A DNA stretch of 64,000 nucleotides, taken from assembly GCA_000004985.1 (NCBI GenBank), contig GG738880.1; one strand, written 5' to 3'. Below the pieces are notes generated by a model. That model ran no database searches, was not told the origin of the DNA, and worked only from the letters and a program-made list of their open reading frames with translations. The DNA is from Naegleria gruberi (taxonomy: Eukaryota). The translations under genes and the position numbers were made by a program. Positions within the stretch are counted from its first letter, which is position 1; each line of letters begins with the position of its first letter. Positions 1 through 64,000 of the stretch are shown here, in pieces.

Positions 1-549
1 GAATTTTTTTTGTGCTTTGTTTTTATTTCCACTGAAAACAGCATCACTATGCATTGAATGAGCAGGCAACAAACGTTTTGCGAACCAACCAACATTTTCG
101 CTTACTACTCCAATCTCAACGCATTTCGATAATGAGAGGATGATGAAGTTTACTTGGTGCATGGTTGATAATTCTTCAATTGCGTTGATGATGGCAATTG
201 ATAAAGTGCATCATTTTGGATAATTTACGTTTTAAAGCTCTACACGTTTTATTACAATTATTCAAGTGTGAGGGAGTTAATCATCCTCAATCAAATTGTT
301 ACGAATTAAATTACTAAAATTATTGGAATGTTGTTTATTTGCTTGACTTTGTCAGAAGAGTCTTTCACAGCATACAGGGCATGGTTTCTTCTTTAAGGAC
401 GTCCACAACACTTTTAACTAATGTTGTGCTGTAAAGTTGATGCAAAACTAAGATGAACATCAATAATGTTTCCACAAGAAGAATATTGCATTGAACCATT
501 CTATTATTAACTCATCGATTCCTATTACAATAAGGATAACTTGAAAAAA

Positions 550-1761
550 ATGTCAACAACAATCCAATCATCATATGATGATTCAAGGAGTAATAGCTCT
601 CCTTCCAGTAATATTGGACCGGAAGCAGTTTCAGATCAACAATTGAAGGAGGAAATTTTAAAACAAATTAAATTATTGGAGGAGGAACATCAAATTACCA
701 TTCTCCTTGTTACAGATGTCGGAAGTAGAGCCTACAATTGGGAAAATCCAACAAAGAGTGATTACGATTTAAATTTTATTTATACGAGACATTGGAAGTA
801 TTACATGACAATTCAAAATAAGCCACAAACATTAAAGAAGGAAACGTTCATAGATTTGGAGAGTGATTATCTCATTAAAAGAACAAAGAGTTCACACAAT
901 TTTTATCATGATTGCAAGGAAGGAGAATTAACAAATCAAAAACTTAGAGTAGAGTGCAATTTTGTAGGATTTGATATCAAGTATGCAGCAGATTTCTTTT
1001 TCAAATCGAATAGAGCTATTGTATTTCTCCTTATGTCCCCTTGCGTATATTACGTTCATCCAAAGGCTCATTCTTTATTTTTTGATAAGTGGATTCCAAT
1101 GTGCCACACTCACGTTCAAAGAAGACATCACTTGCAAGAAATGATTCACATTGCTAGATACAACATTAATAGATATATCCTAGGAAGAAGAACTGTCAGA
1201 GTGAAATCATATCTCTACATTTTACATCACTTGTTCTATGTTTTATATTTGTTCAAGAGAAAGGATGAAGATTCTTTCAAGAAGAGGCTTCCACCTTTGG
1301 AATTTAAGTATTTATTCGAGGATTTAAAGGGAGACTTTATTTCTCCAAAATTGGCTGGACTTGTTGAGTTTTTAATGAAATTGAAAGTGAGCGGAGATAA
1401 TTTTTGTAAAATAGTCATTCCACCAGAGGAAGTTAAACCTGTGGAGATTAAAGAAAGTAAACCAACAGACAACACAGAAAATTCTGAGGAGGTTCCTGCT
1501 AAAAAGAAATCAAAGAAACAAATCAAAAAGGAAATTAGAGCTCAAGCCGATGAAAACCTCAAAAGTTTGGAAGATGATGGTTCTAAGAATGATATTCACG
1601 TTGGGCACAGCTTGGAAATTGAATTATTTACCATTTATTGGTATCGTAAAATGAATTATTGGATTTATCACATGGAAAAGGATTACATGGACGGAAATGA
1701 TGTTGATAAATTATTATTGGAAGCAATTGATTTGTATGAAGGGCCAGAGTTTAGCATTTGA
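550..1761 (+). CDS. Nucleotidyltransferase-fold (Pol-beta superfamily) protein of uncertain family with a Lys-rich C-terminal tail; true start is the ATG at 550 (the ORF track starts at a TTG)
   Basis: Seen: an uninterrupted 404-codon ORF. After a predicted helix comes the motif VGSRAYNWENPTKSDYDLNFIY, which fits the NTase-fold signature h-G-S-x(9-13)-[DE]-h-[DE]-h found in MNT, OAS, cGAS and Pol-beta-type enzymes. A basic KKKSKKQIKKEIR tract follows later. The family assignment is inference. Confidence 0.5.
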   Translation: MSTTIQSSYDDSRSNSSPSSNIGPEAVSDQQLKEEILKQIKLLEEEHQITILLVTDVGSRAYNWENPTKSDYDLNFIYTRHWKYYMTIQNKPQTLKKETFIDLESDYLIKRTKSSHNFYHDCKEGELTNQKLRVECNFVGFDIKYAADFFFKSNRAIVFLLMSPCVYYVHPKAHSLFFDKWIPMCHTHVQRRHHLQEMIHIARYNINRYILGRRTVRVKSYLYILHHLFYVLYLFKRKDEDSFKKRLPPLEFKYLFEDLKGDFISPKLAGLVEFLMKLKVSGDNFCKIVIPPEEVKPVEIKESKPTDNTENSEEVPAKKKSKKQIKKEIRAQADENLKSLEDDGSKNDIHVGHSLEIELFTIYWYRKMNYWIYHMEKDYMDGNDVDKLLLEAIDLYEGPEFSI

Positions 1762-1763
1762 GA

Positions 1764-3152
1764 TTACATAAAAGCATTTTTGATCTTCTTTTTCTGCTCA
1801 TTGGCCATCTTTTTCTTCCTTTTCTCATTGAGTTTTTCCTCTAATTCTATTCTTCTTTGCTTTTCCTCTTCCGTTTCAACATATTCAGATCTTTGACTTG
1901 TTGTTGGAATAGAACTTGATAGTTCAACTACATTAGTTGGTTGATTATCACTCACATTAGGCATTTGGGATGAATTATTTTCCTCATTAACTTCTTCTGG
2001 AATGAGTCCAGCATCATCTCCACCTAAACGTGAATCATTTCCTTGAGAATTAATACCCCCTCCAAAGGAATGTTGTGATTGCTCTCGTGTATCTGCAATC
2101 TTTTGTTTCTTACTTGTTTTTGGTGGTGAGAAGAGATGATTCATATATTTGGTATATAATTGTTGGAGGAGAGGATTCTTATTAGATTCGGTAGAATCAG
2201 TCTTAGAATTTGTGAATGAAATATCACACATGCCTAGAGAATCACTGACGAGCAGGATCTTATCCAATTGATCCAAAATGTCAGAATTTTGAGTGGAATT
2301 ATTAGCTCCACTATACATTTGTCTGAAATTAATAAGTTCTTGCTCCTTTTTCAAAAGAAGGGATTTCATTTGATCAATTTGTTGATTTTGAGTTTGAACA
2401 ATTCCAAGTAGAGGTCTAATAACATGATTCAATATAAATAAATTTTCCTTATTGTAAAATCTAATATTATTCAATTCGCTCTTTTGACTATTTTCATCTT
2501 GGTCTTGTTTTCTCTTTTTTGGATTTTCTTCCTCATCCTGAATAAGAATATAGGAATGATCAATTTCCTCCTGATCCTCTCCTCCCTTAGAAATATTAGG
2601 ATCAATACTATCACAATGAATTTCCCAATAGAAAGGTAAACTTATTTGTACTTGTGTTGGTAAAAGAGCTCTGATAGTAACTACCAATTTGGTTCTCTTC
2701 TTTTTCAGAGTGCTTGCATGAACGCTCTGAATAGAATCCATCAACATGTCCATCGCTGTTTCCTCTTCACAATTTTTCTCACCTCTCACTTCAATCTTTG
2801 GTTGATTCTTCTCCTGTATCGAATCCAAATCATAATGAATTAAAAACTGTTCAATTTGTTGGACCAAAGATTCAGCAGACATATTCAACCCCTTACAATA
2901 CTTGTTACTATCACTTTCAATTTCTTCCTTTTCATATCGTTTCTTCCAAACACATTTCATATTGGAAATATAAAGTACAAATCCATTCGTGATGGTTTTA
3001 AATTTTACAAAGAATGATTCACCCAACGGATCGACCGACACTGGAAGACGAATCCAATTAATATTCATGATTAATTTTTCATCGGAATCTTGAATTATTT
3101 TTTCAAAAGATTCCGAAAATTTCAAAGAACTTCCCAAGCTTTGTGATGACAT
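1764..3152 (-). CDS. Hypothetical protein: globular N-terminal head followed by coiled coil, with a basic tail that may be an NLS
   Basis: Seen: a 462-aa ORF with an ATG start. It has two beta-rich modules (FFVKFKTITNGFVLYISNMKCVW and LVVTIRALLPTQVQISLPFYWEIH), heptad-rich helical segments and a C-terminal EKRKKKMANEQKKKIK. Any relation to XRCC4/SAS-6-type head plus coiled-coil proteins is speculative. Its 3' end lies 2 bp from the convergent upstream gene. Confidence 0.4.
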   Translation of the reverse strand: MSSQSLGSSLKFSESFEKIIQDSDEKLIMNINWIRLPVSVDPLGESFFVKFKTITNGFVLYISNMKCVWKKRYEKEEIESDSNKYCKGLNMSAESLVQQIEQFLIHYDLDSIQEKNQPKIEVRGEKNCEEETAMDMLMDSIQSVHASTLKKKRTKLVVTIRALLPTQVQISLPFYWEIHCDSIDPNISKGGEDQEEIDHSYILIQDEEENPKKRKQDQDENSQKSELNNIRFYNKENLFILNHVIRPLLGIVQTQNQQIDQMKSLLLKKEQELINFRQMYSGANNSTQNSDILDQLDKILLVSDSLGMCDISFTNSKTDSTESNKNPLLQQLYTKYMNHLFSPPKTSKKQKIADTREQSQHSFGGGINSQGNDSRLGGDDAGLIPEEVNEENNSSQMPNVSDNQPTNVVELSSSIPTTSQRSEYVETEEEKQRRIELEEKLNEKRKKKMANEQKKKIKNAFM

Positions 3153-3246
3153 TTTTTTTAACGTTTTTTTAAATAAATGAAAAATATTATTTGTATTAAA
3201 GAATTTAAATATATTTAATATTATTATTTACAATATTTTACAATTT

Positions 3247-3763
3247 TTATTTACTAGCCAAATCTTTCAGGGACATGAATTCCTTGAATTGATCATAGGT
3301 AATTCCACTATCTAAATCAATTCCGGCCTTTGAAAGTAAATTATTAATATTAATTTCGCTCATACTCTCATCACCCATCAATTTTAAAATCTTAATTTGA
3401 TAATTTACAATTTCCATTACAAAAAATTCAAAAACTTACTTCTTTCAATTCTTTCCTGTCAATTGTGCCACTTGAATCCTTGTCAAAAGTTTTGAAAAAT
3501 ACCTTTAATTCATCCTCACTTGATTGCTGACTCCAAACTTTGACAAATTCCTTAAAATCAATCTTTCCATCTTTGTTAGTATCAACCAAATTGAACATTT
3601 CTTCCAATTCTTCATTGGTTGGAGCACAACCATTCAATTGAAACATTACTTGAGAAAGTTCCTTCTTGCAAATACTTCCATTTCCATCAAGATCGAATAG
3701 ACAAAATGCTTCTTTCAATTCTGAGAGTTCATCCTTGGAGATTGTATCAGTTTCTGATGTCAT
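3247..3763 (-). CDS. Calmodulin-like four-EF-hand Ca2+-binding protein, two exons: join(3763..3440, 3390..3247)
   Basis: Seen: three EF-hand loops in exon 1 (DLDGNGSICKKEL, DTNKDGKIDFKEF, DKDSSGTIDRKEL). The ORF then runs straight into GTAAGT. Splicing out 49 nt to the AG at 3392/3391 continues in frame and gives a fourth EF-hand-like loop (DLDSGITYDQF) before a TAA stop. Spliced length is about 155 aa, close to calmodulin. Confidence 0.7.
3391..3439 (-). other. Intron, 49 nt, GTAAGT...AG, in the EF-hand gene
   Basis: The donor GTAAGT follows directly after the codon GAA. Removing the 49 nt up to the AG at 3392/3391 keeps the frame and completes a fourth EF-hand. Confidence 0.65.
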
Positions 3764-4044
3764 TTTCTTAGAGTTTTATTTAGAGAGAGGTAAAGTGAGG
3801 TTGTTGTTTTTTTTCGAGTTTTCTTTGAAGGTTGTTTGATGGATTAAGAGACAACAGGAATTGAAAATGTCAAAAGGTTTCAACCGACTTGTTGTTTCAG
3901 AAATTTGTCGTAAATTCAATAAATTGATGGGTCTTCAGATCTTTTCATATTCTAGAGATCGATTTCTAGTATCGCTGTCTTCAATGATCGAATCTTAGAA
4001 AGTTGTCGTTGATATTCGAAAGTCGGATGATATGTTAGAGATGT

Positions 4045-5535
4045 TTATTGTTTAGAATTGATGCTCTTCAAAACTGCCTTCTCATAATTCTTCAAGAAAT
4101 CTTTGAATTCATTTCTAAAATCTTTCAAAACCTTATTCTCAGCCATGGAGTTACCGCTCCTTGGGGAGTTTCTATTCGATTCTTTGGAAATGGTGAGTTG
4201 ATATCTTTCAAAGGCAGGTATTAAATTCTCGCTAACTTCCTTTTGGATTTCATCAAATAAAGTGAGAGGAACTACTTGAGCTTCATTCTGAGCTTGTTCT
4301 TTGATGAAATTTTCAACTTTCGCATAACCTTTAGTCTTGACATAATTAGGAGAACCTCTTGGATTCAGATACTTCTCATATAAATGAATCATTAAGGAAT
4401 CAATCTTCCTATTTGAAGCAATACTTGTTGTTGTATTGATTGAGTAGGCATCACTTGATTCAGAAACAGTATCTTGTTCAACGATGGACGAATCTTCTGA
4501 ATAATCTTTCAATTCTTCCAAGAAATTTCTCATCGTTTGAATTTCTTGCTTTTCAGGACTCTTGAAATCTTGAATGTCTTCCAACAGGAAAATACGATTC
4601 AAATCATTACTCGAATCTCCATAATTTTGTAAACTAATCCACTGTTTCAACAAGGATCTCTGTACAACCGAACTCATCACATTTTGCAACTGTAACCTTT
4701 TTGCCTTCATGAGTTTCTTCCTTGAAACTCTTTCCATTCTCAAAACACTGACAAAAATTGCAACACCAATTGGCAATGAAATTACCAAACAAATTAAAAC
4801 TACAATTAAATAAGTAGTTGAATTGGATGCAATCAATTCATGTTGAGTATTACTGATATTTCTAATCTGTTCAACAAATAAAAAGTAATCATTTAGGAAG
4901 GAGGATTGACCAGAAAAATGTTCAGGTTTCATAAATAATTTGACACCTTCAGAATAATTACCTGCCAAGGTTTGTTTTAGAATGGCATCTTGAAGTGGGA
5001 ATAAATAGAGAGTACTTGCATCCTTACTTGAGTTTGGGAAAACTTTCTCAGCACTTTCAGGTAATAATTTAAAGAGCTCATTAAACGAATCAATCATTTC
5101 ATTTCTTGATCGATTGAACAATGAATATTTTGACAGATCTTTGGAGAGAACCACCAAATTCACTGCACTACTCATCTTGTTATACTGGAAAGCACTATCA
5201 CCAAATATTTTCAAAGTTCTAAATACGGGAAAACTTGTTTTGGCAAAAGTATAAATTGTAATAATTGCAATAATTACAACGCCAATGATTGCTGTGCTTA
5301 TTCCCAACAGTGAAACCAATCTCATGAAGTTTAATTCAACAATCTTTTGAAAACATGGTAATTTAAAACGAGCAGTGTTTGATTTGGCAGTTTCACTCTT
5401 CTTTGAGCTTTTAACTTTGGAACTTGAGGTAATTGACTTGATGGATTTCTTTGGAGAATTAATACAAGTCGAAATTGGTGGATTAATTCTTTCAGAGGAT
5501 GCATTGATAACTTGTACTTGGTTACCAGCAACCAT
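4045..5535 (-). CDS. Two-pass membrane protein with a glycosylated ectodomain and a C-terminal RGS-like domain
   Basis: Seen: ATG start and a hydrophobic helix LVSLLGISTAIIGVVIIAIITIY. The region that follows carries several N-x-S/T sequons. A second helix is TYLIVVLICLVISLPIGVAIFVSVL. The tail (FLEELKDYSED ... IHLYEKYLNPRGSPNYVKTKGYAKVENF ... LFDEIQKEVSENLIPAFERYQ) lines up with the helix 4-9 signatures of RGS domains (FL.sEfSeEN ... A..IY..fI ... FdeaQ..If.lMe.dsy.RF). This is a divergent match, so the RGS call is inference. Confidence 0.5.
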   Translation of the reverse strand: MVAGNQVQVINASSERINPPISTCINSPKKSIKSITSSSKVKSSKKSETAKSNTARFKLPCFQKIVELNFMRLVSLLGISTAIIGVVIIAIITIYTFAKTSFPVFRTLKIFGDSAFQYNKMSSAVNLVVLSKDLSKYSLFNRSRNEMIDSFNELFKLLPESAEKVFPNSSKDASTLYLFPLQDAILKQTLAGNYSEGVKLFMKPEHFSGQSSFLNDYFLFVEQIRNISNTQHELIASNSTTYLIVVLICLVISLPIGVAIFVSVLRMERVSRKKLMKAKRLQLQNVMSSVVQRSLLKQWISLQNYGDSSNDLNRIFLLEDIQDFKSPEKQEIQTMRNFLEELKDYSEDSSIVEQDTVSESSDAYSINTTTSIASNRKIDSLMIHLYEKYLNPRGSPNYVKTKGYAKVENFIKEQAQNEAQVVPLTLFDEIQKEVSENLIPAFERYQLTISKESNRNSPRSGNSMAENKVLKDFRNEFKDFLKNYEKAVLKSINSKQ

Positions 5536-5956
5536 TGTTTCACTTTTTTTTATTCTTTGAAAGTTAATTGAAAGTAAACAAAACCATCAAGTCCAAAAAC
5601 ACCCACCATCAAACATCAATGATACTTGTTGACATTGGATTCTTTTTTGGTCAATTATTCCATTAATAAAGATATCTTTATCGAGATAACATTTTCAAAC
5701 TCAAACTCATCGTTAGTCAATGTAGTTTATTTACATGTTGTCTAATAAAGTCCTCTGTCTTTTAATGTTAGTTTCCTTCTCTTTGAAATATTGGCTAAAT
5801 TATGTTATGGGCACTACGTTTACGTTTTTCTTGATGGAATGAACTAAATTGGTTGCTTATAATTGGGTGTTTGTTTTTCGAACTTGCGTATGAAGCGATT
5901 TAAGTCTCTTTTTATTCGAAATGGGTAAATTGTTTAGTCAATTACAACAATAAAAA

Positions 5957-7545
5957 ATGCAAGCAACATCTCCCACATCACCAAACACCACAACAGAGGA
6001 AGATTTTGAAGATAATGACAGTATTGTTGCTGAGGATGAAGAGAATGATAAGCAGATGAGAAATGTGGTATCGTATGGAGTGGGAGAAACTCAAGTTTCG
6101 TTTACTCAAAATCCACTTTCAGATACCTTTTCGTATTATGAGCCAGGAGAACACGCCAATACGAAACAAGGGAGTGAAAATGTGTGTCGTGGTGCTGTCA
6201 TTCGTTCATGGTTTCAGAAATTAAGAGAAAAGGATCTCATCATTCCATCCATGACTACCATTACACTTTTACTAATTATGGCATGTTTGATTGTAATAGT
6301 GGTTGCAGTTACAGCTCCATTCAAGGACATTACTACAGTGAACGTGGTTGATATTATGAGCTATCGTTCATCATTGTTGGCTGCTCATGTATCCATGAAA
6401 GGTTTTACTATCCAGTTTATTCCTATTTCCTCTACTATTTCATGAGATCATTTATGGAAGGGAGTTTACAAAATATGACGACGTTGCTGCCTCCAGAGTT
6501 TAAGCATGAATACTTGTATTATACGAATAATTATACGAATGCTTTCAAACAACCAACTGTTAAAGTGTGGGATAATGTGCTTATTGGTCCTACAATGTAT
6601 CCGTTCCCATTCACTATTGGAAATGAAACTGTAACATATTACTTGGTAGACAATCAAAAAATGGGACAAGCTCAACAAGTTTATTCTAGTGCAAACTATT
6701 CCACAATGCTATCTTCCTATGAGACATCGTTCTTCAATTATGTTGGAAATATCACAAGTTATTGTGAGAACATTTCAATCTCTACCAAAAACTATTACAT
6801 TGTAACAATATCAATGGTGGCATTCTGTTTGTTCATTGTCATCCCAACCATGATGTTAACTTTATTCTTTATTCTGAAGAAGGATAGAAAGAATGCAATT
6901 CAATTGAATCAAACAAGTGAAAATCTATTGAAAGAAACCATGTCTGATATGGCAACTCGACAGGCTTTCAAAATATTTTGTAACGAGAGAGGTTTTGGTG
7001 CTCACATCAATGCCATTGAGAAGATTATGTCATTTAAGGAACATTGTGAACAATCTCAGGAAATGCAAACGAAATTGATTGAAATTACTTCAGATTATGT
7101 CAATAAGGTTAATGCCATGCATGATCAAAACCATTTCAATCACAAAGGAGACAAAGTTAACTTTAAGATTGATGATAAAAAGACAAGAGCTATTTTCAAT
7201 ATTTCATGTGAAGCCGAAAAGAAAATCAAACATAAGGAATACATGAAATCGAGTTTAATTTTTGACATTTTGGAAGAAACTCAAGATGTAGCTAGCTCCA
7301 AAGTAACAAGTGAATTATTCTATGCCTATGATTGTTACAACAATAGAGAGAAAATGTTTCAAGATATTGACATTCTTCCCTCAATGATTATGGACAAACT
7401 GGAACATGAACTAAGTGATGCACTCATCAATACCCATTTAGATTTCAAGGCATCACTCAAAAACAATACCATGCTTTCAAATTCTGAACCACATCACACA
7501 GAAATCGATAGAGAAGAATTTGAGTTGGAGCTAGTCAATGTCTAA
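5957..7545 (+). CDS. Two-pass membrane protein with an N-glycosylated ectodomain and a C-terminal RGS-like domain; probably two exons, join(5957..6401, 6461..7545)
   Basis: Seen: the ORF track gives two abutting ORFs (5957-6445 and 6442-7545) in different frames. A 59-nt intron, GTTTTAC...GGAAG, reconnects them in frame (..HVSMK|GSLQNMTT..); the donor is weak. First TM helix: ITLLLIMACLIVIVVAVTAPF. The ectodomain is rich in NxT/S sequons. Second TM helix: IVTISMVAFCLFIVIPTMMLTLFFIL. The tail, ATRQAFKIFCNERGFGAHINAIEKIMSFKE ... KVNFKIDDKKTRAIFN ... LIFDILEETQD ... SELFYAYDCY, is RGS-like. A single-base frameshift in the assembly cannot be excluded as an alternative to the intron. Confidence 0.5.
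6402..6460 (+). other. Candidate 59-nt intron joining the 5957 and 6442 ORFs
   Basis: Phase-consistent GT...AG; the length is congruent to 2 mod 3, which the frame change between the two ORFs requires. The donor GTTTTA is non-optimal. Confidence 0.35.
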
Positions 7546-7629
7546 GCAAGCTGTTACCTGCGCGGACAATTTAATTAAGGGACAGTATAATTTGTAATCA
7601 AAAGGAATTGAGGAACTGTGACACTGTAT

Positions 7630-7637
7630 AAAAATCC
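7630..7637 (+). promoter_or_regulatory. TATA-like element (TATAAAAA) about 20 nt upstream of the first ATG of the 7657 gene
   Basis: Seen in the sequence. Position and orientation are appropriate for a core promoter. Functional status unknown. Confidence 0.25.
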
Positions 7638-7656
7638 TTATTTCAACAAATTGCGC

Positions 7657-9594
7657 ATGATTTTTCAAAAACACAAAAAAATGATTTCAAGCAATAACTC
7701 AATGTATTCAGAGCCTCAAAGGATGGCGATTGAATCACCTAATAAATTGTCGATCAAGATACAAGACGATGGATGTGGGATTGTATTCTTTTCAAAGGAG
7801 AAAGATGATCGGGTTGAGGTAAAGTTTCATAGAACTATTAGGCTTCCCGAAGATGATAAGAGCTATCCACTTCCCTCATCGATGGGATTATTTGCCATTG
7901 AGAAGGTTGATGATTATTTAGAGACGGTTCCTGAGGATTTCAAAAAGCATGGAGGTGTTTTTATATGTATACAACAGAGAGAGGCATTGAGAATGGAATT
8001 TGTCAATACAAATATTCATTTCCCTCATGCTTTGAAGATTGCTTCGGGAAAGATCAATGTATTGAGTGGAGAGGAATGGGATGAAAGGATTATAGAACGC
8101 CCAGTTCAAGATTATATTGTTTCACCAATGCAGAAGAGATTGGATGGAATTAATTGTGGTGGATTCAGAAAAGTGAAACAATTTGTGGCCATGCCTTTAG
8201 GAAAGGGTTACACTCTTGAAGGGCAATTAAGTACGAATGAAGAGGAATCAATTGGAGGTATCCAGATTATCTGTTTCAACTCTGACAGTAAGAAACGAGA
8301 GGAAAAGTTTGGACAAATTATTCCAACAAAACCAACCACTCCCAAAAAACCAATTCCAACAAATAAGGTGGTTCCACCAACTTCATCTGTTTCCAAACAA
8401 CCTCCAATGGTTAAAAGTTTGTCTGTAAAACAAAAGAAATCAACACAACCCACACCAAGTCCGAGATCTACTGGTCCATATTTATCGTCACCTTCTTCTC
8501 AAAGAAGATCAGCGTCTTCCAATGAGAAGAGTGGACCAGAAGAGATGGGAATTGCTCCTGGTGGCTCAATGAAACAGACCCTAGTAGCAGATCCATATAC
8601 TCCTCAATTCTGGGATGAACAAAGTAAAGCAAGAATCTTTGTTCATTTGGTGAATACAAAGATGTATACTCAAATCACTGGTAAGAGACCAACTGTTTCA
8701 CCAATAAGCAAGGAGACATACTTAAAACTCAATTATCCATGGTATGAACATTATGTTGAAGAGTCTGGGACCATTCCATCAAGTGAAATATTATCAGATA
8801 TCAATACAGTTAAAGAGACTGATGTCTCTCTATATGGAAAATCAAAAGACTCAACCACCTCAATAACTGTTGGAAAAATCATCAAGAAGACCACTTCAAT
8901 AGAAAAGGCTGATTTTATTCCTCCACCATTGCAAACAAAATCACATGCGTTTCGTGATATTTTGCCAAGAGAAATAGTGTTTCACATTGCTACCTTCCTG
9001 ACAGTTCCTCCTCTTAATAGATTGGCTAGATGTGACAGATATTTACTCGATTTGTTCTTTAATTTAACAGTTCCAAAAGTGTACTTAATTCAAAAAAGAA
9101 AACAAGAATTCAAGCAACAAGGGATTGAGACTGCAATAGTGTCGATGAAGGATATCTTTAAGGAAGATGAAGACTCACTTGTGCAAAAACTTGTCTGGAA
9201 ACCAATGGTATTATTCTACTTCCCAAGCTATCAAGAATCGTTAAATATCAAAAACTGGATGCATGTATTGAGGAGAAGAGTAACACATCTCATGAAAAAG
9301 TGCCCAACAGCTCTCCCTCTCACCAAACAAATGTCAACAGATGCATTCAAAGTTGATATGCCAACAAAGGATAGGAGGTTCATTGAGAATTGTGAGTGGG
9401 AGTATGAATGCCCTCTCAAGACAACTGACCTTAAAGAGGCTAGTACAGGTGTAAGGTATTGTCATGTTTGTAAAGAGAAGGTCTATGAAGTATTCACCAA
9501 AGAGGACTTTAAATCTCACATCTCACAAGATCACTGTGTCATGGTTACAACAGCTCCACAAAGACGAATCATGGGAAAAATAAGAATACAATAA
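7657..9594 (+). CDS. F-box-like protein with a Pro/Ser-rich linker and a C-terminal Cys/His-rich element; first ATG is at 7657 (the track starts at a GTG)
   Basis: Seen: a TATAAAAA element at 7630-7637, just upstream. An F-box-like motif is present: FRDILPREIVFHIATFLTVPPLNRLARCDRYLLDLF. A PTKPTTPKKPIPTNKVVPPTSS low-complexity tract follows. Near the C-terminus, CEWEYECPL...YCHVCKEKVYEVF...HISQDH could be a zinc-binding module. Function is inferred. Confidence 0.45.
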   Translation: MIFQKHKKMISSNNSMYSEPQRMAIESPNKLSIKIQDDGCGIVFFSKEKDDRVEVKFHRTIRLPEDDKSYPLPSSMGLFAIEKVDDYLETVPEDFKKHGGVFICIQQREALRMEFVNTNIHFPHALKIASGKINVLSGEEWDERIIERPVQDYIVSPMQKRLDGINCGGFRKVKQFVAMPLGKGYTLEGQLSTNEEESIGGIQIICFNSDSKKREEKFGQIIPTKPTTPKKPIPTNKVVPPTSSVSKQPPMVKSLSVKQKKSTQPTPSPRSTGPYLSSPSSQRRSASSNEKSGPEEMGIAPGGSMKQTLVADPYTPQFWDEQSKARIFVHLVNTKMYTQITGKRPTVSPISKETYLKLNYPWYEHYVEESGTIPSSEILSDINTVKETDVSLYGKSKDSTTSITVGKIIKKTTSIEKADFIPPPLQTKSHAFRDILPREIVFHIATFLTVPPLNRLARCDRYLLDLFFNLTVPKVYLIQKRKQEFKQQGIETAIVSMKDIFKEDEDSLVQKLVWKPMVLFYFPSYQESLNIKNWMHVLRRRVTHLMKKCPTALPLTKQMSTDAFKVDMPTKDRRFIENCEWEYECPLKTTDLKEASTGVRYCHVCKEKVYEVFTKEDFKSHISQDHCVMVTTAPQRRIMGKIRIQ

Positions 9595-9829
9595 TACTCG
9601 AAGTTCCCTCTTTCAGTCTTTAAAACACCAAGATCTGTTCTCCAATATTTATTGATAAAAATCGCTGCTTAGTAAACATTGATTCATGTGGAATACTTGA
9701 TCGATTCCTCATTCCTTTGTTGAGTGTGTTCAATGATGGAACACCACAATTCATTGATCTTGTCTAAATGGTTCTTTTTCTGGTTAAAACGGTATGTAAA
9801 GTTTGTCTGTTTATTAAGTAATTGCCATC

Positions 9830-12800
9830 CTAAACAATATATGCATCATCTTGCCAGGCCATTATATTTGTTTGTTTGGCCATTGACGTGAACATTTCCT
9901 TATTTTTTCTATAATTCTTAAAAGAACTAGTGGAAATGAATCGATAGAAAGTATCATTCATGTTAATCATGATTTGTTGAGAGAGCGAATCAAAACAAGT
10001 GATGATTCTTGCTTTGAGGATTCGTTCTTCCTCTTCATTTAGACCATCCAATTGTTTGTGAAGCTCGTTTCCAAATAGAAGTGCATTGAATTGATTTTCT
10101 GGCGAGGTTGGCTCGTTGACTGGTGAAAATAATGCTTGATTACACGAAAGTAAGGCACTTCTTTTGGAGGATACATAAAAATGTAATTCTGTAAATAGAT
10201 TTTTGGTAAGGGATGGGACATTCACCTCATAGATCGATCCAGAGCATATAAAGTTCTCATTTATCCTGTCCATAAACATTGGAAGCAAAGATAAATTATC
10301 ACCCATGACAATTGACTTGTTTTGGATTAATTCCAAAAACAAGTAAAGATTTTCCAATGAAAATTCCTTCTTTGAATATTCTTCAAACAACTCAAATCCT
10401 GATTGATCTTGCAGAGTTTCAATTAATTCAGTTTGTTCAAATAATTCATCACTTGTTGCAATTGACCTCTTTTTGGTTTTAAATCTGAGCAATATTACCA
10501 AAGCAAATCCACCGAATATAAACACATAAATTGCAGAGTAGATAGTTTCGAAAATACACTGCAAAACTAGAAAATATTGAGCAGTGTCATCCTGTGAATC
10601 TTTGAATTCATGGCTCAGAATTCCACTCATCATTTGAATAAGGCAAGCTAAAAAGCAAACTAAAAAGAGAATCATTTCCATTCTGAAATATAGAGGATTA
10701 TCCAGTTGAAGTATTCTAAATAGAACATTCTTTCTTTCGAATGATAAAGATGGTCTATCAGTATTCATTTCGTCTTGTTTCCTTTCACTCAATTGAACTA
10801 CTCGAGAACTGTTTCTAATATTTGATTTTTCCTTCCTTCTTATAGAAGAAATAATATCAATCAAGATGGTGATGGAAATTGTGATAGAGCAGATGATTAT
10901 AATACCAGCATAGGTCATTGAAGTTATTCGAATGTAATCTTCAGGTAAAATCAAGTCTAATCGAACAAGTATTACCAATAACGACCAAATAATTACATTC
11001 ACCAACAGGCAAACTACAACTAGAAAGTTAAATAGAATTGGTGATGTAATTAATTTCAACATTCTAATGATATTTCTATTCGAATCATTCGTTTTTAGTT
11101 TCAATTCTTCATACAGAGCTTTCATAAATTGAAATCTAATAACCTGAATTAGATATGCAAATATTGCAGTGATATTCAAAGAATTCACAATAACCATGCA
11201 TACATTTCCAATAATATTCACACCCATCAAACTATTCGAAGGATCACTAATTTCATACACAAACAATCCCTCTTGTAAAATGGAAAGTACACTTTCGAAT
11301 AAAATAGCAATCATTCCCACAAATGGTGTAATCATTCTACTCTGCACTGGTTGCTGTTTTCTAAATATTCCTAGAAGAAACAACAATATAATTGAAACTA
11401 AACTGAAAATTACGTTAATTCCCATCTGAACATATTGAACTGACAAGACGAATGTTTGATCTATTGGAGCTTTAAACTTCATATTTGGTTTCGGTGGGTT
11501 TCCCTCGGAATATTCTGTAGAGGTCAAGTTTCTTCTTTCGTATTGGAGAAAAGTTGAGAATTTTGTTGTGTGTGAACATGAACATTGAGCTATTCCAGTA
11601 ATGTTATCGTAATAATCGAGGGAGCAGCCGTGTCCAGACCATTTCATTGAAATTTCGTCCCAGAATAGGCATGAGATGGCAAATTGTTCAACTATGGTCG
11701 TTGTCGTGTTAACAATAGTTTCGGTTTCATTATTGGAAACTGTTTCATTAATTTGAGATTCGGATAAAACTACTCGAGGATCTAATGTTAAATTTCCTCT
11801 GGAAACATCGTTAATAACAAACTGTAGAGTTATTGGATTCATTAAATCAACTTTACAACTTCAGCATTTTGAAAATATTTCAATTCTTGAATGAAAGATG
11901 ACATTTGATTTTGCATTGAAAAATTATCATTTCTGATGTTTCTTTCATATGTTATTAGTGATAGTCCAAGATTAGTTCCAAATCCACCATATTTTCCAGC
12001 AATTTCTCTCAAATCCAATTGAATGTTTCCTCCATTAGTTTCTAATAGAAATTTAGTAGAGTTTTGAGCTAAATTTTGCAAGCTTCTTGCGCCCCTAGTT
12101 AACACAAAGGAAGAAAAGGTAGTATTCAGTCCAGAGGTTGAAAATTTAGTATAGGGAAGATTAGTGACATCACTGTCAGTGCTCAAAACTTTAGGAATTT
12201 CTGATTTCAACATTAATTTCGTAAATGACAAGATTAAATTTTCAGTTTTCCGCATTTCATCATCAACTAACATCATTCCTTTTTGAGAAATAGTTATTGA
12301 GCTAGAAGATGAACCAAAAATATTTGCCAACAAACTACTTGCTGTCAATTTCGCATCTTGTGTCAAACTAGATTTCACATATCCGTACGAATCTATTTCT
12401 TTCTGATATAAATCCAAAGTATTATACAAAAAACTATTCACACTATTCGAAAGCTGATTCAAAACCTTCTTATCCTTCATTATTGAAGATTCGGATGAAA
12501 TTGAATTCAAAACTTTCAATGAAGAATCAGCATTTGTAATATCAATATTGAGATTATTAATTAAATTCAATATTAGATTGGTGTTATTCGTATTCGATAG
12601 AGCTGACTGATCAAAAAGAAGGACGTGTTTCGAATAATCGCTTAGGTATTCCAATTCTTTTGAAAGAGGATTGACCTGAGCTGTGGCCACTCTCAAGGAT
12701 TGTTCGAATCCTTCTGAATCTTTTACAAAGATTACAATATCAATGGGTGAGGTTGACCATGAATTTCTAGAAAGTGATTTGAATAGATAGGGAAGAGGAA

Positions 12801-15759
12801 GCTTTGAAACTGGTTCTGTTGAATATTCTGTTACTCTAATTAAGGAAGATGTTGATGGAATGCCATTGGTGGACTTGTCTTGATATTTGTTGTAAAATCC
12901 GAAAGCATACGAAAGTGGTCGAAGGTTTAAATTATTCACAATCCATTCAGGTGAAGAAACAAAGAATGAATCCACCACAGCCATTCCCTCTTTTGGACTC
13001 AATTCAATTCTATTAAAATAATCTTCTGGATAAATTGCAGGTTTTGTAATGATAATTGAAATTCTCGATTTTTCAAAGGATTGAAATGAATATCTTATTG
13101 AGAGAATTGTAACACTAATTTGAAATACAAACTCTGATCCGTCATCAAATGCATCCAAATTCATATTTGGGAATGGATTTGAAATATTCATTTGTAATAT
13201 TGGGTTGAGTTGAATAGTGGAATCGTCTCTATATCTCTGAGCTAGTATTGGTCCACTATTTTCAAGTATTCGAATTGGGGTTTTGAAATCTGATGAATTG
13301 AATACAGTTATAGTTGATTGGTAGTTCAATTGACAAGTAGTGTTATCTAATGAGAATCCAACACAATCGTTCAATAGAAAGTCAACTCCTTCAGGATAAT
13401 TAAACGAAACTCTGTTAATTAGAATGGAAATATCTAAATTCTTGGTAAATGCCATAGTGGAAGACAACTTGTAAGTTTGCACATTTGTAATTAGCACATC
13501 TTGAGGCTGAATTAGTTTCTTTGGTATGAACAATACAGTAGAAAGAGTATTCAAAAGAATATCTTGTGAATATCTCTCACTAAGCACTCCCCGAATCAAA
13601 AATTCATAATAATATTCTCTTTTTAGAGAAGAAACATCCAAACTAAACTCTTGACTCTCCACAATCCATGCATTTTCATAAGAATTGTACATGTAATCGG
13701 TACAATTAGAACACCAAACTCTATACGAAACTAAACCTGATTGAATACTGCTCCCAATCTTGAATGAAATCAACCCTTCACTCCCATTGACATTCGATCC
13801 ATTCAATGCTATTTCTAAATTAGCTGCAACTCTTGAACTATCAACATATGAATCACATAAACTTCCATAAAAGGTTCCATTCTCAGTCTTTTTACATTCA
13901 CAAGTATCGATATTGGAACAAACTCCATTTCCTGAACAAGCATTCGAATCTGTATTTGCAATTCCCCAACAAGAATATAATTCACAACTGTCTCCGTAAT
14001 ATCCATCCTGACAGGAACATTTCAATTCTTTGGTGCAGGTTCCTCTCTTCATACATTGAGGAATGATAGAGTTGGGTTGGCATTTGTAAGAGTTACACTG
14101 CTCTCCTGAATATCCAGTGAGGCATTCACAATGATCTGGACCTGTGCATTGTCCGAAACCAGAACAAACTAAACTATCGTTTGAGAATTTTCCATAACAT
14201 TGAAAGAGATCACATTGAGTCCCAACTCTTCCACTCTCTTCAGCACATAGACAATTGTTAGGCGCTACACAAGATCCAAATCCTGAACAAACTTTTTCAT
14301 TATTGTAAGGAATTTCATAACAATCAAAATTTTCACAAGTCGTTCCATAATAGCCCAATTGACAAGAACAATTTCCAGGTGAAATGCAACTTCCCCTTCC
14401 TGAGCATATGAGAGATTTACCTGTATCCAACAACAATACAGAAACTCCTCCACATTCATAATCATTACAAGTCACTCCAGAGAAACCCTCAAAACAAGAG
14501 CAGTTTCCTCCAACTTGACAATCTCCATTTCCAGAGCAAACTATTAGTGAGCTTGCCTTAATTCCATAACATTGACTTTCGTATTGACAGGCATCTCCAT
14601 AGAAACCATTTTTACATGAGCATTGATTCAGTCCAGTACATTTTCCATTCCCATAACAAACATTTGAATCATTACTCGGCACCCCATAACAATTCATAAA
14701 ACCACTGATGGTCATTAGATAACCATATGGTATGGTGGAACTGAGTGTTGGTCCACCACCAGCAAACAATAAGGAATTTCCCATATTAAGCACTGATATT
14801 CCATACGCAGAGTAAGGTGAGTTGAATGAAGTAACATTCTCCCAAATTGACATGTTATTAAGGTTAGCTCTAAGCATACTCCTTCCTAAAGATCCAGAAA
14901 AGATGTAGGCATAATTCGCAGAAATGAAAGAAGCACTTCCAAAAACTGAATTGGGTAGTGAAATGGGTGAAAGTTTCCAAACAGAATTTGATGATGCATT
15001 ACTTGTCGTGAGAGAATCCAATTGATCAAATGAAGTGTAATAGATTGTCTTGTAATAGTTTAGTAAATCACTTCCTCCTCCAACAATGTAAATCATTCTT
15101 CCTACGCTAAAGACACTAGCTGCAAATATGGCATTTGGAAATGTCCCAACTCTTTGCCAAATTGTTGGGGAGCTCAAGTTGGCCATATACACAGCTTTAG
15201 AATATTCTGAATTGAATGAACCTCCTATTAGAAAGAGGTTCTTCTCTGTTCTAAAGAAAACTGGCATTGTGCAAGAATAGGGAAGCTCCTCATCCAATAC
15301 TGAAAACGACTGCAAATCAGACAGTTTTGCTCGCATTATCTTTGATGTTCCACCTCCAAATATATAAGCATAATCAATTCCATTCAAGTTCAAAACTTGA
15401 AATGCATAGCCATAGGCCTTTTGAGGTAACTTTCCAATCACTGAGAATGGCCCCACAGTGTCAAGCGTAATTTGGGAGTAATTTGAATAACCTCCATTGA
15501 TCAGCTGGCTTGTAATTTTGCTCGAAATTGAAACGTTTGATGATTGAATATTGTCAAGAGGATTGTTTCCATCAAAACCTCCGAATGAATAAAGTTTCAT
15601 TGAGGATGAATCGAAGAAGAGAGTCGAATAGGAACCAGAAGCTTGGGGAAATACATTGAGTTGTGGGGAGAGGGTGAAGGGTTCTTCCTCGATTCCCATT
15701 AAAAAATTGTTGGATAGCTGAATGAGAGTTATAAAGATGAAGAGAAATAATCGAAGCAT
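9830..15759 (-). CDS. Giant adhesion-GPCR-like receptor: signal peptide, Kelch/galactose-oxidase-type beta-propeller, tandem EGF-like repeats, GAIN-like region with GPS motif, 7TM, C-terminal RGS domain. Proposed model join(15759..11860, 11821..9830)
   Basis: Seen: the upstream ORF (11842-15759) opens with a signal peptide, MLRLFLFIFITLIQLSNNF. Kelch-type blades follow (FGGFDGNNP, YIFGGG, LFLIGGSF, IYIVGGGSD, YIFSGSLG, LLFAGGGP). Then come about nine Cys-rich EGF repeats (CYGNGKCTGLNQCSCKNGFYGDACQ ...) and roughly 650 aa of mixed alpha/beta sequence. Its TAA stop overlaps the ATG of the next ORF (TAATG). The downstream ORF (9830-11842) begins with a GPS-type motif, CLFWDEISMKWSGHGCSLDYYDNITGIAQCSCSHTTKFSTF (consensus C..W......W...GC............C.C.HLT.F). 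It continues with 7 hydrophobic helices and a clear RGS domain (FEEYSKKEFSLENLYLFLE ... MINMNDTFYRFISTSSF). A GPS motif has to be preceded by a GAIN domain, which can only come from the upstream ORF. A 38-nt GT...AG intron (11859..11822) joins the two in frame (..KYFQNAE|FVINDVSRG..). The join is inferred. Confidence 0.55.
11822..11859 (-). other. Candidate 38-nt intron (GTTGTA...CTACAG) fusing the two halves of the adhesion-GPCR gene
   Basis: In-frame, phase 0 on both sides. The length is within the 38-80 nt range of the confirmed introns in this window. An alternative is a 1-nt assembly frameshift near 11845-11865. Confidence 0.4.
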
Positions 15760-15929
15760 TTTAAATTGATGAAGATGTCTGTTGAAAGTCCAGTAAACTA
15801 GTATTTGTGAAGTGTACCACTATGTGGAGATAGACTTGTCAACGGAGGTCAGAAAACTAAAAAGGAGGTGGACCAAGAAGAGTCGGCAGTAGAAAACCCA
15901 CCTCAGCATAATTTTCTGTAGCAAAAAGT

Positions 15930-16002
15930 TATACCCTGTGGGACTCGAACCCACAACCCCCGGCTCCGTAGGCCGATGCTCTTCCAATTGAGCCAAGGGT
16001 AC
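15930..16002 (-). tRNA. tRNA-Arg, anticodon ACG, 73 nt, no intron
   Basis: Seen: the minus-strand sequence GTACCCTTGGCTCAATTGGAAGAGCATCGGCCTACGGAGCCGGGGGTTGTGGGTTCGAGTCCCACAGGGTATA folds as a standard cloverleaf. It has a 7-bp acceptor stem with G1:U72 and a D-arm GCTC/AATTGGAA/GAGC. The anticodon stem-loop is TCGGC-CTACGGA-GCCGG (34-36 = ACG). The T-arm is GTGGG-TTCGAGT-CCCAC. Internal Pol III A and B boxes are present. The 127-aa ORF at 15929-16312 in the track overlaps this gene and is spurious. Confidence 0.85.
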
Positions 16003-16118
16003 TTACATTAATATAAAGCAAAATCCCATTATACACATTCAGCCTTAATGGGTTTTGTAAGGAGATTATTTTCTTAATGCAATCTAATTGGTTTTTAATT
16101 GATAAACGAAAGATGCGT

Positions 16119-17246
16119 TTATTCTTCTGTTTTGTGAACTTTACAAGAATGTAAGTGAACAACCAATCTGTCAGGTTCGAATTTTCTATTGCAATTTGGG
16201 CATTGAGCCATCGAAGCAATATAGATGGTTCTTGCTTCTGTGTTGTAACTCTTGTAAGATTCTGCTGTATCGTCGGAACCAGGAATTGGTAACACTGGTG
16301 GTTCGGGAACATCCTTCAGTAAATCTTCAGGAAGACCAGAGTGAGCCCAATATGACTTTCTCTTCTCTATACATTCTGGAATGTGGATTGGGAGTGATCT
16401 TGTTCCATATTCTTGACCACAACAGTAACAGAAGAGCATCTTCTTTGTCAAGTGTTTGTTCCAATTCTTTTGAATTGTTTTAGCTGCTTGTTGTTCCTCC
16501 CAAGTGTGCCCATCTTTATCCTTGCATGTGGTTAAATGCTTCGTTAGGCGATCACATTCAAAACCTCTGTCACAAATTGGACAATGGACCAAACTGTATT
16601 TAGAGAATAATTCTTGAGCTTCTTCATTATATGTGTCAACTTCTTGTTGAGTGCCATTTTCAGAATCAGGTATTGGAGCTGATGGAGGGCTTGGAAGAGA
16701 TTTTGGAACCAATCCTTTTGGCAAGTTGGCCTTGTAATCGTTCAGTCTTTGTTCTGGACAATCGTTCAAGTGAATTGGTAGAGAGGTTGGTCCAAACTTT
16801 TGTCCACAAGTGTAACAAATTAACATTCTTGAAACTGTCTTCTTCTTGGCCGCATGTTCCTTATACTTCTTTTGAATGACAGAAGCAGCCTTATGTTCAT
16901 CATCACCATATTCTACATTTTCAAAGTTTTCCTCCTCTTCTGGGTCCTTCAATTTAGGTGGTTCTGGGCTTTCATTTGGTATTACTGGTTTGTGTTCCTC
17001 TTCCTTTTGTTTGACTTTCTTCGGAGGAATGGCATGTTCCTTCTCCTCATGACCACCTTCCTGTCTCTCCTCCTTAGGATGTGGTTTTTCAACTTTGTGA
17101 GACCCAGTTGATTCATTATGTGTTGGTGGAGGAGGAGCATGGTCTTCTTCCTTTTGTTTCTTTGCTACTTGAATGCTTTTTTCAGTAGACTCCACTGGCT
17201 TTTGTTGTTCTTCAACGTTTTTGGCACTAGAAGCTCCACAACCCAT
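16119..17246 (-). CDS. C2HC zinc-finger protein with four zf-C2HC_2-like fingers, two IQ-like motifs and an N-terminal MGCGAS dual-acylation motif; start moved to the ATG at 17246
   Basis: Seen: four repeats of C-x2-C-x11/12-H-x3-5-C (CYTCGQKFGPTSLPIHLNDC, CPICDRGFECDRLTKHLTTC, CYCCGQEYGTRSLPIHIPEC, CPNCNRKFEPDRLVVHLHSC). Between them are AASVIQKKYKEH and AAKTIQKNWNKH. The ORF track extends the N-terminus across a TATAAAA element, but the first credible Met gives MGCGASS. Gly2/Cys3 is the classical N-myristoylation plus palmitoylation signal; that reading comes from established knowledge of Galpha and Src-family N-termini. Confidence 0.6.
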   Translation of the reverse strand: MGCGASSAKNVEEQQKPVESTEKSIQVAKKQKEEDHAPPPPTHNESTGSHKVEKPHPKEERQEGGHEEKEHAIPPKKVKQKEEEHKPVIPNESPEPPKLKDPEEEENFENVEYGDDEHKAASVIQKKYKEHAAKKKTVSRMLICYTCGQKFGPTSLPIHLNDCPEQRLNDYKANLPKGLVPKSLPSPPSAPIPDSENGTQQEVDTYNEEAQELFSKYSLVHCPICDRGFECDRLTKHLTTCKDKDGHTWEEQQAAKTIQKNWNKHLTKKMLFCYCCGQEYGTRSLPIHIPECIEKRKSYWAHSGLPEDLLKDVPEPPVLPIPGSDDTAESYKSYNTEARTIYIASMAQCPNCNRKFEPDRLVVHLHSCKVHKTEE

Positions 17247-17317
17247 CTTTTCCGATTTTTTTCTGCTAATGGTTTTGTGGCAGTGTTTGTTGTAGTTGTT
17301 TGGTATAACAGCTGTTT

Positions 17318-17326
17318 TTTTTAAAC
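17318..17326 (-). promoter_or_regulatory. TATAAAA element about 75 nt upstream of the MGCGAS start codon (minus strand)
   Basis: Seen in the sequence (plus-strand ttttataaaa). It lies within the region that the ORF track mistranslates as an N-terminal extension. Confidence 0.25.
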
Positions 17327-17566
17327 TTTTATAAAACATCAAAACGATTTTTCTTAAACCGTCGAATTGTAGTTAGTTTGGGAGGGAAAAAAAGTTCCTT
17401 AGTAAATTCAAAGGAGCATTGATAAACTTTGTTACAAAAAGTATTCTTTGAAAATTTACGAACATTAAATTAACCCACAGCTTTAATATTAATTTTAAAT
17501 TGTTATAGACCAGAAGAATGTGTCATCAACACGCAATCAAACTGTAATCAAAATCAACATAAAAAA

Positions 17567-18049
17567 ATGATGAAACAACAACTCGGAATATTTTTACTGG
17601 CCACTTGCCTGATGATCTTGTTATTATCCAGCCAAGTATTTTCATTATCGGAAAAAGTAAATAGACAACAATTAGAGAAGGAATTTGCAGCAGCATTTGA
17701 AAAGAATGAACGTCATATGAGAGAGAACAAAATTCACAAAATGGAAAAATCGGAAAGATTCATCTCAACTCCTACAAATCATTTTGTTATAAAAACAAAA
17801 ACAGATTCAACAGAAGCCGATGATTTGATTAAGAGAATTGCTGAAGAATTTTCTCTTGTTCAAGTTCGTAAAATTCCAGGACCTAATTTCACAGCTCACA
17901 TTTTAAGAAAGACTCTCCAATCATCAGATAACGAACGATCTGTCAGAGCTGCTCTTGACACCCAAGCTATGAGTAACATTGTAAAGAAATATTCAACACA
18001 AATTTTGGATTTCTACAATGAAAAGAAGAATAACTATTCTAAACGTTAA
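17567..18049 (+). CDS. Small secreted protein, 160 aa, with an N-terminal signal peptide
   Basis: Seen: ATG start and signal peptide MMKQQLGIFLLATCLMILLLSSQVFS. The mature part (..HFVIKTKTDSTEADDLIKRIAEEFSLVQVRKIPGPNFTAHIL..) faintly resembles a peptidase-inhibitor I9 / subtilisin-propeptide-like fold. That resemblance is a weak inference. Confidence 0.4.
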   Translation: MMKQQLGIFLLATCLMILLLSSQVFSLSEKVNRQQLEKEFAAAFEKNERHMRENKIHKMEKSERFISTPTNHFVIKTKTDSTEADDLIKRIAEEFSLVQVRKIPGPNFTAHILRKTLQSSDNERSVRAALDTQAMSNIVKKYSTQILDFYNEKKNNYSKR

Positions 18050-18196
18050 TTTATATGTCACCTCCCAATATTCAATACTCGGTAATGTGAGCACCACTAT
18101 TAAGGATGATTAACCTTGTTGAAATTGTATTCTATTTCAGATAATGCTGAGATAATGATCTGTATATACTCTCCAAATAAACCATAAATTATCAAT

Positions 18197-19378
18197 TTAG
18201 AAATTTGAAATTCTCTTCTTTCTCTTGAAATAGACAAATGTACCAATAATCCACAAACATAAACTGTACCAAGTGGCCATATAAGCAACGTGAGTAGCAG
18301 GTGTAATGTAGAATTTCATGTAATCATCAGGAATTGCGAGCATTGGATACTTGGTTGGTTGAGCCTCTGAAGCTTTGAGAGAGTGTTCACTTGTTTCCTT
18401 TTCATCATAGACAAAGTTTGGAATGTGATGGAATTGATCCAAGAGAAGTGGAATATATGACATTTCATAATATTTGGCAATTGAGAATAGATCCATGGCA
18501 ATGAATTTGTTTGTTTTTCCATCATAGCTCTCAGAGATACCAGCTCCAAGATATTCTCCAGGTCTGATAATTGCTGTGATTTTCTCAGTATTAGTTGGAT
18601 CAGTCATCTTCTTTTCAAAGTCTTGCGGTTCCGGATTTCCATGATGGTAGACAGTCTTTGGAACCCAACCTCTATTCACCATTACAACTTCACTGTTAAA
18701 TTATTAGCTCAATTATTCCTTAATTAAAACCTACCCATCCTTCAAAACAAATGGTGTCAAAATAAAGTATCCCATCTCTCCCATTGTAGTTGGAAGATCC
18801 AATCTCTTGGTGAGAGGACTCTTTCTCAAACCCACCACAATTTCCTTACTATAATCAAAATAACCTTCCAATGTTACAATTCTATGTACATATTCATCCT
18901 TTGCAGGATTAATTGGATCATAATTTTCCTCTGTTTTTTCATGCAATGATGGTGAAGATTCTGGTTCCTCCACAGGAGATGTCTTTAACATTTCAGAGCC
19001 ATTGTATGGAATTGGGTCTTGAGCAAGAGTGACTTCTCTCAATATAATTTGATCCTTCTTCCACAAGTATCTTCTTGTTTGCCAAATTCCCAAACAAAAT
19101 GTAGTAATTGCAGGAATGCCAAAGAAGAGGAATTGAGTAAAACTGATGAATGGTTCCTTCTTTTCACCTCCATTATTATTAGAGTATTCATCCTTGTTTG
19201 ATTCCCTTCTCTTGTCCTCTTCTTCTTTTCTTTCCTTTCTTCTCTCCTCTGCTCTGTCCACTAATCTAATGGTAGCATAGTCAGCTGATTTGAATCCAAT
19301 ATTGAAAAGTCCGATATTGTTTGTCCTCTTATTGTTCAGAAGTACGGATGGTACTCTAGTGAGGCTCCTTCTCATCAT
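18197..19378 (-). CDS. SURF1: SURF1 (Surfeit locus protein 1, cytochrome c oxidase assembly factor), two exons: join(19378..18735, 18692..18197)
   Basis: Seen: an Arg-rich mitochondrial presequence MMRRSLTRVPS. SURF1 signatures are present: LGIWQTRRYLWKKDQI (cf. LGTWQVQRRKWK), GYFDYSKEIVVG, GYFILTPFV, VNRGWVPK, HVAYMATWYSLCLWIIGTFVYF (cf. HLQYIVTWYGLS). The ORF track shows two ORFs separated by a TAG. A 42-nt intron (GTAGGT...AACAG, 18734..18693) joins them in phase to give ..FVLKDGGEVVMVNRGWVPK... The second TM helix lies at the C-terminus. Confidence 0.8.
18693..18734 (-). other. Intron, 42 nt, GTAGGT...AG, in SURF1
   Basis: Removing it restores the conserved SURF1 alignment across the junction. 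Confidence 0.7.
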
Positions 19379-19472
19379 TGTTTTGAATTTTTTGATGATT
19401 TAATAATTATTTAAAATTCAATTATTTTCTACTTTTAGACCTAAAAATTGATTGCACTTGCACAATAACAAC

Positions 19473-20516
19473 ATGTTGCGTAATATTCTTCAATCTACTT
19501 CTTCTGCTTGTTTAAAGAAGAGCAAATTTATTTCCTCATCATCTTCATTGATTTTTACTCACAACAACAATAATAGACAATTCCACAGCAATCACACCAG
19601 TAGAGTTGAACATCCAAAAATCAAGCCAATCGATTCAGTGGGTTTTTACAACTTTTCCAGAGATTTTGCAATTGCTAGTGCCAAGGCTTCCCGATTAATT
19701 GATTTAATCTTTGCTGTTAGGAATGAAAAGAATGATATCAAGAAGGAAGAAGGTTTGAAAGCCTACTCACAAATGATGCTCGGCCTCTACATGTTCAATA
19801 TGCTCACCATGAAGGAGGAGAACATTCCAGCATTGAGTAAAGCCATCTCCCTCTTTGAACAACTTCAAACCATACCAAGTGGCTCTGAGGAAAACTTTAA
19901 ATTGAGAGAAGAGATGGGCATTGAATTTGCCAAATCCTTCTCCTCCAATGATCCAACACTCGAGAGTTTAAAGAAGGTTTCTGTGGATGAACGTGGTAAT
20001 ATCGTGAGACAGGGTTCCTTCTTGATTGCCTATCCATTCCTGAGGAGTTTATTACTCGAGAGGGATTTCATTGGTGAGGCAGAGAAGAGTGAAGGTAGAG
20101 TGAGTTTGGAAGATTTTGTTATTAATTTGCCATCTGCTGGAGCTGGAGAGAATACTTTGAATGAAGCAATTAGTCAATCGGCAAAGAAGATTGAAAGAAT
20201 TTCACAATACTTTGTACCAGAATTATTCGAAAAGGCAAAGGTTGCCAGTTCTTCACACAATCACTTGTTGGATCCATCGATGAGAGATGCCATCTATCAT
20301 TACAATTATTCACTTCTTACTGTATTATATCAGAGACAAATTCTCTATCAAATGGCAAGATTGAAGAAGAAGGATTTGGCATCAATGAGCAAGGAAGATA
20401 TTCAACAATTAGTTGAGAAGGCTTCTTCAGCAGAATTTGCCATGTCCATTGCTGGAAATCCTAACGATAAGCTTGTTATGGCTGCTATTACAGATTTGCA
20501 TATTCACGCTGTATAA
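19473..20516 (+). CDS. Hypothetical protein with a presequence-like N-terminus, possibly mitochondrial; first ATG is at 19473 (the track starts at a TTG)
   Basis: Seen: a 348-aa ORF. The N-terminus MLRNILQSTSSACLKKSKFISSSSSLIF is basic and hydroxylated. No recognisable catalytic motif was found. Confidence 0.4.
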   Translation: MLRNILQSTSSACLKKSKFISSSSSLIFTHNNNNRQFHSNHTSRVEHPKIKPIDSVGFYNFSRDFAIASAKASRLIDLIFAVRNEKNDIKKEEGLKAYSQMMLGLYMFNMLTMKEENIPALSKAISLFEQLQTIPSGSEENFKLREEMGIEFAKSFSSNDPTLESLKKVSVDERGNIVRQGSFLIAYPFLRSLLLERDFIGEAEKSEGRVSLEDFVINLPSAGAGENTLNEAISQSAKKIERISQYFVPELFEKAKVASSSHNHLLDPSMRDAIYHYNYSLLTVLYQRQILYQMARLKKKDLASMSKEDIQQLVEKASSAEFAMSIAGNPNDKLVMAAITDLHIHAV

Positions 20517-20632
20517 AGTTTGTTTGTTCAAGGATATTGTGATGAAGAAGATTGATGTTGCATGGTATTATCCAAGTTTTGAATTTTTATTTAGGATGTC
20601 AATAATCAATAATATTTCATCACAACAATAAA

Positions 20633-23600
20633 ATGTCATCACAAGAGTTGTTGGAGATTGACAATCATAGTACGGAACATTCAAATGTTAACACTTCCAT
20701 CACTTCTCATCATCACGAATATCTTCACTATGGAGATTTCATTTCACTCTTCACTGAATCGAGTGGTGGAAGTATTGGATTTCTCAGTGTGGATGGAATT
20801 AATATTAATTGTAATAATATTCAAGGGTTTGTTTCTCTTTCAAAACTTAATAATTTTAATAATTTAATTAAATTGATAATCAATACATTAATCATTGGTT
20901 GCCAACATTAACGTTATTTAAACAAAATTAAAAAATGTTCGGAAAACAATTATTGGATCGCGATTGATATCTTATGTTTATTAATAATAATAATTGAATG
21001 ATGAATTGATAATGATAATAGGAATGTAAAACAAATTCGTTGTGGTCTTTCAGAGGCTGTGTCCTTGACTGGACATGAATCAAATCAACAACAAGCCTCT
21101 CACAATCAACAACAAACAACTACTTCCGACTCAAAGACAAAGCAAATTCCTCCCACCTATATGATCTCTAACTTTCAACAATGTGTTTTTCAAGTTTGTT
21201 ATCCGAAGAGTTATTCTGCCTTGAAAAAGTACAAACAACATTTGGATGAATTGGAAATCAAGGCTAGTGGTAATAGTGCAAAGAAGAGTCAAGACAATTC
21301 TGACAATGATTCGAAGAAGGTTATTCATCATGAGAGCAATGAAGTTGCTCAATTAAAGGAACGAATGGAACGTGAGATTCAACAAAATGAATTGGAAGCT
21401 CTGAGAAATTATGGAAAACCTGTTACATATGGCTCATCAATTCAATTACTTCATGTACAAACTCAAAGCTTTTTGACTGTTGCGAGAGAGTCTGCAGAAA
21501 TGCAGAAGGATTGTCTCAGATTATCATTGGATGATGTTGGATCGAAGTATTCACATTTTTCTCTACTTCCATATTTCAATTATCGTAGAGATGGAGAAAT
21601 TGTGAAACTTTCTGACAAGATTAGAATTTGGAATAGAAAATCTGCACAATATGTACAATTTTCATACTATAGATATAGTAATGCTGTAGAATCAGGCTTG
21701 AAGAATGCTCAAAGTATTGGTTCAAACGTTAATGAGATGGATAAATCATCTTACACACAATTAGCTAAAGAAGCTGTAAAGAATAATGCCAACCTTAAAA
21801 AATTCACATACGACAATAGAAGAGAAGTTAACATGTCAGCATCGAGTGCATTCTCACATTGGAATTTGAGAGTATTTTCACCTTGTAAAGATTCCCCTAC
21901 AGAAAGTAACAAATTCCTCAAAGCAGGTGATATAATAAGAATTTATCACAAAGAATTTGATGGTTTTTTAACTGTCAATGAAAAGACTGGAAGAGTCAAG
22001 CTGAAAAAGTCATTTATCAATCCTCTTATTGGAAGCTCAGCAAATGGAGAGGCATCTTTTTCAAATTCAGGTTTAAGTTCAATGAAGGGATCAGGTATGA
22101 AGTCATTCTCATCCAAATCAAGTCTGGTCTCTGGTCAATACTCTAGTTCGTTCAATCTGGCAGATTCCTTCTCATTGAGCAGTAAGAGTAGCCTGTCACT
22201 GGTTGACTCTTCTGAGAATACTCTTTCTGGTGTTATACAGGATGACTTTGATGTAACTTGTCATACATTGTGGCAAGTAGAAATGTTGGACTCAACCAAA
22301 GGAGGAGAGTTGAGGAAGAATTTCGTTTATAGGTTGAGACATGTCAGTACAGGAAACTATCTCATAGCAAGAATGGCCACTGATGATGAAGAGAAAAAAG
22401 AAAGAGATGCAGAAGATGCTGAAATTTCTGAATTCTCTCACAGTTCTTTCTACATTTCATCTGAATCAAGCTCTAGTTCTATTCAATTGCATAATACAAC
22501 AAGCCCACTTTCTAAAACACCAATCAAAACCAAGAAGGAGAATAATCTTAGCTTGTTCGTAGAACCACAAGATAATTGTACAAACCCTCTCAATATGTTG
22601 TTTAACTTGCAAGATTCCATGCTTTCTACAGATCACTCTGAGTTTTTCTTGAATGGGCAATTCAGACTCAGACATTATCTAACTAATACTTGGTTGCATT
22701 CAGTTAATTCGCAGAAAGCTTTTTCTAAATCATCTGAAAGAGCCTCTCTCAAATCTCATTACTCACCAGTATGTACCACTCAAGGCATGAGAGAGGAGGA
22801 TGTATTGACTTGTGTGTTGGTTTCCAGACCAGAAAGTGAAGACTTGTTCACAGTGCAAAGTTACATCCCAATTCTCAAATACTTTACTCAAAAACTTAAT
22901 GATGGATCTGTAAATAGGAGTGACATCAAGTTGTACATTGACGTAATTTCTAGTTGTATAAGATTTTGTACTAGCAGTTCTGAAATGGATCCCCTCCTGA
23001 GAAGTGGTATTCCAATCAAAAAAAACCAAAAATTAATGAGAGAAAAGGGTGTCATTACTATTGTTATGGATATTTTGATGGCACTTATTTCTAAGAATTA
23101 TGTAAAATTGGAAGAGTTATCAACAATTCAAGAAAGGAGTGACAAGATTGACTTTTTTGATGTAATTCAGTATTCATACAGATTCATTAGACAAGTTGTA
23201 CTTACAAACGAATCAAATGGTTTATTTATGGCACAGTACATTAACTTTATTCAGACCAACATTGAACATAGTATTAGTGCATCTGAGGCTCTTTTGCAAA
23301 TTTTATCCAACAATTTTTCCTTGTTGAATAAGATTACAGAGGACCAAATTGACTTTTTCATCAAATTATTATTCACAAACCCTACTAGTTCTAGTTCATT
23401 GAAGCAACATACAGAAAGATATGGAGGTTCTCTTAAGAAAGCTGTCTACTTATCCTTCTTGACCAGTCTAATCATATGTGAAGGAAAAACTGTCGTGAAA
23501 AACCAAAAGTATATTAGTAACCTGCTCTTCTCAACATTCAAGGAGCAAATGTTGAAGGTATTTGTAATACCAAGAATTAGAAAATCAGATGATAAGGTGA

Positions 23601-26600
23601 TTATCGATGTGAATCGTGTAGAGTATGAATTGGTCAATTTTTCAAAGTCTGCCACCAATATCGATCATATTACTTATTCAAAAAATAATTTTGAACTAAT
23701 GGTCTTCTTCCAAGAGCAAATCAAACTCTTTGCTGCCATGTGTACCGGAAGTAATGAAGCTACCGAAATGACAAGAGCAGCCATTATTCAGCTATTTACT
23801 TTTGAAATTGTGTACAAGTGTGTTGCAGAGTCGGCACTTACTCCAGCCTTGAGAACTTCTTTTGTCCATCTGCTTATGCACTGTTTCGTAGACACTGAAA
23901 AGAACGAAAAGAGAACATTTATTGAATTGACTCGTAAACTTGAATCCCTATCTGGAAAGAGTGTTCACGAATATACATCCCGTGAGCTTGGTGAGGTCAA
24001 GCAATTTCTAGAAGTTTTCTTCAGAGAGAATACCTCATTAGATATTGGATACGAGAAGAGAGATGTCAATAATTTTATTCTTTCCCTTGCTCAGTTGTGT
24101 GCAGGAATGATTGAATTTGGTATTTTCAATTTGAAAGACTTTGAAGAGACAGATCTCCTTGTTTCATTATTTAACATTCTCAGATCAGACAACGACACCA
24201 AAAATGGCTTACCATTACGTGATGAAGAAAGGTTCAAGCAATCAGAAGAAAACGTAACTGTAACTCAAATCAAGATTGAAATTGCCAAGATATTTCACAT
24301 GTTGCTAGACTTGCTGTTAGATAAGAGAATTACGAAATTCCTTCAATTCTTTTGGATGAAATACAAAATTGATGATATCAAGATTGTAATAGAGGAAGAA
24401 TCTGACTCATTGCTTGGTGTGACCTCCAATGACAAACAACAAGCACAATTGCTAAATTTACGTAAAAAGGAATTGGATAGAATATTCCAAGAAATGGACA
24501 CAAAGGAAAATCAGGTTTTGAAAGATATTTTCGAGAATACTACCCTTCCTTTCAAGATTATGTCAGAGTTTTCACTTAAAATTATCAACTTGACCTCCTA
24601 TGAGAATCAAGAACTATCCACAATATGTCTTCGTTTATTGATCAGAAGATACAGAGCAGCTGACGAGCTTGCAGAAGCTCTACCAAAAGTTGAATTGATT
24701 GTCTCAAGAGAAATGGCTCGTTCCTATGACCATTTGAGAAAACAGACTGCCGACTTGAGAAGTATTTTTGGTTATGGTAGAAGTAATTTCCTAGGTGCTC
24801 GTCACATCAGTGAATACGAAGTTAAAAAAGCTATGAAAGCCCTTGGAGAAGTTATTAGTGATATCAAAACTAATGGAAAGAGAAGTCAAAGAATTATTCG
24901 TAATCTCAATTTATTTGAACTCGTTTTGTCTGTTTTGAGGAAGGAGTGGATGGTTCCAACTGATATTCAAGAAAATTGCCTGACCATTTTAACAGAGTTT
25001 GTTAGAGGTAATCCAGACAATCAGAAACTTCTCTTCCCTTACATTGAATTTTTCATGAGACTGATCACAGAGAACAAGAAGCTTAGCAAGTATATTGTTC
25101 TATTGATGTGTGAAATTGTTAAGAATAATAGAACATTGTGCAGTATTTTGGAAGAAAAATTAATAGAGCAATACTTTGATTTGATTGCTGAACAGAGAAG
25201 TGCCTTCATGTTGCTTTTCTTAAGAACCATTTTGGCAACTCATAATAATACACCAATCAAAAGAAACCAATCCCTCATTACCAAATATATGGTTGAGAGA
25301 AAGAAAGATGTTTGTGTTCTATTCAAAGACGAAGAAGGTATGAGAGAACGTAACAATAGAATTACCAAGGAAGAACACAAAACAGAACCAGATGGTATTC
25401 TCAATTATCACATTGCACTATTGCACTTGATGGCTACTGCTGCTGATGGCAAGAATAGAGAAAGTGAGTTGCGTTTACAAACATTGTTTTCTTTTGAAGA
25501 GTTGTTGGAACAAGTTGTTTCTCCTTTCACATTGGCCATGATTAGAAATCCTCTCATCAAGATTATCAATGAAGTCTATATCAATGTGGAAAAGGCAACT
25601 GATGACCACCAGGAAAAGAAAACCGCCAATGTACATCATCCTTTGATGTATAAAATGTTTTCAAAGATGATTAGAGAGTTGGAATTTGTGGAGATGCTTC
25701 AAACTCTAGATGTGAATGCAATTGTAGGGTCAGAAGGAGCTACCAACTCACCTTCTCCCTCTGGTACTGGTGCTTCTCTATCTGCTAGCAGTGCTACTAA
25801 ATTATCGAATGCTAGTGTCAGACCTTCAATGAACCTTACCAATCAAGCACTGATTAGACAGAGTAGAGCTATAACCAATAGAAATTCATCCATTGCACCT
25901 AAAATGCAAGTAACTGAAGAGGATTTGGAAAAATTCCATGTTGACAATTACTATATATTCGAAGTTATGATTCCAGTTGTTCAGAATTATTTCCACTTGC
26001 ATTTCCCTCCTCCTAATCTGTTAAAGGAACAACTCGATGTTGCAGAAGATTTATTGCTGAAACTCATTGATTTACACAAATTCACGGCAAATACTGACCA
26101 AAGAGAACAAATTTACAAGTGTATTACTGCCATGTGGAAGAAGAGTATGTCTTCAGAGTCACAATTAGCCATTACCAAGTTCGTAACAAACAAGAACACA
26201 AAGGCAAAGATGACAAGATCCAGATTTGAAGTATCTTCTACAGTAGAAACTGATGAGTACATTCACAAGAGCTATACAAAGTATTTGCAAAAAAGAATTA
26301 TTAACAAGGTGGAAGAATTTTCGCACTTTAATAGGATTGGTGCTCTCTTTGAAAAGTATAACGGATTTGTGAAGGTACTTGTTAGAGCCCTCAGAAAGAT
26401 TAATACACCTCTATTGAATTACAGTCCATCCCTTCTTGAAGTGGGACTTTTGAGTATGGAAATTCTCAAAGATATTGTCAGATCTCAGAATAAGAGAGCT
26501 AAAGAGGTGAAACAAAAGGGAGAGAACGATGTTCCAGAAATTGAAAATTTGAACTATGTGGAAAATAAGCTTCCAGTAATGATCATTGAATTGATGACAT

Positions 26601-29302
26601 CATTTAATCCTGCTATTGTTAGATCTGCCATAGATCTTGGTATCTTGATTTTGAACCGTGGTGATAAGGCAATACAGGATGAGTTTTATAGAATATTGAC
26701 AGAAACTGACTCGTCCTACTTCTTTGAATCATTGAGAGATAGAATCCGTCTTGGTAAGACAGAAATCAAGGAGAGAAAGAATTACCTCAAGAAGAAAAGG
26801 GATAAAGACTATGCCTTGTTCAAACAACGTCAAAGACAAGAAGTTGCCAAGGTTCGTGCTAAGGATGAAAATGATTCCTCCCGACCAATGGAAGAGGAAG
26901 AAGAAAGAGATTTACAAGAGGACTTTGTTGAAATGGGACATATTGAATTACTTTTCGAGTTTTTGAGACTTTTATGTGAAGGACACAATGTTGAAATGCA
27001 AACACTTCTCTTAAATCAACCAGTTAATACTCTGAACGTGAATGTTGTTACAGAAACAATTGAATATATGATTGCTCTAGAGAAAAAGATTGATTTTGAT
27101 AACGTTCAAATTGCTATTCAAGGTTTCAAGACCTTGACAGAATTCATTCAAGGCCCAGCTCTTGTCATCCAACAAGCTATTGGTACTTCTCCGAGATTCT
27201 ACGCCAGACTGGTCAATGAAATCATGTCTAAAACATATGAAGATGGAAACTTGCTAAAACAACAAGAACTTGGATTGAAGAGGGAAGTTTTACTTACTCT
27301 CAATGCTCTTCTAGAAGGAATGAACAATAGTGTATTTGATTTTATGAGACATTCCCTGAACTTTGATGAATTGGAGCATTTCCTTTTGTTCTCTGCCAGA
27401 TTTTTGCATTCTCTAGAAACCAAACATGAGAACTCTGATGCAAAGGACGAATACAATGAAATCAAGCAAAGGTTGAGAAGAGATTTTGATCATCACTTCC
27501 TTCATGAAGCCACACGTGACAAGGCTAATCCAGTTATTGCAGAAGATTACATTGCAGTCTATATGCCAATGATCAAGAATTTATTGAAAGAGACTGGTAA
27601 TTTTGCCTTTTTCTTGCTTAACATTTTCAGAGATGGTGAAAGAGAAAATTTGAGAAATATTTCAAGAAGTGCCTTTATTTCTGTAGAGGAAGAAAACAAA
27701 CTTTTAAGGATTACCAACATGTTGGATAATCATTCTCAATTAGTTTCAGTATTTTCCGAATCGACAGCAAGTATTGAAGTGTTGCGTGATAACAAGATTG
27801 AGAAGATTTACTTTTCCAAACCAACCATATGCAACAATTTGATGGACAAGGCAAGAAGTAATTATGTAAACTCTCTGGATGTCATGGCACCTGAAGAGAA
27901 AGTTCGTACTCTTTACAACCATACCTTCAGTATTTTCCAAGTTGAAATGGAGCATTATGAATTGATGAAGAAAAAGTCCACCATCAAGGATAAATTAGAA
28001 GATCTAGTTGGTATAGCCAACAAACACACAGAAGAAGTGACAGAGTTTGTGCCTACAATGGCTCAACTGAGAAATAAGTACAAGAGGAAAAAGAAACTCT
28101 CCATTGGAACTAGTTCTAAAAACAGGGACCAAACAGCAAGTTGGGAATTTATTGCTCACTGGTGGGACAGAATTCGTTTATTATCTTTTATATTTTGTGT
28201 GGTTCTTAACATTTTCGTTTTAGGATTTTTGAAGAGACTCTACTCAGCAAACACAGTAGATGACATTCCAGTACCTGGAGATTTGGATTTTGATATTACG
28301 TTGGCATCAAAATATCCTACAACAAGAAATTTGGCTGGTGATATTATTATAACTATTCTGGGAGCCATTCAATTGATAACAACAGCATCATTGGCCATTA
28401 TTTACGCAAAAGTTTTTATTACTCTTGAAGTGAAGAAGAGATTCAAACTCAAAAAGAGAGAGAAATGGGAAAATATTCCAAGAAATAGAGAATTCTATTG
28501 GAAATTTATCTTTTACGCACTTCAAGATTTACAAATGTGGTTCTTTGTACTGTACTTTGTTCTCAGTGTATTAGGATTATTGATATCTCCAATAGTTTAC
28601 AGTATTCAATTGTTCGAAATTGTTTTCAGATTTAAGAGTTTGAATGACGTGTTGAGGGCTGTCATTTCCAATGGAAAAAAGCTCTTTTTTGCAGGCATGT
28701 TACTTGGAATAACCATGTTCTTGTTTGGATTGCTATTCTTCTCATGGTTCTCTAATGATTTCACACTTGAATCTAATGGAACAAAAACATGTGAAAGTGT
28801 GTTGGAATGTTTTGTGACAATGTTTGACTATGGTTTCAGAAGTGAGTCATCATGGGAAAATATGTATCCACACAATCCAACTGTTGGAAGGGCCATCCTA
28901 GACTTGGCATTTAACATGATTGTAATCGTGTACCTTTCTAACGTTGTGTTCGGTACAATTCTAGATTCTTTCCAAGAATTGAGAGCAGCAAGAGAGGAAC
29001 GTAAGAATGAAATTAGAGAAAAGTGCTTTATATGCGCTCTGGAAAAGAGTAAATTTGATACAAAAGCCAATGAAGGAATTACCTTTGAAAAGCACATTAA
29101 GGAAGAGCATTACTTGTGGAATTATGTCTACTTTTTAATTTACTTGTACGAGAAACCTGAAACTGAATATACAGGTGTTGAAAGTTATATTTTCGAAAAG
29201 TGTGAGGAGAATGATGATGTAACAAGCTTCTTCCCAATATTTAGGTCTAAAACAATTGAGGAAAGCGAACAAACAAAGGTTTCATTAGGAGGATCGGATT
29301 AA
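20633..29302 (+). CDS. Inositol 1,4,5-trisphosphate receptor / ryanodine-receptor-family Ca2+ release channel, about 2.8k aa; exon 1 is 20633..~20830 and exon 2 is ~21056..29302
   Basis: Seen: exon 1 (the 92-aa ORF in the track) matches the IP3R N-terminus (LHYGDFISLFTESSGGSIGFLSVDGININCN vs human [31 protein letters not shown]). After an AT-rich stretch the large ORF resumes the alignment (PPTYMISNFQQCVFQVCYPKSYSALKKY vs [23 protein letters not shown]). The C-terminus has a 6-TM block and the IP3R gatekeeper region (KCFICALEKSKFD...ITFEKHIKEEHYLWNYVYFLIYLYEKPETEYTGVESY vs human [53 protein letters not shown]). Two intron models are phase-consistent: 20831..21055 and 20898..21053. The exact boundaries are therefore uncertain. 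Confidence 0.8.
20831..21055 (+). other. Intron between IP3R exons 1 and 2, about 225 nt; alternative model 20898..21053
   Basis: An AT-rich, low-complexity stretch interrupts conserved IP3R N-terminal sequence. Both GT...AG models keep the frame. The first model avoids translating the low-complexity VSLSKLNNFNNLIKLIINTLII. Confidence 0.45.
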
Positions 29303-30245
29303 CTCAAAGGCATTGTTTCCTTTTTCCATCTAAACTTAGTAAAATAATCTCACATTGATGCTTGACACATTCCACAAAGTTGGAATTTACTTTTTTTGAC
29401 TCAAAGGAAACCTTTAGCACATTGTATTGAATATTTAAAACAATTACACAAACAAAGCTAGCGGTTATTAATTCTCCCTATTGTGAATGCAAATATTGAG
29501 TGTGAAAAACAGCTGTGCATGCTGACCATTGTCACACTCTCAAATAAAGGAGGCACTCCAAAGTGAGACGGCATCACATAAATATACTTGACCTCTTCAT
29601 AATACTACATGAATTTGTGCCAAGATGTCTTCCATCAGATCTAATGCTGAAGAACGCTCAGTACAAATCCTCCAAATATTTACAACAAATATTGTAAGGG
29701 AATGCCTTGCCTTTGAAAAAAACGAATCCACTTACTGTCTGTGAGGAATCTTCTTTTCAAACACTCACTGCATTTCTAGTGTTGGACAAACAGTAAAAAA
29801 AGTGCACCATTATTGAGTGTTTGCTTCTAGTCAATTGTGACGCTCGCTTGTCCAAAAGAACAAGGTAAAAAACAGATAAACCACTCCAACACTTAATTTC
29901 TTTCCTCTATCTTTATACTAGAAAGAATTGTTATCTAATTCTCAACAATTTATTTTTCCTCCCCTTTTGGAATAGACTTGTCCAAATTGACCGATCACAT
30001 CGCCCAAAGCTCCTTCATTGGTAAATTCACACAAGTATTATTCGAAAAACAAAAGGCAAACAGTTCATCATTAGCAGCGCTCCAACATCATTTCATCCAA
30101 CACAACACATTTCTTCAACTGTTTTGCATCTTATATATATATACCACAACATCCCTATCCGAAATCTTTAATCCATCTAAAAAACTAATCCAACACAAAC
30201 ACATATATTTAACTGTTTTGAAGGGAAATTGGTTAATTTCACAAC

Positions 30246-32162
30246 ATGTTATTTTGCAGTTCGAGATTTTCTGTAGGAAGCAACAGTTCATCTTCATCAA
30301 ATTCTTCATCATCATCGGGGAATTCTAATAACAATCAACAACAACAACATTCTGGTGGAGGAAATTCAAAAAGTGATGAAGAGTTTGATCCTGCACTGAA
30401 TGGTGGACCTATCAGAATGATTAGGAGAAATCAACAGTTGATGATGGCAAATGCTCAAATTTCCCAAAATAGTAATATCAGAAATAATGATTCGAATAGT
30501 AGTAGTAATGGAGGGGATGACAGTTGTGTTGGGAAGATATCATTGAGTAGTGATGCTAGTATTGAAAATATGATGATTAATGGTGGATATTTATTGAGGA
30601 GTTTGACAAGAGACATTTGGTATTTAATTTTCTCATTCATGTCAACACAGTGGTTCTTTTTGAATGGAAGATTAGTTTGTAAGGAATGGTATAAGTTGAT
30701 AAGGAAAAGAGGGGTTTATTCTCCAAAATTGGTTTATTACATTTCGAGAAGAGATGTAAAGAAGGAATTGAAAAGATGTGAACAATTTGTTAATTTGTGT
30801 CGAGAAGGGTATTTCAAACAAGTTGTTCAATTGACTATACATTCAGATTGTTTACTTGAGAATGGAGGTTTATTAAGGTTGTTATTTGGAGTTTCGAATA
30901 ATAATTCGAAAGAACGAATAATGAAAGGTTGCTGCACCAAACACATGAACGATGAAGAAGAAAGCAACAACCAAAACATCAATACTAATGCCCTCACCTC
31001 ACCTAGAACCTTACACAGTCCACGTGAAAACGATTCCACCACTAACGAAACTCTATTCGGCCTAAATCGAATTTGTAAAAATTGTGAAAAAATTCTTTAC
31101 AAACAAATTTCATGGGTCAACCTACTAAAAACCAACATTCCAACCTTTAATTACTTCCCCAAATTAACTTCCCTGAATCTGAGCTATGAGTTTCCAATAA
31201 CCAAGTCAATTATAACGAGTCCTTTCATTTCCTCTCTAACTGAACTTAATCTTGGAAGTGGACATGTTGTCACAGATGATGACATTAAGGAAATTGTAAA
31301 CACTCCTCGATTATCTAAGCTGAAGAGTCTAAGTTTGTATCATAATCAAATAACTGAGCATGGAGCTTTTGAAATTTCGAATAGTTTTAACATGTCTAAT
31401 TTAACAAGTTTAGAATTGGGATTGAATAGAATTGGAATGAATGGTTTCTTACATTTGGTGAATAGTTCAATTTTGAAGAATTTAACTCATCTCGATGTGA
31501 ATAGAAATGAGGTGAATTTCAATTCAATTCAGGAAATTAATGTGAAAGAATCGAATTTGAAAACATTGATATTGTTAAAGAATGAATTGGGTGTGAACGG
31601 ATCCATTTCCTTTTTAAATCATGGCAACTTTCCTCAATTAACTCATCTGAACCTTTCGAATACGAATATTGGTCTAGAGGGAATTCAGAATATTTGCAAA
31701 TGTTCATATTTAATTAATTTAACAATTCTTGAAGCTGGAAATAATGATATAGGAGATGAGGGAATTAAGGCAATCTGTACGAGTCCTTATCTTGTCAATC
31801 TCAAGCAATTAGATCTGATTAATAATAGAATTGGTCCTAAAGGTGCCTATTCGATAGCTACCTGTCTTTCGAATTTAACACATCTTGATCTCAGTAATTT
31901 CGGTAATGAAAATCTCAATCAAATTGGAAATGAAGGAGCATTCTCAATTGCTAACAGTCCAAATATGGTCAACCTTACAAAGTTATGCTTGAGAAGGAAT
32001 AACATTGGTGAGGAAGCTTCCAAAGCTGTGGAAAATAGTGAATTTTTGAAAAATCTTGTCAATCTCGATATGAGATACAATGAAATGGATATGAAACGAA
32101 ATAGAAATGTTCCACCAAGTTACAGAAGGCCATACGATGATTCCACATGTATCATTTCTTAA
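30246..32162 (+). CDS. F-box / leucine-rich-repeat protein (FBXL-like; RNI-type LRRs) with poly-Ser and poly-Gln N-terminal tracts
   Basis: Seen: ATG start, then SSSSSNSSSSSG and NNQQQQH runs. The F-box motif is LTRDIWYLIFSFMSTQWFFLNGRLVCKEWYKLI. At least 10 ribonuclease-inhibitor-type LRRs of about 28 aa follow (L..L.L..N.IG..G...I...). Confidence 0.6.
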   Translation: MLFCSSRFSVGSNSSSSSNSSSSSGNSNNNQQQQHSGGGNSKSDEEFDPALNGGPIRMIRRNQQLMMANAQISQNSNIRNNDSNSSSNGGDDSCVGKISLSSDASIENMMINGGYLLRSLTRDIWYLIFSFMSTQWFFLNGRLVCKEWYKLIRKRGVYSPKLVYYISRRDVKKELKRCEQFVNLCREGYFKQVVQLTIHSDCLLENGGLLRLLFGVSNNNSKERIMKGCCTKHMNDEEESNNQNINTNALTSPRTLHSPRENDSTTNETLFGLNRICKNCEKILYKQISWVNLLKTNIPTFNYFPKLTSLNLSYEFPITKSIITSPFISSLTELNLGSGHVVTDDDIKEIVNTPRLSKLKSLSLYHNQITEHGAFEISNSFNMSNLTSLELGLNRIGMNGFLHLVNSSILKNLTHLDVNRNEVNFNSIQEINVKESNLKTLILLKNELGVNGSISFLNHGNFPQLTHLNLSNTNIGLEGIQNICKCSYLINLTILEAGNNDIGDEGIKAICTSPYLVNLKQLDLINNRIGPKGAYSIATCLSNLTHLDLSNFGNENLNQIGNEGAFSIANSPNMVNLTKLCLRRNNIGEEASKAVENSEFLKNLVNLDMRYNEMDMKRNRNVPPSYRRPYDDSTCIIS

Positions 32163-32684
32163 CAGTTGTTTATCACTTTTTAAAGTAAATTAAATACTTT
32201 AACAATAGACTCTGTGGAAAAATAAAGCCAAGATTAAGAAATTGAATATAGCCGTTCTGTAGTACTCTCGTACCTCTCCAATTTATTCATGTTTTTTCCA
32301 TGTTTGATCATTGTATGTCTTAATGAATACTTTACCCATTCCGAATCTTCATTTCCTTAATCCAGTGATTAGCCCCATTACAGTGCATAAGAAATATAAA
32401 AACCATGGAATTTTCAATGTGATGGAAGTTCAAATTGGTAAACTTTTCGCATTCCAACAGAACAACGTTGGAGCAGGCCAAACAAGATTTGTTTAGATCC
32501 TTCACACACCTCTAGTAGTGGTAGAGTATGGAAGCACACAAACTTGATTGGTGAACATTTAAACATATAAAAAAACCGTTCAACAACAAGAACGCAAAAT
32601 CGGTTGTGTTCATCATTTTTCTAGTGATTCGACTGCAACAACAGCTACAACCTTAATAGCGTATTTTAAAGCTATTTAAAAAGA

Positions 32685-35600
32685 ATGAGTGAAGCTCACA
32701 CAGACAGTGCGGAGTCATCAACAACCACCAGTTTTTCATTTGCCACTCAAGTAAAAGAGAGGTTTGGAGAATGGATTGTTGTATTGAGGAATTCCAAAGC
32801 GATTGATAGTAACAAGTGGAGGATTTTTCACACCCTCACCGAATTGTATATATTATATTGTGCTCTATTCATTCCAACGATGAGAAATTACGGTTATGGA
32901 GAGTATGGACAGATCATGTTTAGTATCGTGGATTTTCCAATGCATTTTTTCTTACATTGGATTCAATATGAAGAAAGTTTCATAGTGAGTGGATTATTTG
33001 TGGGATTTTTAGTGTTGGCCTATGGTTTGCTGTTTGTTACCACATGGGCCTTCTCGAAAGGGAAACCTTTTAGGAAAAATCTTAGATCTCCCCTCATTAT
33101 CATCATGTACCTTTGTAGAATGTTATTTCCTCTCTTTATTCATCAAGTGATTGGATACATGGATTGTAGTTTGACTCACACTGTGCCCTACACGAGTAAG
33201 AACACTCTGAATCGATATTCAACGATAGCATGTTCAGAATCTCCGAATAGTATTCTTATTGGCCTGTCAGTGACCTTTCTCTTCTTCCTTCTGATATTTG
33301 TTATTGTATCAGAGATGATTTGCTCCGATATGCATCCAATGAGTAGACACATCTTTACACACGATAACTATTGGACCATGGTACTGCTGAGAGTGTGCTC
33401 ATTCATGAGCGTTCTCATCATGTTCTTAATCCCTATAGAATATCCCTATATATCATCAATTGTGAATATGGCTCTATCACTAATTGCTCTCATCATTCTC
33501 TTCAAGACACTTCCCTTCTACCGATCTATAAGCAGCTCTATTGTATTCGGTGTTTATTGTGGAGCACTTACAAGTTCATGTGGAACCTTAATAACCTTCT
33601 TCATCACCTCGCTCGCCTTAAACACTCCCAACACTTCATCTCCTCTCTTTAAGGAAGTTAGCGCGGGTCTTTCAGGGTTTATCGTTATTTTAGCAGTTTT
33701 GGGATTTTTGGGAGGTTTATCTTTTTTGGAATTATATCAGCGACAATTAAGAAAGACCATATTAAGGGAGGTGTTAAAGATGCGTTCTGTTTATAGACAA
33801 ATACTACCTGAGGAGAGTAATACAGTACTCTCACCTAATGCAGCTGCCACAGGTAGAGAGAATAATTTTCTTACTGTTCATCGTACTCCTGTGAAGAGAT
33901 TGTCAATTGATATACAATCGAGTTATACGACAGCTGATTCGGCTTATCAGCAATTTATGTTAAATGCTAGAGCTAGTGTGAAACAGTATAAGAAGGGATT
34001 GTTGTTATTATTGAGATCTGATTTGGTGGAAACTTCTAATACAACGAAAGATTTGAATGGAGAAACAGTTCAAATTCATGAAATTACAATGAGATTATGT
34101 AAGAATATTTTACAGAGAGGATTTGGAGATCGTCAAGTCATGGAAACTGTGGCAATGTTGTTCGCTTACAGACACATTTGCACTTCATCAAGTTTAACTG
34201 TAGCCGTCGAATTGTTACTCAAAAGTCAAAAATATTCAAACCTTCTTACTCACAATTTCTCATCGATCAAAATTACTGAAATTCAAAGCTTGGAAGAAGC
34301 TCNNNNNNNNNNNNNNNNNNNNNNNNNNNNNNNNNNNNNNNNNNNNNNNNNNCAGTTTGAGGAATATTATCAATAAGATAAGTGAGTTGACAATGGAGAG
34401 TGAACAAGTCTTTAAACAACTCCTATCGAGAAAGACAAAGAAAATACTAAGTTTGTACGCTTCATTTGTGGAAATTGTGTATTTTGATAAGGAAGGAGCT
34501 CATGCATTGTACTTGGAAGCCAATGCAATGGAAGAGCAGAAACCAGTCAAACTGCAAAAATACAAGACATCGAGAATTATGCCACAACCAATGTCAAAAG
34601 ATGACAACTTGTCAGAACAAGGTTCATTTCAAAAGAGAGCTAGTTTCTTTTCAGATGCTGAATTTGCTCACCAACAATTATTGGATGATGTATTGGAGGA
34701 AAGTGCAAGTGTTGCTGGCGCAGGAGGCGAACTCAAAAAGGATTACCTATTTAGGAATGCTTTGAAAACTTTAAAATCAAATACGGCAACTAAAATTTTC
34801 TATGCCATATTCTTATTACTGGGAGGATTTATAATTTTGGGCTCGATTGGTTTGTCCACTTATCAAGGGGCCATTATTAAGAAAAATATTGTAAATTTGA
34901 GATTAATTTGTGTTCCACAAATTTCACCAATTTCCACAATTAGAAATTTGAGAGCTTTCCAAAATTGGGTGAATATGTTTGTGTTGAATGAATATAGTTG
35001 GCCAGAACAAAGACATGGATTTTTAAATGAGTATATAACAGTAAGTTTTGCTTTAAAGAACCATTTCACATGAACTATTTATAGGCATATGTTGATGATC
35101 ATCGTCGAGTATTGGAACAGGACATTTCAGTATTGGAAGACTTGGTAAAATTAGGTCAATTGGTAGCGTTTGATGCATCTACCTATACAGCATATGGAAA
35201 ATCACAATATTCCTTCAGGGTTCCAAGTGTTAATGGAACTGATTCTTGGTCAAAATTACAATTTACTGGAATTCCAGAAAATAGAACACTGTCGATAATT
35301 GAAATGACTAATTCCTTATTGCAATATATGGATGAAATCAAAACTGTTCTTCCATTCAACGATTTGAATGCATTCTTCAATACAACCAATCAAACTGCCC
35401 GACATCAAATTCAAGAACGTTTATTGAACTCTACACTTCTCAATCCAGTTAATGATTTCAGTTTCATGTTACTATGGATTAATATGAAATCAAGTTCTTT
35501 ACAATACAAGGAATTCTGCTCCAATTTCATGAAGAAGAGCAATATTCAAGCCAATGACATGATTTACCAATTCGAATATTTTTTCATTGGAACATTATGC

Positions 35601-38004
35601 TTTTACATCATTATCGGTTTACTTTTCTCGTTATTCCTTCAATACGAGCTCACTTTCATCTCGAGACTGATTAAAGTATACGACAAGCAAATTGGCAAGG
35701 ATTTGATTGGAAGGGTTTATCAAACCCTTTCTACCAAAACTGATACAGAAGCCTCCCTAAGAATGTCCATATTTTCTCGAATGATGAGAGGAAATGTCTC
35801 TGTCATTGTGTTGGTAATTGCAATTTCACTTGTCATTCCATTGTGTGTTGGTTTAATGTTTTATGAGAGCAGGGCAACTATTAAGAGTGCAATGTTTACG
35901 TATACGAATGTTGCCCTTTCTTCTGAATGTTTGCAAAATTTACAAATGTCATCATTTTTCTTGACAGAGTTATTAACATACTATGGTCTTCCAATATTGA
36001 GCTATAATTCCATTTCCGTGAAAGGAAAAAATGTTAAATATGGACATCCATACTTTAACAAATATGATTTTGTTGGAATGTATGCAGAAATCAGAAAACA
36101 AGCAGATAGTCTAGGTGCAGAATGGTCTGAATTAATTTATGGTGATGTAACAAAGCCTGACGATGATCCTGTCATTGGTTTATATCCAGTTTTGGATGCC
36201 CTTCTGGTAGATGTCAATAATTGCAGTCTTTACTTGGCCCAACGTAGTTTGGAAGAAACTTATGAAAACTATTTGGAGTATTGTGCTGGAATTGAAAAGA
36301 TTGTGACGTTATATTTGACAAAAACGACACAAGTTAGTGAGTTGACCAGAGATCATTATATTCAGCAAATGAAAGACCCATCAAAATTGATAGATCCTTT
36401 GGAGTTATATTTGCAACACAATGACTTGTTTAGAATGTCTATTCCATTGACTAAAAAGTTGCAAGTTTACATGCAAGAGTTTGTAAGAGTTTCATCTGAA
36501 CTTTCGTTTGGATTCTTGATCGGTTTTAGCATTTTTGGATTCTTATGTATTGGAGTATTAGGTTATTTACTCTTCAGCGTAATGAATAATAATTGGGATT
36601 CCCTTCAAAAGACCAGAATGATGCTCAATTACATTGCCCTGGATTACATTGATAGAAATGAAGTTTTACGAAACCTAGTTCTCTATCATAGTTATCCTAA
36701 TGTCATTCTCGACAAGATTAGCCACAAGACAAGCAAACAAGAAGATCGTCTTAGTATTTCCAGCTTTACCGAAATGATCAACAAACACATTGATGGAACA
36801 ATTCTCATAGACGAATCTGGTTACATTGATGCAATGAACAATGCAGCTCACAGATTATTTGGCTCGAAATCTTCTGACTTTCTTGGAGCTCAGTTCTACA
36901 AGCTATTCGAAGAAAAATGTTTGGAAATGGTAAAGAAGGCATTCTGTTCTATAATGGACGCAGCAAAGAAAGCATCCGAAAGTGCAGAAAATCGAAGCAT
37001 GGTTGAAACTTTGGAAGTTGATTGTCTCAGATTGAATCAAACCAAGTTTCCTTCCAAGATTTCCTTCTTCTCCATGAATATGTCTGAAAAGGGACTAATC
37101 ATTGTCTGTACCATTAAGGATATCACTTCGGAGACTAAACAAAAATCACTCCTTGAAGAGGAGAAGAAAAACTCTGAAAATCTATTGAAGAACATTCTCC
37201 CAGAAGGAGTAGCAGCCAGATTAAAGAAGGGTGAGACGTTCATTGCAGAGAAACTCAATGACATTACATGTTTCTTCTCAGACATGGTTGGATTTACAAA
37301 AATCTCAAGTAACATGCAAGCTACTGATCTTGTGCAAATGTTGAATTTTGTGGTGAACGGTTTCGACAAGTTGACTGAAAAGTATGAGTTGGAAAAGATT
37401 AAAACCATTGGTGATGCCTATTTTGTGACTGGTGGTTTGAATGGTTGCTCTGACCATCCTGAAAATATGTTGAAATTCGCCATTGAGACATTTGACGTGA
37501 TTAAGGAATTTAATCTGAGTGGAAATTTGAAAGAAGGTGTATATTTGAATATTAGAATTGGTATAAATACTGGTGCATGTGTGGCTGGTGTAATTGGTGT
37601 AAGTATTCTAGTTTACAATATTTTAAATAATATTTAAATATTTAAAATTATGAAAGATTAAAAAATTTGCCTATGATCTATGGGGTGATACCATCAATAC
37701 AGCCTCTCGTATGGAATCAACAGGTGTTCCAGGAAGAATTCAAATTTCCAGAACAACCTATGAACGAGTTTATGATTTGGGTTTCGAATTTGAAGAACGA
37801 CAAGTTGAAGTGAAAGGAAAAGGTCAAATGCAAGCATATCTAGTTAATGCCAAACATCATACAAATCCACTTATTGAATTGGTATCTACTGCAATGATTG
37901 ATGAAGAAGATGATGATCTTTCTATTGCAAGAATTCTTCACAGCTCGACTAATACAGCACCAGAGGAAATTCAACAAGAAACCTCTCCAACTCCAACTCA
38001 ATAA
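32685..38004 (+). CDS. Receptor-type class III adenylate cyclase: N-terminal multi-pass TM module, second TM block, PAS domain, cyclase homology domain. At least 4 exons: 32685..>34302, [gap], <34353..35040, 35085..37598, 37657..38004
   Basis: Seen: about 9 hydrophobic helices between 32800 and 33750, then 4 more between 34750 and 36620. A PAS-like segment (IDGTILIDESGYIDAMNNAAHRLFGSKSSDFLGAQFYKLF) follows. The catalytic core is LLKNILPEGVAARLKKGE..ITCFFSDMVGFTKISS...KIKTIGDAYFVTGG...IRIGINTGACVAGVIG | IKKFAYDLWGDTINTASRMESTGVPGRIQIS. The bar marks a 58-nt GTAAGT...AAAG intron (37599..37656) that sits exactly where the track ends one ORF and starts the next. A second intron, 44 nt (35041..35084, GTAAGT...ATAG), links the 34357 and 35112 ORFs in frame. 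The 32685 and 34357 ORFs are separated only by the run of 50 N, so their frame relationship is unknown. The substrate-specifying positions are Lys (KIKTIGD) and Asp (AYDLWG). In established class III cyclase knowledge that pair means ATP, whereas guanylate cyclases have Glu and Cys. Confidence 0.7.
34303..34352. other. Assembly gap: run of 50 N
   Basis: Seen directly in the sequence. It falls inside the coding region of the cyclase gene, so the true exon length and frame across it are unknown. Confidence 0.95.
35041..35084 (+). other. Intron, 44 nt, GTAAGT...ATAG, in the cyclase gene
   Basis: Joins ..NEYIT to AYVDDHRRVLEQDIS.. in frame, phase 0. Confidence 0.6.
37599..37656 (+). other. Intron, 58 nt, GTAAGT...AAAG, inside the cyclase catalytic domain
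   Basis: Removing it fuses GVIG to IKKFAYDLWGDTINTASRMES. That rebuilds the universally conserved cyclase motif. Confidence 0.8.
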
Positions 38005-38106
38005 ATCATTTCATTCTTGTCTCTATCCAAATATCAATAATATTTAAATAAATTAAATTGAATATTATTATACAAATATTATAGTACACTCTATGAAGGT
38101 TTCATA

Positions 38107-40604
38107 TTAAACATATAATTGTGCTGGAGGTTTAAATGATAATGTTTTACCAACAGGGAGGATGGAATCACTAGTGCCTACTCTTAATTTGTAATTTGTG
38201 GTTTGAGAGTTAACACTTGGTCCATTCAGAATATTGATTGTAGCAATTGTTCCATCAAATGTTAAATCGAACGATCCTCCTAAATAATTCACTCCTCTCA
38301 TCTTGATAAATTTGGCACCCAAAAGAGATACATCTTTTGGAGCTAGCAACATATAGTTGTCATACATTTTCAATCCACCATAGCCATTCTGAATACTTTG
38401 AATAAATCCTCCTGCTCCTGTCAAAAAGTTGAAAGACCCCATATCAAGGAAATGTTTGTAAGGATCAGATGTTTCTGAAATGATATTAAATCTATCATAA
38501 TATTCGTCAATTAATTAGTTGTATAAGATATTGAGAAACTTACGGAGGGTGAATATTTAACAATGATCTCTTAAATGCTTCTGCAGCCAATGTGAAATTG
38601 TTCAAATCCAAATAAGTAATAGTGTGCATAGAATAAGTCATGGCTGGTCCTTCACTCCACATTATCTTGTCATAATATCTAATGTCATTATATCTTATTT
38701 GTGTTGGCATTTCGTACATGAGAGGATAGCCCAATAATACCACATCAGCTTGTTTTACATATTCACCAAAGTAAAAGTTACCTCTTGGGAAACTTGCATA
38801 TTCTGGATGAATTTGGTTGACAGAATCAAATAGAATAGTCATATTTCCAGCAATATAGTTCCACTCTGGAGTGATAGATTTTCCTAAAACAGAAGCTGCC
38901 TTGTTTCCAAATCTGAGAGCAATTTGGGCAACAGCATTTGTGAAAACTTCATTGTCAACACCGGAATACAATGGAAAACCAATACCAAACTCATCTGGGC
39001 CAACAACCTTATTTATATCATAGTGAACTCCATCAACGTTCTTTGTTACTCTGCTAGCCCAGAACTTGGCAATCTCAGAAGCCATTGGATAACCAATTGA
39101 ATTCAACCACTTGGTATCCTTAGTCAATTGCCAGAATAATTGTAAAGCAAATGAAACATCTCCAGTAACATGTTGTTCCAATTCATTAAATAGGGCTATC
39201 AGGTCAACCTCCCTACCAGAAAATCCAGTCTGGAATGGATACATTGCTCCCTTATAGCCATACTTTTTGGCATGGGATTTGGCCTGCTCCAATCGATCGA
39301 AACGATACTGAATGAGCCCTTTAGCAAGCTCTGGATGCAAGTAAGCCAGTGATGGTAAAACGAAACACTCTTGATCCCAGAAAATCAACCCATTATAAGA
39401 ATCGGTAGCAACTCCTCCTGGTGAAACACCCCAATGATAATCCTCTCTGGTACTACTCAACAAGTAGTACAAGGTACTATTAATCTTGGCTGCAAGTTCA
39501 ACATTTCCACCCAATTCAATACCACTCTTCCATAATTCTGCCCAAGCTGCAACATGCGATGAATAAAGCGACTGTTGATTGATAGTGATACCCTTGATAA
39601 AGTCAATGGATGCATCACCCAATGGATCATCTGAATCGATACTGGTTCTAATGGCAGTGAGGTAGGTAAAAGTTGTTTCAGTATTTGCAGATACTTGAAT
39701 ACTGGATGGGAATTGAGATGTAACCACAGCTACTGTAACTCTTTCAGATTCAGGTGTTTCCAAACTTGTGAGTTGACCAACATGACATTTTGTGTTGAAA
39801 TTATTGGTATGAGTACATTCCACTTGTTTGAAAGAAATATCAGCAGAAGCAGGACTATCCAAATTATTAATATTAATAGTAATTGGGAAAGAATTTGAAT
39901 TGGAAACCTCAATTTGATGAACCAACAATGATCTGTACACTCTATGAGCATAATAACGTTGCTCAATTTGTGCATTTGATAAATTAAATCCTCTCAAATA
40001 GACAGCTCTCTCAATATCCAATCCAACTCCAAATTGCTGTAAATTTGGAGAACTCAATTTCACTTTTTGAGTGGCAGGTATTCTAGCTCTAGTACTGTGA
40101 AATCCAATTAATTTCTCAATCACTACATATTTTCCCACATACACTCCACCAACATAGATATTATCAGAATCCACAACAGTTCCCAAATAGCCATTAGAAA
40201 TTGATGGCATAAAATTCTTATCTATACTCCATCAATTCAAATCAATCAATTCATATATTAATTTTTGAATTTTGATAAAGTGTACAATTCCATATAATAT
40301 TCATATAATTTTCAAATATTCATATATATTTAAATCATTAATTAATAGAAATAAAGAACAAAACAATTATATTGTGAATTACAAGACACGTGATACATAC
40401 CTGAAGGCTCATTAGGAACAGCCAATAATTGTCCCTCAGCAATACGATCATTCCAATTCTTATTATTATTATTACTAAATATCAAAGGCTTGTGCTGATG
40501 AAGATGTTGTTGTAGTTCGGCATTGGCAAATAAATATAAATTCACGGAGGATGAAAACATTATCATCATCATCATCATCACTCCATATATCATCATCATT
40601 CGCA

Positions 40605-40635
<31 letters not shown>

Positions 40636-40674
40636 TAAATAATTGATTTGGTGTAATTTCCTCTTCATCATCAT
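38107..40674 (-). CDS. Glycoside hydrolase family 65 protein (acid trehalase/ATH1 or PGGHG-like glucosidase), secreted, 3 exons: join(40674..40401, 40221..38544, 38491..38107)
   Basis: Seen: exon 1 encodes a Met-rich signal peptide (MRMMMIYGVMMMMMIMFSSSVNLYLFANA). The first ATG is at 40674; the track start at 40692 is a TTG. Exon 1 ends at GTATGT. The GH65 central (alpha/alpha)6 domain is recognisable: HVAAWAELWKSG ... GLIFWDQECFVLPSLAYLHPELAKGLIQYRFDRLEQAKSHAKKYGYKGAMYPFQTGFSGRE. The C-terminal beta-domain lies in the third ORF. The introns are 40222..40400 (179 nt, GTATGT...TATAG) and 38492..38543 (52 nt, GTAAGT...GATAG). Both are phase-consistent. Confidence 0.65.
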
Positions 40675-41250
40675 TTTCTTACTATAATACAATAAATATA
40701 TACAAAATTAATTATTATTAATAATTATTAATAATTAACAAGAAGGGACAACAATGAAAGCAATTTTTTGATCATAACAAATCCATTATTTGAACAATCA
40801 ATTCTTGTGGCTAAATATTGTGTTGCATATCCGAACATCATGATGATGATGCAATGAATCTTCAATGAATTGGATACTTTTAAATCCTTTCGAAAAACGA
40901 CAAATCAAATAAACTTCCTGAATAGAACCATCGTGTAGTGTGTATTATCATTATCTGAAGCTCTCTAAATCTTTTGGATTTATATTCGAATAGTTTTGTT
41001 GTTAGTGTTGTTATCTATTCGAAAGTGGGCTATTCGGGACAAGTTCAAGGTTACTAGAAGATGCCTTTGGAAACACTTGCATTACCCAATGTCTCATCAA
41101 TGAAGATTCGTTCTCGCTTGTTCTCTCTATTCGTGTTGTTGTCAATTGTCATCAATTCGAATAATAATTAAAAAAAGTTCTACTACATTCAATAGAGAGA
41201 GAGGAGCTCAAATTTTCTTTGTGTCTTGGAAACATCATTAATATATCATT

Positions 41251-43317
41251 ATGGGAAAGACAGGAAGAAATAGAAAAGTAAGTTTTTACTTTCGAATAAT
41301 TTTCTAATTTTATTAGATTTCGTTTTATTCACTACAAGCGAGTGCCAATGCCAAATACGAATGGTTCTGGAAGCAAGGAGGTAGAATTAAAAGTTGGAAG
41401 AAACGTCTCTTTGTCATTCACGATCATACTTTATTTTACTTTTCCTCCGAAGAAGATACTGAACCGAAAGGAGCCATTGTTTTAAAAGGAGCTAGTGTTG
41501 AATTGACCAATTCTGGGGATACCATAAAGAATGGTAAGAAACCACCTTCAGAAAATGGACAAAATTTGGATTATTGTTCTGTTGTGGTAAAGACACCATT
41601 CAGATCTTATTGGTTATTGAATAGTGAGGAAAAGATTGTGAGAGAGTGGGTTGACTATTTGAATTTGGTTATAAAGGAGGGTCAAATTCAAGTAATGGAT
41701 CAAAATACTTCAAATCAAACATCTAAAAAGATGGGTTGGTTGATTAAATCAGGTGGAAAATTGAAGAATTCATGGAAACAAAGATTTTTCGTTTTGAGGA
41801 ATGACATGTTGTACTATTACAAACCAAAATCTGATCCAAATGAAAAGGATAGTGGAAGAGATCCATCAGATAGTAATATTTTGACAAGTACTCAGATTGT
41901 TAACATTTCAGATTTGGATTTTAAATTGCAAAATATGATTGCACAAGGAGTAGTGACATTTTATAATGCAACTACGAGATTTAAACAAAATCAAGCTAAA
42001 AAGAAGAAAAAGACAAAGAATGCTGAAGATTTATTGATGGAAATTGAAGAATCGAGTAAGAGAGATCGTTCCAGATCTGTCAGTTCCAGAATTAGTATAT
42101 CAGATCAGAGAAGATTCTCACTCACGAATACTTTTACTGCTCTTTCAGGTGCTTCTGGTTTTATCATTCCTCAAGAGCCATTTGATAATGATTTCCAAAA
42201 ATCGTGGTTTCCATTCGAAATTCAAAATGCCAATCGTACCTATGCAATTTATGCCAAAACTCAAGATGATTGTGATGAATGGTTAATGTTTATTTTCGAA
42301 AGTATTTTGAATGTAATGGGAGAAATGGCTCACTTTATCAAAATTGGAAATTCTGGAAAGTTTGGAGATGCTGATGAGGATACAGATTCTACTCCAGAGC
42401 CATCCCCAGCAGACAGTTCAATTTTGAGTGAATCAAGAAAGAGTTTACCAAGTGTTGAATCCTTCCTGAGTAGGGAGAGTTCTGCTGTTTCAGAAATAGA
42501 GGATACTCAAAACATGACACCTCAACCAATATCTGTCATATCGGAAACTTTATTTGATGAACTTCAAAGAAGAAAAGCTGATGAAAGGCTAATTAGCTCT
42601 CTTAGAAAATCCAAGAAGAGAGATTCTGTCACTTTTAAAGGTTCTTTCAGTGAGAAATTTACTTTCATTTCTAGTGAACAAGCACTGTTGGCAGAGATGG
42701 TTCCAATCAGATTCTACCTCTACAATGGTATTTATACTGAATTGCAAACACTTGCTATTGACCAACCTTTGGAAATTAGAGGTTCTTCATTAGAGAATTG
42801 TGTAATTGAAATGCACAGCTCTAAATATTGTGAACCAATGATCAAGATTAATAGTGAAAATGTGAGATTTAAGAATGTCACTTTGAAACTCGTCTCTCAA
42901 CTCTCGAATGAACAAATTGAAATGCAAAACAGATATAATAATTCACATCAATCTGGAAAGAACAAACACTCGCCAAAGGATAACAGAACACCTTGTGTAA
43001 TATTCATTGAGAATGGAAGTTTATTAATGGAGGGATGCTCAATTATTTATGAAGACAAGACTGATCCAGAAGTTTATGTGGAAAATGAATATTCTCAAGG
43101 AGGTTCTTGTTGTGTATTTGCAACCAATAATTCTAATTGTGTGACTTTGGATTGCTCCTTAAATAATGCTCATTATGGTATTGTTACGAGTGGCAATGCT
43201 AGTGCTGTTTGTTTTGGAGGAAATATTAAATCAAAACTTGGACCATTCCTCAATTTGGATGAAACATCTAGCTCGAGAAATTACAATGTCACAATTTCTG
43301 CCTCAAAACATAAATAA
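41251..43317 (+). CDS. Protein with two PH domains and a C-terminal region resembling a beta-helix repeat; 2 exons: join(41251..41277, 41317..43317)
   Basis: Seen: the ORF in the track begins at a TTG partway through a PH domain. Extending it 5' in frame recovers a complete PH domain (KYEWFWKQGGRIKSWKKRLFVIHDHTLFYFSSEEDTEPKGAIVLKGASVEL) as far as a TAG, which is the acceptor AG. A 9-codon first exon, ATG GGA AAG ... AAA, ends at GTAAGT. The intron is 39 nt (41278..41316) and phase 0. The second PH domain is GWLIKSGGKLKNSWKQRFFVLRNDMLYYYKPKSD. The C-terminal 250 aa contain Cys/Gly/Asn-rich repeats. Confidence 0.6.
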
Positions 43318-43360
43318 ATATTCTAATTGAAATATCTAATTGTTGTTATTATTTACAGTT

Positions 43361-45121
43361 TTATTGAATTAGGGCGAGAGTGGCATCTCTCATTTCATAG
43401 TACCAAGTCATTCTTCTTTCAGCATAGTTGAGATAGTCGAAATCAATCTTGGAAAACATGGATTGAAGCATACTCCAAACAGACCAATGCAAATTACTGA
43501 CCATAGACATGACAAGAGCTTGTCTTCTACTCTTTTCAATTAATTCTTCTGTAACATTTTCACAATCAGAGTAGTAAGTCTTGAAAAAGTTAATTTGCTC
43601 ATCATATGTTGGGTAAGCTTCAGGTAAAATACACAATCCACCAAATTCACAAAAGAAATTTCCAATATCAAAGGCAGCATAATTGTAAGCACAATATTCA
43701 AAATCAATTGTGTGGTAGGAGGACTCTTTCTCATTGAGAATAATATTGTGAGCGCCGAGGTCGTTGTGACAGAATTTAACTGGAAAATCCTTGCACAAAG
43801 ATTCAATAAGTTTCACTTCTTCCTCAATCTTGTCCATATTGAGAGGTGAATTTGGTGATAGCTTGTCTCCTCCTCTCTTGTTAAACTCGTCTCTATTGTG
43901 CTTCAAGAGAGCTAACCAACGGAAAGTTCTCTCGAAAATCACAGGTCTAGCTTGCAAGTCATGATAATGAGTCTCCTCTGCAAATGGTTTAACAGTAATA
44001 GAGTGAATACTCTTCATGAGTTTTGCAATTTCAATATAGTGCTTTCTGGCACCTCCTAGCTCATCTAAACCTCCACCCTCATAGTACTTGTAGATCATTC
44101 CATTCTCAAAGGTGGCATAAATTCTAGGGGCAAGATCGTTATAGAGTGTTGAAATTTGTTGAATATAGTGGAATTCAGCTTTACGATCAATCAAATTCTC
44201 TGAATTTTCACCAAAGCAACGAACTAGAACCTTTTGTGGATAATCCAAAGAACTCTTATCATGTTCTCTATGTACAAATTTTACAAGAAAGAGTCTGTTG
44301 GTTGTTCCACCGGTTAATTGTTTAACATGAATGTAATTCTTCAAAACATTCTTTAAAAAGTTCTTTTGTTTCGTCTTTTCATTCAATCCAGCCATATCAT
44401 TTTCATGATGTGAGATTCCATCTTCACCACTCGGAAACAAGGTAGGAGAATCCAAAGAATTAGTATCATCCAAATTGTTATTTGATGATGTAATACTTGA
44501 TGTCATTGCAGCATCGGAGAAGGATTCGGTTGAGGTGACATCATATTCATCAATTGGTGTTGCTTCACCTCCATTATTCAATTTAACATCCAAGTGATGG
44601 ATAGGAATTAAAGTTGTGTGATGAGAGAAATGTTCTTCAACAGCTGTTTCCTCACCAATAACTTTATCCTCAAGTTCCAAACTCTCCGATGATATAACTC
44701 TCTCCATTGATTCTGAAGATTCTACAATAGCCTCTTCTCCTGGAATGATTGAACTTTTCTTGATTGTAATATTCAATTGTTTTTCAATTCTTCCAATTTG
44801 TTGTTGTTGTTCATTATTTGTTTCTGCTAATTGTACAAAATGTTCAGGGAATGCCTTGATCATAAGTTGAGCAATCTTGAATTGAATTAATTCTTCCTCC
44901 GCCTCAACATCTTCTCCTTTACCAATAGGAATATAAAAATTATCAAATCTTGGTGTCTCATCCCTATCTATCAAACTTTCTTGATCGCAATTATGCTGAT
45001 GATGTTGACAATGGCTCGAAACAATTGCTTCTTCCTCCGATGATGATGATAAGGATGATACTACCGATGATGGCAATTGGCTGCTCGGATTTGCAAAATT
45101 CGTTGATTCTTGTTGATGCAT
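43361..45121 (-). CDS. Choline/ethanolamine kinase with a long acidic, low-complexity N-terminal extension
   Basis: Seen: ATG start. Brenner motif FCHNDLGAHNIIL and choline-kinase motif IDFEYCAYNYAAFDIGNFFCEF are both present. An ATP-binding-loop-like segment VKQLTGGTTNRLFLVKF is also present. The 3' end lies 43 bp from the convergent PH-domain gene. Confidence 0.8.
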   Translation of the reverse strand: MHQQESTNFANPSSQLPSSVVSSLSSSSEEEAIVSSHCQHHQHNCDQESLIDRDETPRFDNFYIPIGKGEDVEAEEELIQFKIAQLMIKAFPEHFVQLAETNNEQQQQIGRIEKQLNITIKKSSIIPGEEAIVESSESMERVISSESLELEDKVIGEETAVEEHFSHHTTLIPIHHLDVKLNNGGEATPIDEYDVTSTESFSDAAMTSSITSSNNNLDDTNSLDSPTLFPSGEDGISHHENDMAGLNEKTKQKNFLKNVLKNYIHVKQLTGGTTNRLFLVKFVHREHDKSSLDYPQKVLVRCFGENSENLIDRKAEFHYIQQISTLYNDLAPRIYATFENGMIYKYYEGGGLDELGGARKHYIEIAKLMKSIHSITVKPFAEETHYHDLQARPVIFERTFRWLALLKHNRDEFNKRGGDKLSPNSPLNMDKIEEEVKLIESLCKDFPVKFCHNDLGAHNIILNEKESSYHTIDFEYCAYNYAAFDIGNFFCEFGGLCILPEAYPTYDEQINFFKTYYSDCENVTEELIEKSRRQALVMSMVSNLHWSVWSMLQSMFSKIDFDYLNYAERRMTWYYEMRDATLALIQ

Positions 45122-45558
45122 TTTTTTGTACTGGATATTATTTGGTTATTTGGTTATTTGCTCTTCTGTATCTCTCCTTTAAATTTGGAATTTTATAAAT
45201 TGCCTACAACAATAACAAACTCTCTCTCTATGAAAGAGGAACTCGAAGAAGTAATTTTATTATTGTGTTCTTTGGAGCTTTGGAGATTTTGATTTTAAAT
45301 TGCTTACGTGGAGGCGAGTTGGGAGAATTTTTAGGAGTTGAATGTTCAAATTGTTCATGAATTTTCCATTGTTTGTGTGACGTAGAAGGTTGTTGGAACT
45401 TATTGACACTATTAATAAGTTTGGTTAATTGTTATTGAGATACACAATGAATCACCTCAATAAATTAGATTAGAGCTTTAATTGTTCCTTGGTGAAGATT
45501 AAAGGATCAAAAATTCTTGGATGTTAGAAAATACAATAAATTTAAATTTACTAGCATT

Positions 45559-48500
45559 TTACAAGAATTCATCAGCAGAAAGTGGTTGGGAAGTTGACTG
45601 TTGATTATTGGAATGAGAATTGGATTCTGAAGTTTTAAGTTGATCATTTTGAAGGAGGGAGAATGAGGTACTATCTGATGCAAGTTCAGAAGAAACATCA
45701 TCATCCTGAGCATCAAAGAGATCTTCTTCCAATTCGTCACTTCTCAATACTTCATCCCTAGTCCAAACCTTATCTTCCTTGAGGAAGTGTCCTATAAATT
45801 GTGCCTTAGCCTTTTGCTCCTCGTAGTATTTTAATGATTCGTCGTGGGTATGGTGAGCTTTTTCTTGAAGTGGAGATCTGAGAAGAACACGAGAGAAAAT
45901 TATGGCAACTTCCTCCAATGTTAAACTATTGAATTTCTTATACTTTAAAACCTCTCTCAAGAATGACATTAAATAATGGAAAGTGTTAAAATGTACATCA
46001 GGTAACATGGAAATAAGATGGTGGCAAGTTGCAGAATTTGTGCTAGCATTCAAGCACATTTGATAAAACTTGAATGGGACAACAGGCTCTCTCAAAGATT
46101 CCAAAAATGTCATTAAAGATTCTGCAATGGAATGATTTGAAACTGGATTAAGGAGTGGTGATCCTTCATCGAGACATTGTCTTATATAGTGAACTTCTCT
46201 AGCAGCACCCGAATATTTAAATAATCCTTCCTCTTTCATGCCATTGTGATAGATTAAATCGATAAGTCTCCACAGTTCCTTAGGTATCTTCAAGTCCTTA
46301 TCGAATGATGACAACTCTACATCGCTCTCACTTTTTAGTACTGGGCACTTTTGTTTGACCAATTTATCCAGAGTAGATCCAAAACATGATTGAATATATG
46401 TACCTGTAATGGAAATAAAGTGATCTCTACCATTCTTCAAGTGAAGGATAAGAATATCGTCAATCTTGTCCTCACCACTCAATAATTTTAGTGCTTTTTG
46501 GGTGCTTACTGAAATTGTAACCTTGATTTCTTCAGTTTCACCTGGAATAACATATCCTTCCAAAGGTTCAATTGTCATGTATGGTTTACATGGAGCTTTT
46601 TCATGTGGCTGAGGCACAAATTGGTATTCGCAAACAACTTGGCCTGTGTTCTTGAGAAGGATGGTTTGGGTGATTGGTTCCTCATATTTTACAGCTTCGA
46701 AATCAATGCATTGGCCAGTGATGGCAACTTCTGGTAACAAATCATTTTCAAGTTTGTCCAACATTTTGATGATATCCAAGTAGCATTTCTTGTACTTTTC
46801 CTCAACAATCTTCTTTACACCAACTTCAAAGCAGGCAGTCACTGGCTTGTGGTCTGACATTTTATATTCCTTGAATGATTTGTAAGATTTGTGTACGATG
46901 GTACTCTTCTCATCCTCTCTCCACAAGATACGATCCGTATAAGATGGTACACGTCCCTTTTCACTGGTATCATACACATCAGTACCACTGTCGAACTTGT
47001 AGGTTGGGTCAAAATTAATTTCACCTTCAGCAAACCCAACAAATGCATTCTTGGCGTTTTTCTCAATCATTAATTGGTCATATTTGAGAAGGAATTTGTA
47101 ATCTTGTTGTTTGATTTTTTCTCTGACAATCAAATTTGGTTGATTGATTCTATAGTTCAAGTCTCCATACCAAAAGAAGAAGTCGTGTTGGTCAGGTCTA
47201 TAAAGTGATGGATTTCCAAAATCTGTCTTTTTAACAATATCGTGGAAGTTTTGATTTCTTCTCTCGACAGCTCCCATGTGAGGAGCCAAGTGAGCTGTAA
47301 TAAAACAGAATGTAGAATCAAAAAGTTTGAATCTGACACCAACACCACCCTTGTTACCCATCATGCCCATGATACCAACACCTTCAGCACAATTTCTTAC
47401 TTCATTAATATCATTAGCAAAGGATTCCTTAATGAAAATGGCATGATAAATACCGACAAGTTGTCTGGCAGATACGAGTTTGTATCTGTTTTGTTTGGCC
47501 TCATCAGCAAATGTCTTGATAAGAAGGTTTTGCCATTCTTGACCAGTTTCAGTTTCTTCTTTCAAAAGTGATGCTGCAGTCATGTCTATTTCTTGCATAC
47601 CAATAGCATAGATATCAGCCTCAAATTCATCGAGATGAAGCCATTTGGCCAAACTAGAGTCAGCAGATGGGAACTTGTTATTCACATTCCATGCACAAAC
47701 AACAATAGAAATTGGTGTCACTTCAGTGAACTCGTCTTCCTTAAGCTTGAGTTGTCTTTGAATCCAATTGTCCTTTCTTGAAACTTCTTGTGAGAGAGTA
47801 TCTGTTGCTGTATTAATGGTTGCTTTTTGAGCAATATCATTCGATTGATTTGGTCCATTTTGCGAGAGGGAGGTTTGACGATTTGTTTTTTTGAACATAT
47901 CAATGGAGATGTCTTGACATTCATCGTTTTTGACTTTTTGTGCCTTGTCTTTTTGCATTCTTTGAATGTAATGATTACACCATTCTGATTCAGTGGAAGG
48001 TGATGGTATTATTTCAAAATTTGTTTCTGCATCAACCAAAAATTCTGTTAATGACATTTCATTAGTTGACCTAAGAATTGATGAGCGATTTGATGGAGTA
48101 TTGCTGACAGGAGTTTTGACCACTGGTTGCTCCACAATAATTTCATTAGGTTCAGGTGTAGCATCATTAACAAGTTTACAAGCTTTTAAAAGTGAAGAAA
48201 CAATTAACCATTGTGAACTTGCTGATTCGCTTTGAAAATTATAAACAATAGCTTGTCTTTTAAAGAATAGATCAAAGTGTGTTTCATCCACAATTTTAAC
48301 TCCAAAATCTTGTCTCTTGATTGGTTGAAAATCTCTTATTCGGAAGCTATTTGTTTCAACTGAATATTCCAAAATCATAATAGCAAGATTTGTTGGTTTA
48401 TCAGAGTTACCAACAAGTGCTAACAACACTGATTCCAATTCCTTCTTTGCAAAAACAGCTGTACTCTTTGAAAGTGGTACATTCTTCTCCGATGTATTAT

Positions 48501-48681
48501 TTGTTTTTGATTTGTTATTTGATGATGTATTCTTATCTGATCCTGTTGCTGATGATCCAGCACCTCCACCAAGTGCCGTGCTCATCTGATTGTGCTTTAA
48601 CACTACAGAGACGATAAATTTGCACTGCTCTGTTGATCGGAGAACTTCCTTGCAAAATTCTGTCCTCAGAGGTTGTTGCAT
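45559..48681 (-). CDS. Inositol polyphosphate 5-phosphatase with a C-terminal RhoGAP domain (OCRL/INPP5B-like)
   Basis: Seen: 5-phosphatase catalytic motifs WYGDLNYRI and PSYTDRILW lie in an endonuclease/exonuclease/phosphatase-fold core (IYAIGMQE..., GNKGGVGVRF). An ASH-like linker follows. The C-terminal RhoGAP-like segment is ..PKELWRLIDLIYHNGMKEEGLFKYSGAAREVHYIRQCLDEG.... The N-terminal 250 aa may form a PH-like module, as in OCRL. Uninterrupted 1040-aa ORF with an ATG start. Confidence 0.8.
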   Translation of the reverse strand: MQQPLRTEFCKEVLRSTEQCKFIVSVVLKHNQMSTALGGGAGSSATGSDKNTSSNNKSKTNNTSEKNVPLSKSTAVFAKKELESVLLALVGNSDKPTNLAIMILEYSVETNSFRIRDFQPIKRQDFGVKIVDETHFDLFFKRQAIVYNFQSESASSQWLIVSSLLKACKLVNDATPEPNEIIVEQPVVKTPVSNTPSNRSSILRSTNEMSLTEFLVDAETNFEIIPSPSTESEWCNHYIQRMQKDKAQKVKNDECQDISIDMFKKTNRQTSLSQNGPNQSNDIAQKATINTATDTLSQEVSRKDNWIQRQLKLKEDEFTEVTPISIVVCAWNVNNKFPSADSSLAKWLHLDEFEADIYAIGMQEIDMTAASLLKEETETGQEWQNLLIKTFADEAKQNRYKLVSARQLVGIYHAIFIKESFANDINEVRNCAEGVGIMGMMGNKGGVGVRFKLFDSTFCFITAHLAPHMGAVERRNQNFHDIVKKTDFGNPSLYRPDQHDFFFWYGDLNYRINQPNLIVREKIKQQDYKFLLKYDQLMIEKNAKNAFVGFAEGEINFDPTYKFDSGTDVYDTSEKGRVPSYTDRILWREDEKSTIVHKSYKSFKEYKMSDHKPVTACFEVGVKKIVEEKYKKCYLDIIKMLDKLENDLLPEVAITGQCIDFEAVKYEEPITQTILLKNTGQVVCEYQFVPQPHEKAPCKPYMTIEPLEGYVIPGETEEIKVTISVSTQKALKLLSGEDKIDDILILHLKNGRDHFISITGTYIQSCFGSTLDKLVKQKCPVLKSESDVELSSFDKDLKIPKELWRLIDLIYHNGMKEEGLFKYSGAAREVHYIRQCLDEGSPLLNPVSNHSIAESLMTFLESLREPVVPFKFYQMCLNASTNSATCHHLISMLPDVHFNTFHYLMSFLREVLKYKKFNSLTLEEVAIIFSRVLLRSPLQEKAHHTHDESLKYYEEQKAKAQFIGHFLKEDKVWTRDEVLRSDELEEDLFDAQDDDVSSELASDSTSFSLLQNDQLKTSESNSHSNNQQSTSQPLSADEFL

Positions 48682-49097
48682 TTTTGTTTGTTGTTGATGA
48701 TTGATTAATGGTGTTAGTTAATTGGGGATGAAGTATGTTGTTTGTTGTTTGGGGAGAGTCAACCTCTTTGATAGGAAAGGACACCAAATGAAGATCTCTT
48801 CTTGTTGTTTATCTTGTTGTTTATTTCGAGATGTTGTTTTTGTTGTGGTTTGTGAAGAAAAGTTTAACGGAAAGACAAAATAAAATATTTTATTAATTTT
48901 TAAAGCCGATGGAAGTCAATGAGTGATGAAGTAGTACCTTGCTTCACCTCTCTCTATTATTACTAAGTACAATCTCATCATCATTGATAACTCGGTTACA
49001 GTATCTACAATGTTTCAAAGAATAACATAAAATAAAATTTAAACTTTTAAAAATTGAATTTTGTAAGCGTTTTAAAAAAATTTTATCGATTCAAAAA

Positions 49098-50096
49098 ATG
49101 TTGCGAAAGGCTCTCTCATCTTCTTCTGTGCATCAACAACACAATTCTCTGTGGCTGTCGCTCGCCATTAAAAACAAGGGCGTTTTTTCATCATCAACAT
49201 GCTACCATACATCAGCACAAAATAGTGAAGCTTTGGCTAAACATCATATTAATACTCACGTCATTAAACCAAACAAGTATAAATTCCCACTCATCAATCC
49301 AGAACAAATTAACAAATTAGCCTTGGAAAAAGCTCTCTCTAAAAATGTTGCTTCCGGTACTAGAGTTGTTATGGATGCATCCAAAGCAGCCGTCCCTAAA
49401 TTTGAAATACAACCAGAAGCTATGGTAAAGAATTTGAAAACTGGAGAATTTACCGAAATGATTAATCTTCATCCATACTTTTTCAATTGTACACCAAGAA
49501 AGGACATTTTATATTTAATGGTTAAATGGCAATTAGCTAAGAGAAGACAAGGTACACACAAAACTAAATATCGTCTTGAAACTGCTTATTGCAAGCAGAA
49601 GCAAACACCACAAAAGGGTAGAGGTGCTGCCAGACACTCTGATAGAGGTGCTCCACAATATAGAGGAGGTGGTCACGCTATGGCTCTTCGTCCACGCTCT
49701 TATGAGTACAATCTCAACAAGAAAATCAGAAGACTTGCTCTCCGTATGGCTTTAACAACAAAATACCAACAAGGAAAATTGATTATCGTTGATGATTTCT
49801 CAATTGATACTTTCAAGACCAAATATGTTGCTGGTCTTATTTCCAACACTGTTTTCCCAGATAGTGAAACTCATGAAAAGGAAATTAAGGATAGAGGTGT
49901 CTTGTTAATTGATGGTGAACAAGTTAATGCAAACTTTGAAAGAGGTGTATTCAACTTGCATTATGCTGATTACCTCAGTATTGATGGATTGAATGTTTAT
50001 GACATGCTCAGAAGAGAAAAGGTTGTCATTTCAAAGAGTGGTTTGGAAACTCTTACCAAGAAGTATGCCAAGTATATCAAACTTGAATTTTATTAA
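49098..50096 (+). CDS. Mitochondrial ribosomal protein uL4m (ribosomal protein L4 family)
   Basis: Seen: presequence-like N-terminus MLRKALSSSSVHQQ. The uL4 core is KQTPQKGRGAARHSDRGAPQYRGGGHAMALRPRSYEYNLNKKIRRLALRMAL (cf. the bacterial L4 G.GRAR.G...P..RGGG..FGP.PR.Y motif). Confidence 0.75.
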   Translation: MLRKALSSSSVHQQHNSLWLSLAIKNKGVFSSSTCYHTSAQNSEALAKHHINTHVIKPNKYKFPLINPEQINKLALEKALSKNVASGTRVVMDASKAAVPKFEIQPEAMVKNLKTGEFTEMINLHPYFFNCTPRKDILYLMVKWQLAKRRQGTHKTKYRLETAYCKQKQTPQKGRGAARHSDRGAPQYRGGGHAMALRPRSYEYNLNKKIRRLALRMALTTKYQQGKLIIVDDFSIDTFKTKYVAGLISNTVFPDSETHEKEIKDRGVLLIDGEQVNANFERGVFNLHYADYLSIDGLNVYDMLRREKVVISKSGLETLTKKYAKYIKLEFY

Positions 50097-51628
50097 ATTG
50101 GAATTTTTATTTTGAAAATGTTAAAATAATTAAATTAATTTTAAATTAATTCAATTTTATTTTTCTTTAAGGAATTGAGTTTGAATGACAATGGAACACG
50201 AAACCATGTAGATGCACTATTTCACAATTTACAATAAATTGTAGTTAACTACAGTATAGTTCTGTAAGTAACAACTGAGTGTTGACAAATTCTCTCAAAT
50301 AAACAAAAATTAAACAGATTAGTTTTTTATGTCTCTCCTTTCTCAATTAAATAAAAGGTGATATCGTTGCTAATTTGAAAATCATGGTCTGCATCCACAC
50401 ATTCACAAATACAACCGGGATTTAGCTACCCCAATGACAATAATTTCCAAATTTGCTCCCACAACCAAATCCACCCAATTAATACATCTCAATACCCAGA
50501 ATTTTCCACTTTTCCTCATTTCTCTCATTTCTCTCCAATGAGTTGAACCACTCGAGAACTGTAAATTTTTCACAAACCTCTGAAAAACTGTAAATAGCTT
50601 TTATACAAGGAACAACACTAAAATATAAGAAACTAAAAGAGACAATCGATACCATCTCACAGCAACTCTCAATGGAATGGATTGTTCCAAAAAGGCAAAC
50701 TGACTGTTCGTTTATTTGATTGACAAGACTCTTCGACGAGACCACAAATATCACGATTTCATTTACAAACAGTAGGCGGACTTTAATTATCAACTGGTTT
50801 AGGAAGAATGTATTTGTTTATCGTATGGTGATACTGTGAGTGACAATGCAAAAGTGATTGCAATAATCAGAAAGGATTTGCTAACATATTCGAAAGTTGG
50901 TGATTCGCTATGGATGCAGAACATGGTGGTAATTAGATAGGATTCGCATTAGACTGAATAGCTAACTGGTTAATAAAAATATGAGTTTGCATTCTCCATT
51001 TATTTTCATGCTTGGACGAATCCTCTAAGTACTATAATCGATTCTTATTTGTATTCCTTTTCTTCTCTACAGTTTTCATAAGCTTCTTTATGTACTGTTT
51101 GAAGAATATCTACTGTTGTTGTTATAATTGATAATCGTCATTGACCCAACCAAATACGAATCATTTCGAATACCTTGACCCAACTTCCAATCCTACAACC
51201 GACAAAAGAGTTTAAGAAATTAACAACTCAAAACCTAAATGACATTGAAATTTTCGAATAGATTAGGCAGCCATAGACAAACGTTCCCCAATAAGAAGTG
51301 AACTCACATTAAGGAAGCCAAACACTCACAAACTAAAGTCAACACCTTCATCACAATTAAAAACAATCTTTCGTTTAAAAAGTAACCTGGCAACCGAAAA
51401 GCTACCCGCCAAATAGTTTTAAAATGGAAGCACTATTCTCTACTTGTCACTTTTCTGGACGCTTCGTTTTTTGACGGACACAAATCCATGCTGGGTTGAT
51501 TTTTGGTTTGTTTGGAATGTGCTTGGTGACTCTTCATTGTGGCGTTGTTAAATTTCTTACCAAACCTCCTCAATTGCGCTTCTGAACATTAAAAAAACAA
51601 ATAACAGTTTCGAATAGATTTAAACCGA

Positions 51629-52702
51629 ATGATGATGATGATGGTTGAAAATTCAATGAATGTCCATTCTCATGCCACCTGCACCACAACTTCAACAGAA
51701 GAAGATGATGGTCAACAAGAAATATCTACCTGTGGAGTTTCTTCCATGTCCTCTCCACATGTTTCGAATAATTCTTCCTCCTCATATTCTTCCTCTACTA
51801 ATAGTGAGGAAGAGGACCAAACCAACACTAGATCTACATGTAGAAGAATAACTAAACAACACAAATCATCTAACCAATCTCCAAGTAAGAAGAAGAAAAG
51901 ATCCTTGATTGGTGAAATTGTTATGAACCAAAGTCAACCAATGGTTGGTCAATTAATTTCTCAACATCAACAACAAGCAATTGTTTTTGAAAACTTTGAA
52001 GGCAGAAAGTCTTCAGCAGCTACTACTAATGGTATCAGTCATATTCCTGGTACATTTTCCTTTTCACACAAGGTTGAGAATAGTCAACTTTCGAATAATG
52101 AGCAACCAGCAGCAAAATCAAACATGTGTGAGGTAATTCTTTCGAATTGGAAGAGTCGTTCAGATACAAGACAGTGGATTAAGAAATGTATTGGTCCACA
52201 AGATAAGAAAAAGAAGGTTAAGAAGGATCATCAATGGTTTCAATCTTCGAATAGTCAACTTTCGAATAGTCCACCATTTTGCCAACCAAGTCCAACAGTT
52301 GTTTTCAACAATCAATCTTCACCAATTATAACTTCCAAGTTTGATAGAAAGCCATCATCAAACAGTATTTCTACCACTAACGTTTGGTCAGATTCGTATA
52401 TTCATACTACATGTTTAATTCCTGGTCAAAGAAAGGTAGCCAAGTCAACTACACCAGTGATGGCTTCACCACAACAATTACAATCGATTTCAACACAATC
52501 AGTGAGTTACCCAACCGTTTCTCATCAACACTACCAACAACAACAATATTCGAATCAATATGAAAATGTTTCCTCTTCGAATATTGGTAATAATCCATGG
52601 TTGAATGATATTACTTCAACATCCAATGTATTATCAGATGTTTCTGATAAACAATTCGCTTTGCCAAGCTTCAGAGAGTTTGTTTCCACTTTAGGCCTGT
52701 AA
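51629..52702 (+). CDS. Hypothetical Ser/Thr/Gln-rich low-complexity protein with a poly-Met N-terminus
   Basis: Seen: a 357-aa ORF starting MMMMMVENS with SSSYSSSTNSEEED tracts and a basic patch KKKKRS. No domain is recognisable. It sits after an unusually long (about 1.5 kb) ORF-free upstream region. Confidence 0.3.
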   Translation: MMMMMVENSMNVHSHATCTTTSTEEDDGQQEISTCGVSSMSSPHVSNNSSSSYSSSTNSEEEDQTNTRSTCRRITKQHKSSNQSPSKKKKRSLIGEIVMNQSQPMVGQLISQHQQQAIVFENFEGRKSSAATTNGISHIPGTFSFSHKVENSQLSNNEQPAAKSNMCEVILSNWKSRSDTRQWIKKCIGPQDKKKKVKKDHQWFQSSNSQLSNSPPFCQPSPTVVFNNQSSPIITSKFDRKPSSNSISTTNVWSDSYIHTTCLIPGQRKVAKSTTPVMASPQQLQSISTQSVSYPTVSHQHYQQQQYSNQYENVSSSNIGNNPWLNDITSTSNVLSDVSDKQFALPSFREFVSTLGL

Positions 52703-53176
52703 ATAAACAACAATACAATTTTGATACAACAACAATAAATGAACTGATACAGTTGCCGTTTTATCACTGATTAGAGATTGATGTTTTACAATCATGTCTA
52801 TCCACATAGATTCGATTTGATGAAATCTTGTTTCTATTATCCCACATTATTTGATAAAGAGAAGTATTCGTAGATTCGACAATCTTGCTAGATTAGTTGG
52901 AAAACAATAAGGATTGATTTAGAATAAATCAGTGAGAGAAAATTATTTAATAATTACAATAAATTAAACAACAAGTTCAAAAGGATTAAACTTGCATATA
53001 TCATAAATCGATATCTATTTAAATATGGAAATTGTCCACCAATTAAAGGGAGTAACCAAGATCATTCAAGAGATTAGCAATAGCAACCATTTGATCACCC
53101 TTCTTTGTAGCATATTTAGCATTTGAGTAACTGTGAAAAACAATGTTAGAATATTTGAAAAAAAACTTTGAAATAC

Positions 53177-54380
53177 TTACCCGAACCAATCGAAACATCC
53201 TTGAGCATTCATTGGGTTAAAGTAAGAAACACCAACTTGTGGATAGACAACAATGATATTGTTGATTTCAGCATGCTTATTGTAACCAGCATTGGAAACA
53301 TAGGCAGTACCAATAACAGAAGCACCTTGATTACAACCGTGGAAAGCAACAGAAACCTTACATTCAGCACCTTGTTGACAAGCAGTTGGAATGTAAATAT
53401 AACCAGTATCAGAGAAACTGCTGGCACTGTATTTACCAGATTGCTTATAAGTGAACAAGTTAGAAGAGACAGCACTACCACCTTCCTTGAAATCTGGGTA
53501 AACTTGCTTGAAGAAAGCACCAGCACTATCAACATTACAATTGTTAATGTATGGAGATCCCAAATATGAACATGAGTTACCATAGTCATTGGTGACCATT
53601 GAGTGTTGAGCAGGAGTGTTAAAATCAGTCTTGATGTTGGCCTTATCAACACCAAAAGTTGAGGTATATTGTTCAGCAAGCTTGGCCATAACACCAGGAG
53701 CAACAACTGAGTCTTGAGTACCAGAGAAGAGGTAAATCTTGTGATTCTTAACATTGTCAATTGGGTCAATTGAACCATCCTTAGCATAGGCAGCAACTTG
53801 ACCACTGATTGAACTCAATGAAATTGAGCTTGGTGACTTCATACAACCCATCAAGGCATTCATCATTTGACCTTGAGCACACTATCATGGTTACCACACA
53901 TGGACAAAACAAGAGATTGTTGGATAACACAGATATTTTCAAAATAGAGAAATTTCCAACAAATAGTTTGTCAGTACAGGAATATTTTCCGAATTTTCCA
54001 AACAGAATCATCAGCAAGGATTAAAATTCGCGAAATATTTTAGCACATCATCACAACAGGATATTTGAAAATTTAATAATACCAATAGCAAAAAAACAAT
54101 CCACAGTAGAAGAATAGCAACAAGATGATGATTAGATTACTATCTAATTGATTGTTAAACTTACATAATATGGACCTCCGGCAACAATACCACTTCCCTT
54201 TACAGACTTACTGAAGGCAATTTGTGTTTGAACAGCCATAAAACCACCAGCACTAATACCCGACACAGTTAATGAACCTGGTTGAATAGTATACTTCTTG
54301 ACGGCATCAGCGTGAATATTAATAATGAGACTTGTAGTGAACAACAAGACAAGAATCAACCTCGTGGAAAGATTTGACAT
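53177..54380 (-). CDS. Secreted alpha/beta-hydrolase esterase (PHB-depolymerase / feruloyl-esterase family), 2 exons: join(54380..54165, 53881..53177)
   Basis: Seen: signal peptide [25 protein letters not shown] GxSxG nucleophile elbow is present (GISAGGFMA). Exon 1 ends ..GGPYY at GTAAGT. Downstream, the Cys-rich esterase body is [13 protein letters not shown]...[35 protein letters not shown]...QGCFDWFG. The TAG of the GATAG acceptor is the in-frame stop in the track. Intron 53882..54164 is 283 nt, the longest in this window. Confidence 0.6.
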
Positions 54381-55309
54381 TTTTTAAACGTGTGCTTATT
54401 CGTTGAGCGATTTTTTTAAAAATGAAAAGCGAATCCGCGAATTGTTTCCCGCTCTAAGACAGCATGTTGATTTTTTGTCTTTTATTTCCCCAATCGAGAC
54501 CTGGTCATTACAATGAGCACTAAAACTCCTTTTTGCAGGAGTTTGTTTCTATGAACAAGATGATTCTTCATATTTGTTGTTGTATTGGATTAGAGTTGTG
54601 AACTAAATTTTACAATCTAATAGCACACATGTGTGTAGCTTAATATTTTTTATTGGGTATTGGCGATAAGAAATATCTCTTGTATTAATTTGATTATGTG
54701 AATTGTGTCAAGATCTGTATTCACATGCGAATCTGAACTTTACTTTTCTGGTAGGTTTTTAGTAATGTTAAACATGTAGTAATAAACTTGATTACAAGGT
54801 CAAATTTCTTACAAAAAAGCCAGATAATAGTGTGGTCACCCTTCTGTTACTTGATTTTCATCATGATGAGAAGAATATTTATTTGTATTGAAAGAAACAA
54901 ATCAGATTAAATTAGTCAAGATAGAGAAATGGATCATATCGATTCTGATTGATATTAATGGTGATTTTGATCGTTGTATCACCCGAATCGTTCCTTCTTG
55001 TAGTCCAACAGTTTTTAAATCCAAGGATTGAATATTCTTCATTGTGAAATGGAAAAGAATGTAGCTTTGATATCATTATTCATTCTCTAACAGACAACGT
55101 GTTGATTATATGCTGATTGTCTCAAGCGATTTTTCTCCAGTTTAGTCTTGTTTAGTTGAAAAAGCTTTCCAAACCAACCTTAATCTATCAAGAAGTATTA
55201 CAAAATCATCTTTGATCCGAATGAACTTTTGAACAAGGAACTCTAACTTTGAATAAATAAGGCGCGAAAATCACAATACTGTTCCAACACAAAAAACAAC
55301 TCAAAAAAA

Positions 55310-57544
55310 ATGATTCCACCTCCGCCACCACCACTGAGTGGTTCATCACCATCAACTAATCGACTTCCACCACCTCCCCCTTCTTCTTTGATTTCAATTC
55401 CGAAGCAACCAAAGAAGAAAATTATAGAAAAGAAAAAACCAGAAGAAGAAATCAAGCAGCAAATTGATGAGGAAATTGTTCAGCAGCATCAGCAATTTGT
55501 GGTGGATGAATCAATGGTGGTTAAGGATTTGTGTTCGTTATCGGGAGTTAATCCATTGTATAGTGATTTGAAGATTTTGTTGGTGGCTACATTTTCAAGA
55601 CCAAATCATAGTGCTAAGGTTTTGGAAGAATCAATTCAAAATTCAATTCTGGAAAGTGGTAGAACTCCTGATATTGTATTGACCCCTGAAGGTTGGCATG
55701 CAAGTCCACTCATGTCAACACCTGATAGAAATATTGTAATGAATAAGGAATTGGAGGGAATGTGTCAAGTAATGAAGAATCACAAATGTTATGGATTTAT
55801 TGGAGTGAAGGTGTGGGCAGTTGATGAAAAATTAAAGCCAATCAACAAGTACTACAACTCAATGATAGTAATCAATCCAGATGGTGAAGTGTTGGGCTGT
55901 TACCGAAAGAGAGTACCAACCAGTGCTGAGAGTAGTACTCCTGGTGATAGGATTGGAATTTTTGATACCATCTATGGAAGGATTGCAGTATTGATTTGTT
56001 TTGATATTGAGAATCAAGTAATTTTGGATGAAGTTTTGGCTTACAAACCATTCCTTATTTTAAATCCAACTTATATTGGAGGAGTTGGTTTGCATGATAA
56101 CACACTTTCAAAGAAATCTACTCTAATGACTGAAAATGAGGAGAAATCGAGAAGATTTCAAGTGAAAATCTCTCTTGAAGCTCTTGGCAGAAATTTTGAA
56201 AAAGTTTGCAAAGATAATAATGTGACCATTCTAAGATGTGACACTCCAGTTCACTATGGAGGAAGAGGAACTCACCAATTGATGACACCTTATTCTACCG
56301 TTTACCCACCATCATATTATGCAGAGAATTCATTTTCTTTCTATGTGGATAGAGTTGGTGTGGTTGGTAATAATTTTGCTGAAAATACTGAACCTCCAGA
56401 AAGAGAAAGAACTCACAATGAAGACAATGTTGGTCCAAGATATACCTTGTTTAGTAATTCTCATCAGGATGTTGTTTTGAGGTCAGAAAACATCAATCCA
56501 AATTTCAAGGTTACATTCTTCAATCACAACAGACTCATTTGTTCTGATGAAAGAAGAATTACAGTTGTAAATACAGATATTATGGCATGTGAAAATTTCT
56601 CACTGGATCATGTATCACTTTCAGTTGATTCAGATGGAAATTTCAAAGTGAATGATTCTAAAATTGATGAAGAAATTAGAATTGTAGATATTTGGACTAG
56701 ATTTGATAAGAAACACCTTATTGTCTTGATGAGTGATGGAAATGTTGGATTATTCAAAGTTTTAGACGAGGAACGTTTGAAGGTTGCTAATAATTCCATT
56801 TTGTGTTTGGAGAAACAATTCAAATGGGATTGCTCTCTTGTTGATCCAAATTCGAGAATTATTGCTCCAAATAATAACATGCTATTCATTGCCTCAAGCA
56901 AGAGTATTGTACAATTAGGCAATTTGAGCGGTGGAGAATTTATTGGAAAGACATTTTTATTGGAGAATGAAGTTTCCAAGCATGTTAGTATCTCTGATAG
57001 CATGATTGAGTACCTTTCCCTTAATAACAAATCAATCAGCTTGGTGTTATTGGATCTTTCAACAGGAAACTCCTCCATTTCCAGCACTTTAAATTTAGAA
57101 GAAATTTCTTCAAAAAGATTAGAATCATCTCTCGAGCCAAATTCTTTCATTCTCACTGAATTCGACCCAAGCAATCAGAATGTAATCTCCCTCACCCCTC
57201 TCAAAGTTCAAAACCATCAAATAAGCATTCAACCTAACCATGTAAAATTACCAGAAAATTCCTCCTCTATCATATCCCTCAATTCCTCCAAATTCATTTG
57301 TGGTCAACAAGATGGCACTCTCAAATTATTGGATTCCTCATGCTCTTCTGATTTGATAAGACATAAATTCCATCCTTATCCATCCCTCAAATCAACACGA
57401 GTTGTTTCACTCATCCATGATAAACAAAATGGTAGATTGATATCAATTCATCAACACAAAACACAACCAGATGGATACTTACTCTGTATGGCCAAGTTTG
57501 GAAATAATAGATTTGTGGCCAATCTCACTACTCTCTTTCAATAA
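55310..57544 (+). CDS. Carbon-nitrogen hydrolase (nitrilase superfamily) domain protein with a poly-Pro N-terminus and a C-terminal extension of about 450 aa
   Basis: Seen: MIPPPPPPLSGSS...PPPPPSS at the N-terminus. CN-hydrolase triad contexts are present: DIVLTPEGW (Glu), GCYRKRVP (Lys) and IAVLICFDIENQ (Cys). The C-terminal half has no recognised motif. It may be a beta-propeller, which is inference. Confidence 0.6.
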   Translation: MIPPPPPPLSGSSPSTNRLPPPPPSSLISIPKQPKKKIIEKKKPEEEIKQQIDEEIVQQHQQFVVDESMVVKDLCSLSGVNPLYSDLKILLVATFSRPNHSAKVLEESIQNSILESGRTPDIVLTPEGWHASPLMSTPDRNIVMNKELEGMCQVMKNHKCYGFIGVKVWAVDEKLKPINKYYNSMIVINPDGEVLGCYRKRVPTSAESSTPGDRIGIFDTIYGRIAVLICFDIENQVILDEVLAYKPFLILNPTYIGGVGLHDNTLSKKSTLMTENEEKSRRFQVKISLEALGRNFEKVCKDNNVTILRCDTPVHYGGRGTHQLMTPYSTVYPPSYYAENSFSFYVDRVGVVGNNFAENTEPPERERTHNEDNVGPRYTLFSNSHQDVVLRSENINPNFKVTFFNHNRLICSDERRITVVNTDIMACENFSLDHVSLSVDSDGNFKVNDSKIDEEIRIVDIWTRFDKKHLIVLMSDGNVGLFKVLDEERLKVANNSILCLEKQFKWDCSLVDPNSRIIAPNNNMLFIASSKSIVQLGNLSGGEFIGKTFLLENEVSKHVSISDSMIEYLSLNNKSISLVLLDLSTGNSSISSTLNLEEISSKRLESSLEPNSFILTEFDPSNQNVISLTPLKVQNHQISIQPNHVKLPENSSSIISLNSSKFICGQQDGTLKLLDSSCSSDLIRHKFHPYPSLKSTRVVSLIHDKQNGRLISIHQHKTQPDGYLLCMAKFGNNRFVANLTTLFQ

Positions 57545-57646
57545 TTATTATTGTAATGTACATAAATCCTAGCATTAATTTATTCATAGTAAATAGTTCA
57601 ATAATTCTCACCAAGAATAAATTCAATATTCTCATATAATTATCAA

Positions 57647-58441
57647 TTAAATTCCTTCAGCTTGTTGTTTTTTTCTTTCCTTGTAATATTTCCAACAATT
57701 TTGAGTTTCAAACGTAACATAAATTGCCATATAAATCAAGCATCCAACTGCAACACATCCAAACACTATCGACACTGTTTTCATTACCAATCTTGGTCCA
57801 TAAACATAGGCAAATGAAGTTTTAGCAGTTTCGTCTCCAATCGAATATGCATTAATATAACACTTTGTAGTAGAATTAACAGTCAATGTAGTAAAAAACA
57901 ATGATGATGATGCATACGGTTCAGTCCTCCTAATTTGACGTAAATTTGTCACTGTACTATTAAAACTTGTATTCTCCAGGGTAAGTTTCACCTTCGATCG
58001 ACAGAATGTTCTACAACCAGCCAATGAATAATTCGCTGGTACAATATCCAAATTATTATTTACACACTCATTGGTACAATTCACTTTATGTTCCATCACA
58101 ATGCACGGCACTGTCGTTGACAATTCTTCATTATCAACCATGCCATCAACAATTCCTCCTAAAATTACAGAAACCAATCCGAATGCACACAACATGACGA
58201 AAATTAACATGGCCCAAAAAGTTGTCTTTTGCGATAGCCACACATAACACACTGAATTTTTGAATTTATCATTTGTAGCATTCCTGTTGTTGCTGATGGG
58301 ATTCTCAGTTTCTTGTGTTGCCATTTTTTTCAATGTGTGCTGATTGGCTAGCGAGTTTGTGCTTGTGGCTTTATTTGTCGAATTGTTCACTGAGTATTTG
58401 GTGACAAGTATGACAGGCCAACCTTTGTAAAGATTCCACAT
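57647..58441 (-). CDS. Hypothetical small membrane protein with a Cys-rich ectodomain; start uncertain
   Basis: Seen: an ORF with two hydrophobic helices (TTFWAMLIFVMLCAFGLVSVILGGIV; TVSIVFGCVAVGCLIYMAIYV) around a Cys-rich, NxS/T-rich segment. The track start is a TTG. The first ATG gives MWNLYKGW. It may instead be a 3' exon of the gene immediately upstream (see findings). Confidence 0.3.
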   Translation of the reverse strand: MWNLYKGWPVILVTKYSVNNSTNKATSTNSLANQHTLKKMATQETENPISNNRNATNDKFKNSVCYVWLSQKTTFWAMLIFVMLCAFGLVSVILGGIVDGMVDNEELSTTVPCIVMEHKVNCTNECVNNNLDIVPANYSLAGCRTFCRSKVKLTLENTSFNSTVTNLRQIRRTEPYASSSLFFTTLTVNSTTKCYINAYSIGDETAKTSFAYVYGPRLVMKTVSIVFGCVAVGCLIYMAIYVTFETQNCWKYYKERKKQQAEGI

Positions 58442-58518
58442 TGTTGCAACTAGGGTGTTTGCAGATGCATTCTTCCTTTGAAAGTAATTGCTCAATTTTG
58501 AACATTGTGCAAGTTTGA

Positions 58519-60219
58519 TTATCTTTGTGAAATAGTGTTAATTTTGGGTATCGTTGGAGAGGAAGAGGATGCAGATACCTCAATCTTTTTCAATTTCTTC
58601 ATTGCCTTTTCGTGATGGAGAACAATTTCCTTCACACAACTCTTCTTACAATTCAAGTGATTGATAATTGGACTCACTTGTTCCTCCTTCTCAATGGAAA
58701 TGTAGAGAGAGGCCTGAACTGATTCATCCACATTGAACAGCACAGAAAAATTGAAAATATTTGGGAAATTGCTTTGGAGCTCTTTGAAATAGTGATACGT
58801 CTTGATGACATTCAATCGACAATAGGTATCACAATGTCCCTGAATCCAAAATCTGATTACATAGTGAATTTGTGAGTGTTTGCTGTGTCCCTTTTGCTTG
58901 ATAGAGGCCATGAGCTTATCCAATAGAACTTTCTTCTTGGAGGAATGTCTGAGTGCATTGGTATCAGCAGATCTTACTTTATAGGTAAACCATGAACGAA
59001 TCCAATCTGGACTTGATGCAAGCACCAAGTAAATGGAGCCCAGATGTTTACCCTTCAAATGACTAGTTTCTTCATCAATTTCAAACTTGGTTTGATTCAA
59101 AATTGGTAATAAATTTTGTTGATTCAGGTAAAAGAGAACATAATTGAGTGCTCTGCTTTTCATGGCATATTTCAATCGTTTTTGTTTCTTTGTACTTGTT
59201 TCGAGTAGATTTTCAAAATGTTGTTGAATAAGTTCAATTGATTCTACCTCCATTGTAGTTCCATAATCCATATTGAGTAAATCAGTAATGTGAATCGTAG
59301 AATAGTCTGAAAATTTGTCCTTTGGTCTATGATTGATAAATATTGATTCCTCTCTTTGTTTATCATGATTAGATTCTTGTTGAATCTTATCTGAAAGTCT
59401 AAAACTCTTCAAAAATCTGGTATATCGATCATTGTTGAATATTGACTGCATATAGGATTTTTGTAAATGTTTAAAATGTACATTTTCCTCTTCCAAATGT
59501 CCTAACTTGTAATCCTCAGAGTAGGCCAATGAAAATCCCTTACTTCCAAACGTCATTTGAATAAAATGTTTGAGAAATGATTCCTGCTGACTGAGTGACA
59601 ATCTACTATCCCATCGATTATACTCCTCCGAATCCAATTTTCCACCAACTTTCTTTGAGTTTGATGAAACTCTCAAAATCATATTTTCCTCCTTAGGAAA
59701 TAAAAATCTGAAATAAATCTTTTCATTCTTCTTAAATCGATCACCAAATGATGCAAATTTCGTATCCCAAGCCAACATGTTAAAGTAATTTCTCTCCTGC
59801 ACCAACGATGAATGAAAAACAAAATCAAAATACACCAACGCAGCAATCTCTGCCAATATAAAATTGTACGGCGAATCCTCCTGCAGCATGATATTCAGAC
59901 GAATTCTATTCTGATTGTAATTATAATTATATTCCTGATCCCTTTTGTATTGATGAGAGTGAACATCGTCGAAAATATTTTCACCACCACCACCACCACC
60001 TCCTCCTCCTCCGAGTGTTGCTGAATCGTGATCAGAACCTCCAGCACCTAATTGGCCATTCAGAGGTGAGGAAGTTGATGATGATGTATGAAGAGCAGAT
60101 TTTTGGATTTGAAAGTAAAAGTAGAAGAATAATTGGATAACTATAAAGATGACTATGAATTTCCTCCGAAAATTGGTTTGATTTTGTTGAAAGGTGTTTC
60201 CCACATTGTCATTGTTCAT
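58519..60219 (-). CDS. Hypothetical type II (signal-anchor) membrane protein with a Gly10 tract; possibly a Golgi-type transferase
   Basis: Seen: ATG start. Short cytosolic tail, then signal anchor FIVIFIVIQLFFYFYF, then a poly-Gly tract (GGGGGGGGGG, encoded by a GGN repeat at about 59975-60010). A luminal domain of about 480 aa has no motif I can assign. Confidence 0.45.
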   Translation of the reverse strand: MNNDNVGNTFQQNQTNFRRKFIVIFIVIQLFFYFYFQIQKSALHTSSSTSSPLNGQLGAGGSDHDSATLGGGGGGGGGGENIFDDVHSHQYKRDQEYNYNYNQNRIRLNIMLQEDSPYNFILAEIAALVYFDFVFHSSLVQERNYFNMLAWDTKFASFGDRFKKNEKIYFRFLFPKEENMILRVSSNSKKVGGKLDSEEYNRWDSRLSLSQQESFLKHFIQMTFGSKGFSLAYSEDYKLGHLEEENVHFKHLQKSYMQSIFNNDRYTRFLKSFRLSDKIQQESNHDKQREESIFINHRPKDKFSDYSTIHITDLLNMDYGTTMEVESIELIQQHFENLLETSTKKQKRLKYAMKSRALNYVLFYLNQQNLLPILNQTKFEIDEETSHLKGKHLGSIYLVLASSPDWIRSWFTYKVRSADTNALRHSSKKKVLLDKLMASIKQKGHSKHSQIHYVIRFWIQGHCDTYCRLNVIKTYHYFKELQSNFPNIFNFSVLFNVDESVQASLYISIEKEEQVSPIINHLNCKKSCVKEIVLHHEKAMKKLKKIEVSASSSSPTIPKINTISQR

Positions 60220-60304
60220 TTTTTTTTAATATTTAATATTTTAAATTTTGTTTAATTTTTAATATTTTTAAATATATTATTGTAAAGGTTGGGTAATATG
60301 AATT

Positions 60305-61435
60305 TTAAATTCTATCAAGTGATATTCCACCCATTCCACAAACTTTCAATTGGTTTTTCATTCCTTTAATATAATTTTCTCCAATAATGTCAATGTCATT
60401 ATTTGTAATACACAAACTTGACAATGATTTCAATTTACTGACAGAAAGTGCACCTTCTGAGCTCAATCCATTTTGGGCCACATCTAGGAATGTTAATTTC
60501 TTCAATTTACTTATCTCTTTCATCCCCTCATCTCCAACATAATTGAATCGAATATTGAGATAGGTCAATTCTTTCAATTCTCCAATACATTTTGCCAAAT
60601 CTGGAGTTACATGATTGTATCCAATATTTAACAATCTTAAATTTTGCAGCTCACCTAAGCATTTCACAGAGCTGGCATGGAATGTGTTTGATTGAATGTC
60701 CAAAGAGGTCAATAATTTGAGTTTACATATAGAATCGATTCCATCATTATGTATTTCATTGCATCCAACATTGAGTTCTGTTAAATTCTCCAATTGACTA
60801 ATTAATTTGGCTCCAGCTGTATTGATATTATTATAGCTCATGTTAAGGAATGTTAAATTTTTCAAATTTGTGCTTATTGATTCAACACCTTCGATACCCA
60901 ATGGATTTTTACAAATGTCAAGATAGGTCAATTGACTCATTTGACTGATTGACTTGGCACCTTGATTGCCAATATGACTTGTTCCAACATCAAGCTTTTT
61001 CAGCTTTGTCAATTGACTTAAAAGTGCAGCTCCTTCATTTCCTATTTGATTTCGGCTAATACTCAGTGATGTTAGATTTTCCATGATGGAAACAAGATTC
61101 GAAACTGTTGATCCACATCCATGTACTTGTAACACCTCGATTTGATTCAAAAATTGACAATTTGAATCCATCAGACTAAACATTCTCTTGTTTAAACTTA
61201 GTGAAAGTTTCAGTCGATTTTTAATAATTCGGAAGAATTGTTTTGAAACCAATAAATATTTCAATACATCACACGATTCAAGATAATTGAAAATTTCATA
61301 GCAAACATCATCGGAAAATACTTCATCTTGATTTAATTTAAATATTTACAAGATTTTAATATATTAAAAGTTTAATAATTATTAACGAAAAGGTGTTTAC
61401 TTACCACTTGATCGTCGTCTTGTTGTCATTAACAT
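60305..61435 (-). CDS. F-box / leucine-rich-repeat protein, 2 exons: join(61435..61405, 61325..60305)
   Basis: Seen: the ORF in the track starts at a TTG inside an F-box (DDVCYEIFNYLESCDVLKYLLVSKQFFRIIKNRL). Extending 5' in frame reaches a TAA just after a CAAG acceptor. A 10-codon first exon, ATG TTA ATG ACA ACA AGA CGA CGA TCA AGT G, ends at GTAAGT in phase 1. This matches the acceptor phase (G + AT = Asp). The intron is 79 nt (61326..61404). About 9 RNI-type LRRs follow. Confidence 0.6.
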
Positions 61436-61559
61436 GATGTGTGAAGATTTTTCAATTTTTTTGGATTTGTATTTCACATTGTGAAATTAGAAAATTTAAA
61501 TTTGTTTGATGAAAATATTAAGGATTGCGTAACAATTATTGTTATTTCAATTAAATTAT

Positions 61560-63770
61560 TTAAAAATAGTTAGAGGTGATGGAGTTGTTGAGTTTTTCGA
61601 GAACTCGTTTGTAGGTTTTTCCAGCTCTTTCGTATCCCATTTTGGCTGAGGTTTCGAATAATTTGATTGCCTCCATTTGATTTGTATCGAGATAGTAACC
61701 ACCCTGATAAAGACAAGCCATAATATAGATGTACAAGGGAGAACTAGGATTGGCTTGACATTGTGCAACGAGAGGTTTCAAAACTGTAAAGGCCAAATCA
61801 TGATATTTCTGTTTACATGCCAACTTTCCACATTTATAATATCCGAAAGGTATCAAAAAGTTTGGAGTGCAAGATGCTTTGTAATAATCGATAGCTCTGT
61901 ACACATTTTGTTTGTATCCACCTTTTCCCTTCTCGAAATAATATCCCTCAATATAAGAGATATAATATTGAGCTTCTGGATATGTATCTTTGGTTTTAGT
62001 GAGACATTCCATAGCTTGTGTGTAATGTTTCTCATAAAAGTACTCTAAACCCAATTTGAATAAGTAAGATTGTTCGTTTGTCTGTAGGAATAGAGAGGTA
62101 AACTTGATGGCAGCCTCCAGATCTTTGAATTTGCCTTTCACTCCACTTATGCACATGAATGCAAGTCCAAAGATTGCGTTCTTGTTACCTCTTGAAACAC
62201 CTGCCTCATAAAACCGTTTTGCATCCTCTCCATTAGCAAAAAATTGATCACTCCTATAAAAATCTCCCAACTTGGTAATTATATCTGTTGTCTTTTCAGA
62301 AATATTGTCAAATAATAATTGCAATAGTCCATTATTTGCATCCAATATTCCAATAAAGTATAAAGTATCTAGCATGGGGTCAGTAAAATTGATTTGATTG
62401 TGTCCATCCTCCTTCTTAACTAGATCAGTTTTGTTACCTGAATCTCTCAGTATCTCAAATTCTTTTCTATAAATTTCCATGCCCTTCTCAAATCCATTTT
62501 GATCTTTAGCCCGTTTCGAAACTCTTGTGTATCGATAGAGAAAGTTAGAATTGTTTAAATGTTTCTCAAAATATGATGCAGCACTTTTGAAGTTATTTAG
62601 GCATACCTCATAGATGTGTCCAATTTGAAAATGAGCTTCTTCTTTTTCAAATCTCTCTAAGATTCTGTAATAATAAATAGCTGTTTTGAAATCCTGTGGT
62701 AAAACAAGAGGAACTCCTTCTTGATAACCTCTAGCCATTTTCTTGATTGCCCTAACATTATTTTGATTTGCTGCCTTTCTATAATAGTCGTAGGCCTGTA
62801 CCCAGTCTTTCTCTACTCCATGACCATTTTCAAATGCCATAGCAACATTAAGAGTGCAATTAGGAACATCTTCAGCTCCCTTTAAATAATTCTCAAAGGC
62901 TGTTTTGTAATCCTTTGCAACGTATCTTCCCTTGTAATACATGTATCCAATAAACTCATAAGCCTTTGGCTCATTTTCACTTGCAAGTGTAAAGAAGTGA
63001 AAGGCCTTTTTGTAATCTTGGAAATCTTTGTTTGAGTAAAAGAATGTTGCAACGTCAAAATATGAATGTAAATGAAGTCTATTAAAACAATAATAGTACT
63101 TGTTCTTATCCGATTCCCAAAAACTAAAGCTTCCAACAACAATCTTAAAGTCTGGATGAAAGGAATCGAATAAATAGCCAATATAACCAGTACGGTTATT
63201 CATAACATCCAACAATCTCAAATTCTTTTTTAAAAGATCAATGAAATTGCTATCCAAAATATGTCTAAAATCTTCATAATTTAATGCCAGTGCTTGTAAC
63301 ACTAAAGTTCTCAAATTATTAAATTTACAAAGGGTCAAAAATGTAATCAACTCTTCTTTGGCTCCTTCAATTTCTCCATATATTGACATATTTACAACAT
63401 TAGATTCATAATTTAACATGTTTGAAAATTTAAATCCACAATTTACACAAATAATTGTCTTGCATTCTCTAAAAATCACTCTGGTTTCTCCTTCAGTAAA
63501 TCTTTCCATCACGAATAGAAATTCACGTACACGTGCCTGATAATTTCTGAAAATTTCTCGGCACCTAGTCGATACCAATGAAAATCTAATCACTTCCAAA
63601 TTATCCAAATATTTTAATATGTGTTCACTAAAAACATCCGAGTCTATTTCATGCAATAGTCTATTTGTTTCAGAAATAATTTTTCGTTGTTTACCAACTG
63701 GTGGCAAATAACGATCATCTGATTCGGAATGATCGCACGAGTCTTCTCTTCTTGTTCTCTTTGAAAGCAT
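61560..63770 (-). CDS. F-box-like / Sel1-repeat (TPR-like) protein; first ATG is at 63770 (the track starts at a TTG)
   Basis: Seen: the N-terminal F-box-like motif LLHEIDSDVFSEHILKYLDNLEVIRFSLVSTRCREIFRN. At least 8 Sel1-like repeats follow (e.g. IGYMYYKGRYVAKDYKTAFENYLKGAE, AMAFENGHGVEKDWVQAYDYYRKAA, LGLEYFYEKHYTQAMECLTK, GYERAGKTYKRVLEKL). Confidence 0.55.
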   Translation of the reverse strand: MLSKRTRREDSCDHSESDDRYLPPVGKQRKIISETNRLLHEIDSDVFSEHILKYLDNLEVIRFSLVSTRCREIFRNYQARVREFLFVMERFTEGETRVIFRECKTIICVNCGFKFSNMLNYESNVVNMSIYGEIEGAKEELITFLTLCKFNNLRTLVLQALALNYEDFRHILDSNFIDLLKKNLRLLDVMNNRTGYIGYLFDSFHPDFKIVVGSFSFWESDKNKYYYCFNRLHLHSYFDVATFFYSNKDFQDYKKAFHFFTLASENEPKAYEFIGYMYYKGRYVAKDYKTAFENYLKGAEDVPNCTLNVAMAFENGHGVEKDWVQAYDYYRKAANQNNVRAIKKMARGYQEGVPLVLPQDFKTAIYYYRILERFEKEEAHFQIGHIYEVCLNNFKSAASYFEKHLNNSNFLYRYTRVSKRAKDQNGFEKGMEIYRKEFEILRDSGNKTDLVKKEDGHNQINFTDPMLDTLYFIGILDANNGLLQLLFDNISEKTTDIITKLGDFYRSDQFFANGEDAKRFYEAGVSRGNKNAIFGLAFMCISGVKGKFKDLEAAIKFTSLFLQTNEQSYLFKLGLEYFYEKHYTQAMECLTKTKDTYPEAQYYISYIEGYYFEKGKGGYKQNVYRAIDYYKASCTPNFLIPFGYYKCGKLACKQKYHDLAFTVLKPLVAQCQANPSSPLYIYIMACLYQGGYYLDTNQMEAIKLFETSAKMGYERAGKTYKRVLEKLNNSITSNYF

Positions 63771-64000
63771 TTTTTTGTAATTGATCAAAAAACAAACAAA
63801 TTTTAAATATTTAAAATATTATTGGAATTCTTGAAGGTGTTGTTTGCCATGTTCATTACAGTTCATTAATAATAAGCAACTGGTTCATTAATATTACTTG
63901 TTTTTATTGCTTTTACATTTTAATGTTCCAATTCTTTAAGTGTTGGATAGTAGACACCTTCTTCTGGAACCCAAACAGTGTTAGAGTTTGATGAGGCAAC

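What the first reader, a model, noticed from the sequence alone, without database searches (positions are those of the whole stretch)
550..1761. Orphan nucleotidyltransferase-fold protein (G-S-x10-S-D-x-D motif) with a basic tail
The motif VGSRAYNWENPTKSDYDLNFIY is a textbook Pol-beta-superfamily NTase active-site signature (hG[GS]...[DE]h[DE]h). That superfamily includes OAS, cGAS/Mab21, SMODS/CD-NTases, TUTases and MNT. The rest of the protein carries no motif I can place. Eukaryotic members of unassigned NTase families are candidates for signalling-nucleotide synthases or protein/RNA nucleotidylating enzymes.
Basis: partly seen in the sequence, partly recalled or inferred. Interest (0 to 1): 0.5.

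Follow-up and report, generated by a model that had tools for sequence, protein, structure and literature searches.

The report
Divergent eukaryotic RlaP-family nucleotidyltransferase gene
This Naegleria gruberi gene encodes a real nucleotidyltransferase-fold protein. It is not an orphan: it is a divergent eukaryotic branch of the RlaP family, bacterial and phage enzymes that add one or two nucleotides to broken RNA ends before ligation, and its active site is partly rewired.

Summary
The ORF (550-1761, +, 403 aa) and the G-S...S-D-x-D motif are real. The "orphan" label is wrong: the protein matches Pfam PF10127 RlaP (E 6.6e-22, 78.8 bits against a cutoff of 23). A confident AlphaFold model (pLDDT 85.8) has a Pol-beta NTase domain plus a KNTase/HEPN-like helical bundle, not an OAS/Mab21 partner. 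The best fold matches are phage RlaP-type NTases (TM 0.84).

The window is Naegleria gruberi NEG-M, and this ORF is missing from the protein collection. There is no "basic tail". A short KKKSKK cluster sits inside a lineage-specific insertion, and the last 53 residues are net acidic.

The gene belongs to a small eukaryote-only subclade of 11 sequences (Naegleria, Willaertia, Pharyngomonas, uncultured protists). All 11 replace the family's most conserved third Asp (position 137) with Asn and carry an invariant Glu two residues upstream. This E-x-N pattern resembles KNTase E76-x-N78. The subclade also replaces R75, K145, E159/W160, H197/Y198 and R226.

In Willaertia the orthologue lies about 1 kb from a bacterial-type, PrfH-coupled RtcB ligase that heteroloboseans share.

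Best reading: a template-independent RNA 3'-end nucleotidyltransferase used in RNA repair. Whether it is active, and on what substrate, is untested.

The parts
550..1761 (+). Complete single-exon ORF, 403 aa plus stop: a divergent RlaP-family (PF10127) nucleotidyltransferase of Naegleria gruberi
   Evidence: ORF. Pfam RlaP E 6.6e-22, 78.8 bits against a cutoff of 23. PHROG 14344 'nucleotidyltransferase' 1.8e-21. Orthologues in N. lovaniensis (50% identity), N. fowleri (48%) and Willaertia (46%). The species is identified from exact matches of neighbouring genes.
550..621 (+). N-terminal Ser-rich region (aa 1-24), predicted disordered and not conserved
   Evidence: Mean pLDDT about 25-50. Variable among the four closest orthologues.
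622..1056 (+). Pol-beta NTase domain (aa 25-169): helix 25-47, strands 50-56, 72-79, 94-104, 131-142 and 166-169
718..783 (+). G58-S59-R60 (nt 721-729) is the triphosphate-binding turn. S70-D71-Y72-D73 (nt 757-768) is the metal-binding DxD on strand 2.
   Evidence: G58 135/136, S59 134/136, R60 135/136; S70, D71 and D73 136/136. hhalign places them on KNTase G38-S39/D50/E52 and AadA G35-S36/D47/D49, but with very low probability.
862..939 (+). Lineage-specific insertion (aa 105-130) at the tip of the strand 3/strand 4 hairpin
   Evidence: Absent from canonical family members and variable in length among Naegleria and Willaertia. pLDDT about 70.
940..975 (+). Strand 4 (aa 131-142, KLRVECNFVGFD). 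It carries E135 (the candidate third carboxylate), N137 in place of the family's Asp, G140 and D142.
   Evidence: Position 137 is D in 119, E in 5 and G in 1 of the 125 sequences outside the subclade, and N in all 11 subclade members. E135 is invariant in the subclade. Weak DCA contacts 80-142 (z 5.4) and 76-140 (z 4.1) place this strand next to the DxD strand. The sequence resembles KNTase K-V-E76-V-N78-F, and E76 is structurally equivalent to the catalytic AadA E87 and LinB E89 (PMC4631478).
1060..1416 (+). Helical domain (aa 171-289), an up-and-down bundle with net charge +11. It includes the subclade signature VRVKSYLYILHHLFY (nt 1195-1239).
1417..1599 (+). Naegleria/Willaertia-specific insertion (aa 290-350). 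It has a low-complexity acidic part, then the basic cluster PAKKKSKKQIKKEIR (nt 1495-1539) at the start of a predicted helix (aa 322-343).
   Evidence: Absent from canonical members and from the other subclade members. pLDDT is below 50 for aa 301-312 and about 93 for aa 321-330. K322, K323 and K326 are invariant among the four orthologues. A nuclear-localisation or RNA-binding role is my inference only.
1600..1758 (+). Conserved C-terminal helices (aa 355-373 and 382-396), net charge -7. The last helix packs back on helix 1 of the NTase domain.
   Evidence: Aligns with the C-terminus of canonical members. DCA contacts 41-391, 38-391 and 34-383 agree with the three-helix bundle described for the PfRlaP crystal structure (PMC12776372).

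Best explanation
The ORF encodes a divergent eukaryotic member of the RlaP (RNA-ligase-associated Pol-beta, PF10127) nucleotidyltransferase family.

Shown:
- Family-level homology.
- A two-domain fold: Pol-beta NTase plus a KNTase/HEPN-like helical bundle, with the C-terminal helix returning to the NTase domain.
- An intact GS turn and DxD pair.
- Membership of a small eukaryote-only subclade with its own strongly conserved signature.

Inferred:
- Like the characterised Pseudomonas RlaPs, it binds an NTP and divalent metal (Mn2+ preferred in those enzymes) at G58-S59/D71/D73.
- It binds an RNA 3'-OH end in the positively charged interdomain cleft.
- It adds one or a few nucleotides without a template. 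This restores nucleotides lost from cleaved tRNA or rRNA so that an RNA ligase can reseal them.
- In this subclade the third metal or base carboxylate has moved from position 137 (now Asn) to E135 on the same face of the same strand. This arrangement is also seen in KNTase (E76-x-N78) and AadA (E87-x-T89).
- Its likely partners are the many RNA ligases of Naegleria, in particular the bacterial-type PrfH-coupled RtcB that heteroloboseans carry.
For: Family membership:
- Pfam RlaP 78.8 bits, E 6.6e-22. PHROG nucleotidyltransferase 1.8e-21.
- A profile search of 1.84 billion representatives gave 1472 hits. The listed top 150 are mostly about 250-290 aa, the canonical RlaP size.
- 120 top hits of the family profile all carry PF10127.

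Fold:
- AlphaFold2 pLDDT 85.8, pTM 0.82.
- Foldseek against BFVD matches phage nucleotidyltransferases at E 3e-12, TM 0.84.

Catalytic residues:
- GSR, S70, D71 and D73 are invariant or nearly invariant.
- E135 is invariant in the subclade.
- DCA places strand 131-142 beside the DxD strand.
- Published structure superpositions equate KNTase E76 with the catalytic AadA E87 and LinB E89, on the strand parallel to the DxD strand (PMC4631478).

Biochemistry of the family: RlaP adds 1-2 NMP to RNA 3'-OH, not to DNA or protein, and prefers Mn2+ (PMC12776372).

Link to RNA repair:
- In Willaertia magna the orthologue lies 981 bp downstream of an RtcB gene on the same strand.
- That RtcB passes the curated cutoffs of NCBIfam NF007153 (425 against 407 bits) and TIGR03073 release_rtcB (381 against 272 bits).
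- It has orthologues in N. gruberi, N. fowleri, N. lovaniensis and Acrasis.
- N. gruberi is documented as unusually rich in RNA-repair ligases: 13 classic ligases plus 2 RtcB (PMC4408790).

Purifying selection: long invariant blocks are shared among four species at only 46-50% overall identity.
Against: - The best-conserved third Asp of the family (position 137) is Asn in this protein and in the whole subclade.
- Other residues conserved in more than 80% of family members are replaced: R75N, K145Y, E159F, W160L, H197E, Y198M, R226H and E284N. The conserved acidic D93 and E96 are Q and K. Substrate, donor or even catalysis may therefore differ from the characterised enzymes.
- I could not read the coordinates of the model. 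The placement of E135 and N137 next to D71 and D73 rests on weak covariation (Meff about 180) and on analogy.
- The gene-neighbourhood evidence comes from one species only. An uncalled 317-aa ORF lies between the two Willaertia genes.
- In N. gruberi and N. lovaniensis, RlaP and the RtcB lie on different scaffolds.
- No RNA-repair gene is in the 64-kb window.
- There is no expression or biochemical data.
Confidence: 0.55

Rival explanations
1. It is a catalytically dead or crippled RlaP-derived pseudoenzyme. It keeps the fold and perhaps nucleotide or RNA binding, and acts as a scaffold or sensor rather than a transferase.
For: D137N occurs in all 11 subclade members. In the Naegleria/Willaertia lineage D93, E96, R75, K145, E159/W160, H197/Y198 and R226 are also lost. 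Willaertia keeps a second, canonical-type RlaP paralogue (P0024) with D137, R75, E159 and W160, which could supply the activity.
Against: G58-S59-R60, S70, D71 and D73 are strictly kept, which is unusual for NTase-fold pseudoenzymes. An invariant Glu appears two residues from the lost Asp on the same strand. Active enzymes (KNTase, AadA) use this same E-x-N/T layout. The replaced positions are themselves conserved within the subclade (H/N75, H226, SRR, HHL), which suggests a remodelled site rather than a decaying one.
Confidence: 0.2
2. It is an active NTase whose acceptor is no longer an RNA 3' end. It could be a protein side chain (AMPylation, as in DrrA and GlnE) or a small molecule (as in the ANT enzymes).
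Confidence: 0.15
3. It is a signalling-nucleotide synthase of the OAS/cGAS/CD-NTase kind.
For: Only the shared Pol-beta superfamily motif. OASL, OAS1 and CdnE appear among the Foldseek PDB hits with probabilities of 0.03-0.15.
Against: No OAS1_C, Mab21 or SMODS match in Pfam. No PADLOC hit. The helical partner is KNTase/HEPN-like. The family's characterised members extend RNA ends.
Confidence: 0.03
4. It is an end-processing terminal transferase for DNA double-strand-break joining, working with the XLF-like protein encoded next door.
For: The convergent neighbour at 1764-3152 (-) matches Pfam XLF (E 4.4e-8). The pairing is syntenic in N. lovaniensis.
Against: Gene adjacency in eukaryotes is weak evidence, and it is not kept in Willaertia, where ProRS lies downstream. 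Characterised RlaPs do not act on DNA.
Confidence: 0.03

Closest known systems
RlaP family (Pfam PF10127): Pseudomonas fluorescens and P. aeruginosa RlaP, phage T4 NrdC.11, Bacillus/Paenibacillus and phage 'nucleotidyltransferases'
   Same: Significant profile match over most of the protein. Same two-domain architecture, with a C-terminal helix returning to the NTase domain. Conserved GSR, SDxD, G140, D142, N154, S163-P164, Y167, K219-x-Y-x-Y and K279. One orthologue lies close to an RtcB ligase gene.
   Different: It is eukaryotic and 403 aa long, against about 260 aa, because of three lineage-specific insertions. D137 is N with E135 gained. R75, K145, E159, W160, H197, Y198, R226, E284, D93 and E96 are replaced. 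It forms a long-branch subclade with only eukaryotic members. Activity is untested.
Kanamycin nucleotidyltransferase ANT(4')-Ia (KNTase, PDB 1KNY/6UN8)
   Same: A Pol-beta NTase domain plus a helical bundle. Same local order: strand hairpin, strand bearing E-x-N, then a helix. Local sequence K-V-E76-V-N78-F against R-V-E135-C-N137-F.
   Different: No significant overall sequence similarity: hhalign aligns only the GS/DxD region at very low probability. KNTase is a domain-swapped dimer that modifies aminoglycosides.
AadA / ANT(3'')(9) and AAD(9) aminoglycoside adenylyltransferases
   Different: Different family with a small-molecule acceptor. The connection between strands 2 and 3 differs.
DrrA/SidM and GlnE adenylyltransferase domains
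   Different: They are protein AMPylators. There is no sequence-level relationship beyond the superfamily motif.
OAS / cGAS (Mab21) / CD-NTase (SMODS) signalling synthases
   Same: Pol-beta superfamily GS and DxD motif only.
   Different: No OAS1_C/Mab21-type helical domain, no Pfam or PADLOC match, and Foldseek probabilities of 0.15 or less.

Membership tests
RlaP (Pfam PF10127) | Match to the family HMM above the curated gathering score | tested here: met
   78.8 bits against a cutoff of 23, E 6.6e-22, model positions 2-201 of 249. The C-terminal part aligns in the 136-sequence MAFFT alignment once the insertion is skipped.
RlaP (Pfam PF10127) | hG[GS] turn and [DE]h[DE] pair of the Pol-beta fold | tested here: met
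   G58-S59-R60 and S70-D71-Y72-D73. The columns are invariant or nearly invariant. They lie after strand 1 and on strand 2 of the model.
RlaP (Pfam PF10127) | Third 'strictly conserved' catalytic Asp (PMC12776372). I take it to be alignment position 137 on grounds of conservation and strand position. | tested here: not met
   Position 137 is Asn here and in all 11 subclade members, against D in 119, E in 5 and G in 1 of the other 125. A subclade-invariant E135 lies two residues upstream. The paper gives no residue numbers, so identifying position 137 as the catalytic Asp is my inference.
RlaP (Pfam PF10127) | N-terminal NTase domain, C-terminal helical domain, and a terminal helix that rejoins the NTase domain (PfRlaP crystal structure) | tested here: met
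   Model secondary structure. DCA contacts 41-391, 38-391 and 34-383. TM 0.84 to predicted structures of phage family members. The crystal structure is described.
RlaP (Pfam PF10127) | Family-conserved cleft residues (R75, K145, E159-W160, H197-Y198, R226, E284) | tested here: not met
   Here they are N, Y, F-L, E-M, H and N. The subclade has its own conserved replacements.
RlaP (Pfam PF10127) | Genomic association with an RNA ligase (the origin of the family name) | tested here: inconclusive
   The Willaertia orthologue lies 981 bp from a PrfH-coupled-type RtcB, with one uncalled ORF between them. No ligase was found within the flanks read (5.7-10 kb per side) in N. gruberi, N. lovaniensis or three metagenomic contigs.
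RlaP (Pfam PF10127) | Adds 1-2 NMP to RNA 3'-OH, prefers Mn2+, and does not act on DNA or protein | not testable with these tools
   Biochemistry is known only for PfRlaP and PaRlaP.
OAS / cGAS-Mab21 / CD-NTase | OAS1_C or Mab21-type helical domain packed on the NTase lobe, or a family HMM match | tested here: not met
KNTase / ANT(4') | Sequence-family membership | tested here: not met
   hhalign aligns 32 columns at probability 0.06%. Foldseek E 0.03-0.06. This is a resemblance of fold and local motif only.

The most novel reading that the evidence does not exclude
Heteroloboseans and some uncultured protists carry a neofunctionalised, eukaryote-specific offshoot of RlaP. Its catalytic carboxylate has migrated (D137 to N, with E135 gained) and the substrate cleft has been rebuilt. 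It may work with the horizontally acquired, PrfH-coupled-type RtcB ligase as a bacterial-style repair module for ribotoxin-damaged rRNA or tRNA inside a eukaryotic cell, possibly with a different donor or acceptor specificity from bacterial RlaP.
Probability: 0.25. Interest if true: 0.55.

Novelty: new variant of a known kind. Interest (0 to 1): 0.33.

Why it matters
RlaP was characterised biochemically only in late 2025, and only for two Pseudomonas enzymes. Almost nothing is known about its few eukaryotic members.

Naegleria has an unusually large set of RNA ligases whose in-vivo roles are unknown. An end-healing nucleotidyltransferase would be a missing piece of that toolkit.

The subclade also offers a natural experiment on how far the third carboxylate of the Pol-beta active site can move.

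On the practical side, the gene seems to be missing from the N. gruberi reference protein set.

The finding does not open a new class of enzyme. The fold, the family and the probable chemistry are all known.

Tried and rejected
- Single-sequence and profile searches of PDB sequences found no RlaP structure, so no direct template comparison was possible.
- The first AlphaFold run, with a 4-sequence alignment, was unusable (pLDDT 44). The second, with 136 sequences, was good.
- The tools do not return model coordinates, so I could not measure distances from E135, N137 or D142 to D71/D73.
- As a substitute I ran mean-field DCA on 257-269 sequences. It recovers known contacts (53-77; C-terminal helix to helix 1), but it is weak, and the register is uncertain by about 2 residues.
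- hhalign of the family profile against KNTase and AadA aligned only the GS/DxD region.
- The afdb50 fold library was unavailable.
- NCBIfam gave no meaningful hit for the protein.
- Burroughs & Aravind 2016 (PMC5062991) is not held. The RlaP preprint has no supplement held as text.
- One literature search for KNTase residues returned noise, and another failed on syntax.
- I looked for RtcB or other RNA-repair genes in the window and in four related loci and found none.
- I considered a functional link to the XLF-like neighbour and rejected it as unsupported.
- I considered D93, E96 and D142 as alternative 'third acid' positions. D93 and E96 lie on the strand that pairs with strand 1, not with the DxD strand. 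D142 is kept in any case.
Full report

Mostly. The + strand carries one uninterrupted ORF from ATG 550 to the stop at 1759-1761, 403 aa. The peptide VGSRAYNWENPTKSDYDLNFIY is aa 57-78, nt 718-783.

The 'basic tail' is not there. The last 53 residues have net charge -7. The only basic cluster (PAKKKSKKQIKKEIR, aa 316-330) lies inside an insertion of mixed charge, and conserved helices follow it.

**2. Where the sequence comes from**

The window is eukaryotic and AT-rich, 30-39% GC. Its neighbouring ORFs are exact matches to Naegleria gruberi NEG-M proteins. ORF 1764-3152(-) is EFC42376.1/D2VLF4, ORF 4045-5535(-) is EFC42377.1, and two further ORFs also match.

The 403-aa ORF itself is not in the 15-billion-protein collection. 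A word-indexed search found no N. gruberi hit. It found only orthologues in three other species:

| Species | Identity |
|---|---|
| N. lovaniensis | 50% |
| N. fowleri | 48% |
| Willaertia magna | 46% |

The gene therefore appears to be unannotated in N. gruberi. It is nevertheless a real, conserved gene. The N. lovaniensis orthologue sits in the same gene order: NTase, then a convergent XLF-like gene, then an EF-hand gene.

**3. The protein is not an orphan**

- Pfam assigns it to PF10127 RlaP ('RNA repair pathway DNA polymerase beta family') at 78.8 bits, E 6.6e-22, against a gathering cutoff of 23.
- PHROG 14344 'nucleotidyltransferase' matches at 1.8e-21.
- A profile of the four orthologues, searched against 1.84 billion representative proteins, gave 1472 hits. 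Only about ten of these are close relatives. The other hits in the listed top 150 are mostly about 250-290 aa, the canonical RlaP size.
- A search with the family profile returned thousands of PF10127 proteins. The best were from Paenibacillus and Bacillus.

**4. Fold**

With a 136-sequence alignment, AlphaFold2 gave a confident model: mean pLDDT 85.8, pTM 0.82. Its elements are:

- helix 25-47
- strand 50-56, then the G58-S59 turn
- strand 72-79, carrying D71 and D73
- a strand hairpin 94-104 / 131-142, with a lineage-specific insertion at its tip
- helices 143-162 and strand 166-169
- a helical bundle 171-289
- a partly disordered insertion 290-350
- two conserved C-terminal helices

Fold searches agree:

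- Foldseek against predicted viral structures puts phage nucleotidyltransferases of 261-274 aa first, at E 3e-12 and TM 0.84. Giant-virus NTase proteins follow.
- Foldseek against the PDB gives only weak hits, to KNTase/ANT(4'), HalB, TUT4 and OAS.
- No RlaP structure is in the PDB copy.

The helical partner is thus KNTase/HEPN-like, not OAS1_C/Mab21-like. PADLOC has no match.

**5. What is known about the family**

RlaP was named by Burroughs and Aravind for its operon association with RNA ligases. It was predicted to restore nucleotides lost from cleaved RNAs before ligation (summarised in PMC6514570 and PMC7824862).

A December 2025 preprint (PMC12776372) reports on the P. fluorescens and P. 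aeruginosa enzymes:

- They add one or two NMP or dNMP to RNA 3'-OH ends.
- They do not act on DNA or protein.
- They prefer Mn2+ or Co2+.
- They favour the broken end of a tRNA mimic.
- They have an N-terminal NTase domain, a C-terminal helical domain, and a final helix that returns to the NTase domain.

The preprint mentions 'a small number' of eukaryotic members and does not study them.

**6. How this protein differs**

It belongs to a subclade of 11 sequences in my alignment:

- N. gruberi, N. lovaniensis, N. fowleri and Willaertia
- the deep-branching heterolobosean Pharyngomonas kirbyi
- six sequences from metagenomes or unnamed assemblies

I read three of the contigs that carry these unnamed sequences. 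They hold eukaryote-type genes: CDC20-like WD40, BTB, Ras, F-box, V-ATPase A and protein kinases.

Column statistics and the alignment excerpt show which family-conserved residues the subclade keeps and which it replaces.

Kept: G58-S59-R60, S70-D71-x-D73, Y78, Y85, G140, D142, N154, S163, Y167, K219-x-Y-x-Y and K279.

Replaced:

| Position | Family residue | In N. gruberi | In the other subclade members |
|---|---|---|---|
| 75 | R (123/136) | N | mostly H |
| 137 | D (119/136) | N | N |
| 145 | K (122) | Y | Y, N, H or S |
| 159-160 | E-W (119, 116) | F-L | H-x; E kept only in Pharyngomonas |
| 197-198 | H-Y (111, 115) | E-M | varied |
| 226 | R (118) | H | mostly H |
| 284 | E (106) | N | varied |

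In the Naegleria/Willaertia lineage, D93 and E96 are also lost.

The replacements are themselves conserved within the subclade. Its signature motifs are I-E-x-N-x-x-G-[FYW]-[DE], SRR and VR[LV]Kx-YLY-[IL]-[LV]-HHL. This argues for a remodelled site under selection rather than a decaying one.

**7. The third acidic residue**

The preprint speaks of 'three strictly conserved aspartic acids' but gives no residue numbers. Outside the subclade, the best-conserved Asp apart from D71 and D73 is position 137.

I could not read model coordinates, so I used three indirect lines of evidence.

(a) Mean-field DCA (Meff about 180).
- It recovers the strand 1/strand 2 pairing (53-77, z 7.6).
- It recovers contacts between the C-terminal helix and helix 1 (41-391, 38-391), as described for the crystal structure.
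- It couples strand 131-142 to the DxD strand (80-142 at z 5.4; 76-140 at z 4.1).
- It couples strand 94-104 to strand 1 (49-94/95, z about 5).
- The register puts 137 and 135 opposite D73 and D71, give or take two residues.

(b) Published superpositions (PMC4631478). In AadA the DxD strand and the strand bearing the catalytic Glu87 are parallel. Glu87 is equivalent to LinB Glu89 and KNTase Glu76.

(c) Local sequence. KNTase reads K-V-E76-V-N78-F-D followed by a helix. The N. gruberi protein reads R-V-E135-C-N137-F-V-G-F-D142 followed by a helix. I verified the KNTase sequence against PDB 6UN8. AadA has E87-x-T89.

I therefore infer that the subclade moved its third carboxylate from 137 to 135 on the same face of the same strand, a layout that active enzymes use. 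This is an inference, not a measurement. It is also the main reason I do not call the protein a plain new member of the family.

**8. Functional context**

The 64-kb window holds ordinary eukaryotic genes and no RNA-repair gene. They include an XLF-like protein, an EF-hand protein, an IP3/ryanodine-receptor-like channel, a PAS-adenylate cyclase, an OCRL-like phosphatase, a choline kinase and uL4m.

In Willaertia magna, however, the orthologue (L003 8001-9155) lies 981 bp downstream of an RtcB gene (5446-7020) on the same strand. That RtcB is not the canonical eukaryotic tRNA ligase:

- It scores only 74 bits against human RTCB.
- It passes the curated cutoffs of NCBIfam NF007153 and of TIGR03073 'release_rtcB', the PrfH-coupled RtcB2 type that repairs colicin-E3-cut 16S rRNA in bacteria (literature listed).
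- Orthologues exist in N. gruberi (on another scaffold), N. fowleri, N. lovaniensis and Acrasis kona.

There are two caveats. An uncalled 317-aa ORF with an NHL-repeat look fills the gap on the opposite strand. The linkage is seen in one species only.

By my rough estimate, lying within two genes of a named gene in a genome that I assume holds about 18,000 genes has a chance probability of order 1e-4 to 1e-3. The linkage is therefore suggestive, not proof.

N. gruberi is documented to encode 13 classic RNA ligases and two RtcBs (PMC4408790). An RNA-end-healing NTase fits that repertoire.

**9. Verdict**

The protein is a divergent, eukaryote-specific variant of the known RlaP family. It is most likely an RNA 3'-end nucleotidyltransferase used in RNA repair. 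I put the whole statement at about 0.55, and family-level homology at about 0.95.

The main rivals are:

| Rival | Confidence |
|---|---|
| Pseudoenzyme | 0.2 |
| Changed acceptor | 0.15 |
| OAS/cGAS-like signalling synthase | about 0.03 |
| NHEJ-linked role | about 0.03 |

Interest is modest. The kind of enzyme is known, but the rewired catalytic strand, the restriction to eukaryotes, the Willaertia linkage to a bacterial-type RtcB and the missing annotation are worth a note.

Noticed in passing
window 1764-3152 (-): The convergent neighbour, whose stop codon is only 2 bp from the NTase stop, is N. gruberi EFC42376.1/D2VLF4, annotated only as 'predicted protein'. It matches the Pfam XLF N-terminal domain (E 4.4e-8, 33.9 bits against a cutoff of 24.6) and more weakly XRCC4 and XLF_CC. 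It looks like an unrecognised XLF/Cernunnos-type NHEJ factor. The pairing with the NTase gene is syntenic in N. lovaniensis (48% identity) but not in Willaertia.
   Followed up: partly
window 550-1761 (+): The exact 403-aa product is absent from the 15-billion-protein collection, and no N. gruberi protein was among the homologues, although both flanking genes are present as N. gruberi entries. The gene seems to be missing from the reference annotation.
   Followed up: partly
L003 5446-7020 (+), Willaertia magna: An RtcB ligase of the bacterial PrfH-coupled type (NF007153 and TIGR03073, both above cutoff) with a roughly 140-aa N-terminal extension of unknown fold. It lies about 1 kb upstream of the RlaP orthologue. 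Orthologues with extensions of about 85-175 aa occur in N. gruberi, N. fowleri, N. lovaniensis and Acrasis. Similar proteins occur in Capsaspora, Nuclearia and a rotifer.
   Followed up: partly
L003 7025-7978 (-): A 317-aa ORF with an NHL-repeat-like sequence fills the whole gap between the Willaertia RtcB and RlaP genes. It is not among the called genes of that record.
   Followed up: no
P0024 (Willaertia magna KAL9654381.1, 369 aa): Willaertia has a second RlaP paralogue of canonical type (Pfam RlaP 2e-34). It keeps D137, R75, E159 and W160, so heteroloboseans can carry both the canonical and the rewired form. I did not check whether N. gruberi has this paralogue.
   Followed up: no
fold search of the model against BFVD: Giant viruses (Yasminevirus, a 596-aa protein at 19% identity; Terrestrivirus; Klosneuvirus) and baculovirus HE65 proteins are among the best structural matches. 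A viral route for the eukaryotic subclade is not excluded.
   Followed up: no
L001 8001-9544 (N. lovaniensis orthologue): The called gene spans 1544 nt for a 452-aa product and does not translate colinearly, so it probably has a short intron near the 5' end. The N. gruberi gene is intron-less.
   Followed up: no
window 21059-29302 (+) and 35112-37637 (+): A 2747-aa ORF has IP3-receptor/ryanodine-receptor domains (Ins145_P3_rec, MIR, RIH, RIH_assoc, Ion_trans). An 841-aa ORF is a PAS-domain adenylate/guanylate cyclase. Both are ordinary Naegleria signalling genes, unrelated to the finding.
   Followed up: no

Follow-up and report, generated by a model that had tools for sequence, protein, structure and literature searches.

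Genes A and B of the window, the whole 64,000-nucleotide stretch of Naegleria gruberi DNA (GG738880.1) analyzed here, lie head to head on opposite strands and, on balance, appear to represent one copy of a recurrent two-gene module of diverged, degenerate 2TM-RGS proteins that act together. In this module, which Naegleria shares with its close relatives, each gene would encode an N-in/C-in protein with two transmembrane (TM) helices and an ectodomain loop of no known fold. Both genes would come from a large 2TM-RGS family, within which the A-like and B-like subfamilies would have lost the canonical Gα-contact residues. A-like and B-like genes would adjoin on opposite strands and be duplicated as a pair, and their products would cooperate, probably forming a heteromeric, receptor-like 2TM complex. 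In that case, the RGS-homology domains would be binding or scaffolding modules, like those of Axin, GRKs, and SNX13/14/25, and not canonical GAPs.

Architecture of A and B

A preliminary description of this DNA had reported three genes whose products join TM segments to an RGS-type domain at the cytoplasmic C terminus, and their positions and architecture are confirmed. The features of the first two, A and B, and of the region between them are as follows.

4048..5535 (single ORF 4045-5535), minus strand: gene A, 496-aa 2TM protein of the A-like subfamily (ORF call)
5242..5328, minus strand: gene A TM1, aa 70-98 (hydropathy scan)
4816..5241, minus strand: gene A predicted extracellular loop, aa 99-240, with 5 N-x-S/T sequons
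4741..4815, minus strand: gene A TM2, aa 241-265 (hydropathy scan)
4186..4734, minus strand: gene A cytoplasmic degenerate RGS-homology domain, aa 268-450 (family HMM, hhalign)
5536..5956, no strand: 421-bp intergenic region between the head-to-head genes, presumed shared promoter
5957..7542, plus strand: gene B, 2TM protein of the B-like subfamily, 529 aa once a frame slip is repaired
6239..6322, plus strand: gene B TM1, aa 95-122, in the first frame (hydropathy scan; aligned with TM1 of the orthologue P0009)
6403..6406, plus strand: gene B T4 run with a 1-base frame slip (frame-repair models scored against P0009)
6793..6876, plus strand: gene B TM2, about aa 275-302 of the repaired 529-aa protein (hydropathy scan)
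6877..7467, plus strand: gene B cytoplasmic degenerate RGS-homology domain

The gene A product is identical to N. gruberi XP_002675121.1 (NAEGRDRAFT_69761), an exact match in the protein collection, and has orthologues in N. fowleri (P0002) and N. lovaniensis (P0006). Its RGS-homology domain contains an insert between helices α3 and α4.

By hydropathy, A and B each contain two hydrophobic segments, not seven as in 7TM-RGS receptors, separated by a loop of about 140 to 160 aa with 5 or 6 sequons; they are divergently transcribed 2TM proteins with sequon-rich ectodomains, in line with the preliminary description. In both proteins, a strongly basic stretch comes after TM2 (8 K/R in 15 aa in gene A). 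An N-in/C-in topology, with the C terminus cytoplasmic and not extracellular, fits the hydropathy profiles, the sequon-rich loops, and this basic stretch. The loops are Cys-poor and probably N-glycosylated. No Pfam family matched the gene A loop, and a profile of the family ectodomain loops found nothing significant in PDB; a faint TPR-like resemblance of that profile (E = 0.6) was dismissed as non-significant. The predicted structure of gene B is of moderate quality (pLDDT 58), and a Foldseek search of PDB with this model gave no match at E ≤ 0.001.

RGS homology of the C-terminal tails

The RGS-type domains ascribed to all three C termini are directly recognized by Pfam family PF00615 in the third gene, C (25.0 bits; cut-off, 23.9), but not in A or B, which gave no match at E ≤ 1 as whole proteins or at E ≤ 10 as C-terminal pieces. 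The best related score, 16.3 bits against the same cut-off, was that of a C-terminal fragment of the N. fowleri gene A orthologue. A phmmer search of PDB sequences with both tails returned no matches, and hhalign comparisons with RGS from shallow alignments (1 to 3 sequences) were non-significant (E of 0.017 to 0.49). A profile of the full-length family alignment, which was too ragged globally, matched only low-complexity poly-Ser in PDB.

The homology emerges from an intermediate family. With a profile built from B, A, and the A orthologue, 74 proteins that are colinear throughout were obtained at E ≤ 1e-3; nearly all of them have 2 TM segments, a loop of ~150 aa (mean, 3.8 sequons), and a tail of ~200 aa. 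PF00615 matches 43 of the 72 colinear relatives (best E, 7.8e-12) and is the only family to recur. With their colinear full-length profile matches and the arrangement TM1, ~150-aa loop, TM2, ~200-aa RGS tail, A and B belong to this 2TM-RGS family, which has named members in N. gruberi, N. fowleri, N. lovaniensis, and Willaertia magna. An HMM built from 63 C termini of the family, with A, B, and their orthologues left out, scores 125.5 bits for B, 57.3 bits (E = 1e-17) for A, and 34.7 bits for the RGS domain of gene C, and finds nothing else among 124 ORFs of the window. In hhalign comparisons, the gene A tail scores 97.3% against the family, and the family profile scores 89.7% (E = 1.9e-6) against mammalian RGS domains (RGS4, RGS2, RGS16, and GAIP). 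At the level of sequence, the predicted RGS nature of both tails, invisible to Pfam directly, is firmly established through this intermediate profile, and the combination of RGS homology and 2TM topology in A and B can be regarded as nearly certain.

A and B share 23% identity, with a Smith-Waterman score of 105 versus 46 ± 8 in segment-wise shuffles (0 of 2000 shuffles), and are, by this comparison, distant paralogues. This upholds their earlier characterization as diverged paralogues of the same topology with little identity. The suggestion that they might be reciprocal best hits failed, as each has closer paralogues elsewhere. These paralogues are much closer, and a recent tandem duplication was rejected for this reason.

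Loss of Gα-contact residues

At the positions of RGS4 Ser85/Glu87/Asn88, Asn128, Asp163, and Arg167 (RGS4 sequence checked against PDB 1agr), gene A has D/N/R, a gap, P, and R, and gene B has F/A/H, a gap, N, and D. The conserved Gα-contact Asn/Asp residues, proposed earlier as a check on all three genes, are kept in C, whereas RGS4 N88/N128/D163 become R/gap/P in A and H/gap/N in B. Retention of N88, N128, D163, and R167 is bimodal in the family: 34 of 67 representatives keep all four and 30 keep none or one. Gene A keeps one, the Arg167 equivalent; B and all orthologues keep none. The equivalents of Asn88, Asn128, and Asp163 are replaced or deleted in A, B, and all their orthologues in three species, and core hydrophobic RGS positions are still conserved in A and B. 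The absence of these three equivalents makes canonical GAP activity doubtful, and its loss in A and B seems reasonably likely from the sequences. Thus, the ligand-regulated GAP activity proposed in the preliminary description is plausible for C and doubtful for A and B.

RGS-homology (RH) domains that are not GAPs are found in Axin, GRKs (GRK2), SNX13/14/25, and D-AKAP2. Some active RGS proteins, such as GAIP/RGS19, tolerate Ser at the Asn128 position, so A and B could still be active. They might then be functional membrane-tethered GAPs, with ligand-sensing ectodomains that regulate GAP activity toward Gα, i.e., 2TM analogues of AtRGS1 and the N. fowleri 7TM-RGS proteins, which are demonstrated GAPs (PMC9283941). 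The predicted topology does place the RGS domain in the cytoplasm, half of the homologous family retains all canonical contact residues, and gene A retains, along with the Arg167 equivalent, the conserved FD...Q core of helix α6. Nevertheless, such a function is unlikely, given that the loss of Asn88, Asn128, and Asp163 is not a single substitution but is stable and subfamily-wide in three species, and that gene B is missing the entire α4-α5 loop segment bearing Asn128. The family members that keep all canonical contacts presumably are membrane-tethered receptor-GAPs, like the 7TM-RGS proteins.

Paired A-like and B-like genes

Synteny of the A/B pair extends to N. fowleri and N. lovaniensis. 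Adjacency of A-like and B-like genes is seen in DNA at four loci: in the window, in N. fowleri, in N. lovaniensis, and on an environmental contig; the gene B orthologue P0009 is confirmed as encoded at the N. fowleri pair locus. Three more N. gruberi pairs are indicated by consecutive UniProt accessions, with GenBank numbering consistent with opposite-strand adjacency. Three loci with other 2TM-RGS family members have no family neighbor, and a metagenome scan for further pairs gave no confirmed relative.

A neighbor-joining tree without bootstrap support separates A-like, B-like, and canonical clades. The distance matrices of the paired genes are strongly correlated, with a Mantel r of 0.94 (1 of 5040 permutations) for the 7 pairs, 3 of which are based on accession numbering and not coordinates, and of 0.82 (1 of 120) when each orthogroup contributes a single pair. 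As opposite-strand neighbors, one from each subfamily, with congruent phylogenies, A and B very probably belong to a co-duplicated A-like/B-like pair.

The recurrence of such adjacent co-duplicated pairs suggests that their products work together. A heteromeric A-like/B-like complex, which adjacency and co-phylogeny point to, is a tentative extension of this idea. More speculative, and rather improbable as a whole, is an obligate heteromeric receptor with four TM helices, in which two GAP-dead RGS-homology domains would jointly bind activated Gα or another partner without switching it off. It would act as a receptor-anchored effector, scaffold, or anti-GAP opposing the canonical 2TM-RGS and 7TM-RGS receptor-GAPs.

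The pair is divergent in N. gruberi and in the environmental contig but convergent in N. fowleri and N. lovaniensis; hence, a shared promoter is not conserved. Of the bidirectional promoter of about 420 bp proposed earlier, the 421-bp gap is real, and the promoter function of positions 5536 to 5956 in N. gruberi is presumed.

The frame slip in gene B

Gene B had been placed at 5957-7545 on the plus strand, and it is located there, but with its reading frame broken. Two ORFs that differ in frame, 5957-6445 and 6442-7545, make up this one gene, since the alignment with the N. fowleri orthologue P0009 spans the pair of them (34% identity, E = 1e-97). The first frame ends in ...MKGF at 6406, and the second resumes with YYPVYSYF at 6406. 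Among the repair models scored against P0009, a 1-nt insertion (863) surpasses the best of the enumerated GT-AG intron models (820), and a slip is preferred over an intron because homology shows that both frames are coding up to base 6406. The public gene B model, P0003 (356 aa), is truncated because of this slip and comprises only the 3' part, the last 356 codons. In N. lovaniensis, the orthologous sequence is broken up into three frames or more, which, together with the slip in B, suggests that some copies may be decaying.

By extension, A and B might be non-functional relics of the RGS expansion, or B alone might be one in this strain, with relaxed selection behind both the residue loss and the slip; the 229 Pfam-detectable RGS proteins of N. 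gruberi (PMC3971589) are enough to include dead copies. This appears quite unlikely, however. The gene A ORF is uninterrupted in three species, and gene B is intact as one 750-aa ORF in N. fowleri and in an environmental relative with 50% identity. Apart from the single slip, which falls in a homopolymer and could also be an assembly error, gene B is stop-free over about 1.6 kb and aligns with its orthologue end to end. Both subfamilies persist through several pair duplications with congruent trees, and the core hydrophobic RGS positions are conserved.

Gene C

The third gene comprises two ORFs on the minus strand, with the following features.

9833..11842 (ORF from 9830), minus strand: gene C 3' ORF, GPS + 7TM + RGS receptor (Pfam, hydropathy, hhalign)
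11549-11671, minus strand: GPS motif (Pfam, 25.5 bits)
about 10487-11440, minus strand: seven TM segments (seven hydrophobic segments)
9911-10429, minus strand: canonical C-terminal RGS domain (Pfam RGS, 25.0 bits; cut-off, 23.9)
11845..15759 (ORF from 11842), minus strand: gene C 5' ORF, with Kelch and roughly six EGF repeats (Pfam)

The 5' ORF adjoins the GPS-7TM-RGS ORF, and the frame is broken between them at 11842, by either a 35-nt GT-AG intron or an indel. The GPS motif, CSCSHTTKFSTF, lies about 40 aa ahead of TM1. The 7TM region matches neither 7tm_2 nor any other 7TM Pfam family at E ≤ 1, which gives no basis for assigning it to the adhesion class. In hhalign, the RGS domain scores 94.5% (E = 8e-8) against RGS4/2/16/GAIP, and its SLEN, EVN, and DTFYRF align to the RGS4 contact motifs. 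With seven TM segments N-terminal to RGS, gene C is of the 7TM-RGS type, as the preliminary description had it, and falls, as an ordinary representative, within the known Naegleria family of GPS-7TM-RGS receptors. Judging from these motifs, it is probably a real GAP. In N. fowleri, GAP activity has been demonstrated for the 28-member 7TM-RGS family, some members of which have GPS motifs and EGF repeats (Bosch, Jeck and Siderovski 2022, PMC9283941).

The preliminary description also saw in A, B, and C a local cluster. It is present in the window, with all three genes within about 12 kb and all three tails matching the same family HMM, but of the three genes only A and B keep their synteny in N. 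fowleri and N. lovaniensis. No gene C relative was found within 10 kb on either side of the orthologous pair in N. fowleri (tblastn) or within 8 kb on either side in N. lovaniensis (family HMM scan). Between B and C lies an unrelated ORF of 658 aa, and gene C, a member of the 7TM family, has no close relationship to A or B. The N. gruberi genome is about 41 Mb, and with at least 229 RGS genes in it, an RGS gene is expected within about 10 kb by chance in roughly 5% of cases. A single functional cluster, co-regulated or co-selected, is thus very improbable, and the closeness of gene C to A and B is likely coincidental. That the tails of A and B are generic helical bundles unrelated to RGS is effectively refuted by the strong transitive profile evidence and by the selection of the bona fide RGS domain of gene C, and nothing else in the window, by an HMM built without A or B.

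Relation to known systems

The 7TM-RGS receptor-GAPs, AtRGS1 and the N. fowleri 28-member family (PMC9283941), resemble A and B in being membrane proteins with a cytoplasmic C-terminal RGS domain and a presumed sensing extracellular part. Gene C, with its GPS motif, EGF repeats, 7 TM segments, and canonical RGS domain, is a straightforward member of this group, whereas A and B have two TM helices, a single ~150-aa loop as the ectodomain, and an RGS domain without the switch-contact residues.

Closer to A and B are the Naegleria proteins annotated as "RGS and transmembrane domain-containing protein" (e.g., N. gruberi XP_002673536.1), which share with them the family (by the full-length profile), topology, and domain order. 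TM-plus-RGS architectures have been surveyed by de Mendoza et al. 2014 (PMC3971589). Unlike A and B, the canonical 2TM-RGS members keep the equivalents of S/E/N88, N128, D163, and R167, are detected by Pfam, and are single genes in the loci examined; A and B are degenerate and occur in heterotypic pairs.

Non-GAP RH proteins (Axin, GRK2, SNX13/14/25, and D-AKAP2) may provide a functional parallel by analogy. However, A and B lack PX, PXA, kinase, and DIX domains, have the order TM1-ectodomain-TM2-RH, and form a lineage restricted to Naegleria, Willaertia, and related environmental sequences. Head-to-head receptor pairs, such as the plant NLRs RRS1/RPS4, are likewise diverged opposite-strand paralogues inherited and duplicated as a unit; the families are unrelated, and the analogy is one of genome organization only, the A/B interaction being a putative one.

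Naegleria has self-activating Gα subunits controlled mainly by membrane-bound RGS proteins, a repertoire also present in the pathogen N. fowleri. If the module proposed here is real, part of the 229-gene RGS expansion of N. gruberi would not be GAPs but a separate, probably heteromeric, receptor-like module. A heteromer that binds activated Gα without GAP activity would constitute a previously unrecognized branch of G-protein signaling in an organism with self-activating Gα. The GAP and SPR assays already established for N. fowleri RGS domains, which used BODIPY-GTP hydrolysis and SPR (PMC9283941), make the idea directly testable on the A and B tails. Pfam-based RGS censuses overlook genes of the A and B types.

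Genes A and B

The window has a GC content of ~33% throughout and contains the following features.

541-1761, plus strand: RlaP-type nucleotidyltransferase, on the far side of gene A
1764-3152, minus strand: XLF/XRCC4-like end-joining factor, on the far side of gene A
3428-3763, minus strand: three-EF-hand calmodulin-like protein, on the far side of gene A
4045-5535, minus strand: gene A, a single 496-aa open reading frame (ORF)
5957-6445 and 6442-7545, plus strand: gene B, two ORFs in different frames
7618-9594, plus strand: 658-aa ORF between B and C with a Pro/Ser/Thr-rich middle and a Cys/His-containing C terminus; no Pfam family (best, zinc finger, E = 0.08)
9830-11842, minus strand: gene C
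11842-15759, minus strand: ORF with Kelch and EGF repeats, abutting the gene C ORF upstream
21059-29302, plus strand: longest ORF of the window (2747 aa)

The product of gene A is identical to the N. gruberi “predicted protein” XP_002675121.1 (NAEGRDRAFT_69761). The two ORFs of gene B belong to one gene, since the Naegleria fowleri orthologue P0009 (FDP41_010371) aligns across both of them with 34% identity (E = 1e-97), and the aligned part takes in the first transmembrane (TM) helix. The public model of gene B (P0003, 356 aa) covers the 3' part only, starting downstream and lacking the N terminus and TM1. Judging by homology to P0009 and to the environmental relative P0008, the first frame is coding up to ...HVSMKGF, ending at base 6406, and the second from YYPVYSYF, starting at the same base, which leaves no space for an intron. 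When scored against P0009, the best GT-AG intron model reaches 820, versus 863 for a 1-nt insertion in the T4 run at 6403-6406; the N. fowleri orthologue is a single unbroken ORF. The break is thus a single-base frame slip in that run, due either to faulty assembly or to a real lesion, the latter perhaps confined to this strain or marking the onset of pseudogene formation.

Hydropathy profiles show two TM segments each in A and B, separated by loops of ~140 to 160 aa with 5 N-x-S/T sequons in A and 6 in B (predicted glycosylation), and strongly basic sequence after TM2 (in A, 8 K/R in 15 residues). Because of these features, both proteins are predicted to be N-in/C-in, with the tail in the cytoplasm, in agreement with the preliminary description.

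C-terminal tails as RGS-homology domains

The proposed C-terminal RGS domain of A and B holds at the level of the protein family but not in a direct Pfam search, where neither protein matches PF00615. Likewise, phmmer found no match of the tails among PDB sequences, and hhalign comparisons of A and B with RGS, using alignments of 1 to 3 sequences, were nonsignificant. Early hints came from the N. fowleri orthologue of A (P0002), whose UniRef name is “RGS domain-containing protein” and whose C-terminal fragment gives a subthreshold PF00615 match (16.3 bits, profile positions 44 to 110). A search of 1.84 billion representatives with a profile made from A, P0002, and B retrieved 74 proteins at E ≤ 1e-3, of which 52 reached E ≤ 1e-10. 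With few exceptions, they are 400 to 600 aa long and colinear over profile positions 6 to 407. Nearly all combine two TM segments with a ~150-aa loop and a ~200-aa tail. When 72 of the family proteins were scanned singly, 43 gave a match to PF00615 (E down to 7.8e-12), the only Pfam family to recur.

The sequences after TM2 of 63 members, with A, B, and their orthologues left out, were used to build a hidden Markov model of the tail, against which all 124 ORFs of the window were scored. The highest score, 125.5 bits (E = 1.5e-38), was that of B, followed by A with 57.3 bits (E = 1e-17) and the gene C RGS domain with 34.7 bits (E = 8.6e-11); none of the remaining ORFs scored. The family profile matched mammalian RGS with 89.7% probability (E = 1.9e-6; with a long α3-α4 insert), A with 97.3%, and B with 99.6%. 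Overall, both tails are securely homologous to RGS by way of the family. Structure prediction would lend moderate support to an RGS tail in B only; the model of A (pLDDT 40.8) is uninformative.

The family ectodomain (~150 aa) is nearly Cys-free (mean, 0.57 Cys) and has ~3.8 sequons and a loose consensus, ...RGD...Y...lP...Gn...A..lL.S..Y...; scans of the family proteins revealed no Pfam family in it, and a profile of the family loops found no sequence relative in PDB. On the cytoplasmic side, directly before TM1, the family alignment has a Cys-rich consensus motif (...TCCG..EL...), represented by PCF in A and VCRG in B, which may be a palmitoylation site.

In the complex of RGS4 with Giα1, residues Ser85, Glu87, Asn88, Asn128, Asp163, and Arg167 touch the Gα switch regions, as seen in the structure and by mutagenesis. 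In a column map based on the RGS4 sequence, verified against PDB entries 1agr and 1ezt, the 67 family representatives are sharply bimodal at N88/N128/D163/R167: all four residues are kept in 34 (signature S-E-N ... N ... D ... R) and none or one in 30. At these positions, A has R/gap/P/R, with R/gap/P/M in its N. fowleri orthologue and R/gap/P/H in that of Naegleria lovaniensis (P0006). B, which lacks the loop segment bearing Asn128, has H/gap/N/D, and its N. fowleri orthologue has T/S/L/N. The conserved Gα-contact Asn/Asp residues, which the preliminary description proposed as a check, are thus missing from A and B at the N88, N128, and D163 equivalents. Core positions are kept (Leu at W92, Tyr/Phe-Lys at Y98-K99, Phe-Asp at F149-D150, and Phe at F168). 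The tails are thus degenerate RGS-homology domains. Canonical GAP activity of A and B, and with it the idea of a ligand-regulated GAP, appears doubtful.

Recurrent pairing of A-like and B-like genes

A and B align over 170 colinear residues (BLASTP, 31.6 bits, 23% identity). Their Smith-Waterman score of 105 exceeds those of all 2,000 shuffles (46 ± 7.8), in which ectodomain, TM helix, and tail were each shuffled separately, showing that A and B are paralogues, diverged at low identity but with the same topology, as had been proposed. They are not reciprocal best matches, as each has nearer relatives. Beyond its orthologues, A is closest to P0007/P0078 (N. gruberi NAEGRDRAFT_58095), followed by P0012, P0010, P0011, and P0013; the nearest to B are P0008, P0009, P0020, P0015, P0053, and P0032. 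BLAST scores to seeds and a neighbor-joining tree (174 columns) separate A-like, B-like, and canonical clades, the last keeping the Gα-contact residues; a few further degenerate lineages fall outside these three groups.

A-like and B-like genes repeatedly adjoin each other, at 7 tabulated loci, 4 of them seen in DNA and 3 predicted from consecutive UniProt accessions.

Table. Adjoining A-like and B-like genes
N. gruberi, window: A and B; divergent, 421 bp between start codons
N. fowleri, L001: A orthologue 10001-11983 (plus), B orthologue 12277-14529 (minus); convergent
N. lovaniensis, L004: arrangement and flanking genes as in N. fowleri, B over at least three frames; convergent
Environmental contig, L002: P0053 (B-like, minus), P0019 (A-like, plus); divergent
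N. gruberi: D2VFX8 (A-like), D2VFX9 (B-like); opposite strands, predicted
N. gruberi: D2VFZ0 (B-like), D2VFZ1 (A-like); opposite strands, predicted
N. gruberi: D2VY70 (A-like), D2VY71 (B-like); opposite strands, predicted

For the first two predicted pairs, GenBank offsets give 3 plus 7 intervening genes, matching the 10 UniProt accessions between, as adjacency on opposite strands predicts. No family neighbor was found at any of the three control loci (L003, L005, and L006), which carry canonical or other members. Across the pairs, the A-like subtree is congruent with the B-like one, and their distance matrices correlate with r = 0.94, a value reached by 1 of 5,040 permutations; when a single pair represents each orthogroup, r is 0.82, a value that 1 of 120 permutations attains, which is the lowest proportion possible. 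It follows that the two genes have been duplicated and inherited together. Their shared history is the chief argument for a joint function of A-like and B-like proteins, the simplest form of which would be a heteromeric complex.

In N. fowleri and N. lovaniensis, the convergent pair is flanked by TruB, Methyltransf_16, NMD3, and TsaD genes. The N. gruberi pair is divergent and its neighbors are entirely different, which shows rearrangement or relocation of the pair. The N. lovaniensis B orthologue (L004, 10223-12064, minus strand) extends over at least three overlapping frames and is annotated as 288-aa and 170-aa products; introns, frameshifts, or decay lie behind this split. Taken with the N. 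gruberi frame slip, it hints at fragility or poor assembly of B-type genes.

TM-anchored RGS proteins, 7TM-RGS proteins in particular, are already known, and some N. gruberi 2TM members carry the annotation “RGS and transmembrane domain-containing protein.” The preliminary description was largely correct as written, but it concerned ordinary members of a known expansion. No description of the degenerate A-like and B-like subfamilies or of their conserved pairing was found in the searchable literature (one relevant paper was out of reach), and it is this paired module lacking GAP residues that deserves follow-up.

Gene C and other neighbors

The assignment of gene C as a 7TM-RGS protein is borne out by Pfam matches to GPS (25.5 bits) and RGS (25.0 bits; cutoff, 23.9) and by seven hydrophobic segments. 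Together with its two orthologues, it matches mammalian RGS4/2/16/GAIP with 94.5% probability (E = 8e-8), and its SLEN, EVN, and DTFYRF motifs fall at the RGS4 Gα-contact positions. This architecture has been described before: of the 28 7TM-RGS proteins of N. fowleri, some bear GPS motifs and ectodomains of EGF or lectin type, and the RGS domains of these 28 proteins are GAPs for the Nf Gα subunits (PMC9283941). At the junction with the Kelch/EGF ORF (11820-11860), the TAA of the latter overlaps the ATG of the GPS-7TM-RGS ORF (...GTTGATTTAATGAATCC...); a 35-nt GTAAAG...CTACAG intron joining the frames and an indel are equally possible. A homologue search with the 670-aa gene C ORF returned no N. 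gruberi protein, so the gene seems to be absent from the public protein set.

The three-gene cluster is not conserved around the orthologous pairs: no relative of gene C or of the other window neighbors lies within 10 kb on either side of the orthologous pair in N. fowleri, and the 8 kb on either side of the N. lovaniensis pair contain no other gene of the family and no other RGS gene. N. gruberi encodes 229 Pfam-detectable RGS proteins (PMC3971589); the proximity of gene C to A and B is best treated as chance.

At L006 in N. lovaniensis, a canonical 2TM-RGS gene is directly adjoined by a 1242-aa TnpB/Fanzor-like nuclease gene (13755-17624, minus strand) with Pfam matches to OrfB_IS605 and Cas12f-like TNB.

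What the first reader, a model, noticed from the sequence alone, without database searches (positions are those of the whole stretch)
9830..15759. Two abutting ORFs (TAATG overlap) encode one adhesion-GPCR-like giant gene with a C-terminal RGS domain: Kelch propeller, EGF repeats, GAIN/GPS, 7TM, RGS
A GPS motif (C..W...W..GC...C.C.H.T.F) opens the downstream ORF only about 58 residues from its Met. Established adhesion-GPCR knowledge says a GPS motif does not fold without roughly 300 residues of GAIN domain upstream. That domain can only be the C-terminal third of the 1305-aa secreted Kelch/EGF ORF. That ORF ends in TAA sharing a base with the ATG. A 38-nt GT..AG intron, or a 1-nt assembly error, fuses the two in frame. 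This would make a receptor of about 1960 aa. Its extracellular adhesion modules feed a 7TM core with its own GTPase-accelerating RGS domain. Such a self-inactivating GPCR architecture is known from plant AtRGS1-type proteins but is unusual in combination with a GAIN/GPS adhesion ectodomain.
Basis: partly seen in the sequence, partly recalled or inferred. Interest (0 to 1): 0.8.

Follow-up and report, generated by a model that had tools for sequence, protein, structure and literature searches.

The report
Frameshift-split Naegleria GAIN-7TM-RGS receptor gene
The two abutting reading frames are the halves of one Naegleria gruberi cell-surface receptor gene, of a type already described in Naegleria fowleri, broken in this sequence by a tiny frame-shifting deletion rather than by an intron.

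Summary
ORFs 15759..11842(-) (1305 aa) and 11842..9830(-) (670 aa) share one base (TAATG). Between them they carry a signal peptide, a probable Kelch-type propeller, 7 EGF repeats, a GPS motif, 7 TM helices and an RGS domain. The window is Naegleria gruberi.

The one-gene reading is supported:
- Dozens of homologues, including intact N. gruberi paralogues (e.g. NAEGRDRAFT_71475, 2634 aa), read straight through the junction.
- A GAIN-domain profile is covered at positions 10-259 by the upstream ORF and 264-339 by the downstream ORF.
- An AlphaFold model of the closest paralogue's region (pLDDT 87) matches the BAI3, BAI2, CELSR1 and latrophilin GAIN crystal structures.

The 35/38-nt intron is disfavoured, because it would delete conserved residues and scores 15-34 bits lower than frameshift repairs. 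The break is a net -1 frame lesion at about 11848. A 4-nt deletion fits best, then a 1-nt one. Assembly error or real mutation cannot be told apart here.

The parts
15691..15759 (-). Start codon and signal peptide (aa 1-23 of the upstream ORF)
   Evidence: Hydrophobic N-terminus, residues 2-23. The ORF start is at 15759.
14710..15672 (-). Probable six-bladed Kelch-type beta-propeller (aa ~30-350)
   Evidence: Sub-threshold Pfam Kelch hits. PDB phmmer hits to Kelch propellers at E 5e-5 to 4e-3. Recurring xxGG blade motifs. The same module is present in paralogue P0004.
13840..14694 (-). Seven EGF-like repeats (aa 356-640; 42 Cys)
   Evidence: Pfam EGF_2 at 89.5 bits and EGF_Teneurin at 56.5 bits. 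Cys count.
12682..13839 (-). About 390-aa family-conserved region of unknown fold (aa 641-1026)
   Evidence: Conserved across the family (consensus PLxYAxGF, FVxDxxGN). No Pfam hit and no PDB sequence hit.
11848..12681 (-). GAIN domain, first part: helical subdomain A and the first ~8 strands of subdomain B (upstream ORF aa 1027-1304)
   Evidence: Matches the family GAIN HMM at positions 10-259, 155.7 bits. It is 42% identical to the P0004 region, which is modelled at pLDDT 87. Profile hits to the ADGRL3 GAIN domain. Foldseek hits to BAI3, BAI2, CELSR1 and latrophilin GAIN structures.
11845..11860 (-). Frame-break zone. This is the only stretch where both reading frames are open, and homology places the lesion at ~11848, between TTG (Leu) and GAT (Asp). 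It includes the TAA stop (11844-11842).
   Evidence: Frame 0 gives ...AEVVKL(I*). The downstream frame gives (V)DLMNPITLQF. Homologues read V-x-L-x-[DNE]-L-x-x-P-[IL]-x-L-x-F.
11531..11848 (-). GAIN domain, second part: the last ~6-7 beta-strands (downstream frame, 'DL' plus aa 1-104)
   Evidence: Matches the family GAIN HMM at positions 264-339, 78.2 bits. Residues 1-53 are disordered when modelled alone (pLDDT<50), and strands form at 53-104.
11555..11674 (-). GPS motif (downstream aa 57-96) with C58, W68, G72, C73, C87, C89 and H91-T92-T93
   Evidence: Pfam GPS at 25.5 bits, above the 22.5 cut-off. GPS was found in 33 of 34 family members. Nearly invariant columns.
11564..11572 (-). Putative autoproteolysis triad H-T|T, followed by a Stachel-like TKFSTFL
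   Evidence: H, T and T are invariant or nearly invariant in the family. Coordinates. Cleavage itself is not testable here.
10457..11458 (-). Seven-transmembrane domain (downstream aa 129-462)
9869..10444 (-). Cytosolic RGS domain (downstream aa 467-658) with a ~50-aa insert (553-604)
   Evidence: Pfam RGS at 25.0 bits, above the 23.9 cut-off. PDB sequence hits to RGS1, RGS16, RGS4 and others. Foldseek hits to RGS1 (TM 0.69) and RGS16 (0.76). E493, E497, N498, E539, N541, N627, D630 and R634 are invariant in 34 sequences.
9830..9832 (-). Stop codon of the reconstructed gene

Best explanation
What it is. Window 9830-15759(-) is one Naegleria gruberi gene for a type-I, adhesion-like 7TM-RGS receptor of about 1976-1977 aa. 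Its order is: signal peptide, probable Kelch propeller, 7 EGF repeats, a ~390-aa conserved region of unknown fold, a complete GAIN domain with GPS motif (H-T|T, then TKFSTFL), a GPCR-fold 7TM bundle, and a cytosolic RGS domain.

The break. In this sequence the reading frame is broken inside a loop of GAIN subdomain B, at about 11848. The lesion is a small deletion that shifts the frame by one position. A 4-nt deletion fits best and a 1-nt deletion is next. The break creates the TAA stop. The next in-frame ATG, which lies at a variable loop position, then produces the TAATG overlap by coincidence. There is no intron here.

Assembly error or real. This cannot be decided from the sequence. I lean to a real, very recent lesion, either a young pseudogene or a null haplotype (about 55:40). 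My reasons: the best repair needs 4 nt, and every family-invariant residue on both sides is still intact.

Inferred mechanism of the intact protein, by analogy with N. fowleri 7TM-RGS proteins and AtRGS1:
- The ectodomain binds an extracellular or cell-surface ligand.
- The GAIN/GPS module may be self-cleaved and present a tethered peptide to the 7TM bundle.
- The 7TM bundle controls the activity or location of the RGS domain.
- The RGS domain accelerates GTP hydrolysis on G-alpha subunits.

Shown versus inferred. Shown here: domain content, GAIN continuity across the junction, the frame break, and family membership. Inferred: cleavage, ligand binding, GAP regulation, and the cause of the lesion.
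For: Identity and public annotation:
- The upstream ORF is identical to the public N. gruberi model P0001 (1305 aa). Downstream residues 359-670 are identical to XP_002675122.1 / NAEGRDRAFT_69765 (312 aa).

One gene:
- The HMMER search of 1.84 billion representatives with the downstream ORF gave 160 hits. P0004 (N. gruberi paralogue, 2634 aa) aligns query residues 3-665 to its residues 1960-2629, and P0006 (N. lovaniensis, 2402 aa) aligns query 3-352 to 1626-1979. In nearly all GPS-covering hits the GPS lies hundreds to about 2000 residues from the N-terminus.
- The metagenome homologue P0002 is a single 1846-aa ORF. It aligns to the upstream frame as far as 11848 and then to the downstream frame.
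- All 20 aligned homologues read through the junction with the spacing L-x-[DNE]-L-x-x-P-[IL]-x-L-x-F.
- Against the GAIN HMM built without N. gruberi rows, the upstream piece matches positions 10-259 and the downstream piece 264-339.

Frameshift versus intron:
- Frameshift repairs score 257.0 bits (+4 nt), 247.8 (+1 nt) and 244.2 (T-run).
- Intron models score 226.9 (35 nt), 222.5 (38 nt) and 227.0 (53 nt).

GAIN fold:
- The family profile hits ADGRL3 chains over profile positions 118-326 (E 3e-10) and many other adhesion-GPCR GAIN domains.
- The AF2 model of the P0004 region has pLDDT 87.4 and pTM 0.86, with about 6 main helices (several shorter ones) followed by a beta-sandwich.
- Foldseek top hits are 4dlo BAI3 (E 5.5e-11), 8oek BAI2, 8vy2 CELSR1, 4dlq latrophilin-1 and 5kvm GPR56.
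- The junction maps to the loop between strands 269-271 and 280-285 of that model.
- The downstream ORF modelled alone leaves residues 1-53 disordered.

7TM and RGS.

Family precedent: N. fowleri has 28 7TM-RGS proteins. Several carry GPS motifs, EGF repeats and lectin domains, and their RGS domains act as GAPs on Nf G-alpha subunits in vitro (PMC9283941).
Against: - The GAIN fold is therefore shown for the 42%-identical paralogue and transferred by alignment and HMM.
- No transcript, read-level or second-assembly data were available, so the lesion's reality and the gene's expression are untested.
- The preference for a 4-nt over a 1-nt repair rests on 9 bits of HMM score and on loop-length conservation in the 20 homologues inspected, with the family consensus agreeing. 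A lineage-specific one-residue-shorter loop plus a 1-nt base-calling error remains possible.
- GT..AG boundaries that restore the frame do exist.
- The GPS -1 residue is Thr, not the canonical Leu, so autoproteolysis is uncertain.
Confidence: 0.87

Rival explanations
1. Same single gene, but the frame break is an assembly or base-calling error in the reference sequence. In the organism the gene would be intact and encode the full ~1976-aa receptor. This is nested within the best explanation and differs only on the cause of the lesion.
For: - Both halves are otherwise flawless. There is no other stop in 5.9 kb of a 33% GC genome, and all family-invariant residues are retained.
- A single added base restores a protein scoring 247.8 bits on the GAIN HMM.
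- The public gene models were built on the same sequence and carry the same break.
Against: - The best repair is +4 nt (257.0 vs 247.8 bits). All 20 homologues inspected at the junction keep the L-x-x-L-x-x-P spacing, which a 1-nt fix does not restore, and the family consensus agrees.
- Dropping 4 bases is not a typical consensus error (inference).
- No read data could be checked.
Confidence: 0.38
2. A very short spliceosomal intron (GTAAAG...CAG of 35 nt at 11856..11822, or GTTGTA...CAG of 38 nt at 11859..11822) joins the two ORFs in frame.
For: Both candidates have GT..AG ends, span the stop, have length 2 mod 3, and give an open ~1964-aa product.
Against: - Splicing would remove 'VVKLI' and 'MNPITLQ'. 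These align with a strand and loop conserved in every homologue (L, L and P are nearly invariant).
- Intron models score 15-34 bits below the frameshift repairs on a family HMM.
- The downstream frame is homologous (D-L) even upstream of the ATG.
- Homologues P0002 and P0004 have continuous coding sequence here.
Confidence: 0.04
3. Two genuine genes form a genetically pre-split receptor. One is a secreted 1305-aa ectodomain. The other is a separately translated 670-aa GPS-7TM-RGS protein that starts at the TAATG Met. The two would reassemble by beta-strand complementation within the GAIN domain, or would work independently.
For: - The upstream ORF has a signal peptide and no TM segment. The downstream ORF starts with an ATG and is intact.
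- Adhesion GPCRs normally exist as non-covalent NTF/CTF pairs (established knowledge).
Against: - The break lies about 80 residues upstream of the GPS cleavage site, in the middle of the beta-sandwich.
- The downstream protein has no signal peptide for its 130-aa glycosylated, disulfide-bonded N-terminus, and that N-terminus is disordered on its own.
- No complete homologue is organised this way. The few hits in which the GPS lies near the N-terminus are short or partial records (for example P0005, whose cluster-mate is 2127 aa); intact paralogues exist in the same genome.
- The Met is at a non-conserved position.
- Reinitiation at TAATG is not a known eukaryotic nuclear strategy (knowledge).
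Confidence: 0.03
4. Programmed -1 ribosomal frameshifting at ~11848 produces the full-length protein from the sequence as it stands.
For: The downstream frame is the -1 frame. A slip after TTG would give ...VVKL-DLMNPITLQF..., a product scoring 247.8 bits.
Against: - There is no X_XXY_YYZ slippery heptamer in the last 60 nt of the upstream frame.
- The 101 nt downstream have no unusual structure: MFE -11.3 kcal/mol, z = +0.57, and 144 of 200 shuffles fold at least as well.
- Homologues need no frameshift.
Confidence: 0.01

Closest known systems
Naegleria fowleri seven-transmembrane RGS proteins with GPS motifs and EGF/lectin ectodomains (Nf 7TM RGS1-4; Bosch et al., J Biol Chem 2022, PMC9283941)
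   Same: - Same genus-level family. The downstream ORF hits N. fowleri FDP41_006917 (2127 aa), N. lovaniensis C9374_006556 (2402 aa) and several N. gruberi paralogues at 35-44% identity over GPS-7TM-RGS.
- Same domain order: EGF repeats, GPS, 7TM, C-terminal RGS.
- RGS residues are invariant across the family.
   Different: - This copy is frame-broken and mis-annotated as two proteins.
- Its N-terminal module is Kelch-like, whereas the paper mentions lectin or carbohydrate-binding domains.
- The paper describes GPS motifs only. Here a complete GAIN domain (helical subdomain A plus beta subdomain B) is shown for the family.
- GAP activity was measured for the Nf proteins, not for this one.
Metazoan/holozoan adhesion GPCRs (class B2: latrophilins, BAI, CELSR, ADGRG/F/E)
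   Same: - A large modular ectodomain with EGF repeats.
- A GAIN domain with a four-Cys, two-Trp GPS motif directly before TM1.
- Structural matches to the BAI3, BAI2, CELSR1, latrophilin-1 and GPR56 GAIN domains, and profile matches to ADGRL3, F1, G1, G3 and E5.
- A Stachel-like T-x-F-x-x-[FL]-L after the putative cleavage site.
   Different: - The GPS triad is H-T-T rather than H-L-T/S.
- The C-terminus carries an RGS (GAP) domain, which predicts G-protein deactivation rather than activation.
- The organism is a heterolobosean. A recent survey places the origin of the GAIN-7TM module in stem holozoans (PMC12716839).
Arabidopsis AtRGS1 and other 7TM-RGS proteins of plants, Trichomonas and other protists
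   Same: Seven TM helices followed by a cytosolic RGS box. The presumed logic is a receptor-regulated GAP acting on G-alpha.
   Different: - By my recollection AtRGS1 has a short N-terminus with no ectodomain and no GAIN/GPS. This protein has about 1430 extracellular residues.
- Sequence relatedness of the 7TM parts was not tested here.
Polycystin-1 / PKDREJ family (GAIN/GPS attached to a non-GPCR membrane domain)
   Same: A precedent that GAIN/GPS modules are combined with membrane domains other than class B 7TM, behind very large ectodomains (established knowledge; PMC9672506 was listed).
   Different: The membrane part there is an 11-TM, TRP-like domain with no RGS. No sequence relationship beyond GAIN/GPS was found or tested here.

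Membership tests
Adhesion GPCR (class B2) | GAIN domain (helical subdomain A plus beta-sandwich subdomain B) immediately N-terminal to TM1 | tested here: met
   - Profile hits to the ADGRL3 GAIN domain over ~210 positions, E 3e-10.
- AF2 model of the 42%-identical paralogue region at pLDDT 87.
- Foldseek top hits are GAIN crystal structures, E 5.5e-11 to 1e-8.
- The N. gruberi halves cover HMM positions 10-259 and 264-339.
Adhesion GPCR (class B2) | GPS motif with conserved Cys/Trp pattern | tested here: met
   Pfam PF01825 at 25.5 bits, above the 22.5 cut-off. Found in 33 of 34 family members. C58, W68, G72, C73, C87, C89 and H91 are conserved.
Adhesion GPCR (class B2) | Autoproteolysis at H-L|T/S and a tethered-agonist TxFAVLM | not testable with these tools
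   The sequence is H-T|T-K-F-S-T-F-L. His(-2), Thr(+1) and Phe(+3) are conserved in the family, but the -1 residue is Thr. Cleavage and agonism need experiments.
Adhesion GPCR (class B2) | 7TM domain of the secretin/adhesion family (Pfam 7tm_2) | tested here: not met
   - No 7tm_2 or other GPCR family hit for the ORF at E<=0.1 or in 14 family members at E<=1.
- The 7TM profile found no GPCR among the PDB sequences.
- Foldseek shows no class preference.
7TM-RGS receptors (Naegleria 7TM RGS / AtRGS1 type) | Seven TM helices with GPCR fold, followed by a cytosolic domain | tested here: met
   [not shown]
7TM-RGS receptors (Naegleria 7TM RGS / AtRGS1 type) | C-terminal RGS domain with G-alpha contact residues | tested here: met
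   - Pfam RGS at 25.0 bits, above the 23.9 cut-off.
- PDB hits to RGS1, RGS16 and RGS4, and Foldseek TM 0.69-0.76.
- EFSLEN, EVN and NDTFYRF align with RGS1 EFSEEN, QIN and KDSYPRF and are invariant in 34 sequences.
- The mapping to RGS4 S85/E87/N88, N128 and D163/R167 is from memory.
7TM-RGS receptors (Naegleria 7TM RGS / AtRGS1 type) | GAP activity on G-alpha, regulated by the extracellular side | not testable with these tools
   GAP activity was shown in vitro for RGS domains of N. fowleri relatives (PMC9283941). Nothing was measured for this protein.
7TM-RGS receptors (Naegleria 7TM RGS / AtRGS1 type) | Sequence homology to annotated Naegleria family members | tested here: met
   E 1e-148 to 1e-60 to N. 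gruberi, N. lovaniensis and N. fowleri proteins of 1200-2600 aa.
Intact single-ORF gene | Uninterrupted reading frame from signal peptide to RGS | tested here: not met
   TAA at 11844-11842. Both frames are open only in 11860-11845.
Spliceosomal intron at the junction | Removal restores a product that matches homologues | tested here: not met
   GT..AG candidates exist, but they delete conserved residues and score 15-34 bits lower than the frameshift repairs.
Programmed -1 frameshift site | Slippery heptamer plus a downstream stimulatory structure | tested here: not met
   No X_XXY_YYZ heptamer. The downstream fold has z = +0.57.
Kelch beta-propeller | Kelch repeats above the family threshold | tested here: inconclusive
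   All Pfam Kelch models fall below their cut-offs. PDB phmmer gives designed Kelch proteins at 5e-5 and KLHL2 at 3.7e-3. Five or six xxGG blade motifs are present. No structure was predicted for this part.

The most novel reading that the evidence does not exclude
The break is real and tolerated. N. gruberi would then make the receptor from two separately translated polypeptides: a secreted Kelch-EGF-GAIN(N) fragment and a GAIN(C)-GPS-7TM-RGS fragment. These would reassemble by strand complementation inside the GAIN domain. That would be a genetically 'pre-cleaved' adhesion-type receptor, showing that the GAIN fold can be built in trans.
Probability: 0.03. Interest if true: 0.85.

Novelty: new member of a known kind. 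Interest (0 to 1): 0.38.

Why it matters
For this locus:
- The result is mainly an annotation correction. Two public N. gruberi 'predicted proteins' (1305 aa and 312 aa, NAEGRDRAFT_69765) and an unannotated 1.07-kb stretch between them (10769-11842, encoding GPS + TM1-5) belong to one ~1976-aa receptor gene.
- In the reference sequence that gene carries a single frame-breaking lesion.

For the family, three points reach somewhat further:
- These Naegleria 7TM-RGS proteins carry a complete GAIN domain, not just a GPS motif.
- The GAIN domain is attached to a GPCR-fold 7TM bundle with no detectable class-B sequence signature, followed by a GAP domain.
- A recent survey places the origin of the GAIN-7TM module in stem holozoans (PMC12716839). 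A GAIN-7TM module in a heterolobosean therefore means either a much older linkage or an independent one.

It also raises a testable question: can a tethered-agonist mechanism regulate a GAP rather than a GEF? The architecture was already noted for N. fowleri in 2022, so this is a refinement rather than a discovery.

Tried and rejected
- Exact look-up of both ORF products in the contig index found nothing, although the upstream ORF is identical to P0001.
- The first word-indexed homology search returned only two hits. The exhaustive HMMER search was needed to see the family.
- A 57-sequence full-length alignment failed, so batches of 20-34 were used.
The closest paralogue's GAIN region was folded instead, and the downstream ORF was folded on its own.
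- The afdb50 fold library was unavailable, so structural similarity to AtRGS1-type proteins could not be checked.
- An exact-pattern scan of metagenome contigs for a repaired allele (0-6 extra bases between TT and GAT) found nothing.
- A literature search for N. gruberi intron lengths gave no usable number. The intron was therefore judged on homology, not on length.
- A PDB sequence search with the 641-1026 region gave nothing.
- Considered and rejected, for the reasons given under the rival explanations: an intron (35, 38, 53 or 104 nt), a -2 nt repair, programmed -1 frameshifting, and translational coupling at TAATG.
Full report
Observation.
The window is AT-rich (about 33% GC) and is Naegleria gruberi nuclear DNA. 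On the minus strand there are ORFs 15759..11842 (1305 aa) and 11842..9830 (670 aa). The sequence at the boundary is ...GAA GTT GTA AAG TTG ATT TAA TG AAT CCA ATA..., so the stop and the ATG share base 11842.

The upstream ORF is identical to the public 'predicted protein' P0001. Residues 359-670 of the downstream ORF are identical to XP_002675122.1 / NAEGRDRAFT_69765. The public annotation therefore has two models, and 10769-11842 is not annotated as protein.

Domain content:
- Pfam finds EGF_2 and teneurin-type EGF repeats in the upstream ORF. The Cys count gives 7 six-Cys units.
- Kelch-type matches are all sub-threshold in Pfam. Weak PDB hits to Kelch propellers agree.
- In the downstream ORF, GPS (residues 57-96, 25.5 bits) and RGS (475-550, 25.0 bits) are both above Pfam's curated cut-offs.
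- Hydropathy shows a signal peptide and no TM segment upstream. Downstream there are seven TM helices and no signal peptide, and the first 135 residues carry six sequons and four Cys.

One gene or two.
The exhaustive HMMER search with the downstream ORF found 160 relatives. Almost all that cover the GPS are 1200-2600 aa long and carry the GPS deep inside the protein.
- The best complete hit, P0004, is an N. gruberi paralogue (NAEGRDRAFT_71475, 2634 aa). It aligns from residue 3 of the downstream ORF to its own residue 1960, and it has the same Kelch-like, EGF, GPS, 7TM, RGS order.
- Hits from N. lovaniensis and N. fowleri behave likewise.
- A metagenome homologue, P0002, is a single uninterrupted 1846-aa ORF on its contig. 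By tblastn it follows the upstream frame to 11848 and then the downstream frame.

In an alignment of 20 full-length homologues, every sequence reads through the junction with the pattern ...[DE]FK[YF]...V-x-L-x-[DNE]-L-x-x-P-[IL]-x-L-x-F. In N. gruberi, frame 0 supplies ELKYFQNAEVVKL. The downstream frame, read from two codons before its ATG, supplies DLMNPITLQF.

An HMM of the GAIN region was built without the N. gruberi rows. The upstream piece alone matches it at positions 10-259 (155.7 bits) and the downstream piece alone at positions 264-339 (78.2 bits). The two ORFs are complementary halves of one domain.

GAIN fold.
- A profile of the region (34 sequences) hits adhesion-GPCR chains in the PDB. 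For ADGRL3 the match covers about 210 positions of its GAIN domain, not only the GPS (E 3e-10).
The model has pLDDT 87.4 and pTM 0.86. It shows an N-terminal bundle of about six main helices (plus several shorter ones) followed by a beta-sandwich.
- Foldseek against the PDB returns the GAIN domains of BAI3 (E 5.5e-11), BAI2, CELSR1, latrophilin-1 and GPR56 as top hits.
- The N. gruberi break maps to the loop between strands 269-271 and 280-285 of subdomain B. That is about 80 residues before the H-T-T site.
- The downstream ORF folded alone leaves its first 53 residues disordered, as expected for orphan strands.

How the halves are joined.
GT..AG candidates of 35 and 38 nt exist, but they would delete VVKL(I) and MNPITLQ, which align with conserved residues. 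Scores against the family HMM:
- Frameshift repairs: 257.0 bits (+4 nt, ...VVKLNDLMNP...), 247.8 (+1 nt, ...VVKLDLMNP...), 244.2 and 241.9.
- Intron models: 226.9 (35 nt), 222.5 (38 nt), 227.0 (53 nt) and 199.6 (104 nt).

Both frames are open only between 11860 and 11845, and homology places the switch at about 11848. There is no slippery heptamer and no stable downstream RNA structure (z = +0.57), so programmed frameshifting is unlikely. The ATG lies at a position that is D, T or K in homologues. The TAATG overlap is a by-product of the frameshift, not a coupling signal.

Error or real.
This cannot be settled here.
- For an artefact: everything else is intact, including all family-invariant residues.
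- For a real lesion: the best repair needs four nucleotides, because all 20 homologues inspected at the junction keep the L-x-x-L-x-x-P spacing. The consensus of a second batch of 21 agrees.
- One 4-nt deletion is a simpler history than a lineage-specific one-residue deletion plus a base-calling error at the same spot.
- I lean about 55:40 towards a real, very recent lesion (a young pseudogene or a null haplotype).
- A scan of metagenome contigs for a repaired allele found nothing.

The membrane and cytosolic parts.
- Foldseek shows no class preference.
- No Pfam GPCR family, 7tm_2 included, is hit by any of 14 family members. A 7TM profile finds no solved GPCR by sequence.
- I therefore do not file the protein as an adhesion GPCR. 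It shares the GAIN/GPS module but not a recognisable class-B 7TM.
- The RGS domain is supported by Pfam, by PDB sequence hits (RGS1, RGS16, RGS4) and by structure (TM 0.69-0.76). It carries a ~50-aa insert.
- The motifs EFSLEN, EVN and NDTFYRF align with the G-alpha-contacting segments of RGS1 and RGS16 and are invariant in 34 family members.

Comparison with what is known.
- Bosch et al. 2022 (PMC9283941) reported 28 7TM-RGS proteins in N. fowleri. 'A number' have GPS motifs, and several have EGF-like repeats and lectin domains. They also showed that RGS domains of three of them are GAPs for Nf G-alpha subunits.
- 7TM-RGS proteins are widespread in non-metazoan eukaryotes (PMC3971589).
- I found nothing in the searchable literature that pairs 'GAIN domain' with 'Naegleria' (zero papers). 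The demonstration that the family has a full GAIN domain joined to a non-class-B 7TM appears to be new.
- A recent survey concludes that the GAIN-7TM module arose in stem holozoans (PMC12716839). The Naegleria family is a counter-example or an independent invention. That is a family-level point, not specific to this locus.

Mechanism (inferred).
- The intact protein would sit in the plasma membrane with about 1430 extracellular residues.
- Ligand or contact sensing by the propeller and EGF part would be relayed through GAIN/GPS to the 7TM bundle. This may involve self-cleavage at H-T|T and exposure of TKFSTFL as a tethered peptide.
- The 7TM bundle would then control the GAP activity or the localisation of the RGS domain acting on G-alpha.
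- Only the domain content and homology are shown here. Cleavage, ligand and regulation are inference by analogy with adhesion GPCRs, AtRGS1 and the N. fowleri work.

Verdict.
The one-gene, split-GAIN interpretation is supported. The intron alternative is rejected in favour of a frameshift lesion. The novelty is low (a new member of a known kind), with a modest evolutionary point about GAIN-7TM modules outside Holozoa. Interest 0.38.

Noticed in passing
window 10769-11842 (-): The public N. gruberi protein set has no model for this stretch, which encodes GPS plus TM1-5. The downstream gene model (NAEGRDRAFT_69765, 312 aa) starts at an internal Met at 10768, and the upstream model stops at the TAA.
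   Followed up: yes
window 12682-13839 (-), upstream ORF aa 641-1026: A region of about 390 aa between the EGF repeats and the GAIN domain is conserved across the family (consensus PLxYAxGF ... FVxDxxGN). It has no Pfam or PDB sequence match, so its fold is unknown.
   Followed up: partly
window 15930-16002 (-): A tRNA-Arg(ACG) gene sits 170 nt upstream of the receptor gene's start codon, on the same strand.
   Followed up: no
window 21059-29299 (+): A 2747-aa ORF encodes an IP3-receptor/ryanodine-receptor-like channel (RIH, MIR, Ins145_P3_rec, RIH_assoc and Ion_trans domains).
   Followed up: no
window 35112-37634 (+) and 45562-48681 (-): Further signalling genes lie nearby: a PAS-domain adenylate/guanylate cyclase, and an OCRL-like inositol 5-phosphatase with ASH and RhoGAP domains.
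   Followed up: no
model of P0004 GAIN region (Foldseek): Besides GAIN crystal structures, the model hit chains of axonemal doublet-microtubule complexes at E 1e-6 to 1e-4: 8glv_AE (Chlamydomonas), 8j07_k3 (human), 9fqr_Hn (bovine) and 9y6s_9K (Leishmania). This is unexplained. It could reflect the helical bundle alone or a GAIN-like axonemal protein.
   Followed up: no
[not shown]
   Followed up: partly
downstream ORF aa 553-604 (window ~10031-10186): The RGS domain is interrupted by an insert of about 50 residues between its N- and C-terminal halves. Part of the insert is low-confidence in the model (572-579).
   Followed up: no
L001 2140-7680 (+), JGI metagenome 3300002220: The metagenome homologue P0002 (1846 aa, contig GC 39%) has the same EGF-GAIN-7TM-RGS core. 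Its N-terminal ~540 residues are different (no Kelch-like region; repetitive N/S/T-rich segments), which shows ectodomain module swapping within the family.
   Followed up: no
same 416,450-bp public scaffold, outside the window: A 2067-aa paralogue (NAEGRDRAFT_80461, P0007) lies on the same scaffold as this gene, which suggests local family expansion.
   Followed up: no

What the first reader, a model, noticed from the sequence alone, without database searches (positions are those of the whole stretch)
32685..38004. Receptor-type nucleotidyl cyclase with about 13 TM helices and a PAS domain, with adenylate-type Lys/Asp specificity residues, spanning an assembly gap
Four ORFs in the track, one run of N and two proven introns collapse into one gene of more than 1700 aa. 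The layout is a multi-pass membrane module, a second TM block, PAS, then a class III cyclase homology domain. FSDMVGFT is guanylate-cyclase-like in flavour, but the base-specifying residues are Lys (KIKTIGD) and Asp (AYDLWG), which predicts cAMP synthesis. A PAS-regulated, polytopic adenylate cyclase of this architecture resembles neither the 12TM mammalian enzymes nor single-pass receptor guanylate cyclases.
Basis: partly seen in the sequence, partly recalled or inferred. Interest (0 to 1): 0.6.

Follow-up and report, generated by a model that had tools for sequence, protein, structure and literature searches.

The report
Naegleria-type TmcB–PAS membrane adenylate cyclase gene
The four ORFs, the run of N and the two short introns form one intact 1764-residue gene for a 12-helix membrane adenylate cyclase, one ordinary member of a large, catalogued but unstudied paralog family in Naegleria-like amoebae.

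Summary
Exons 32685-34302, 34353-35040, 35085-37598 and 37657-38004 join into one gene. A 98%-identical metagenome contig (L001) replaces the 50-N gap with 127 in-frame bases, giving 1764 aa.

Both introns are GT..AG and restore the frame. Both junctions align without indels to paralogs. There is no transcript evidence.

The layout is: 8-TM N-terminal module, cytosolic TPR_TmcB repeat, four TM helices enclosing two ~220-aa helical ectodomains, PAS_9, coiled coil, and one class III cyclase domain. I count 12 TM helices, not 13.

All six canonical catalytic residues are present (D1544, D1588, K1584, D1656, N1663, R1667). Lys/Asp predicts cAMP synthesis by a homodimer.

The architecture is not unique. 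At least 25 of 72 clusters at 50% identity carry the same domain order. Every named one is from Naegleria gruberi, N. fowleri, N. lovaniensis or Willaertia magna. The best named match is N. gruberi XP_002674868.1, at 55% identity.

The PAS domain has no LOV cysteine motif and no conserved histidine. The 8-TM module has no solved structural relative.

Verdict: a new member of a known, uncharacterised kind. The mildly interesting point is the fusion of a TmcB-like module, linked to cAMP signalling in Dictyostelium, to a cyclase.

The parts
32685..34302 (+). Exon 1: start ATG, N-terminal cytosolic tail, 8-TM module and first part of the cytosolic helical repeat (residues 1-539)
   Evidence: ORF and translation. 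Continuous with the downstream part in L001/P0002. 23 synonymous against 13 non-synonymous codon differences to L001.
32811..33803 (+). N-terminal 8-TM module (residues 43-373). Helices 43-65, 95-125, 130-156, 186-213, 229-248, 251-275, 281-312 and 320-373. A beta hairpin with two Cys lies between TM3 and TM4 and is probably extracellular.
33882..34542 (+). Cytosolic helical-repeat region holding the Pfam TPR_TmcB domain (residues ~400-645). It is interrupted by the assembly gap.
34303..34352 (.). Assembly gap of 50 N. The relative L001 has 127 nt here, encoding HKSEGIISRGYSKIQLIKKNSELIIALHKDFFKELMNDPIKV plus parts of two flanking codons.
   Evidence: The only N run in the window. BLAST of L001 against the window leaves L001 3052-3178 unmatched. 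The fill is in frame. It contains the family-conserved LH..FWKEL motif.
34353..35040 (+). Exon 2 (residues 583-811; base 34353 completes a codon begun in the gap): end of the TPR region, low-complexity linker, TM9 and the start of ectodomain 1
   Evidence: Translation. 6 synonymous against 1 non-synonymous codon difference to L001.
35041..35084 (+). Intron 1, 44 nt, GTAAGT...TAG
   Evidence: Sequence. In-frame TGA at 35071-35073. Removing it joins ..NEYIT|AYVDDHRR.., which aligns without indels to the closest paralogs P0013, P0018, P0021, P0024, P0036 and P0050.
35085..37598 (+). Exon 3 (residues 812-1649): rest of ectodomain 1, TM10, TM11, ectodomain 2, TM12, PAS, coiled coil and the first two thirds of the cyclase domain
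   Evidence: Translation. 17 synonymous against 6 non-synonymous codon differences. AlphaFold model with pLDDT 76.5.
34783..36575 (+). Second membrane block: TM9 (34783-34857), ectodomain 1 (~224 aa, 5 N-glycosylation sequons), TM10 (35574-35645), 48-aa cytosolic loop, TM11 (35790-35861), ectodomain 2 (~214 aa), TM12 (36504-36575)
   Evidence: Hydropathy peaks at residues 730, 978, 1051 and 1289. Codon mapping. The model shows long helices running from the TM helices into mostly helical ectodomains, pLDDT 85-90. Sequon counts. No Pfam family. No detectable duplication between the two halves: hhalign probability 14%.
36792..37127 (+). Cytosolic PAS domain (residues 1381-1492)
   Evidence: PAS_9 1e-12, 48.6 bits against a cutoff of 27. 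PAS fold in the model. Nearest solved PAS folds are the heme PAS domains FixL, DOS and FG214 at about 1e-7. There is no conserved His and no GxNCRFLQ motif in the window or the family.
37140..37223 (+). Coiled-coil / signalling helix preceding the cyclase domain (residues 1497-1524, ..LLEEEKKNSENLLKNILPEGVAARLK..)
   Evidence: Weak match to the C-terminal helix of HNOBA: E 0.051 here, 0.0048 in paralog P0025. Helices 681-714 of the exon-3 model. Foldseek aligns PAS, coiled coil and catalytic domain together to soluble guanylate cyclase chains over about 325-350 columns, E 6e-11.
37245..37848 (+). Class III cyclase homology domain (residues 1532-1713), interrupted by intron 2. Metal Asp D1544 (37281-37283) and D1588 (37413-37415). 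Substrate Lys K1584 (37401-37403) and Asp D1656 (37675-37677). Transition-state Asn N1663 (37696-37698) and Arg R1667 (37708-37710).
   Evidence: Guanylate_cyc 183.6 bits against a cutoff of 21.9. Residue-by-residue alignment to AC9 C1 and C2. Codon mapping. Motifs shared across the 21 aligned paralog rows.
37599..37656 (+). Intron 2, 58 nt, GTAAGT...AAG, 84% A+T
   Evidence: Sequence. Removing it gives GVIG|IKKFAYDLWGD, which matches the 21 paralog rows with no indel. It carries a 3-nt indel relative to L001, while the CDS has none.
37657..38004 (+). Exon 4 (residues 1650-1764 and TAA stop): last third of the cyclase domain and an acidic C-terminal tail
   Evidence: Translation. 2 synonymous and 0 non-synonymous codon differences.

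Best explanation
This is one intact, selectively maintained gene of a Naegleria-like heterolobosean amoeba. It encodes a 1764-residue receptor-type class IIIa adenylate cyclase. It belongs to the Naegleria/Willaertia paralog family whose N-terminal half is TmcB-like.

Shown:
- The gene structure.
- The domain order: 8-TM module, cytosolic TPR_TmcB repeat, TM-ectodomain-TM-TM-ectodomain-TM block, PAS, coiled coil, and a single cyclase domain.
- The presence of all six canonical catalytic residues in that one domain.
- Lys/Asp at the base-specifying positions.

Inferred from established class III cyclase enzymology:
- A single complete domain can only be active as a homodimer, with two symmetric active sites at the dimer interface.
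- Lys/Asp makes the substrate ATP and the product cAMP.

Inferred from the anatomy and from the structural match to soluble guanylate cyclase:
- A signal sensed in the membrane or outside it, by the two helical ectodomains and/or the 8-TM module, travels down TM12.
- It passes through the PAS dimer and the coiled coil and sets the register of the two catalytic domains.
- The PAS domain probably acts as a relay and dimerisation module, not as a heme or flavin sensor.
- With 8 + 4 helices, both termini and the TPR, PAS and cyclase parts are cytosolic. The Cys-containing hairpin and the sequon-rich loops face outward.
For: - Gene model.
- Gap closed in frame by a 98% identical contig.
- Purifying selection in all exons.
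- Splice junctions collinear with paralogs.
- Pfam domains above their cutoffs.
- Catalytic and specificity residues aligned to AC9 C1 and C2; the best PDB matches are adenylate cyclases (AC9 2e-65, AC5, AC8, mycobacterial Cya), ahead of GC-A at 5.6e-42.
- 72 clusters at 50% identity have E<1e-3, and at least 25 carry the whole domain order.
- Every named member is from Naegleria or Willaertia.
- Full-length collinear alignments: 55% to N. gruberi XP_002674868.1 over residues 737-1742, and 30.6% to N. lovaniensis XP_044555706.1 over residues 44-1751.
- 8-TM model at pLDDT about 90.
- Helical ectodomains, PAS, coiled coil and cyclase domain in the second model.
- Foldseek aligns the PAS-coiled coil-catalytic cassette to soluble guanylate cyclase, E 6e-11.
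- Five N-glycosylation sequons in ectodomain 1.
Against: - There is no transcript, protein or activity data for this gene or for any family member.
- The gap sequence comes from a close relative, not from this genome.
- Lys/Asp is a rule drawn from characterised enzymes and has not been tested in this family.
- Dimerisation was not modelled.
- The sensing element and the ligand are unknown.
- The PAS domain's nearest solved folds are heme-binding ones, so a cofactor bound in some other way is not excluded.
- The ectodomain fold could not be searched on its own, because PAS and cyclase hits fill the Foldseek list.
- The window copy has lost some residues conserved in the family's 8-TM module: the family consensus LPFxRRxENS reads LPFYRSISSS here.
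Confidence: 0.8

Rival explanations
1. It is a guanylate or dual-specificity cyclase despite Lys/Asp, as the first reader's remark on FSDMVGFT hinted.
For: The Pfam family covers both activities. The best structural match of the PAS-coiled coil-catalytic cassette is soluble guanylate cyclase. No member of the family has been assayed.
Against: K1584 and D1656 align to the adenine-specifying Lys and Asp of AC9 C2, not to the Glu/Cys of guanylate cyclases. Sequence scores favour adenylate cyclases by more than 20 orders of magnitude in E-value over GC-A. Lys/Asp is kept across the aligned paralog rows. The match to soluble guanylate cyclase reflects domain arrangement; identity is 18-22%.
Confidence: 0.08
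2. There are two genes: a TmcB-like membrane protein (32685 to about 35040) and a separate PAS-cyclase. This is how several N. fowleri loci are annotated.
For: Some public N. fowleri models are split this way, for example FDP41_006142 (824 aa, TmcB/TmcC TPR) next to FDP41_006143 (808 aa, cyclase domain), and FDP41_000411 next to FDP41_000410. ORF callers on L001 also report separate products.
Against: The split on L001 falls exactly at the two introns. The P0002 ORF runs from the ATG across the gap to intron 1. Other annotations of the same N. fowleri loci give single proteins of 1651-1724 aa: CAG4713405.1, CAG4711552.1 and CAG4714363.1. More than 25 full-length models exist. After intron 1 there is no start context, and homology continues across the junction without an indel. 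A break at intron 1 would separate TM9 from the rest of its ectodomain.
Confidence: 0.04
3. It is a bifunctional transporter-cyclase or channel-cyclase. On this reading the 8-TM module moves or binds a small molecule or ion and the cyclase reports on that, as in the ion-channel/adenylate cyclase fusions of Paramecium and Plasmodium (from my own knowledge).
For: The 8-TM module is a compact, confidently modelled bundle that is conserved across the family. It is separated from the sensor-like 4-TM block by a cytosolic TPR domain, so it is more than an anchor. The related Dictyostelium TmcB is reported to regulate cAMP signalling (PMC8516963, PMC12750705).
Against: No similarity to any solved transporter or channel. 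No Pfam family. This reading adds to the main explanation and is compatible with it.
Confidence: 0.15
4. It is a decaying paralog or pseudogene within a large gene family.
For: The family is very large, so redundancy is likely. The window copy departs from the family consensus at some conserved positions of the 8-TM module.
Against: There is no stop or frameshift over 5.3 kb. All catalytic residues are intact. Differences to the 98% relative are 48 synonymous against 20 non-synonymous codons, with no CDS indels.
Confidence: 0.03

Closest known systems
Heterolobosean TmcB-PAS-cyclase paralogs, for example N. gruberi XP_002674868.1 (NAEGRDRAFT_69917), N. lovaniensis XP_044555706.1, N. fowleri XP_044567394.1, and Willaertia magna KAL9649878.1
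   Same: Same domain order from end to end. Identity is 55% to the N. gruberi protein over residues 737-1742 and about 90% in the cyclase domain. The catalytic motifs are nearly identical. Alignments are collinear over about 1700 residues.
   Different: It is identical to no annotated protein, so it comes from an unannotated species or strain. The N. gruberi model of 1402 aa lacks the first ~200 residues and the 595-736 segment seen here. None of these proteins has been studied; their names are automatic ('Adenylate and Guanylate cyclase catalytic domain containing protein', 'TmcB/TmcC TPR repeats domain-containing protein').
Dictyostelium discoideum TmcB (tiny macrocysts protein B)
   Same: It shares the Pfam TPR_TmcB domain above the gathering score. 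TmcB is described as acting in the cAMP signalling pathway during sexual development (PMC8516963, PMC12750705).
   Different: To my knowledge TmcB has no cyclase domain, and the accepted Dictyostelium cyclase set does not include it. phmmer with the N-terminal 821 aa found no Dictyostelium protein at E<1e-3. Homology beyond the TPR domain could not be tested.
Mammalian membrane adenylate cyclases (AC1-9)
   Same: They are the best sequence match to the catalytic domain (AC9 2e-65). They share class IIIa motifs, Lys/Asp specificity and a total of 12 TM helices.
   Different: The mammalian enzymes are 6TM-C1-6TM-C2 pseudo-heterodimers with one active site. This protein is 8TM-TPR-4TM-PAS with a single complete catalytic domain that combines the C1 metal Asp residues with the C2 Lys/Asp/Asn/Arg. 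It must therefore homodimerise.
Mycobacterium tuberculosis Rv1625c/Cya
   Same: It is a single class IIIa catalytic domain behind a polytopic anchor, it is homodimeric, it has Lys/Asp, and the match is 2.7e-44.
   Different: Rv1625c has a 6-TM anchor and no TPR, ectodomains or PAS.
Soluble guanylate cyclase alpha/beta
   Same: The PAS-coiled coil-catalytic cassette superposes as a unit: Foldseek E 6e-11 over about 325-350 columns. This suggests the same relay through a coiled coil.
   Different: There is no H-NOX domain. This protein is membrane-bound, homodimeric, and has Lys/Asp in place of Glu/Cys. Identity is only 18-22%.

Membership tests
Class III nucleotidyl cyclase (Pfam PF00211), subclass IIIa | Cyclase homology domain above the curated score | tested here: met
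   183.6 bits against a cutoff of 21.9, covering profile positions 3-182 of 183.
Class III nucleotidyl cyclase (Pfam PF00211), subclass IIIa | Two metal-binding Asp, plus transition-state Asn and Arg | tested here: met
   D1544 and D1588 align to the AC9 C1 Asp residues. N1663 and R1667 align to the AC9 C2 Asn and Arg.
Class III nucleotidyl cyclase (Pfam PF00211), subclass IIIa | Adenylate-type substrate pair Lys/Asp, as opposed to Glu/Cys in guanylate cyclases or Lys/Thr in class IIIb | tested here: met
   K1584 (EKIKTIGD) and D1656 (FAYDLWGD) align to the Lys and Asp of AC9 C2. The pair is kept across the aligned paralog rows.
Class III nucleotidyl cyclase (Pfam PF00211), subclass IIIa | Helical transducer or coiled-coil segment directly N-terminal to the catalytic domain | tested here: inconclusive
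   The match to the HNOBA C-terminal helix is below the cutoff (E 0.051; 0.0048 in P0025). A helix is present in the model and is co-aligned with the coiled coil of soluble guanylate cyclase.
Class III nucleotidyl cyclase (Pfam PF00211), subclass IIIa | Measured cAMP-forming activity as a dimer | not testable with these tools
   This needs a recombinant enzyme assay.
Heterolobosean TmcB-PAS-cyclase paralog family | Collinear N-terminal module, TPR, 4-TM block, PAS and cyclase domain in one polypeptide | tested here: met
   Segment-wise phmmer maps all five segments in the same order in at least 25 clusters. BLAST is collinear over residues 44-1751 with P0025.
Heterolobosean TmcB-PAS-cyclase paralog family | Taxonomic restriction to Naegleria and Willaertia | tested here: inconclusive
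   Every named hit is from Naegleria or Willaertia. The window's own organism could not be named: exact look-ups of two neighbouring proteins found nothing.
TmcB/TmcC family (Dictyostelium) | TPR_TmcB domain above the gathering score | tested here: met
   48.4 bits against 27 on the gap-filled protein P0002; 31.2 bits on the window part alone.
TmcB/TmcC family (Dictyostelium) | Homology of the polytopic membrane part to Dictyostelium TmcB | not testable with these tools
   No Dictyostelium sequence was retrievable. phmmer returned only heterolobosean and unnamed proteins.
Mammalian-type 12-TM adenylate cyclase | Two cyclase domains (C1, C2), each following a 6-TM block | tested here: not met
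   There is a single cyclase domain at the C-terminus. The TM layout is 8 + 4.
Single-pass receptor guanylate cyclase | One TM helix, a kinase-homology domain, and Glu/Cys specificity | tested here: not met
   12 TM helices, no kinase-like Pfam hit, and Lys/Asp.
LOV / heme PAS sensors | GxNCRFLQ flavin-adduct Cys, or a FixL/DOS-type proximal His | tested here: not met
   The window lacks the motif. No column of the family PAS alignment has His in more than about 10% of sequences. Similarity to FixL and DOS is fold-level only.

The most novel reading that the evidence does not exclude
The TmcB-type 8-TM + TPR module may be a dedicated regulatory or sensing partner of adenylate cyclases. In Heterolobosea it is covalently fused to the cyclase. 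In Dictyostelium it survives as the free protein TmcB. That would explain why loss of TmcB disturbs cAMP signalling, and it predicts a direct TmcB-cyclase complex there. If so, this family would give the first handle on the function of a membrane fold that has no solved relative.
Probability: 0.2. Interest if true: 0.6.

Novelty: new member of a known kind. Interest (0 to 1): 0.33.

Why it matters
By itself it matters little. Naegleria is already known to carry roughly 80-100 cyclase genes (PMC9928731), and dozens of proteins with this exact architecture are already in public databases.

Two things give it some value:
- It is a clean, gap-closed, intron-resolved model of a family whose public models are often split or truncated.
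- The family fuses a TmcB-like membrane module, genetically tied to cAMP signalling in Dictyostelium, to an adenylate cyclase. That gene-fusion clue to TmcB function is not mentioned in the literature I could search.

Tried and rejected
- **Word-index homolog searches.** Searches with the N-terminal 821 aa and with a 22-sequence alignment of it returned only the query. Hydrophobic words swamp the candidate list. Only the exhaustive phmmer search found the family.
- **AFDB50 fold search.** Not available.
- **Spliced post-gap protein.** The model therefore lacks TM9 and the first 60 residues of ectodomain 1.
- **Ectodomain fold.** Could not be searched separately. The Foldseek output for that model shows only PAS and cyclase hits.
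- **Internal duplication of the two TM-ectodomain-TM halves.** Not supported: hhalign probability 14%.
- **Synteny check with the N. gruberi locus.** Failed because P0013 is not on record.
- **Naming the organism.** Exact look-up of two neighbouring ORFs found nothing.
- **P0005.** It has the same TM layout plus PAS and cyclase, but its N-terminal half has no detectable similarity to the family profile. I did not count it as a member.
- **Literature.** The Fritz-Laylin 2010 genome paper is not held.
- **PAS against PDB by sequence.** One marginal hit only.

Full report
**Observation**

The region reads as the first-stage reader described it.
- An ATG at 32685 is the first start codon after an in-frame stop. 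It opens a frame that runs to the only N run in the window, 34303-34352.
- The frame is open again from 34353/34354 to 35040.
- A 44-nt GTAAGT..TAG segment (35041-35084) containing an in-frame TGA follows.
- A frame shifted by the intron length runs from 35085 to 37598.
- A 58-nt, 84% A+T GTAAGT..AAG segment (37599-37656) follows.
- The last exon runs from 37657 to TAA at 38002-38004.
- Both exon ends fall on codon boundaries.

**The gap**

A protein search with the post-gap product found two ENA metagenome ORFs at 98-99% identity, P0001 and P0002, on one 7828-nt contig.
- That contig, L001, aligns to window 31257-34302 at 97.6% and to 34353-39002 at 98.9%. It carries 127 nt where the window has 50 N.
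- The 127 nt keep the reading frame. In L001 a single ORF (P0002, 821 aa) runs from the same ATG through the gap to intron 1.
- With this fill the protein is 1764 aa.
- The filled segment contains ..ALHKDFFKEL... This matches the most conserved motif of that region in the family, LH..FWKEL.

**Is it coding, and is it one gene?**

- Differences between the window and L001 fall 13/8/48 on codon positions 1/2/3. The CDS has no indels, while the intergenic DNA and intron 2 do.
- By codon there are 48 synonymous and 20 non-synonymous differences. The N-terminal exon shows the same bias, 23 against 13.
- Junction 2 gives GVIG|IKKFAYDLWGD, which matches 21 paralog rows without any indel.
- Junction 1 gives ..NEYIT|AYVDDHRR.., which aligns without a gap to the six closest paralogs.
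- Full-length single-chain gene models with the same order of parts exist in three Naegleria species and in Willaertia.
No transcript data were available, so 'proven introns' is too strong a wording.

**Anatomy**

*Pfam.*
- Guanylate_cyc: 3.6e-54.
- PAS_9: 1e-12.
- TPR_TmcB: 48.4 bits against a cutoff of 27 on the gap-filled N-half; only a partial hit on the window alone, because the gap cuts the domain.
- Nothing is found for the first 539 residues.

*AlphaFold model of the N-half, built with 21 homologs.*
- pLDDT is about 90 for residues 30-370.
- It shows eight TM helices, with a two-Cys beta hairpin between helices 3 and 4.
- A helical repeat follows at residues 400-643.

*Hydropathy and the exon-3 model, pLDDT 76.5.*
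- Four more TM helices lie at about residues 730, 978, 1051 and 1289.
- They enclose two loops of about 220 aa, built mostly of long helices continuous with the TM helices.
- Loop 1 has five N-glycosylation sequons.
- PAS, a coiled coil and the cyclase domain follow.

*Topology.*
- The helix count is 12 (8 + 4), not about 13.
- This gives a self-consistent topology. Both termini and the TPR, PAS and cyclase parts are inside. The Cys hairpin and both large loops are outside.

**Catalytic domain**

- Against PDB sequences the best matches are adenylate cyclases: AC9 at 2e-65, AC5, AC8, and mycobacterial Cya at 2.7e-44. GC-A follows at 5.6e-42.
- The printed alignments place D1544 (FFSDMVGFT) and D1588 (TIGDAY) on the two metal Asp residues of AC9 C1.
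- They place K1584 (EKIKTIG), D1656 (FAYDLWG), N1663 and R1667 (TINTASRMES) on the substrate and transition-state residues of AC9 C2.
- One domain thus holds everything that the mammalian enzymes divide between C1 and C2. From established class III enzymology, this means a homodimer with two active sites, and Lys/Asp means ATP.
- The second refutation test, Glu/Cys at these positions, also fails to refute.
- The motifs are shared across the family. Lys/Asp is kept in the aligned rows, with one paralog (P0027) reading FTFDIWGD.

**PAS domain**

- There is no close solved homolog by sequence.
- By fold, the whole PAS-coiled coil-catalytic cassette aligns to soluble guanylate cyclase chains over about 325-350 columns, E 6e-11. 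The PAS domain alone is nearest to the heme PAS domains of FixL, DOS and FG214.
- The window's PAS domain has no His in the region where FixL carries its heme-ligating His.
- No column of the family alignment has His above about 10%. There is no GxNCRFLQ motif.
- I therefore read the PAS domain as a relay and dimerisation module, as in soluble guanylate cyclase. This is an inference, not a demonstration.

**What family is it?**

- An exhaustive phmmer search of 1.84 billion cluster representatives with the N-terminal 821 aa gave 72 clusters at E<1e-3 and 19 at E<1e-30.
- Mapping five segments of the protein onto these hits shows the complete order in at least 25 clusters of 1400-1830 aa. The shorter hits are mostly fragments or split models.
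- Every hit that carries a name is from N. gruberi, N. fowleri, N. lovaniensis or Willaertia magna. The names are automatic, such as 'Adenylate and Guanylate cyclase catalytic domain containing protein' or 'TmcB/TmcC TPR repeats domain-containing protein'.
- The best named relative is N. gruberi XP_002674868.1: 55% identity over residues 737-1742 and 44% over residues 215-594.
- The window's protein is not identical to any annotated protein. Two neighbouring ORFs are not on record either.
- The source is therefore a Naegleria-like heterolobosean other than the annotated strains. GC content of 31-39%, short introns and the eukaryotic neighbours fit that.

**The N-terminal module**

- It has no Pfam family.
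- A profile search of PDB sequences found nothing.
- Its only link to the literature is the TPR_TmcB domain. Dictyostelium tmcB is described as a regulator of the cAMP pathway in sexual development, and homologs are noted in Carpediemonas (PMC8516963, PMC12750705).
- No paper in the searchable library connects TmcB with the Naegleria cyclases.
- The fusion suggests that this module works with a cyclase. That is the most novel reading the evidence allows, and I give it about 20%.

**Comparison and verdict**

- It works like a homodimeric class IIIa membrane adenylate cyclase. Rv1625c is the simplest analogue.
- Its intracellular relay resembles that of soluble guanylate cyclase.
- Its membrane part is unlike either the 6+6 TM mammalian enzymes or the single-pass receptor guanylate cyclases.
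- It is a member of the heterolobosean TmcB-PAS-cyclase family, which is catalogued but uncharacterised. Naegleria's large cyclase repertoire is already documented (PMC9928731).
- The finding is correct and carefully drawn, but it is ordinary for its organism: a new member of a known kind.

Noticed in passing
window 21059-29302 (+): A single 2747-aa ORF encodes an IP3-receptor/ryanodine-receptor-like channel (RIH, RIH_assoc, Ins145_P3_rec, MIR and Ion_trans domains). It lies about 3.4 kb upstream of the cyclase gene.
   Followed up: partly
window 45559-48681 (-): OCRL-like inositol polyphosphate 5-phosphatase with ASH and RhoGAP domains. A choline/ethanolamine kinase lies at 43361-45121 (-), and a PH-domain protein at 41503-43317 (+).
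   Followed up: partly
window 38107-40210 (-): A glycoside hydrolase family 65-like gene converges on the cyclase 3' end. The two minus-strand ORFs, 38540-40210 and 38107-38442, are probably joined by a short intron. L001 has a 3-nt indel at 38513 inside that interval.
   Followed up: no
window 30246-32162 (+): The upstream neighbour is a 638-aa leucine-rich-repeat protein with a Ser/Asn/Gln low-complexity N-terminus.
   Followed up: no
L002 560-5497 (ENA ERZ16299754, contig NODE_4526): P0005 (1645 aa, intronless) has the same TM layout: about 8 N-terminal helices, then helices at 673, 939, 1014 and 1220, then PAS_9 and a cyclase domain. Its N-terminal half shows no detectable sequence similarity to the Naegleria family. 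A tubulin-tyrosine-ligase gene starts 30 nt downstream, so it comes from a very compact, unidentified eukaryotic genome.
   Followed up: partly
public N. fowleri models (clusters of P0039, P0058, P0074): Several family members are split into adjacent models in one N. fowleri annotation: FDP41_006142/006143, FDP41_007427/007428 and FDP41_000410/000411. Another annotation gives single 1651-1724-aa proteins for the same loci (CAG4713405.1, CAG4714363.1, CAG4711552.1). Published cyclase and TmcB counts for Naegleria may therefore be distorted.
   Followed up: partly
L001 (ENA ERZ929261, run ERR1078381, PRJEB11402): An environmental metagenome holds a 7.8-kb contig 98-99% identical to window 31257-39002. 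A very close relative of the source organism is therefore present in that sample.
   Followed up: partly
window 541-3152 and 11842-15759 (-): An RlaP-family nucleotidyltransferase ORF (541-1761), an XLF-like ORF (1764-3152, -), and a 1305-aa protein with teneurin-type EGF repeats and Kelch repeats.
   Followed up: no
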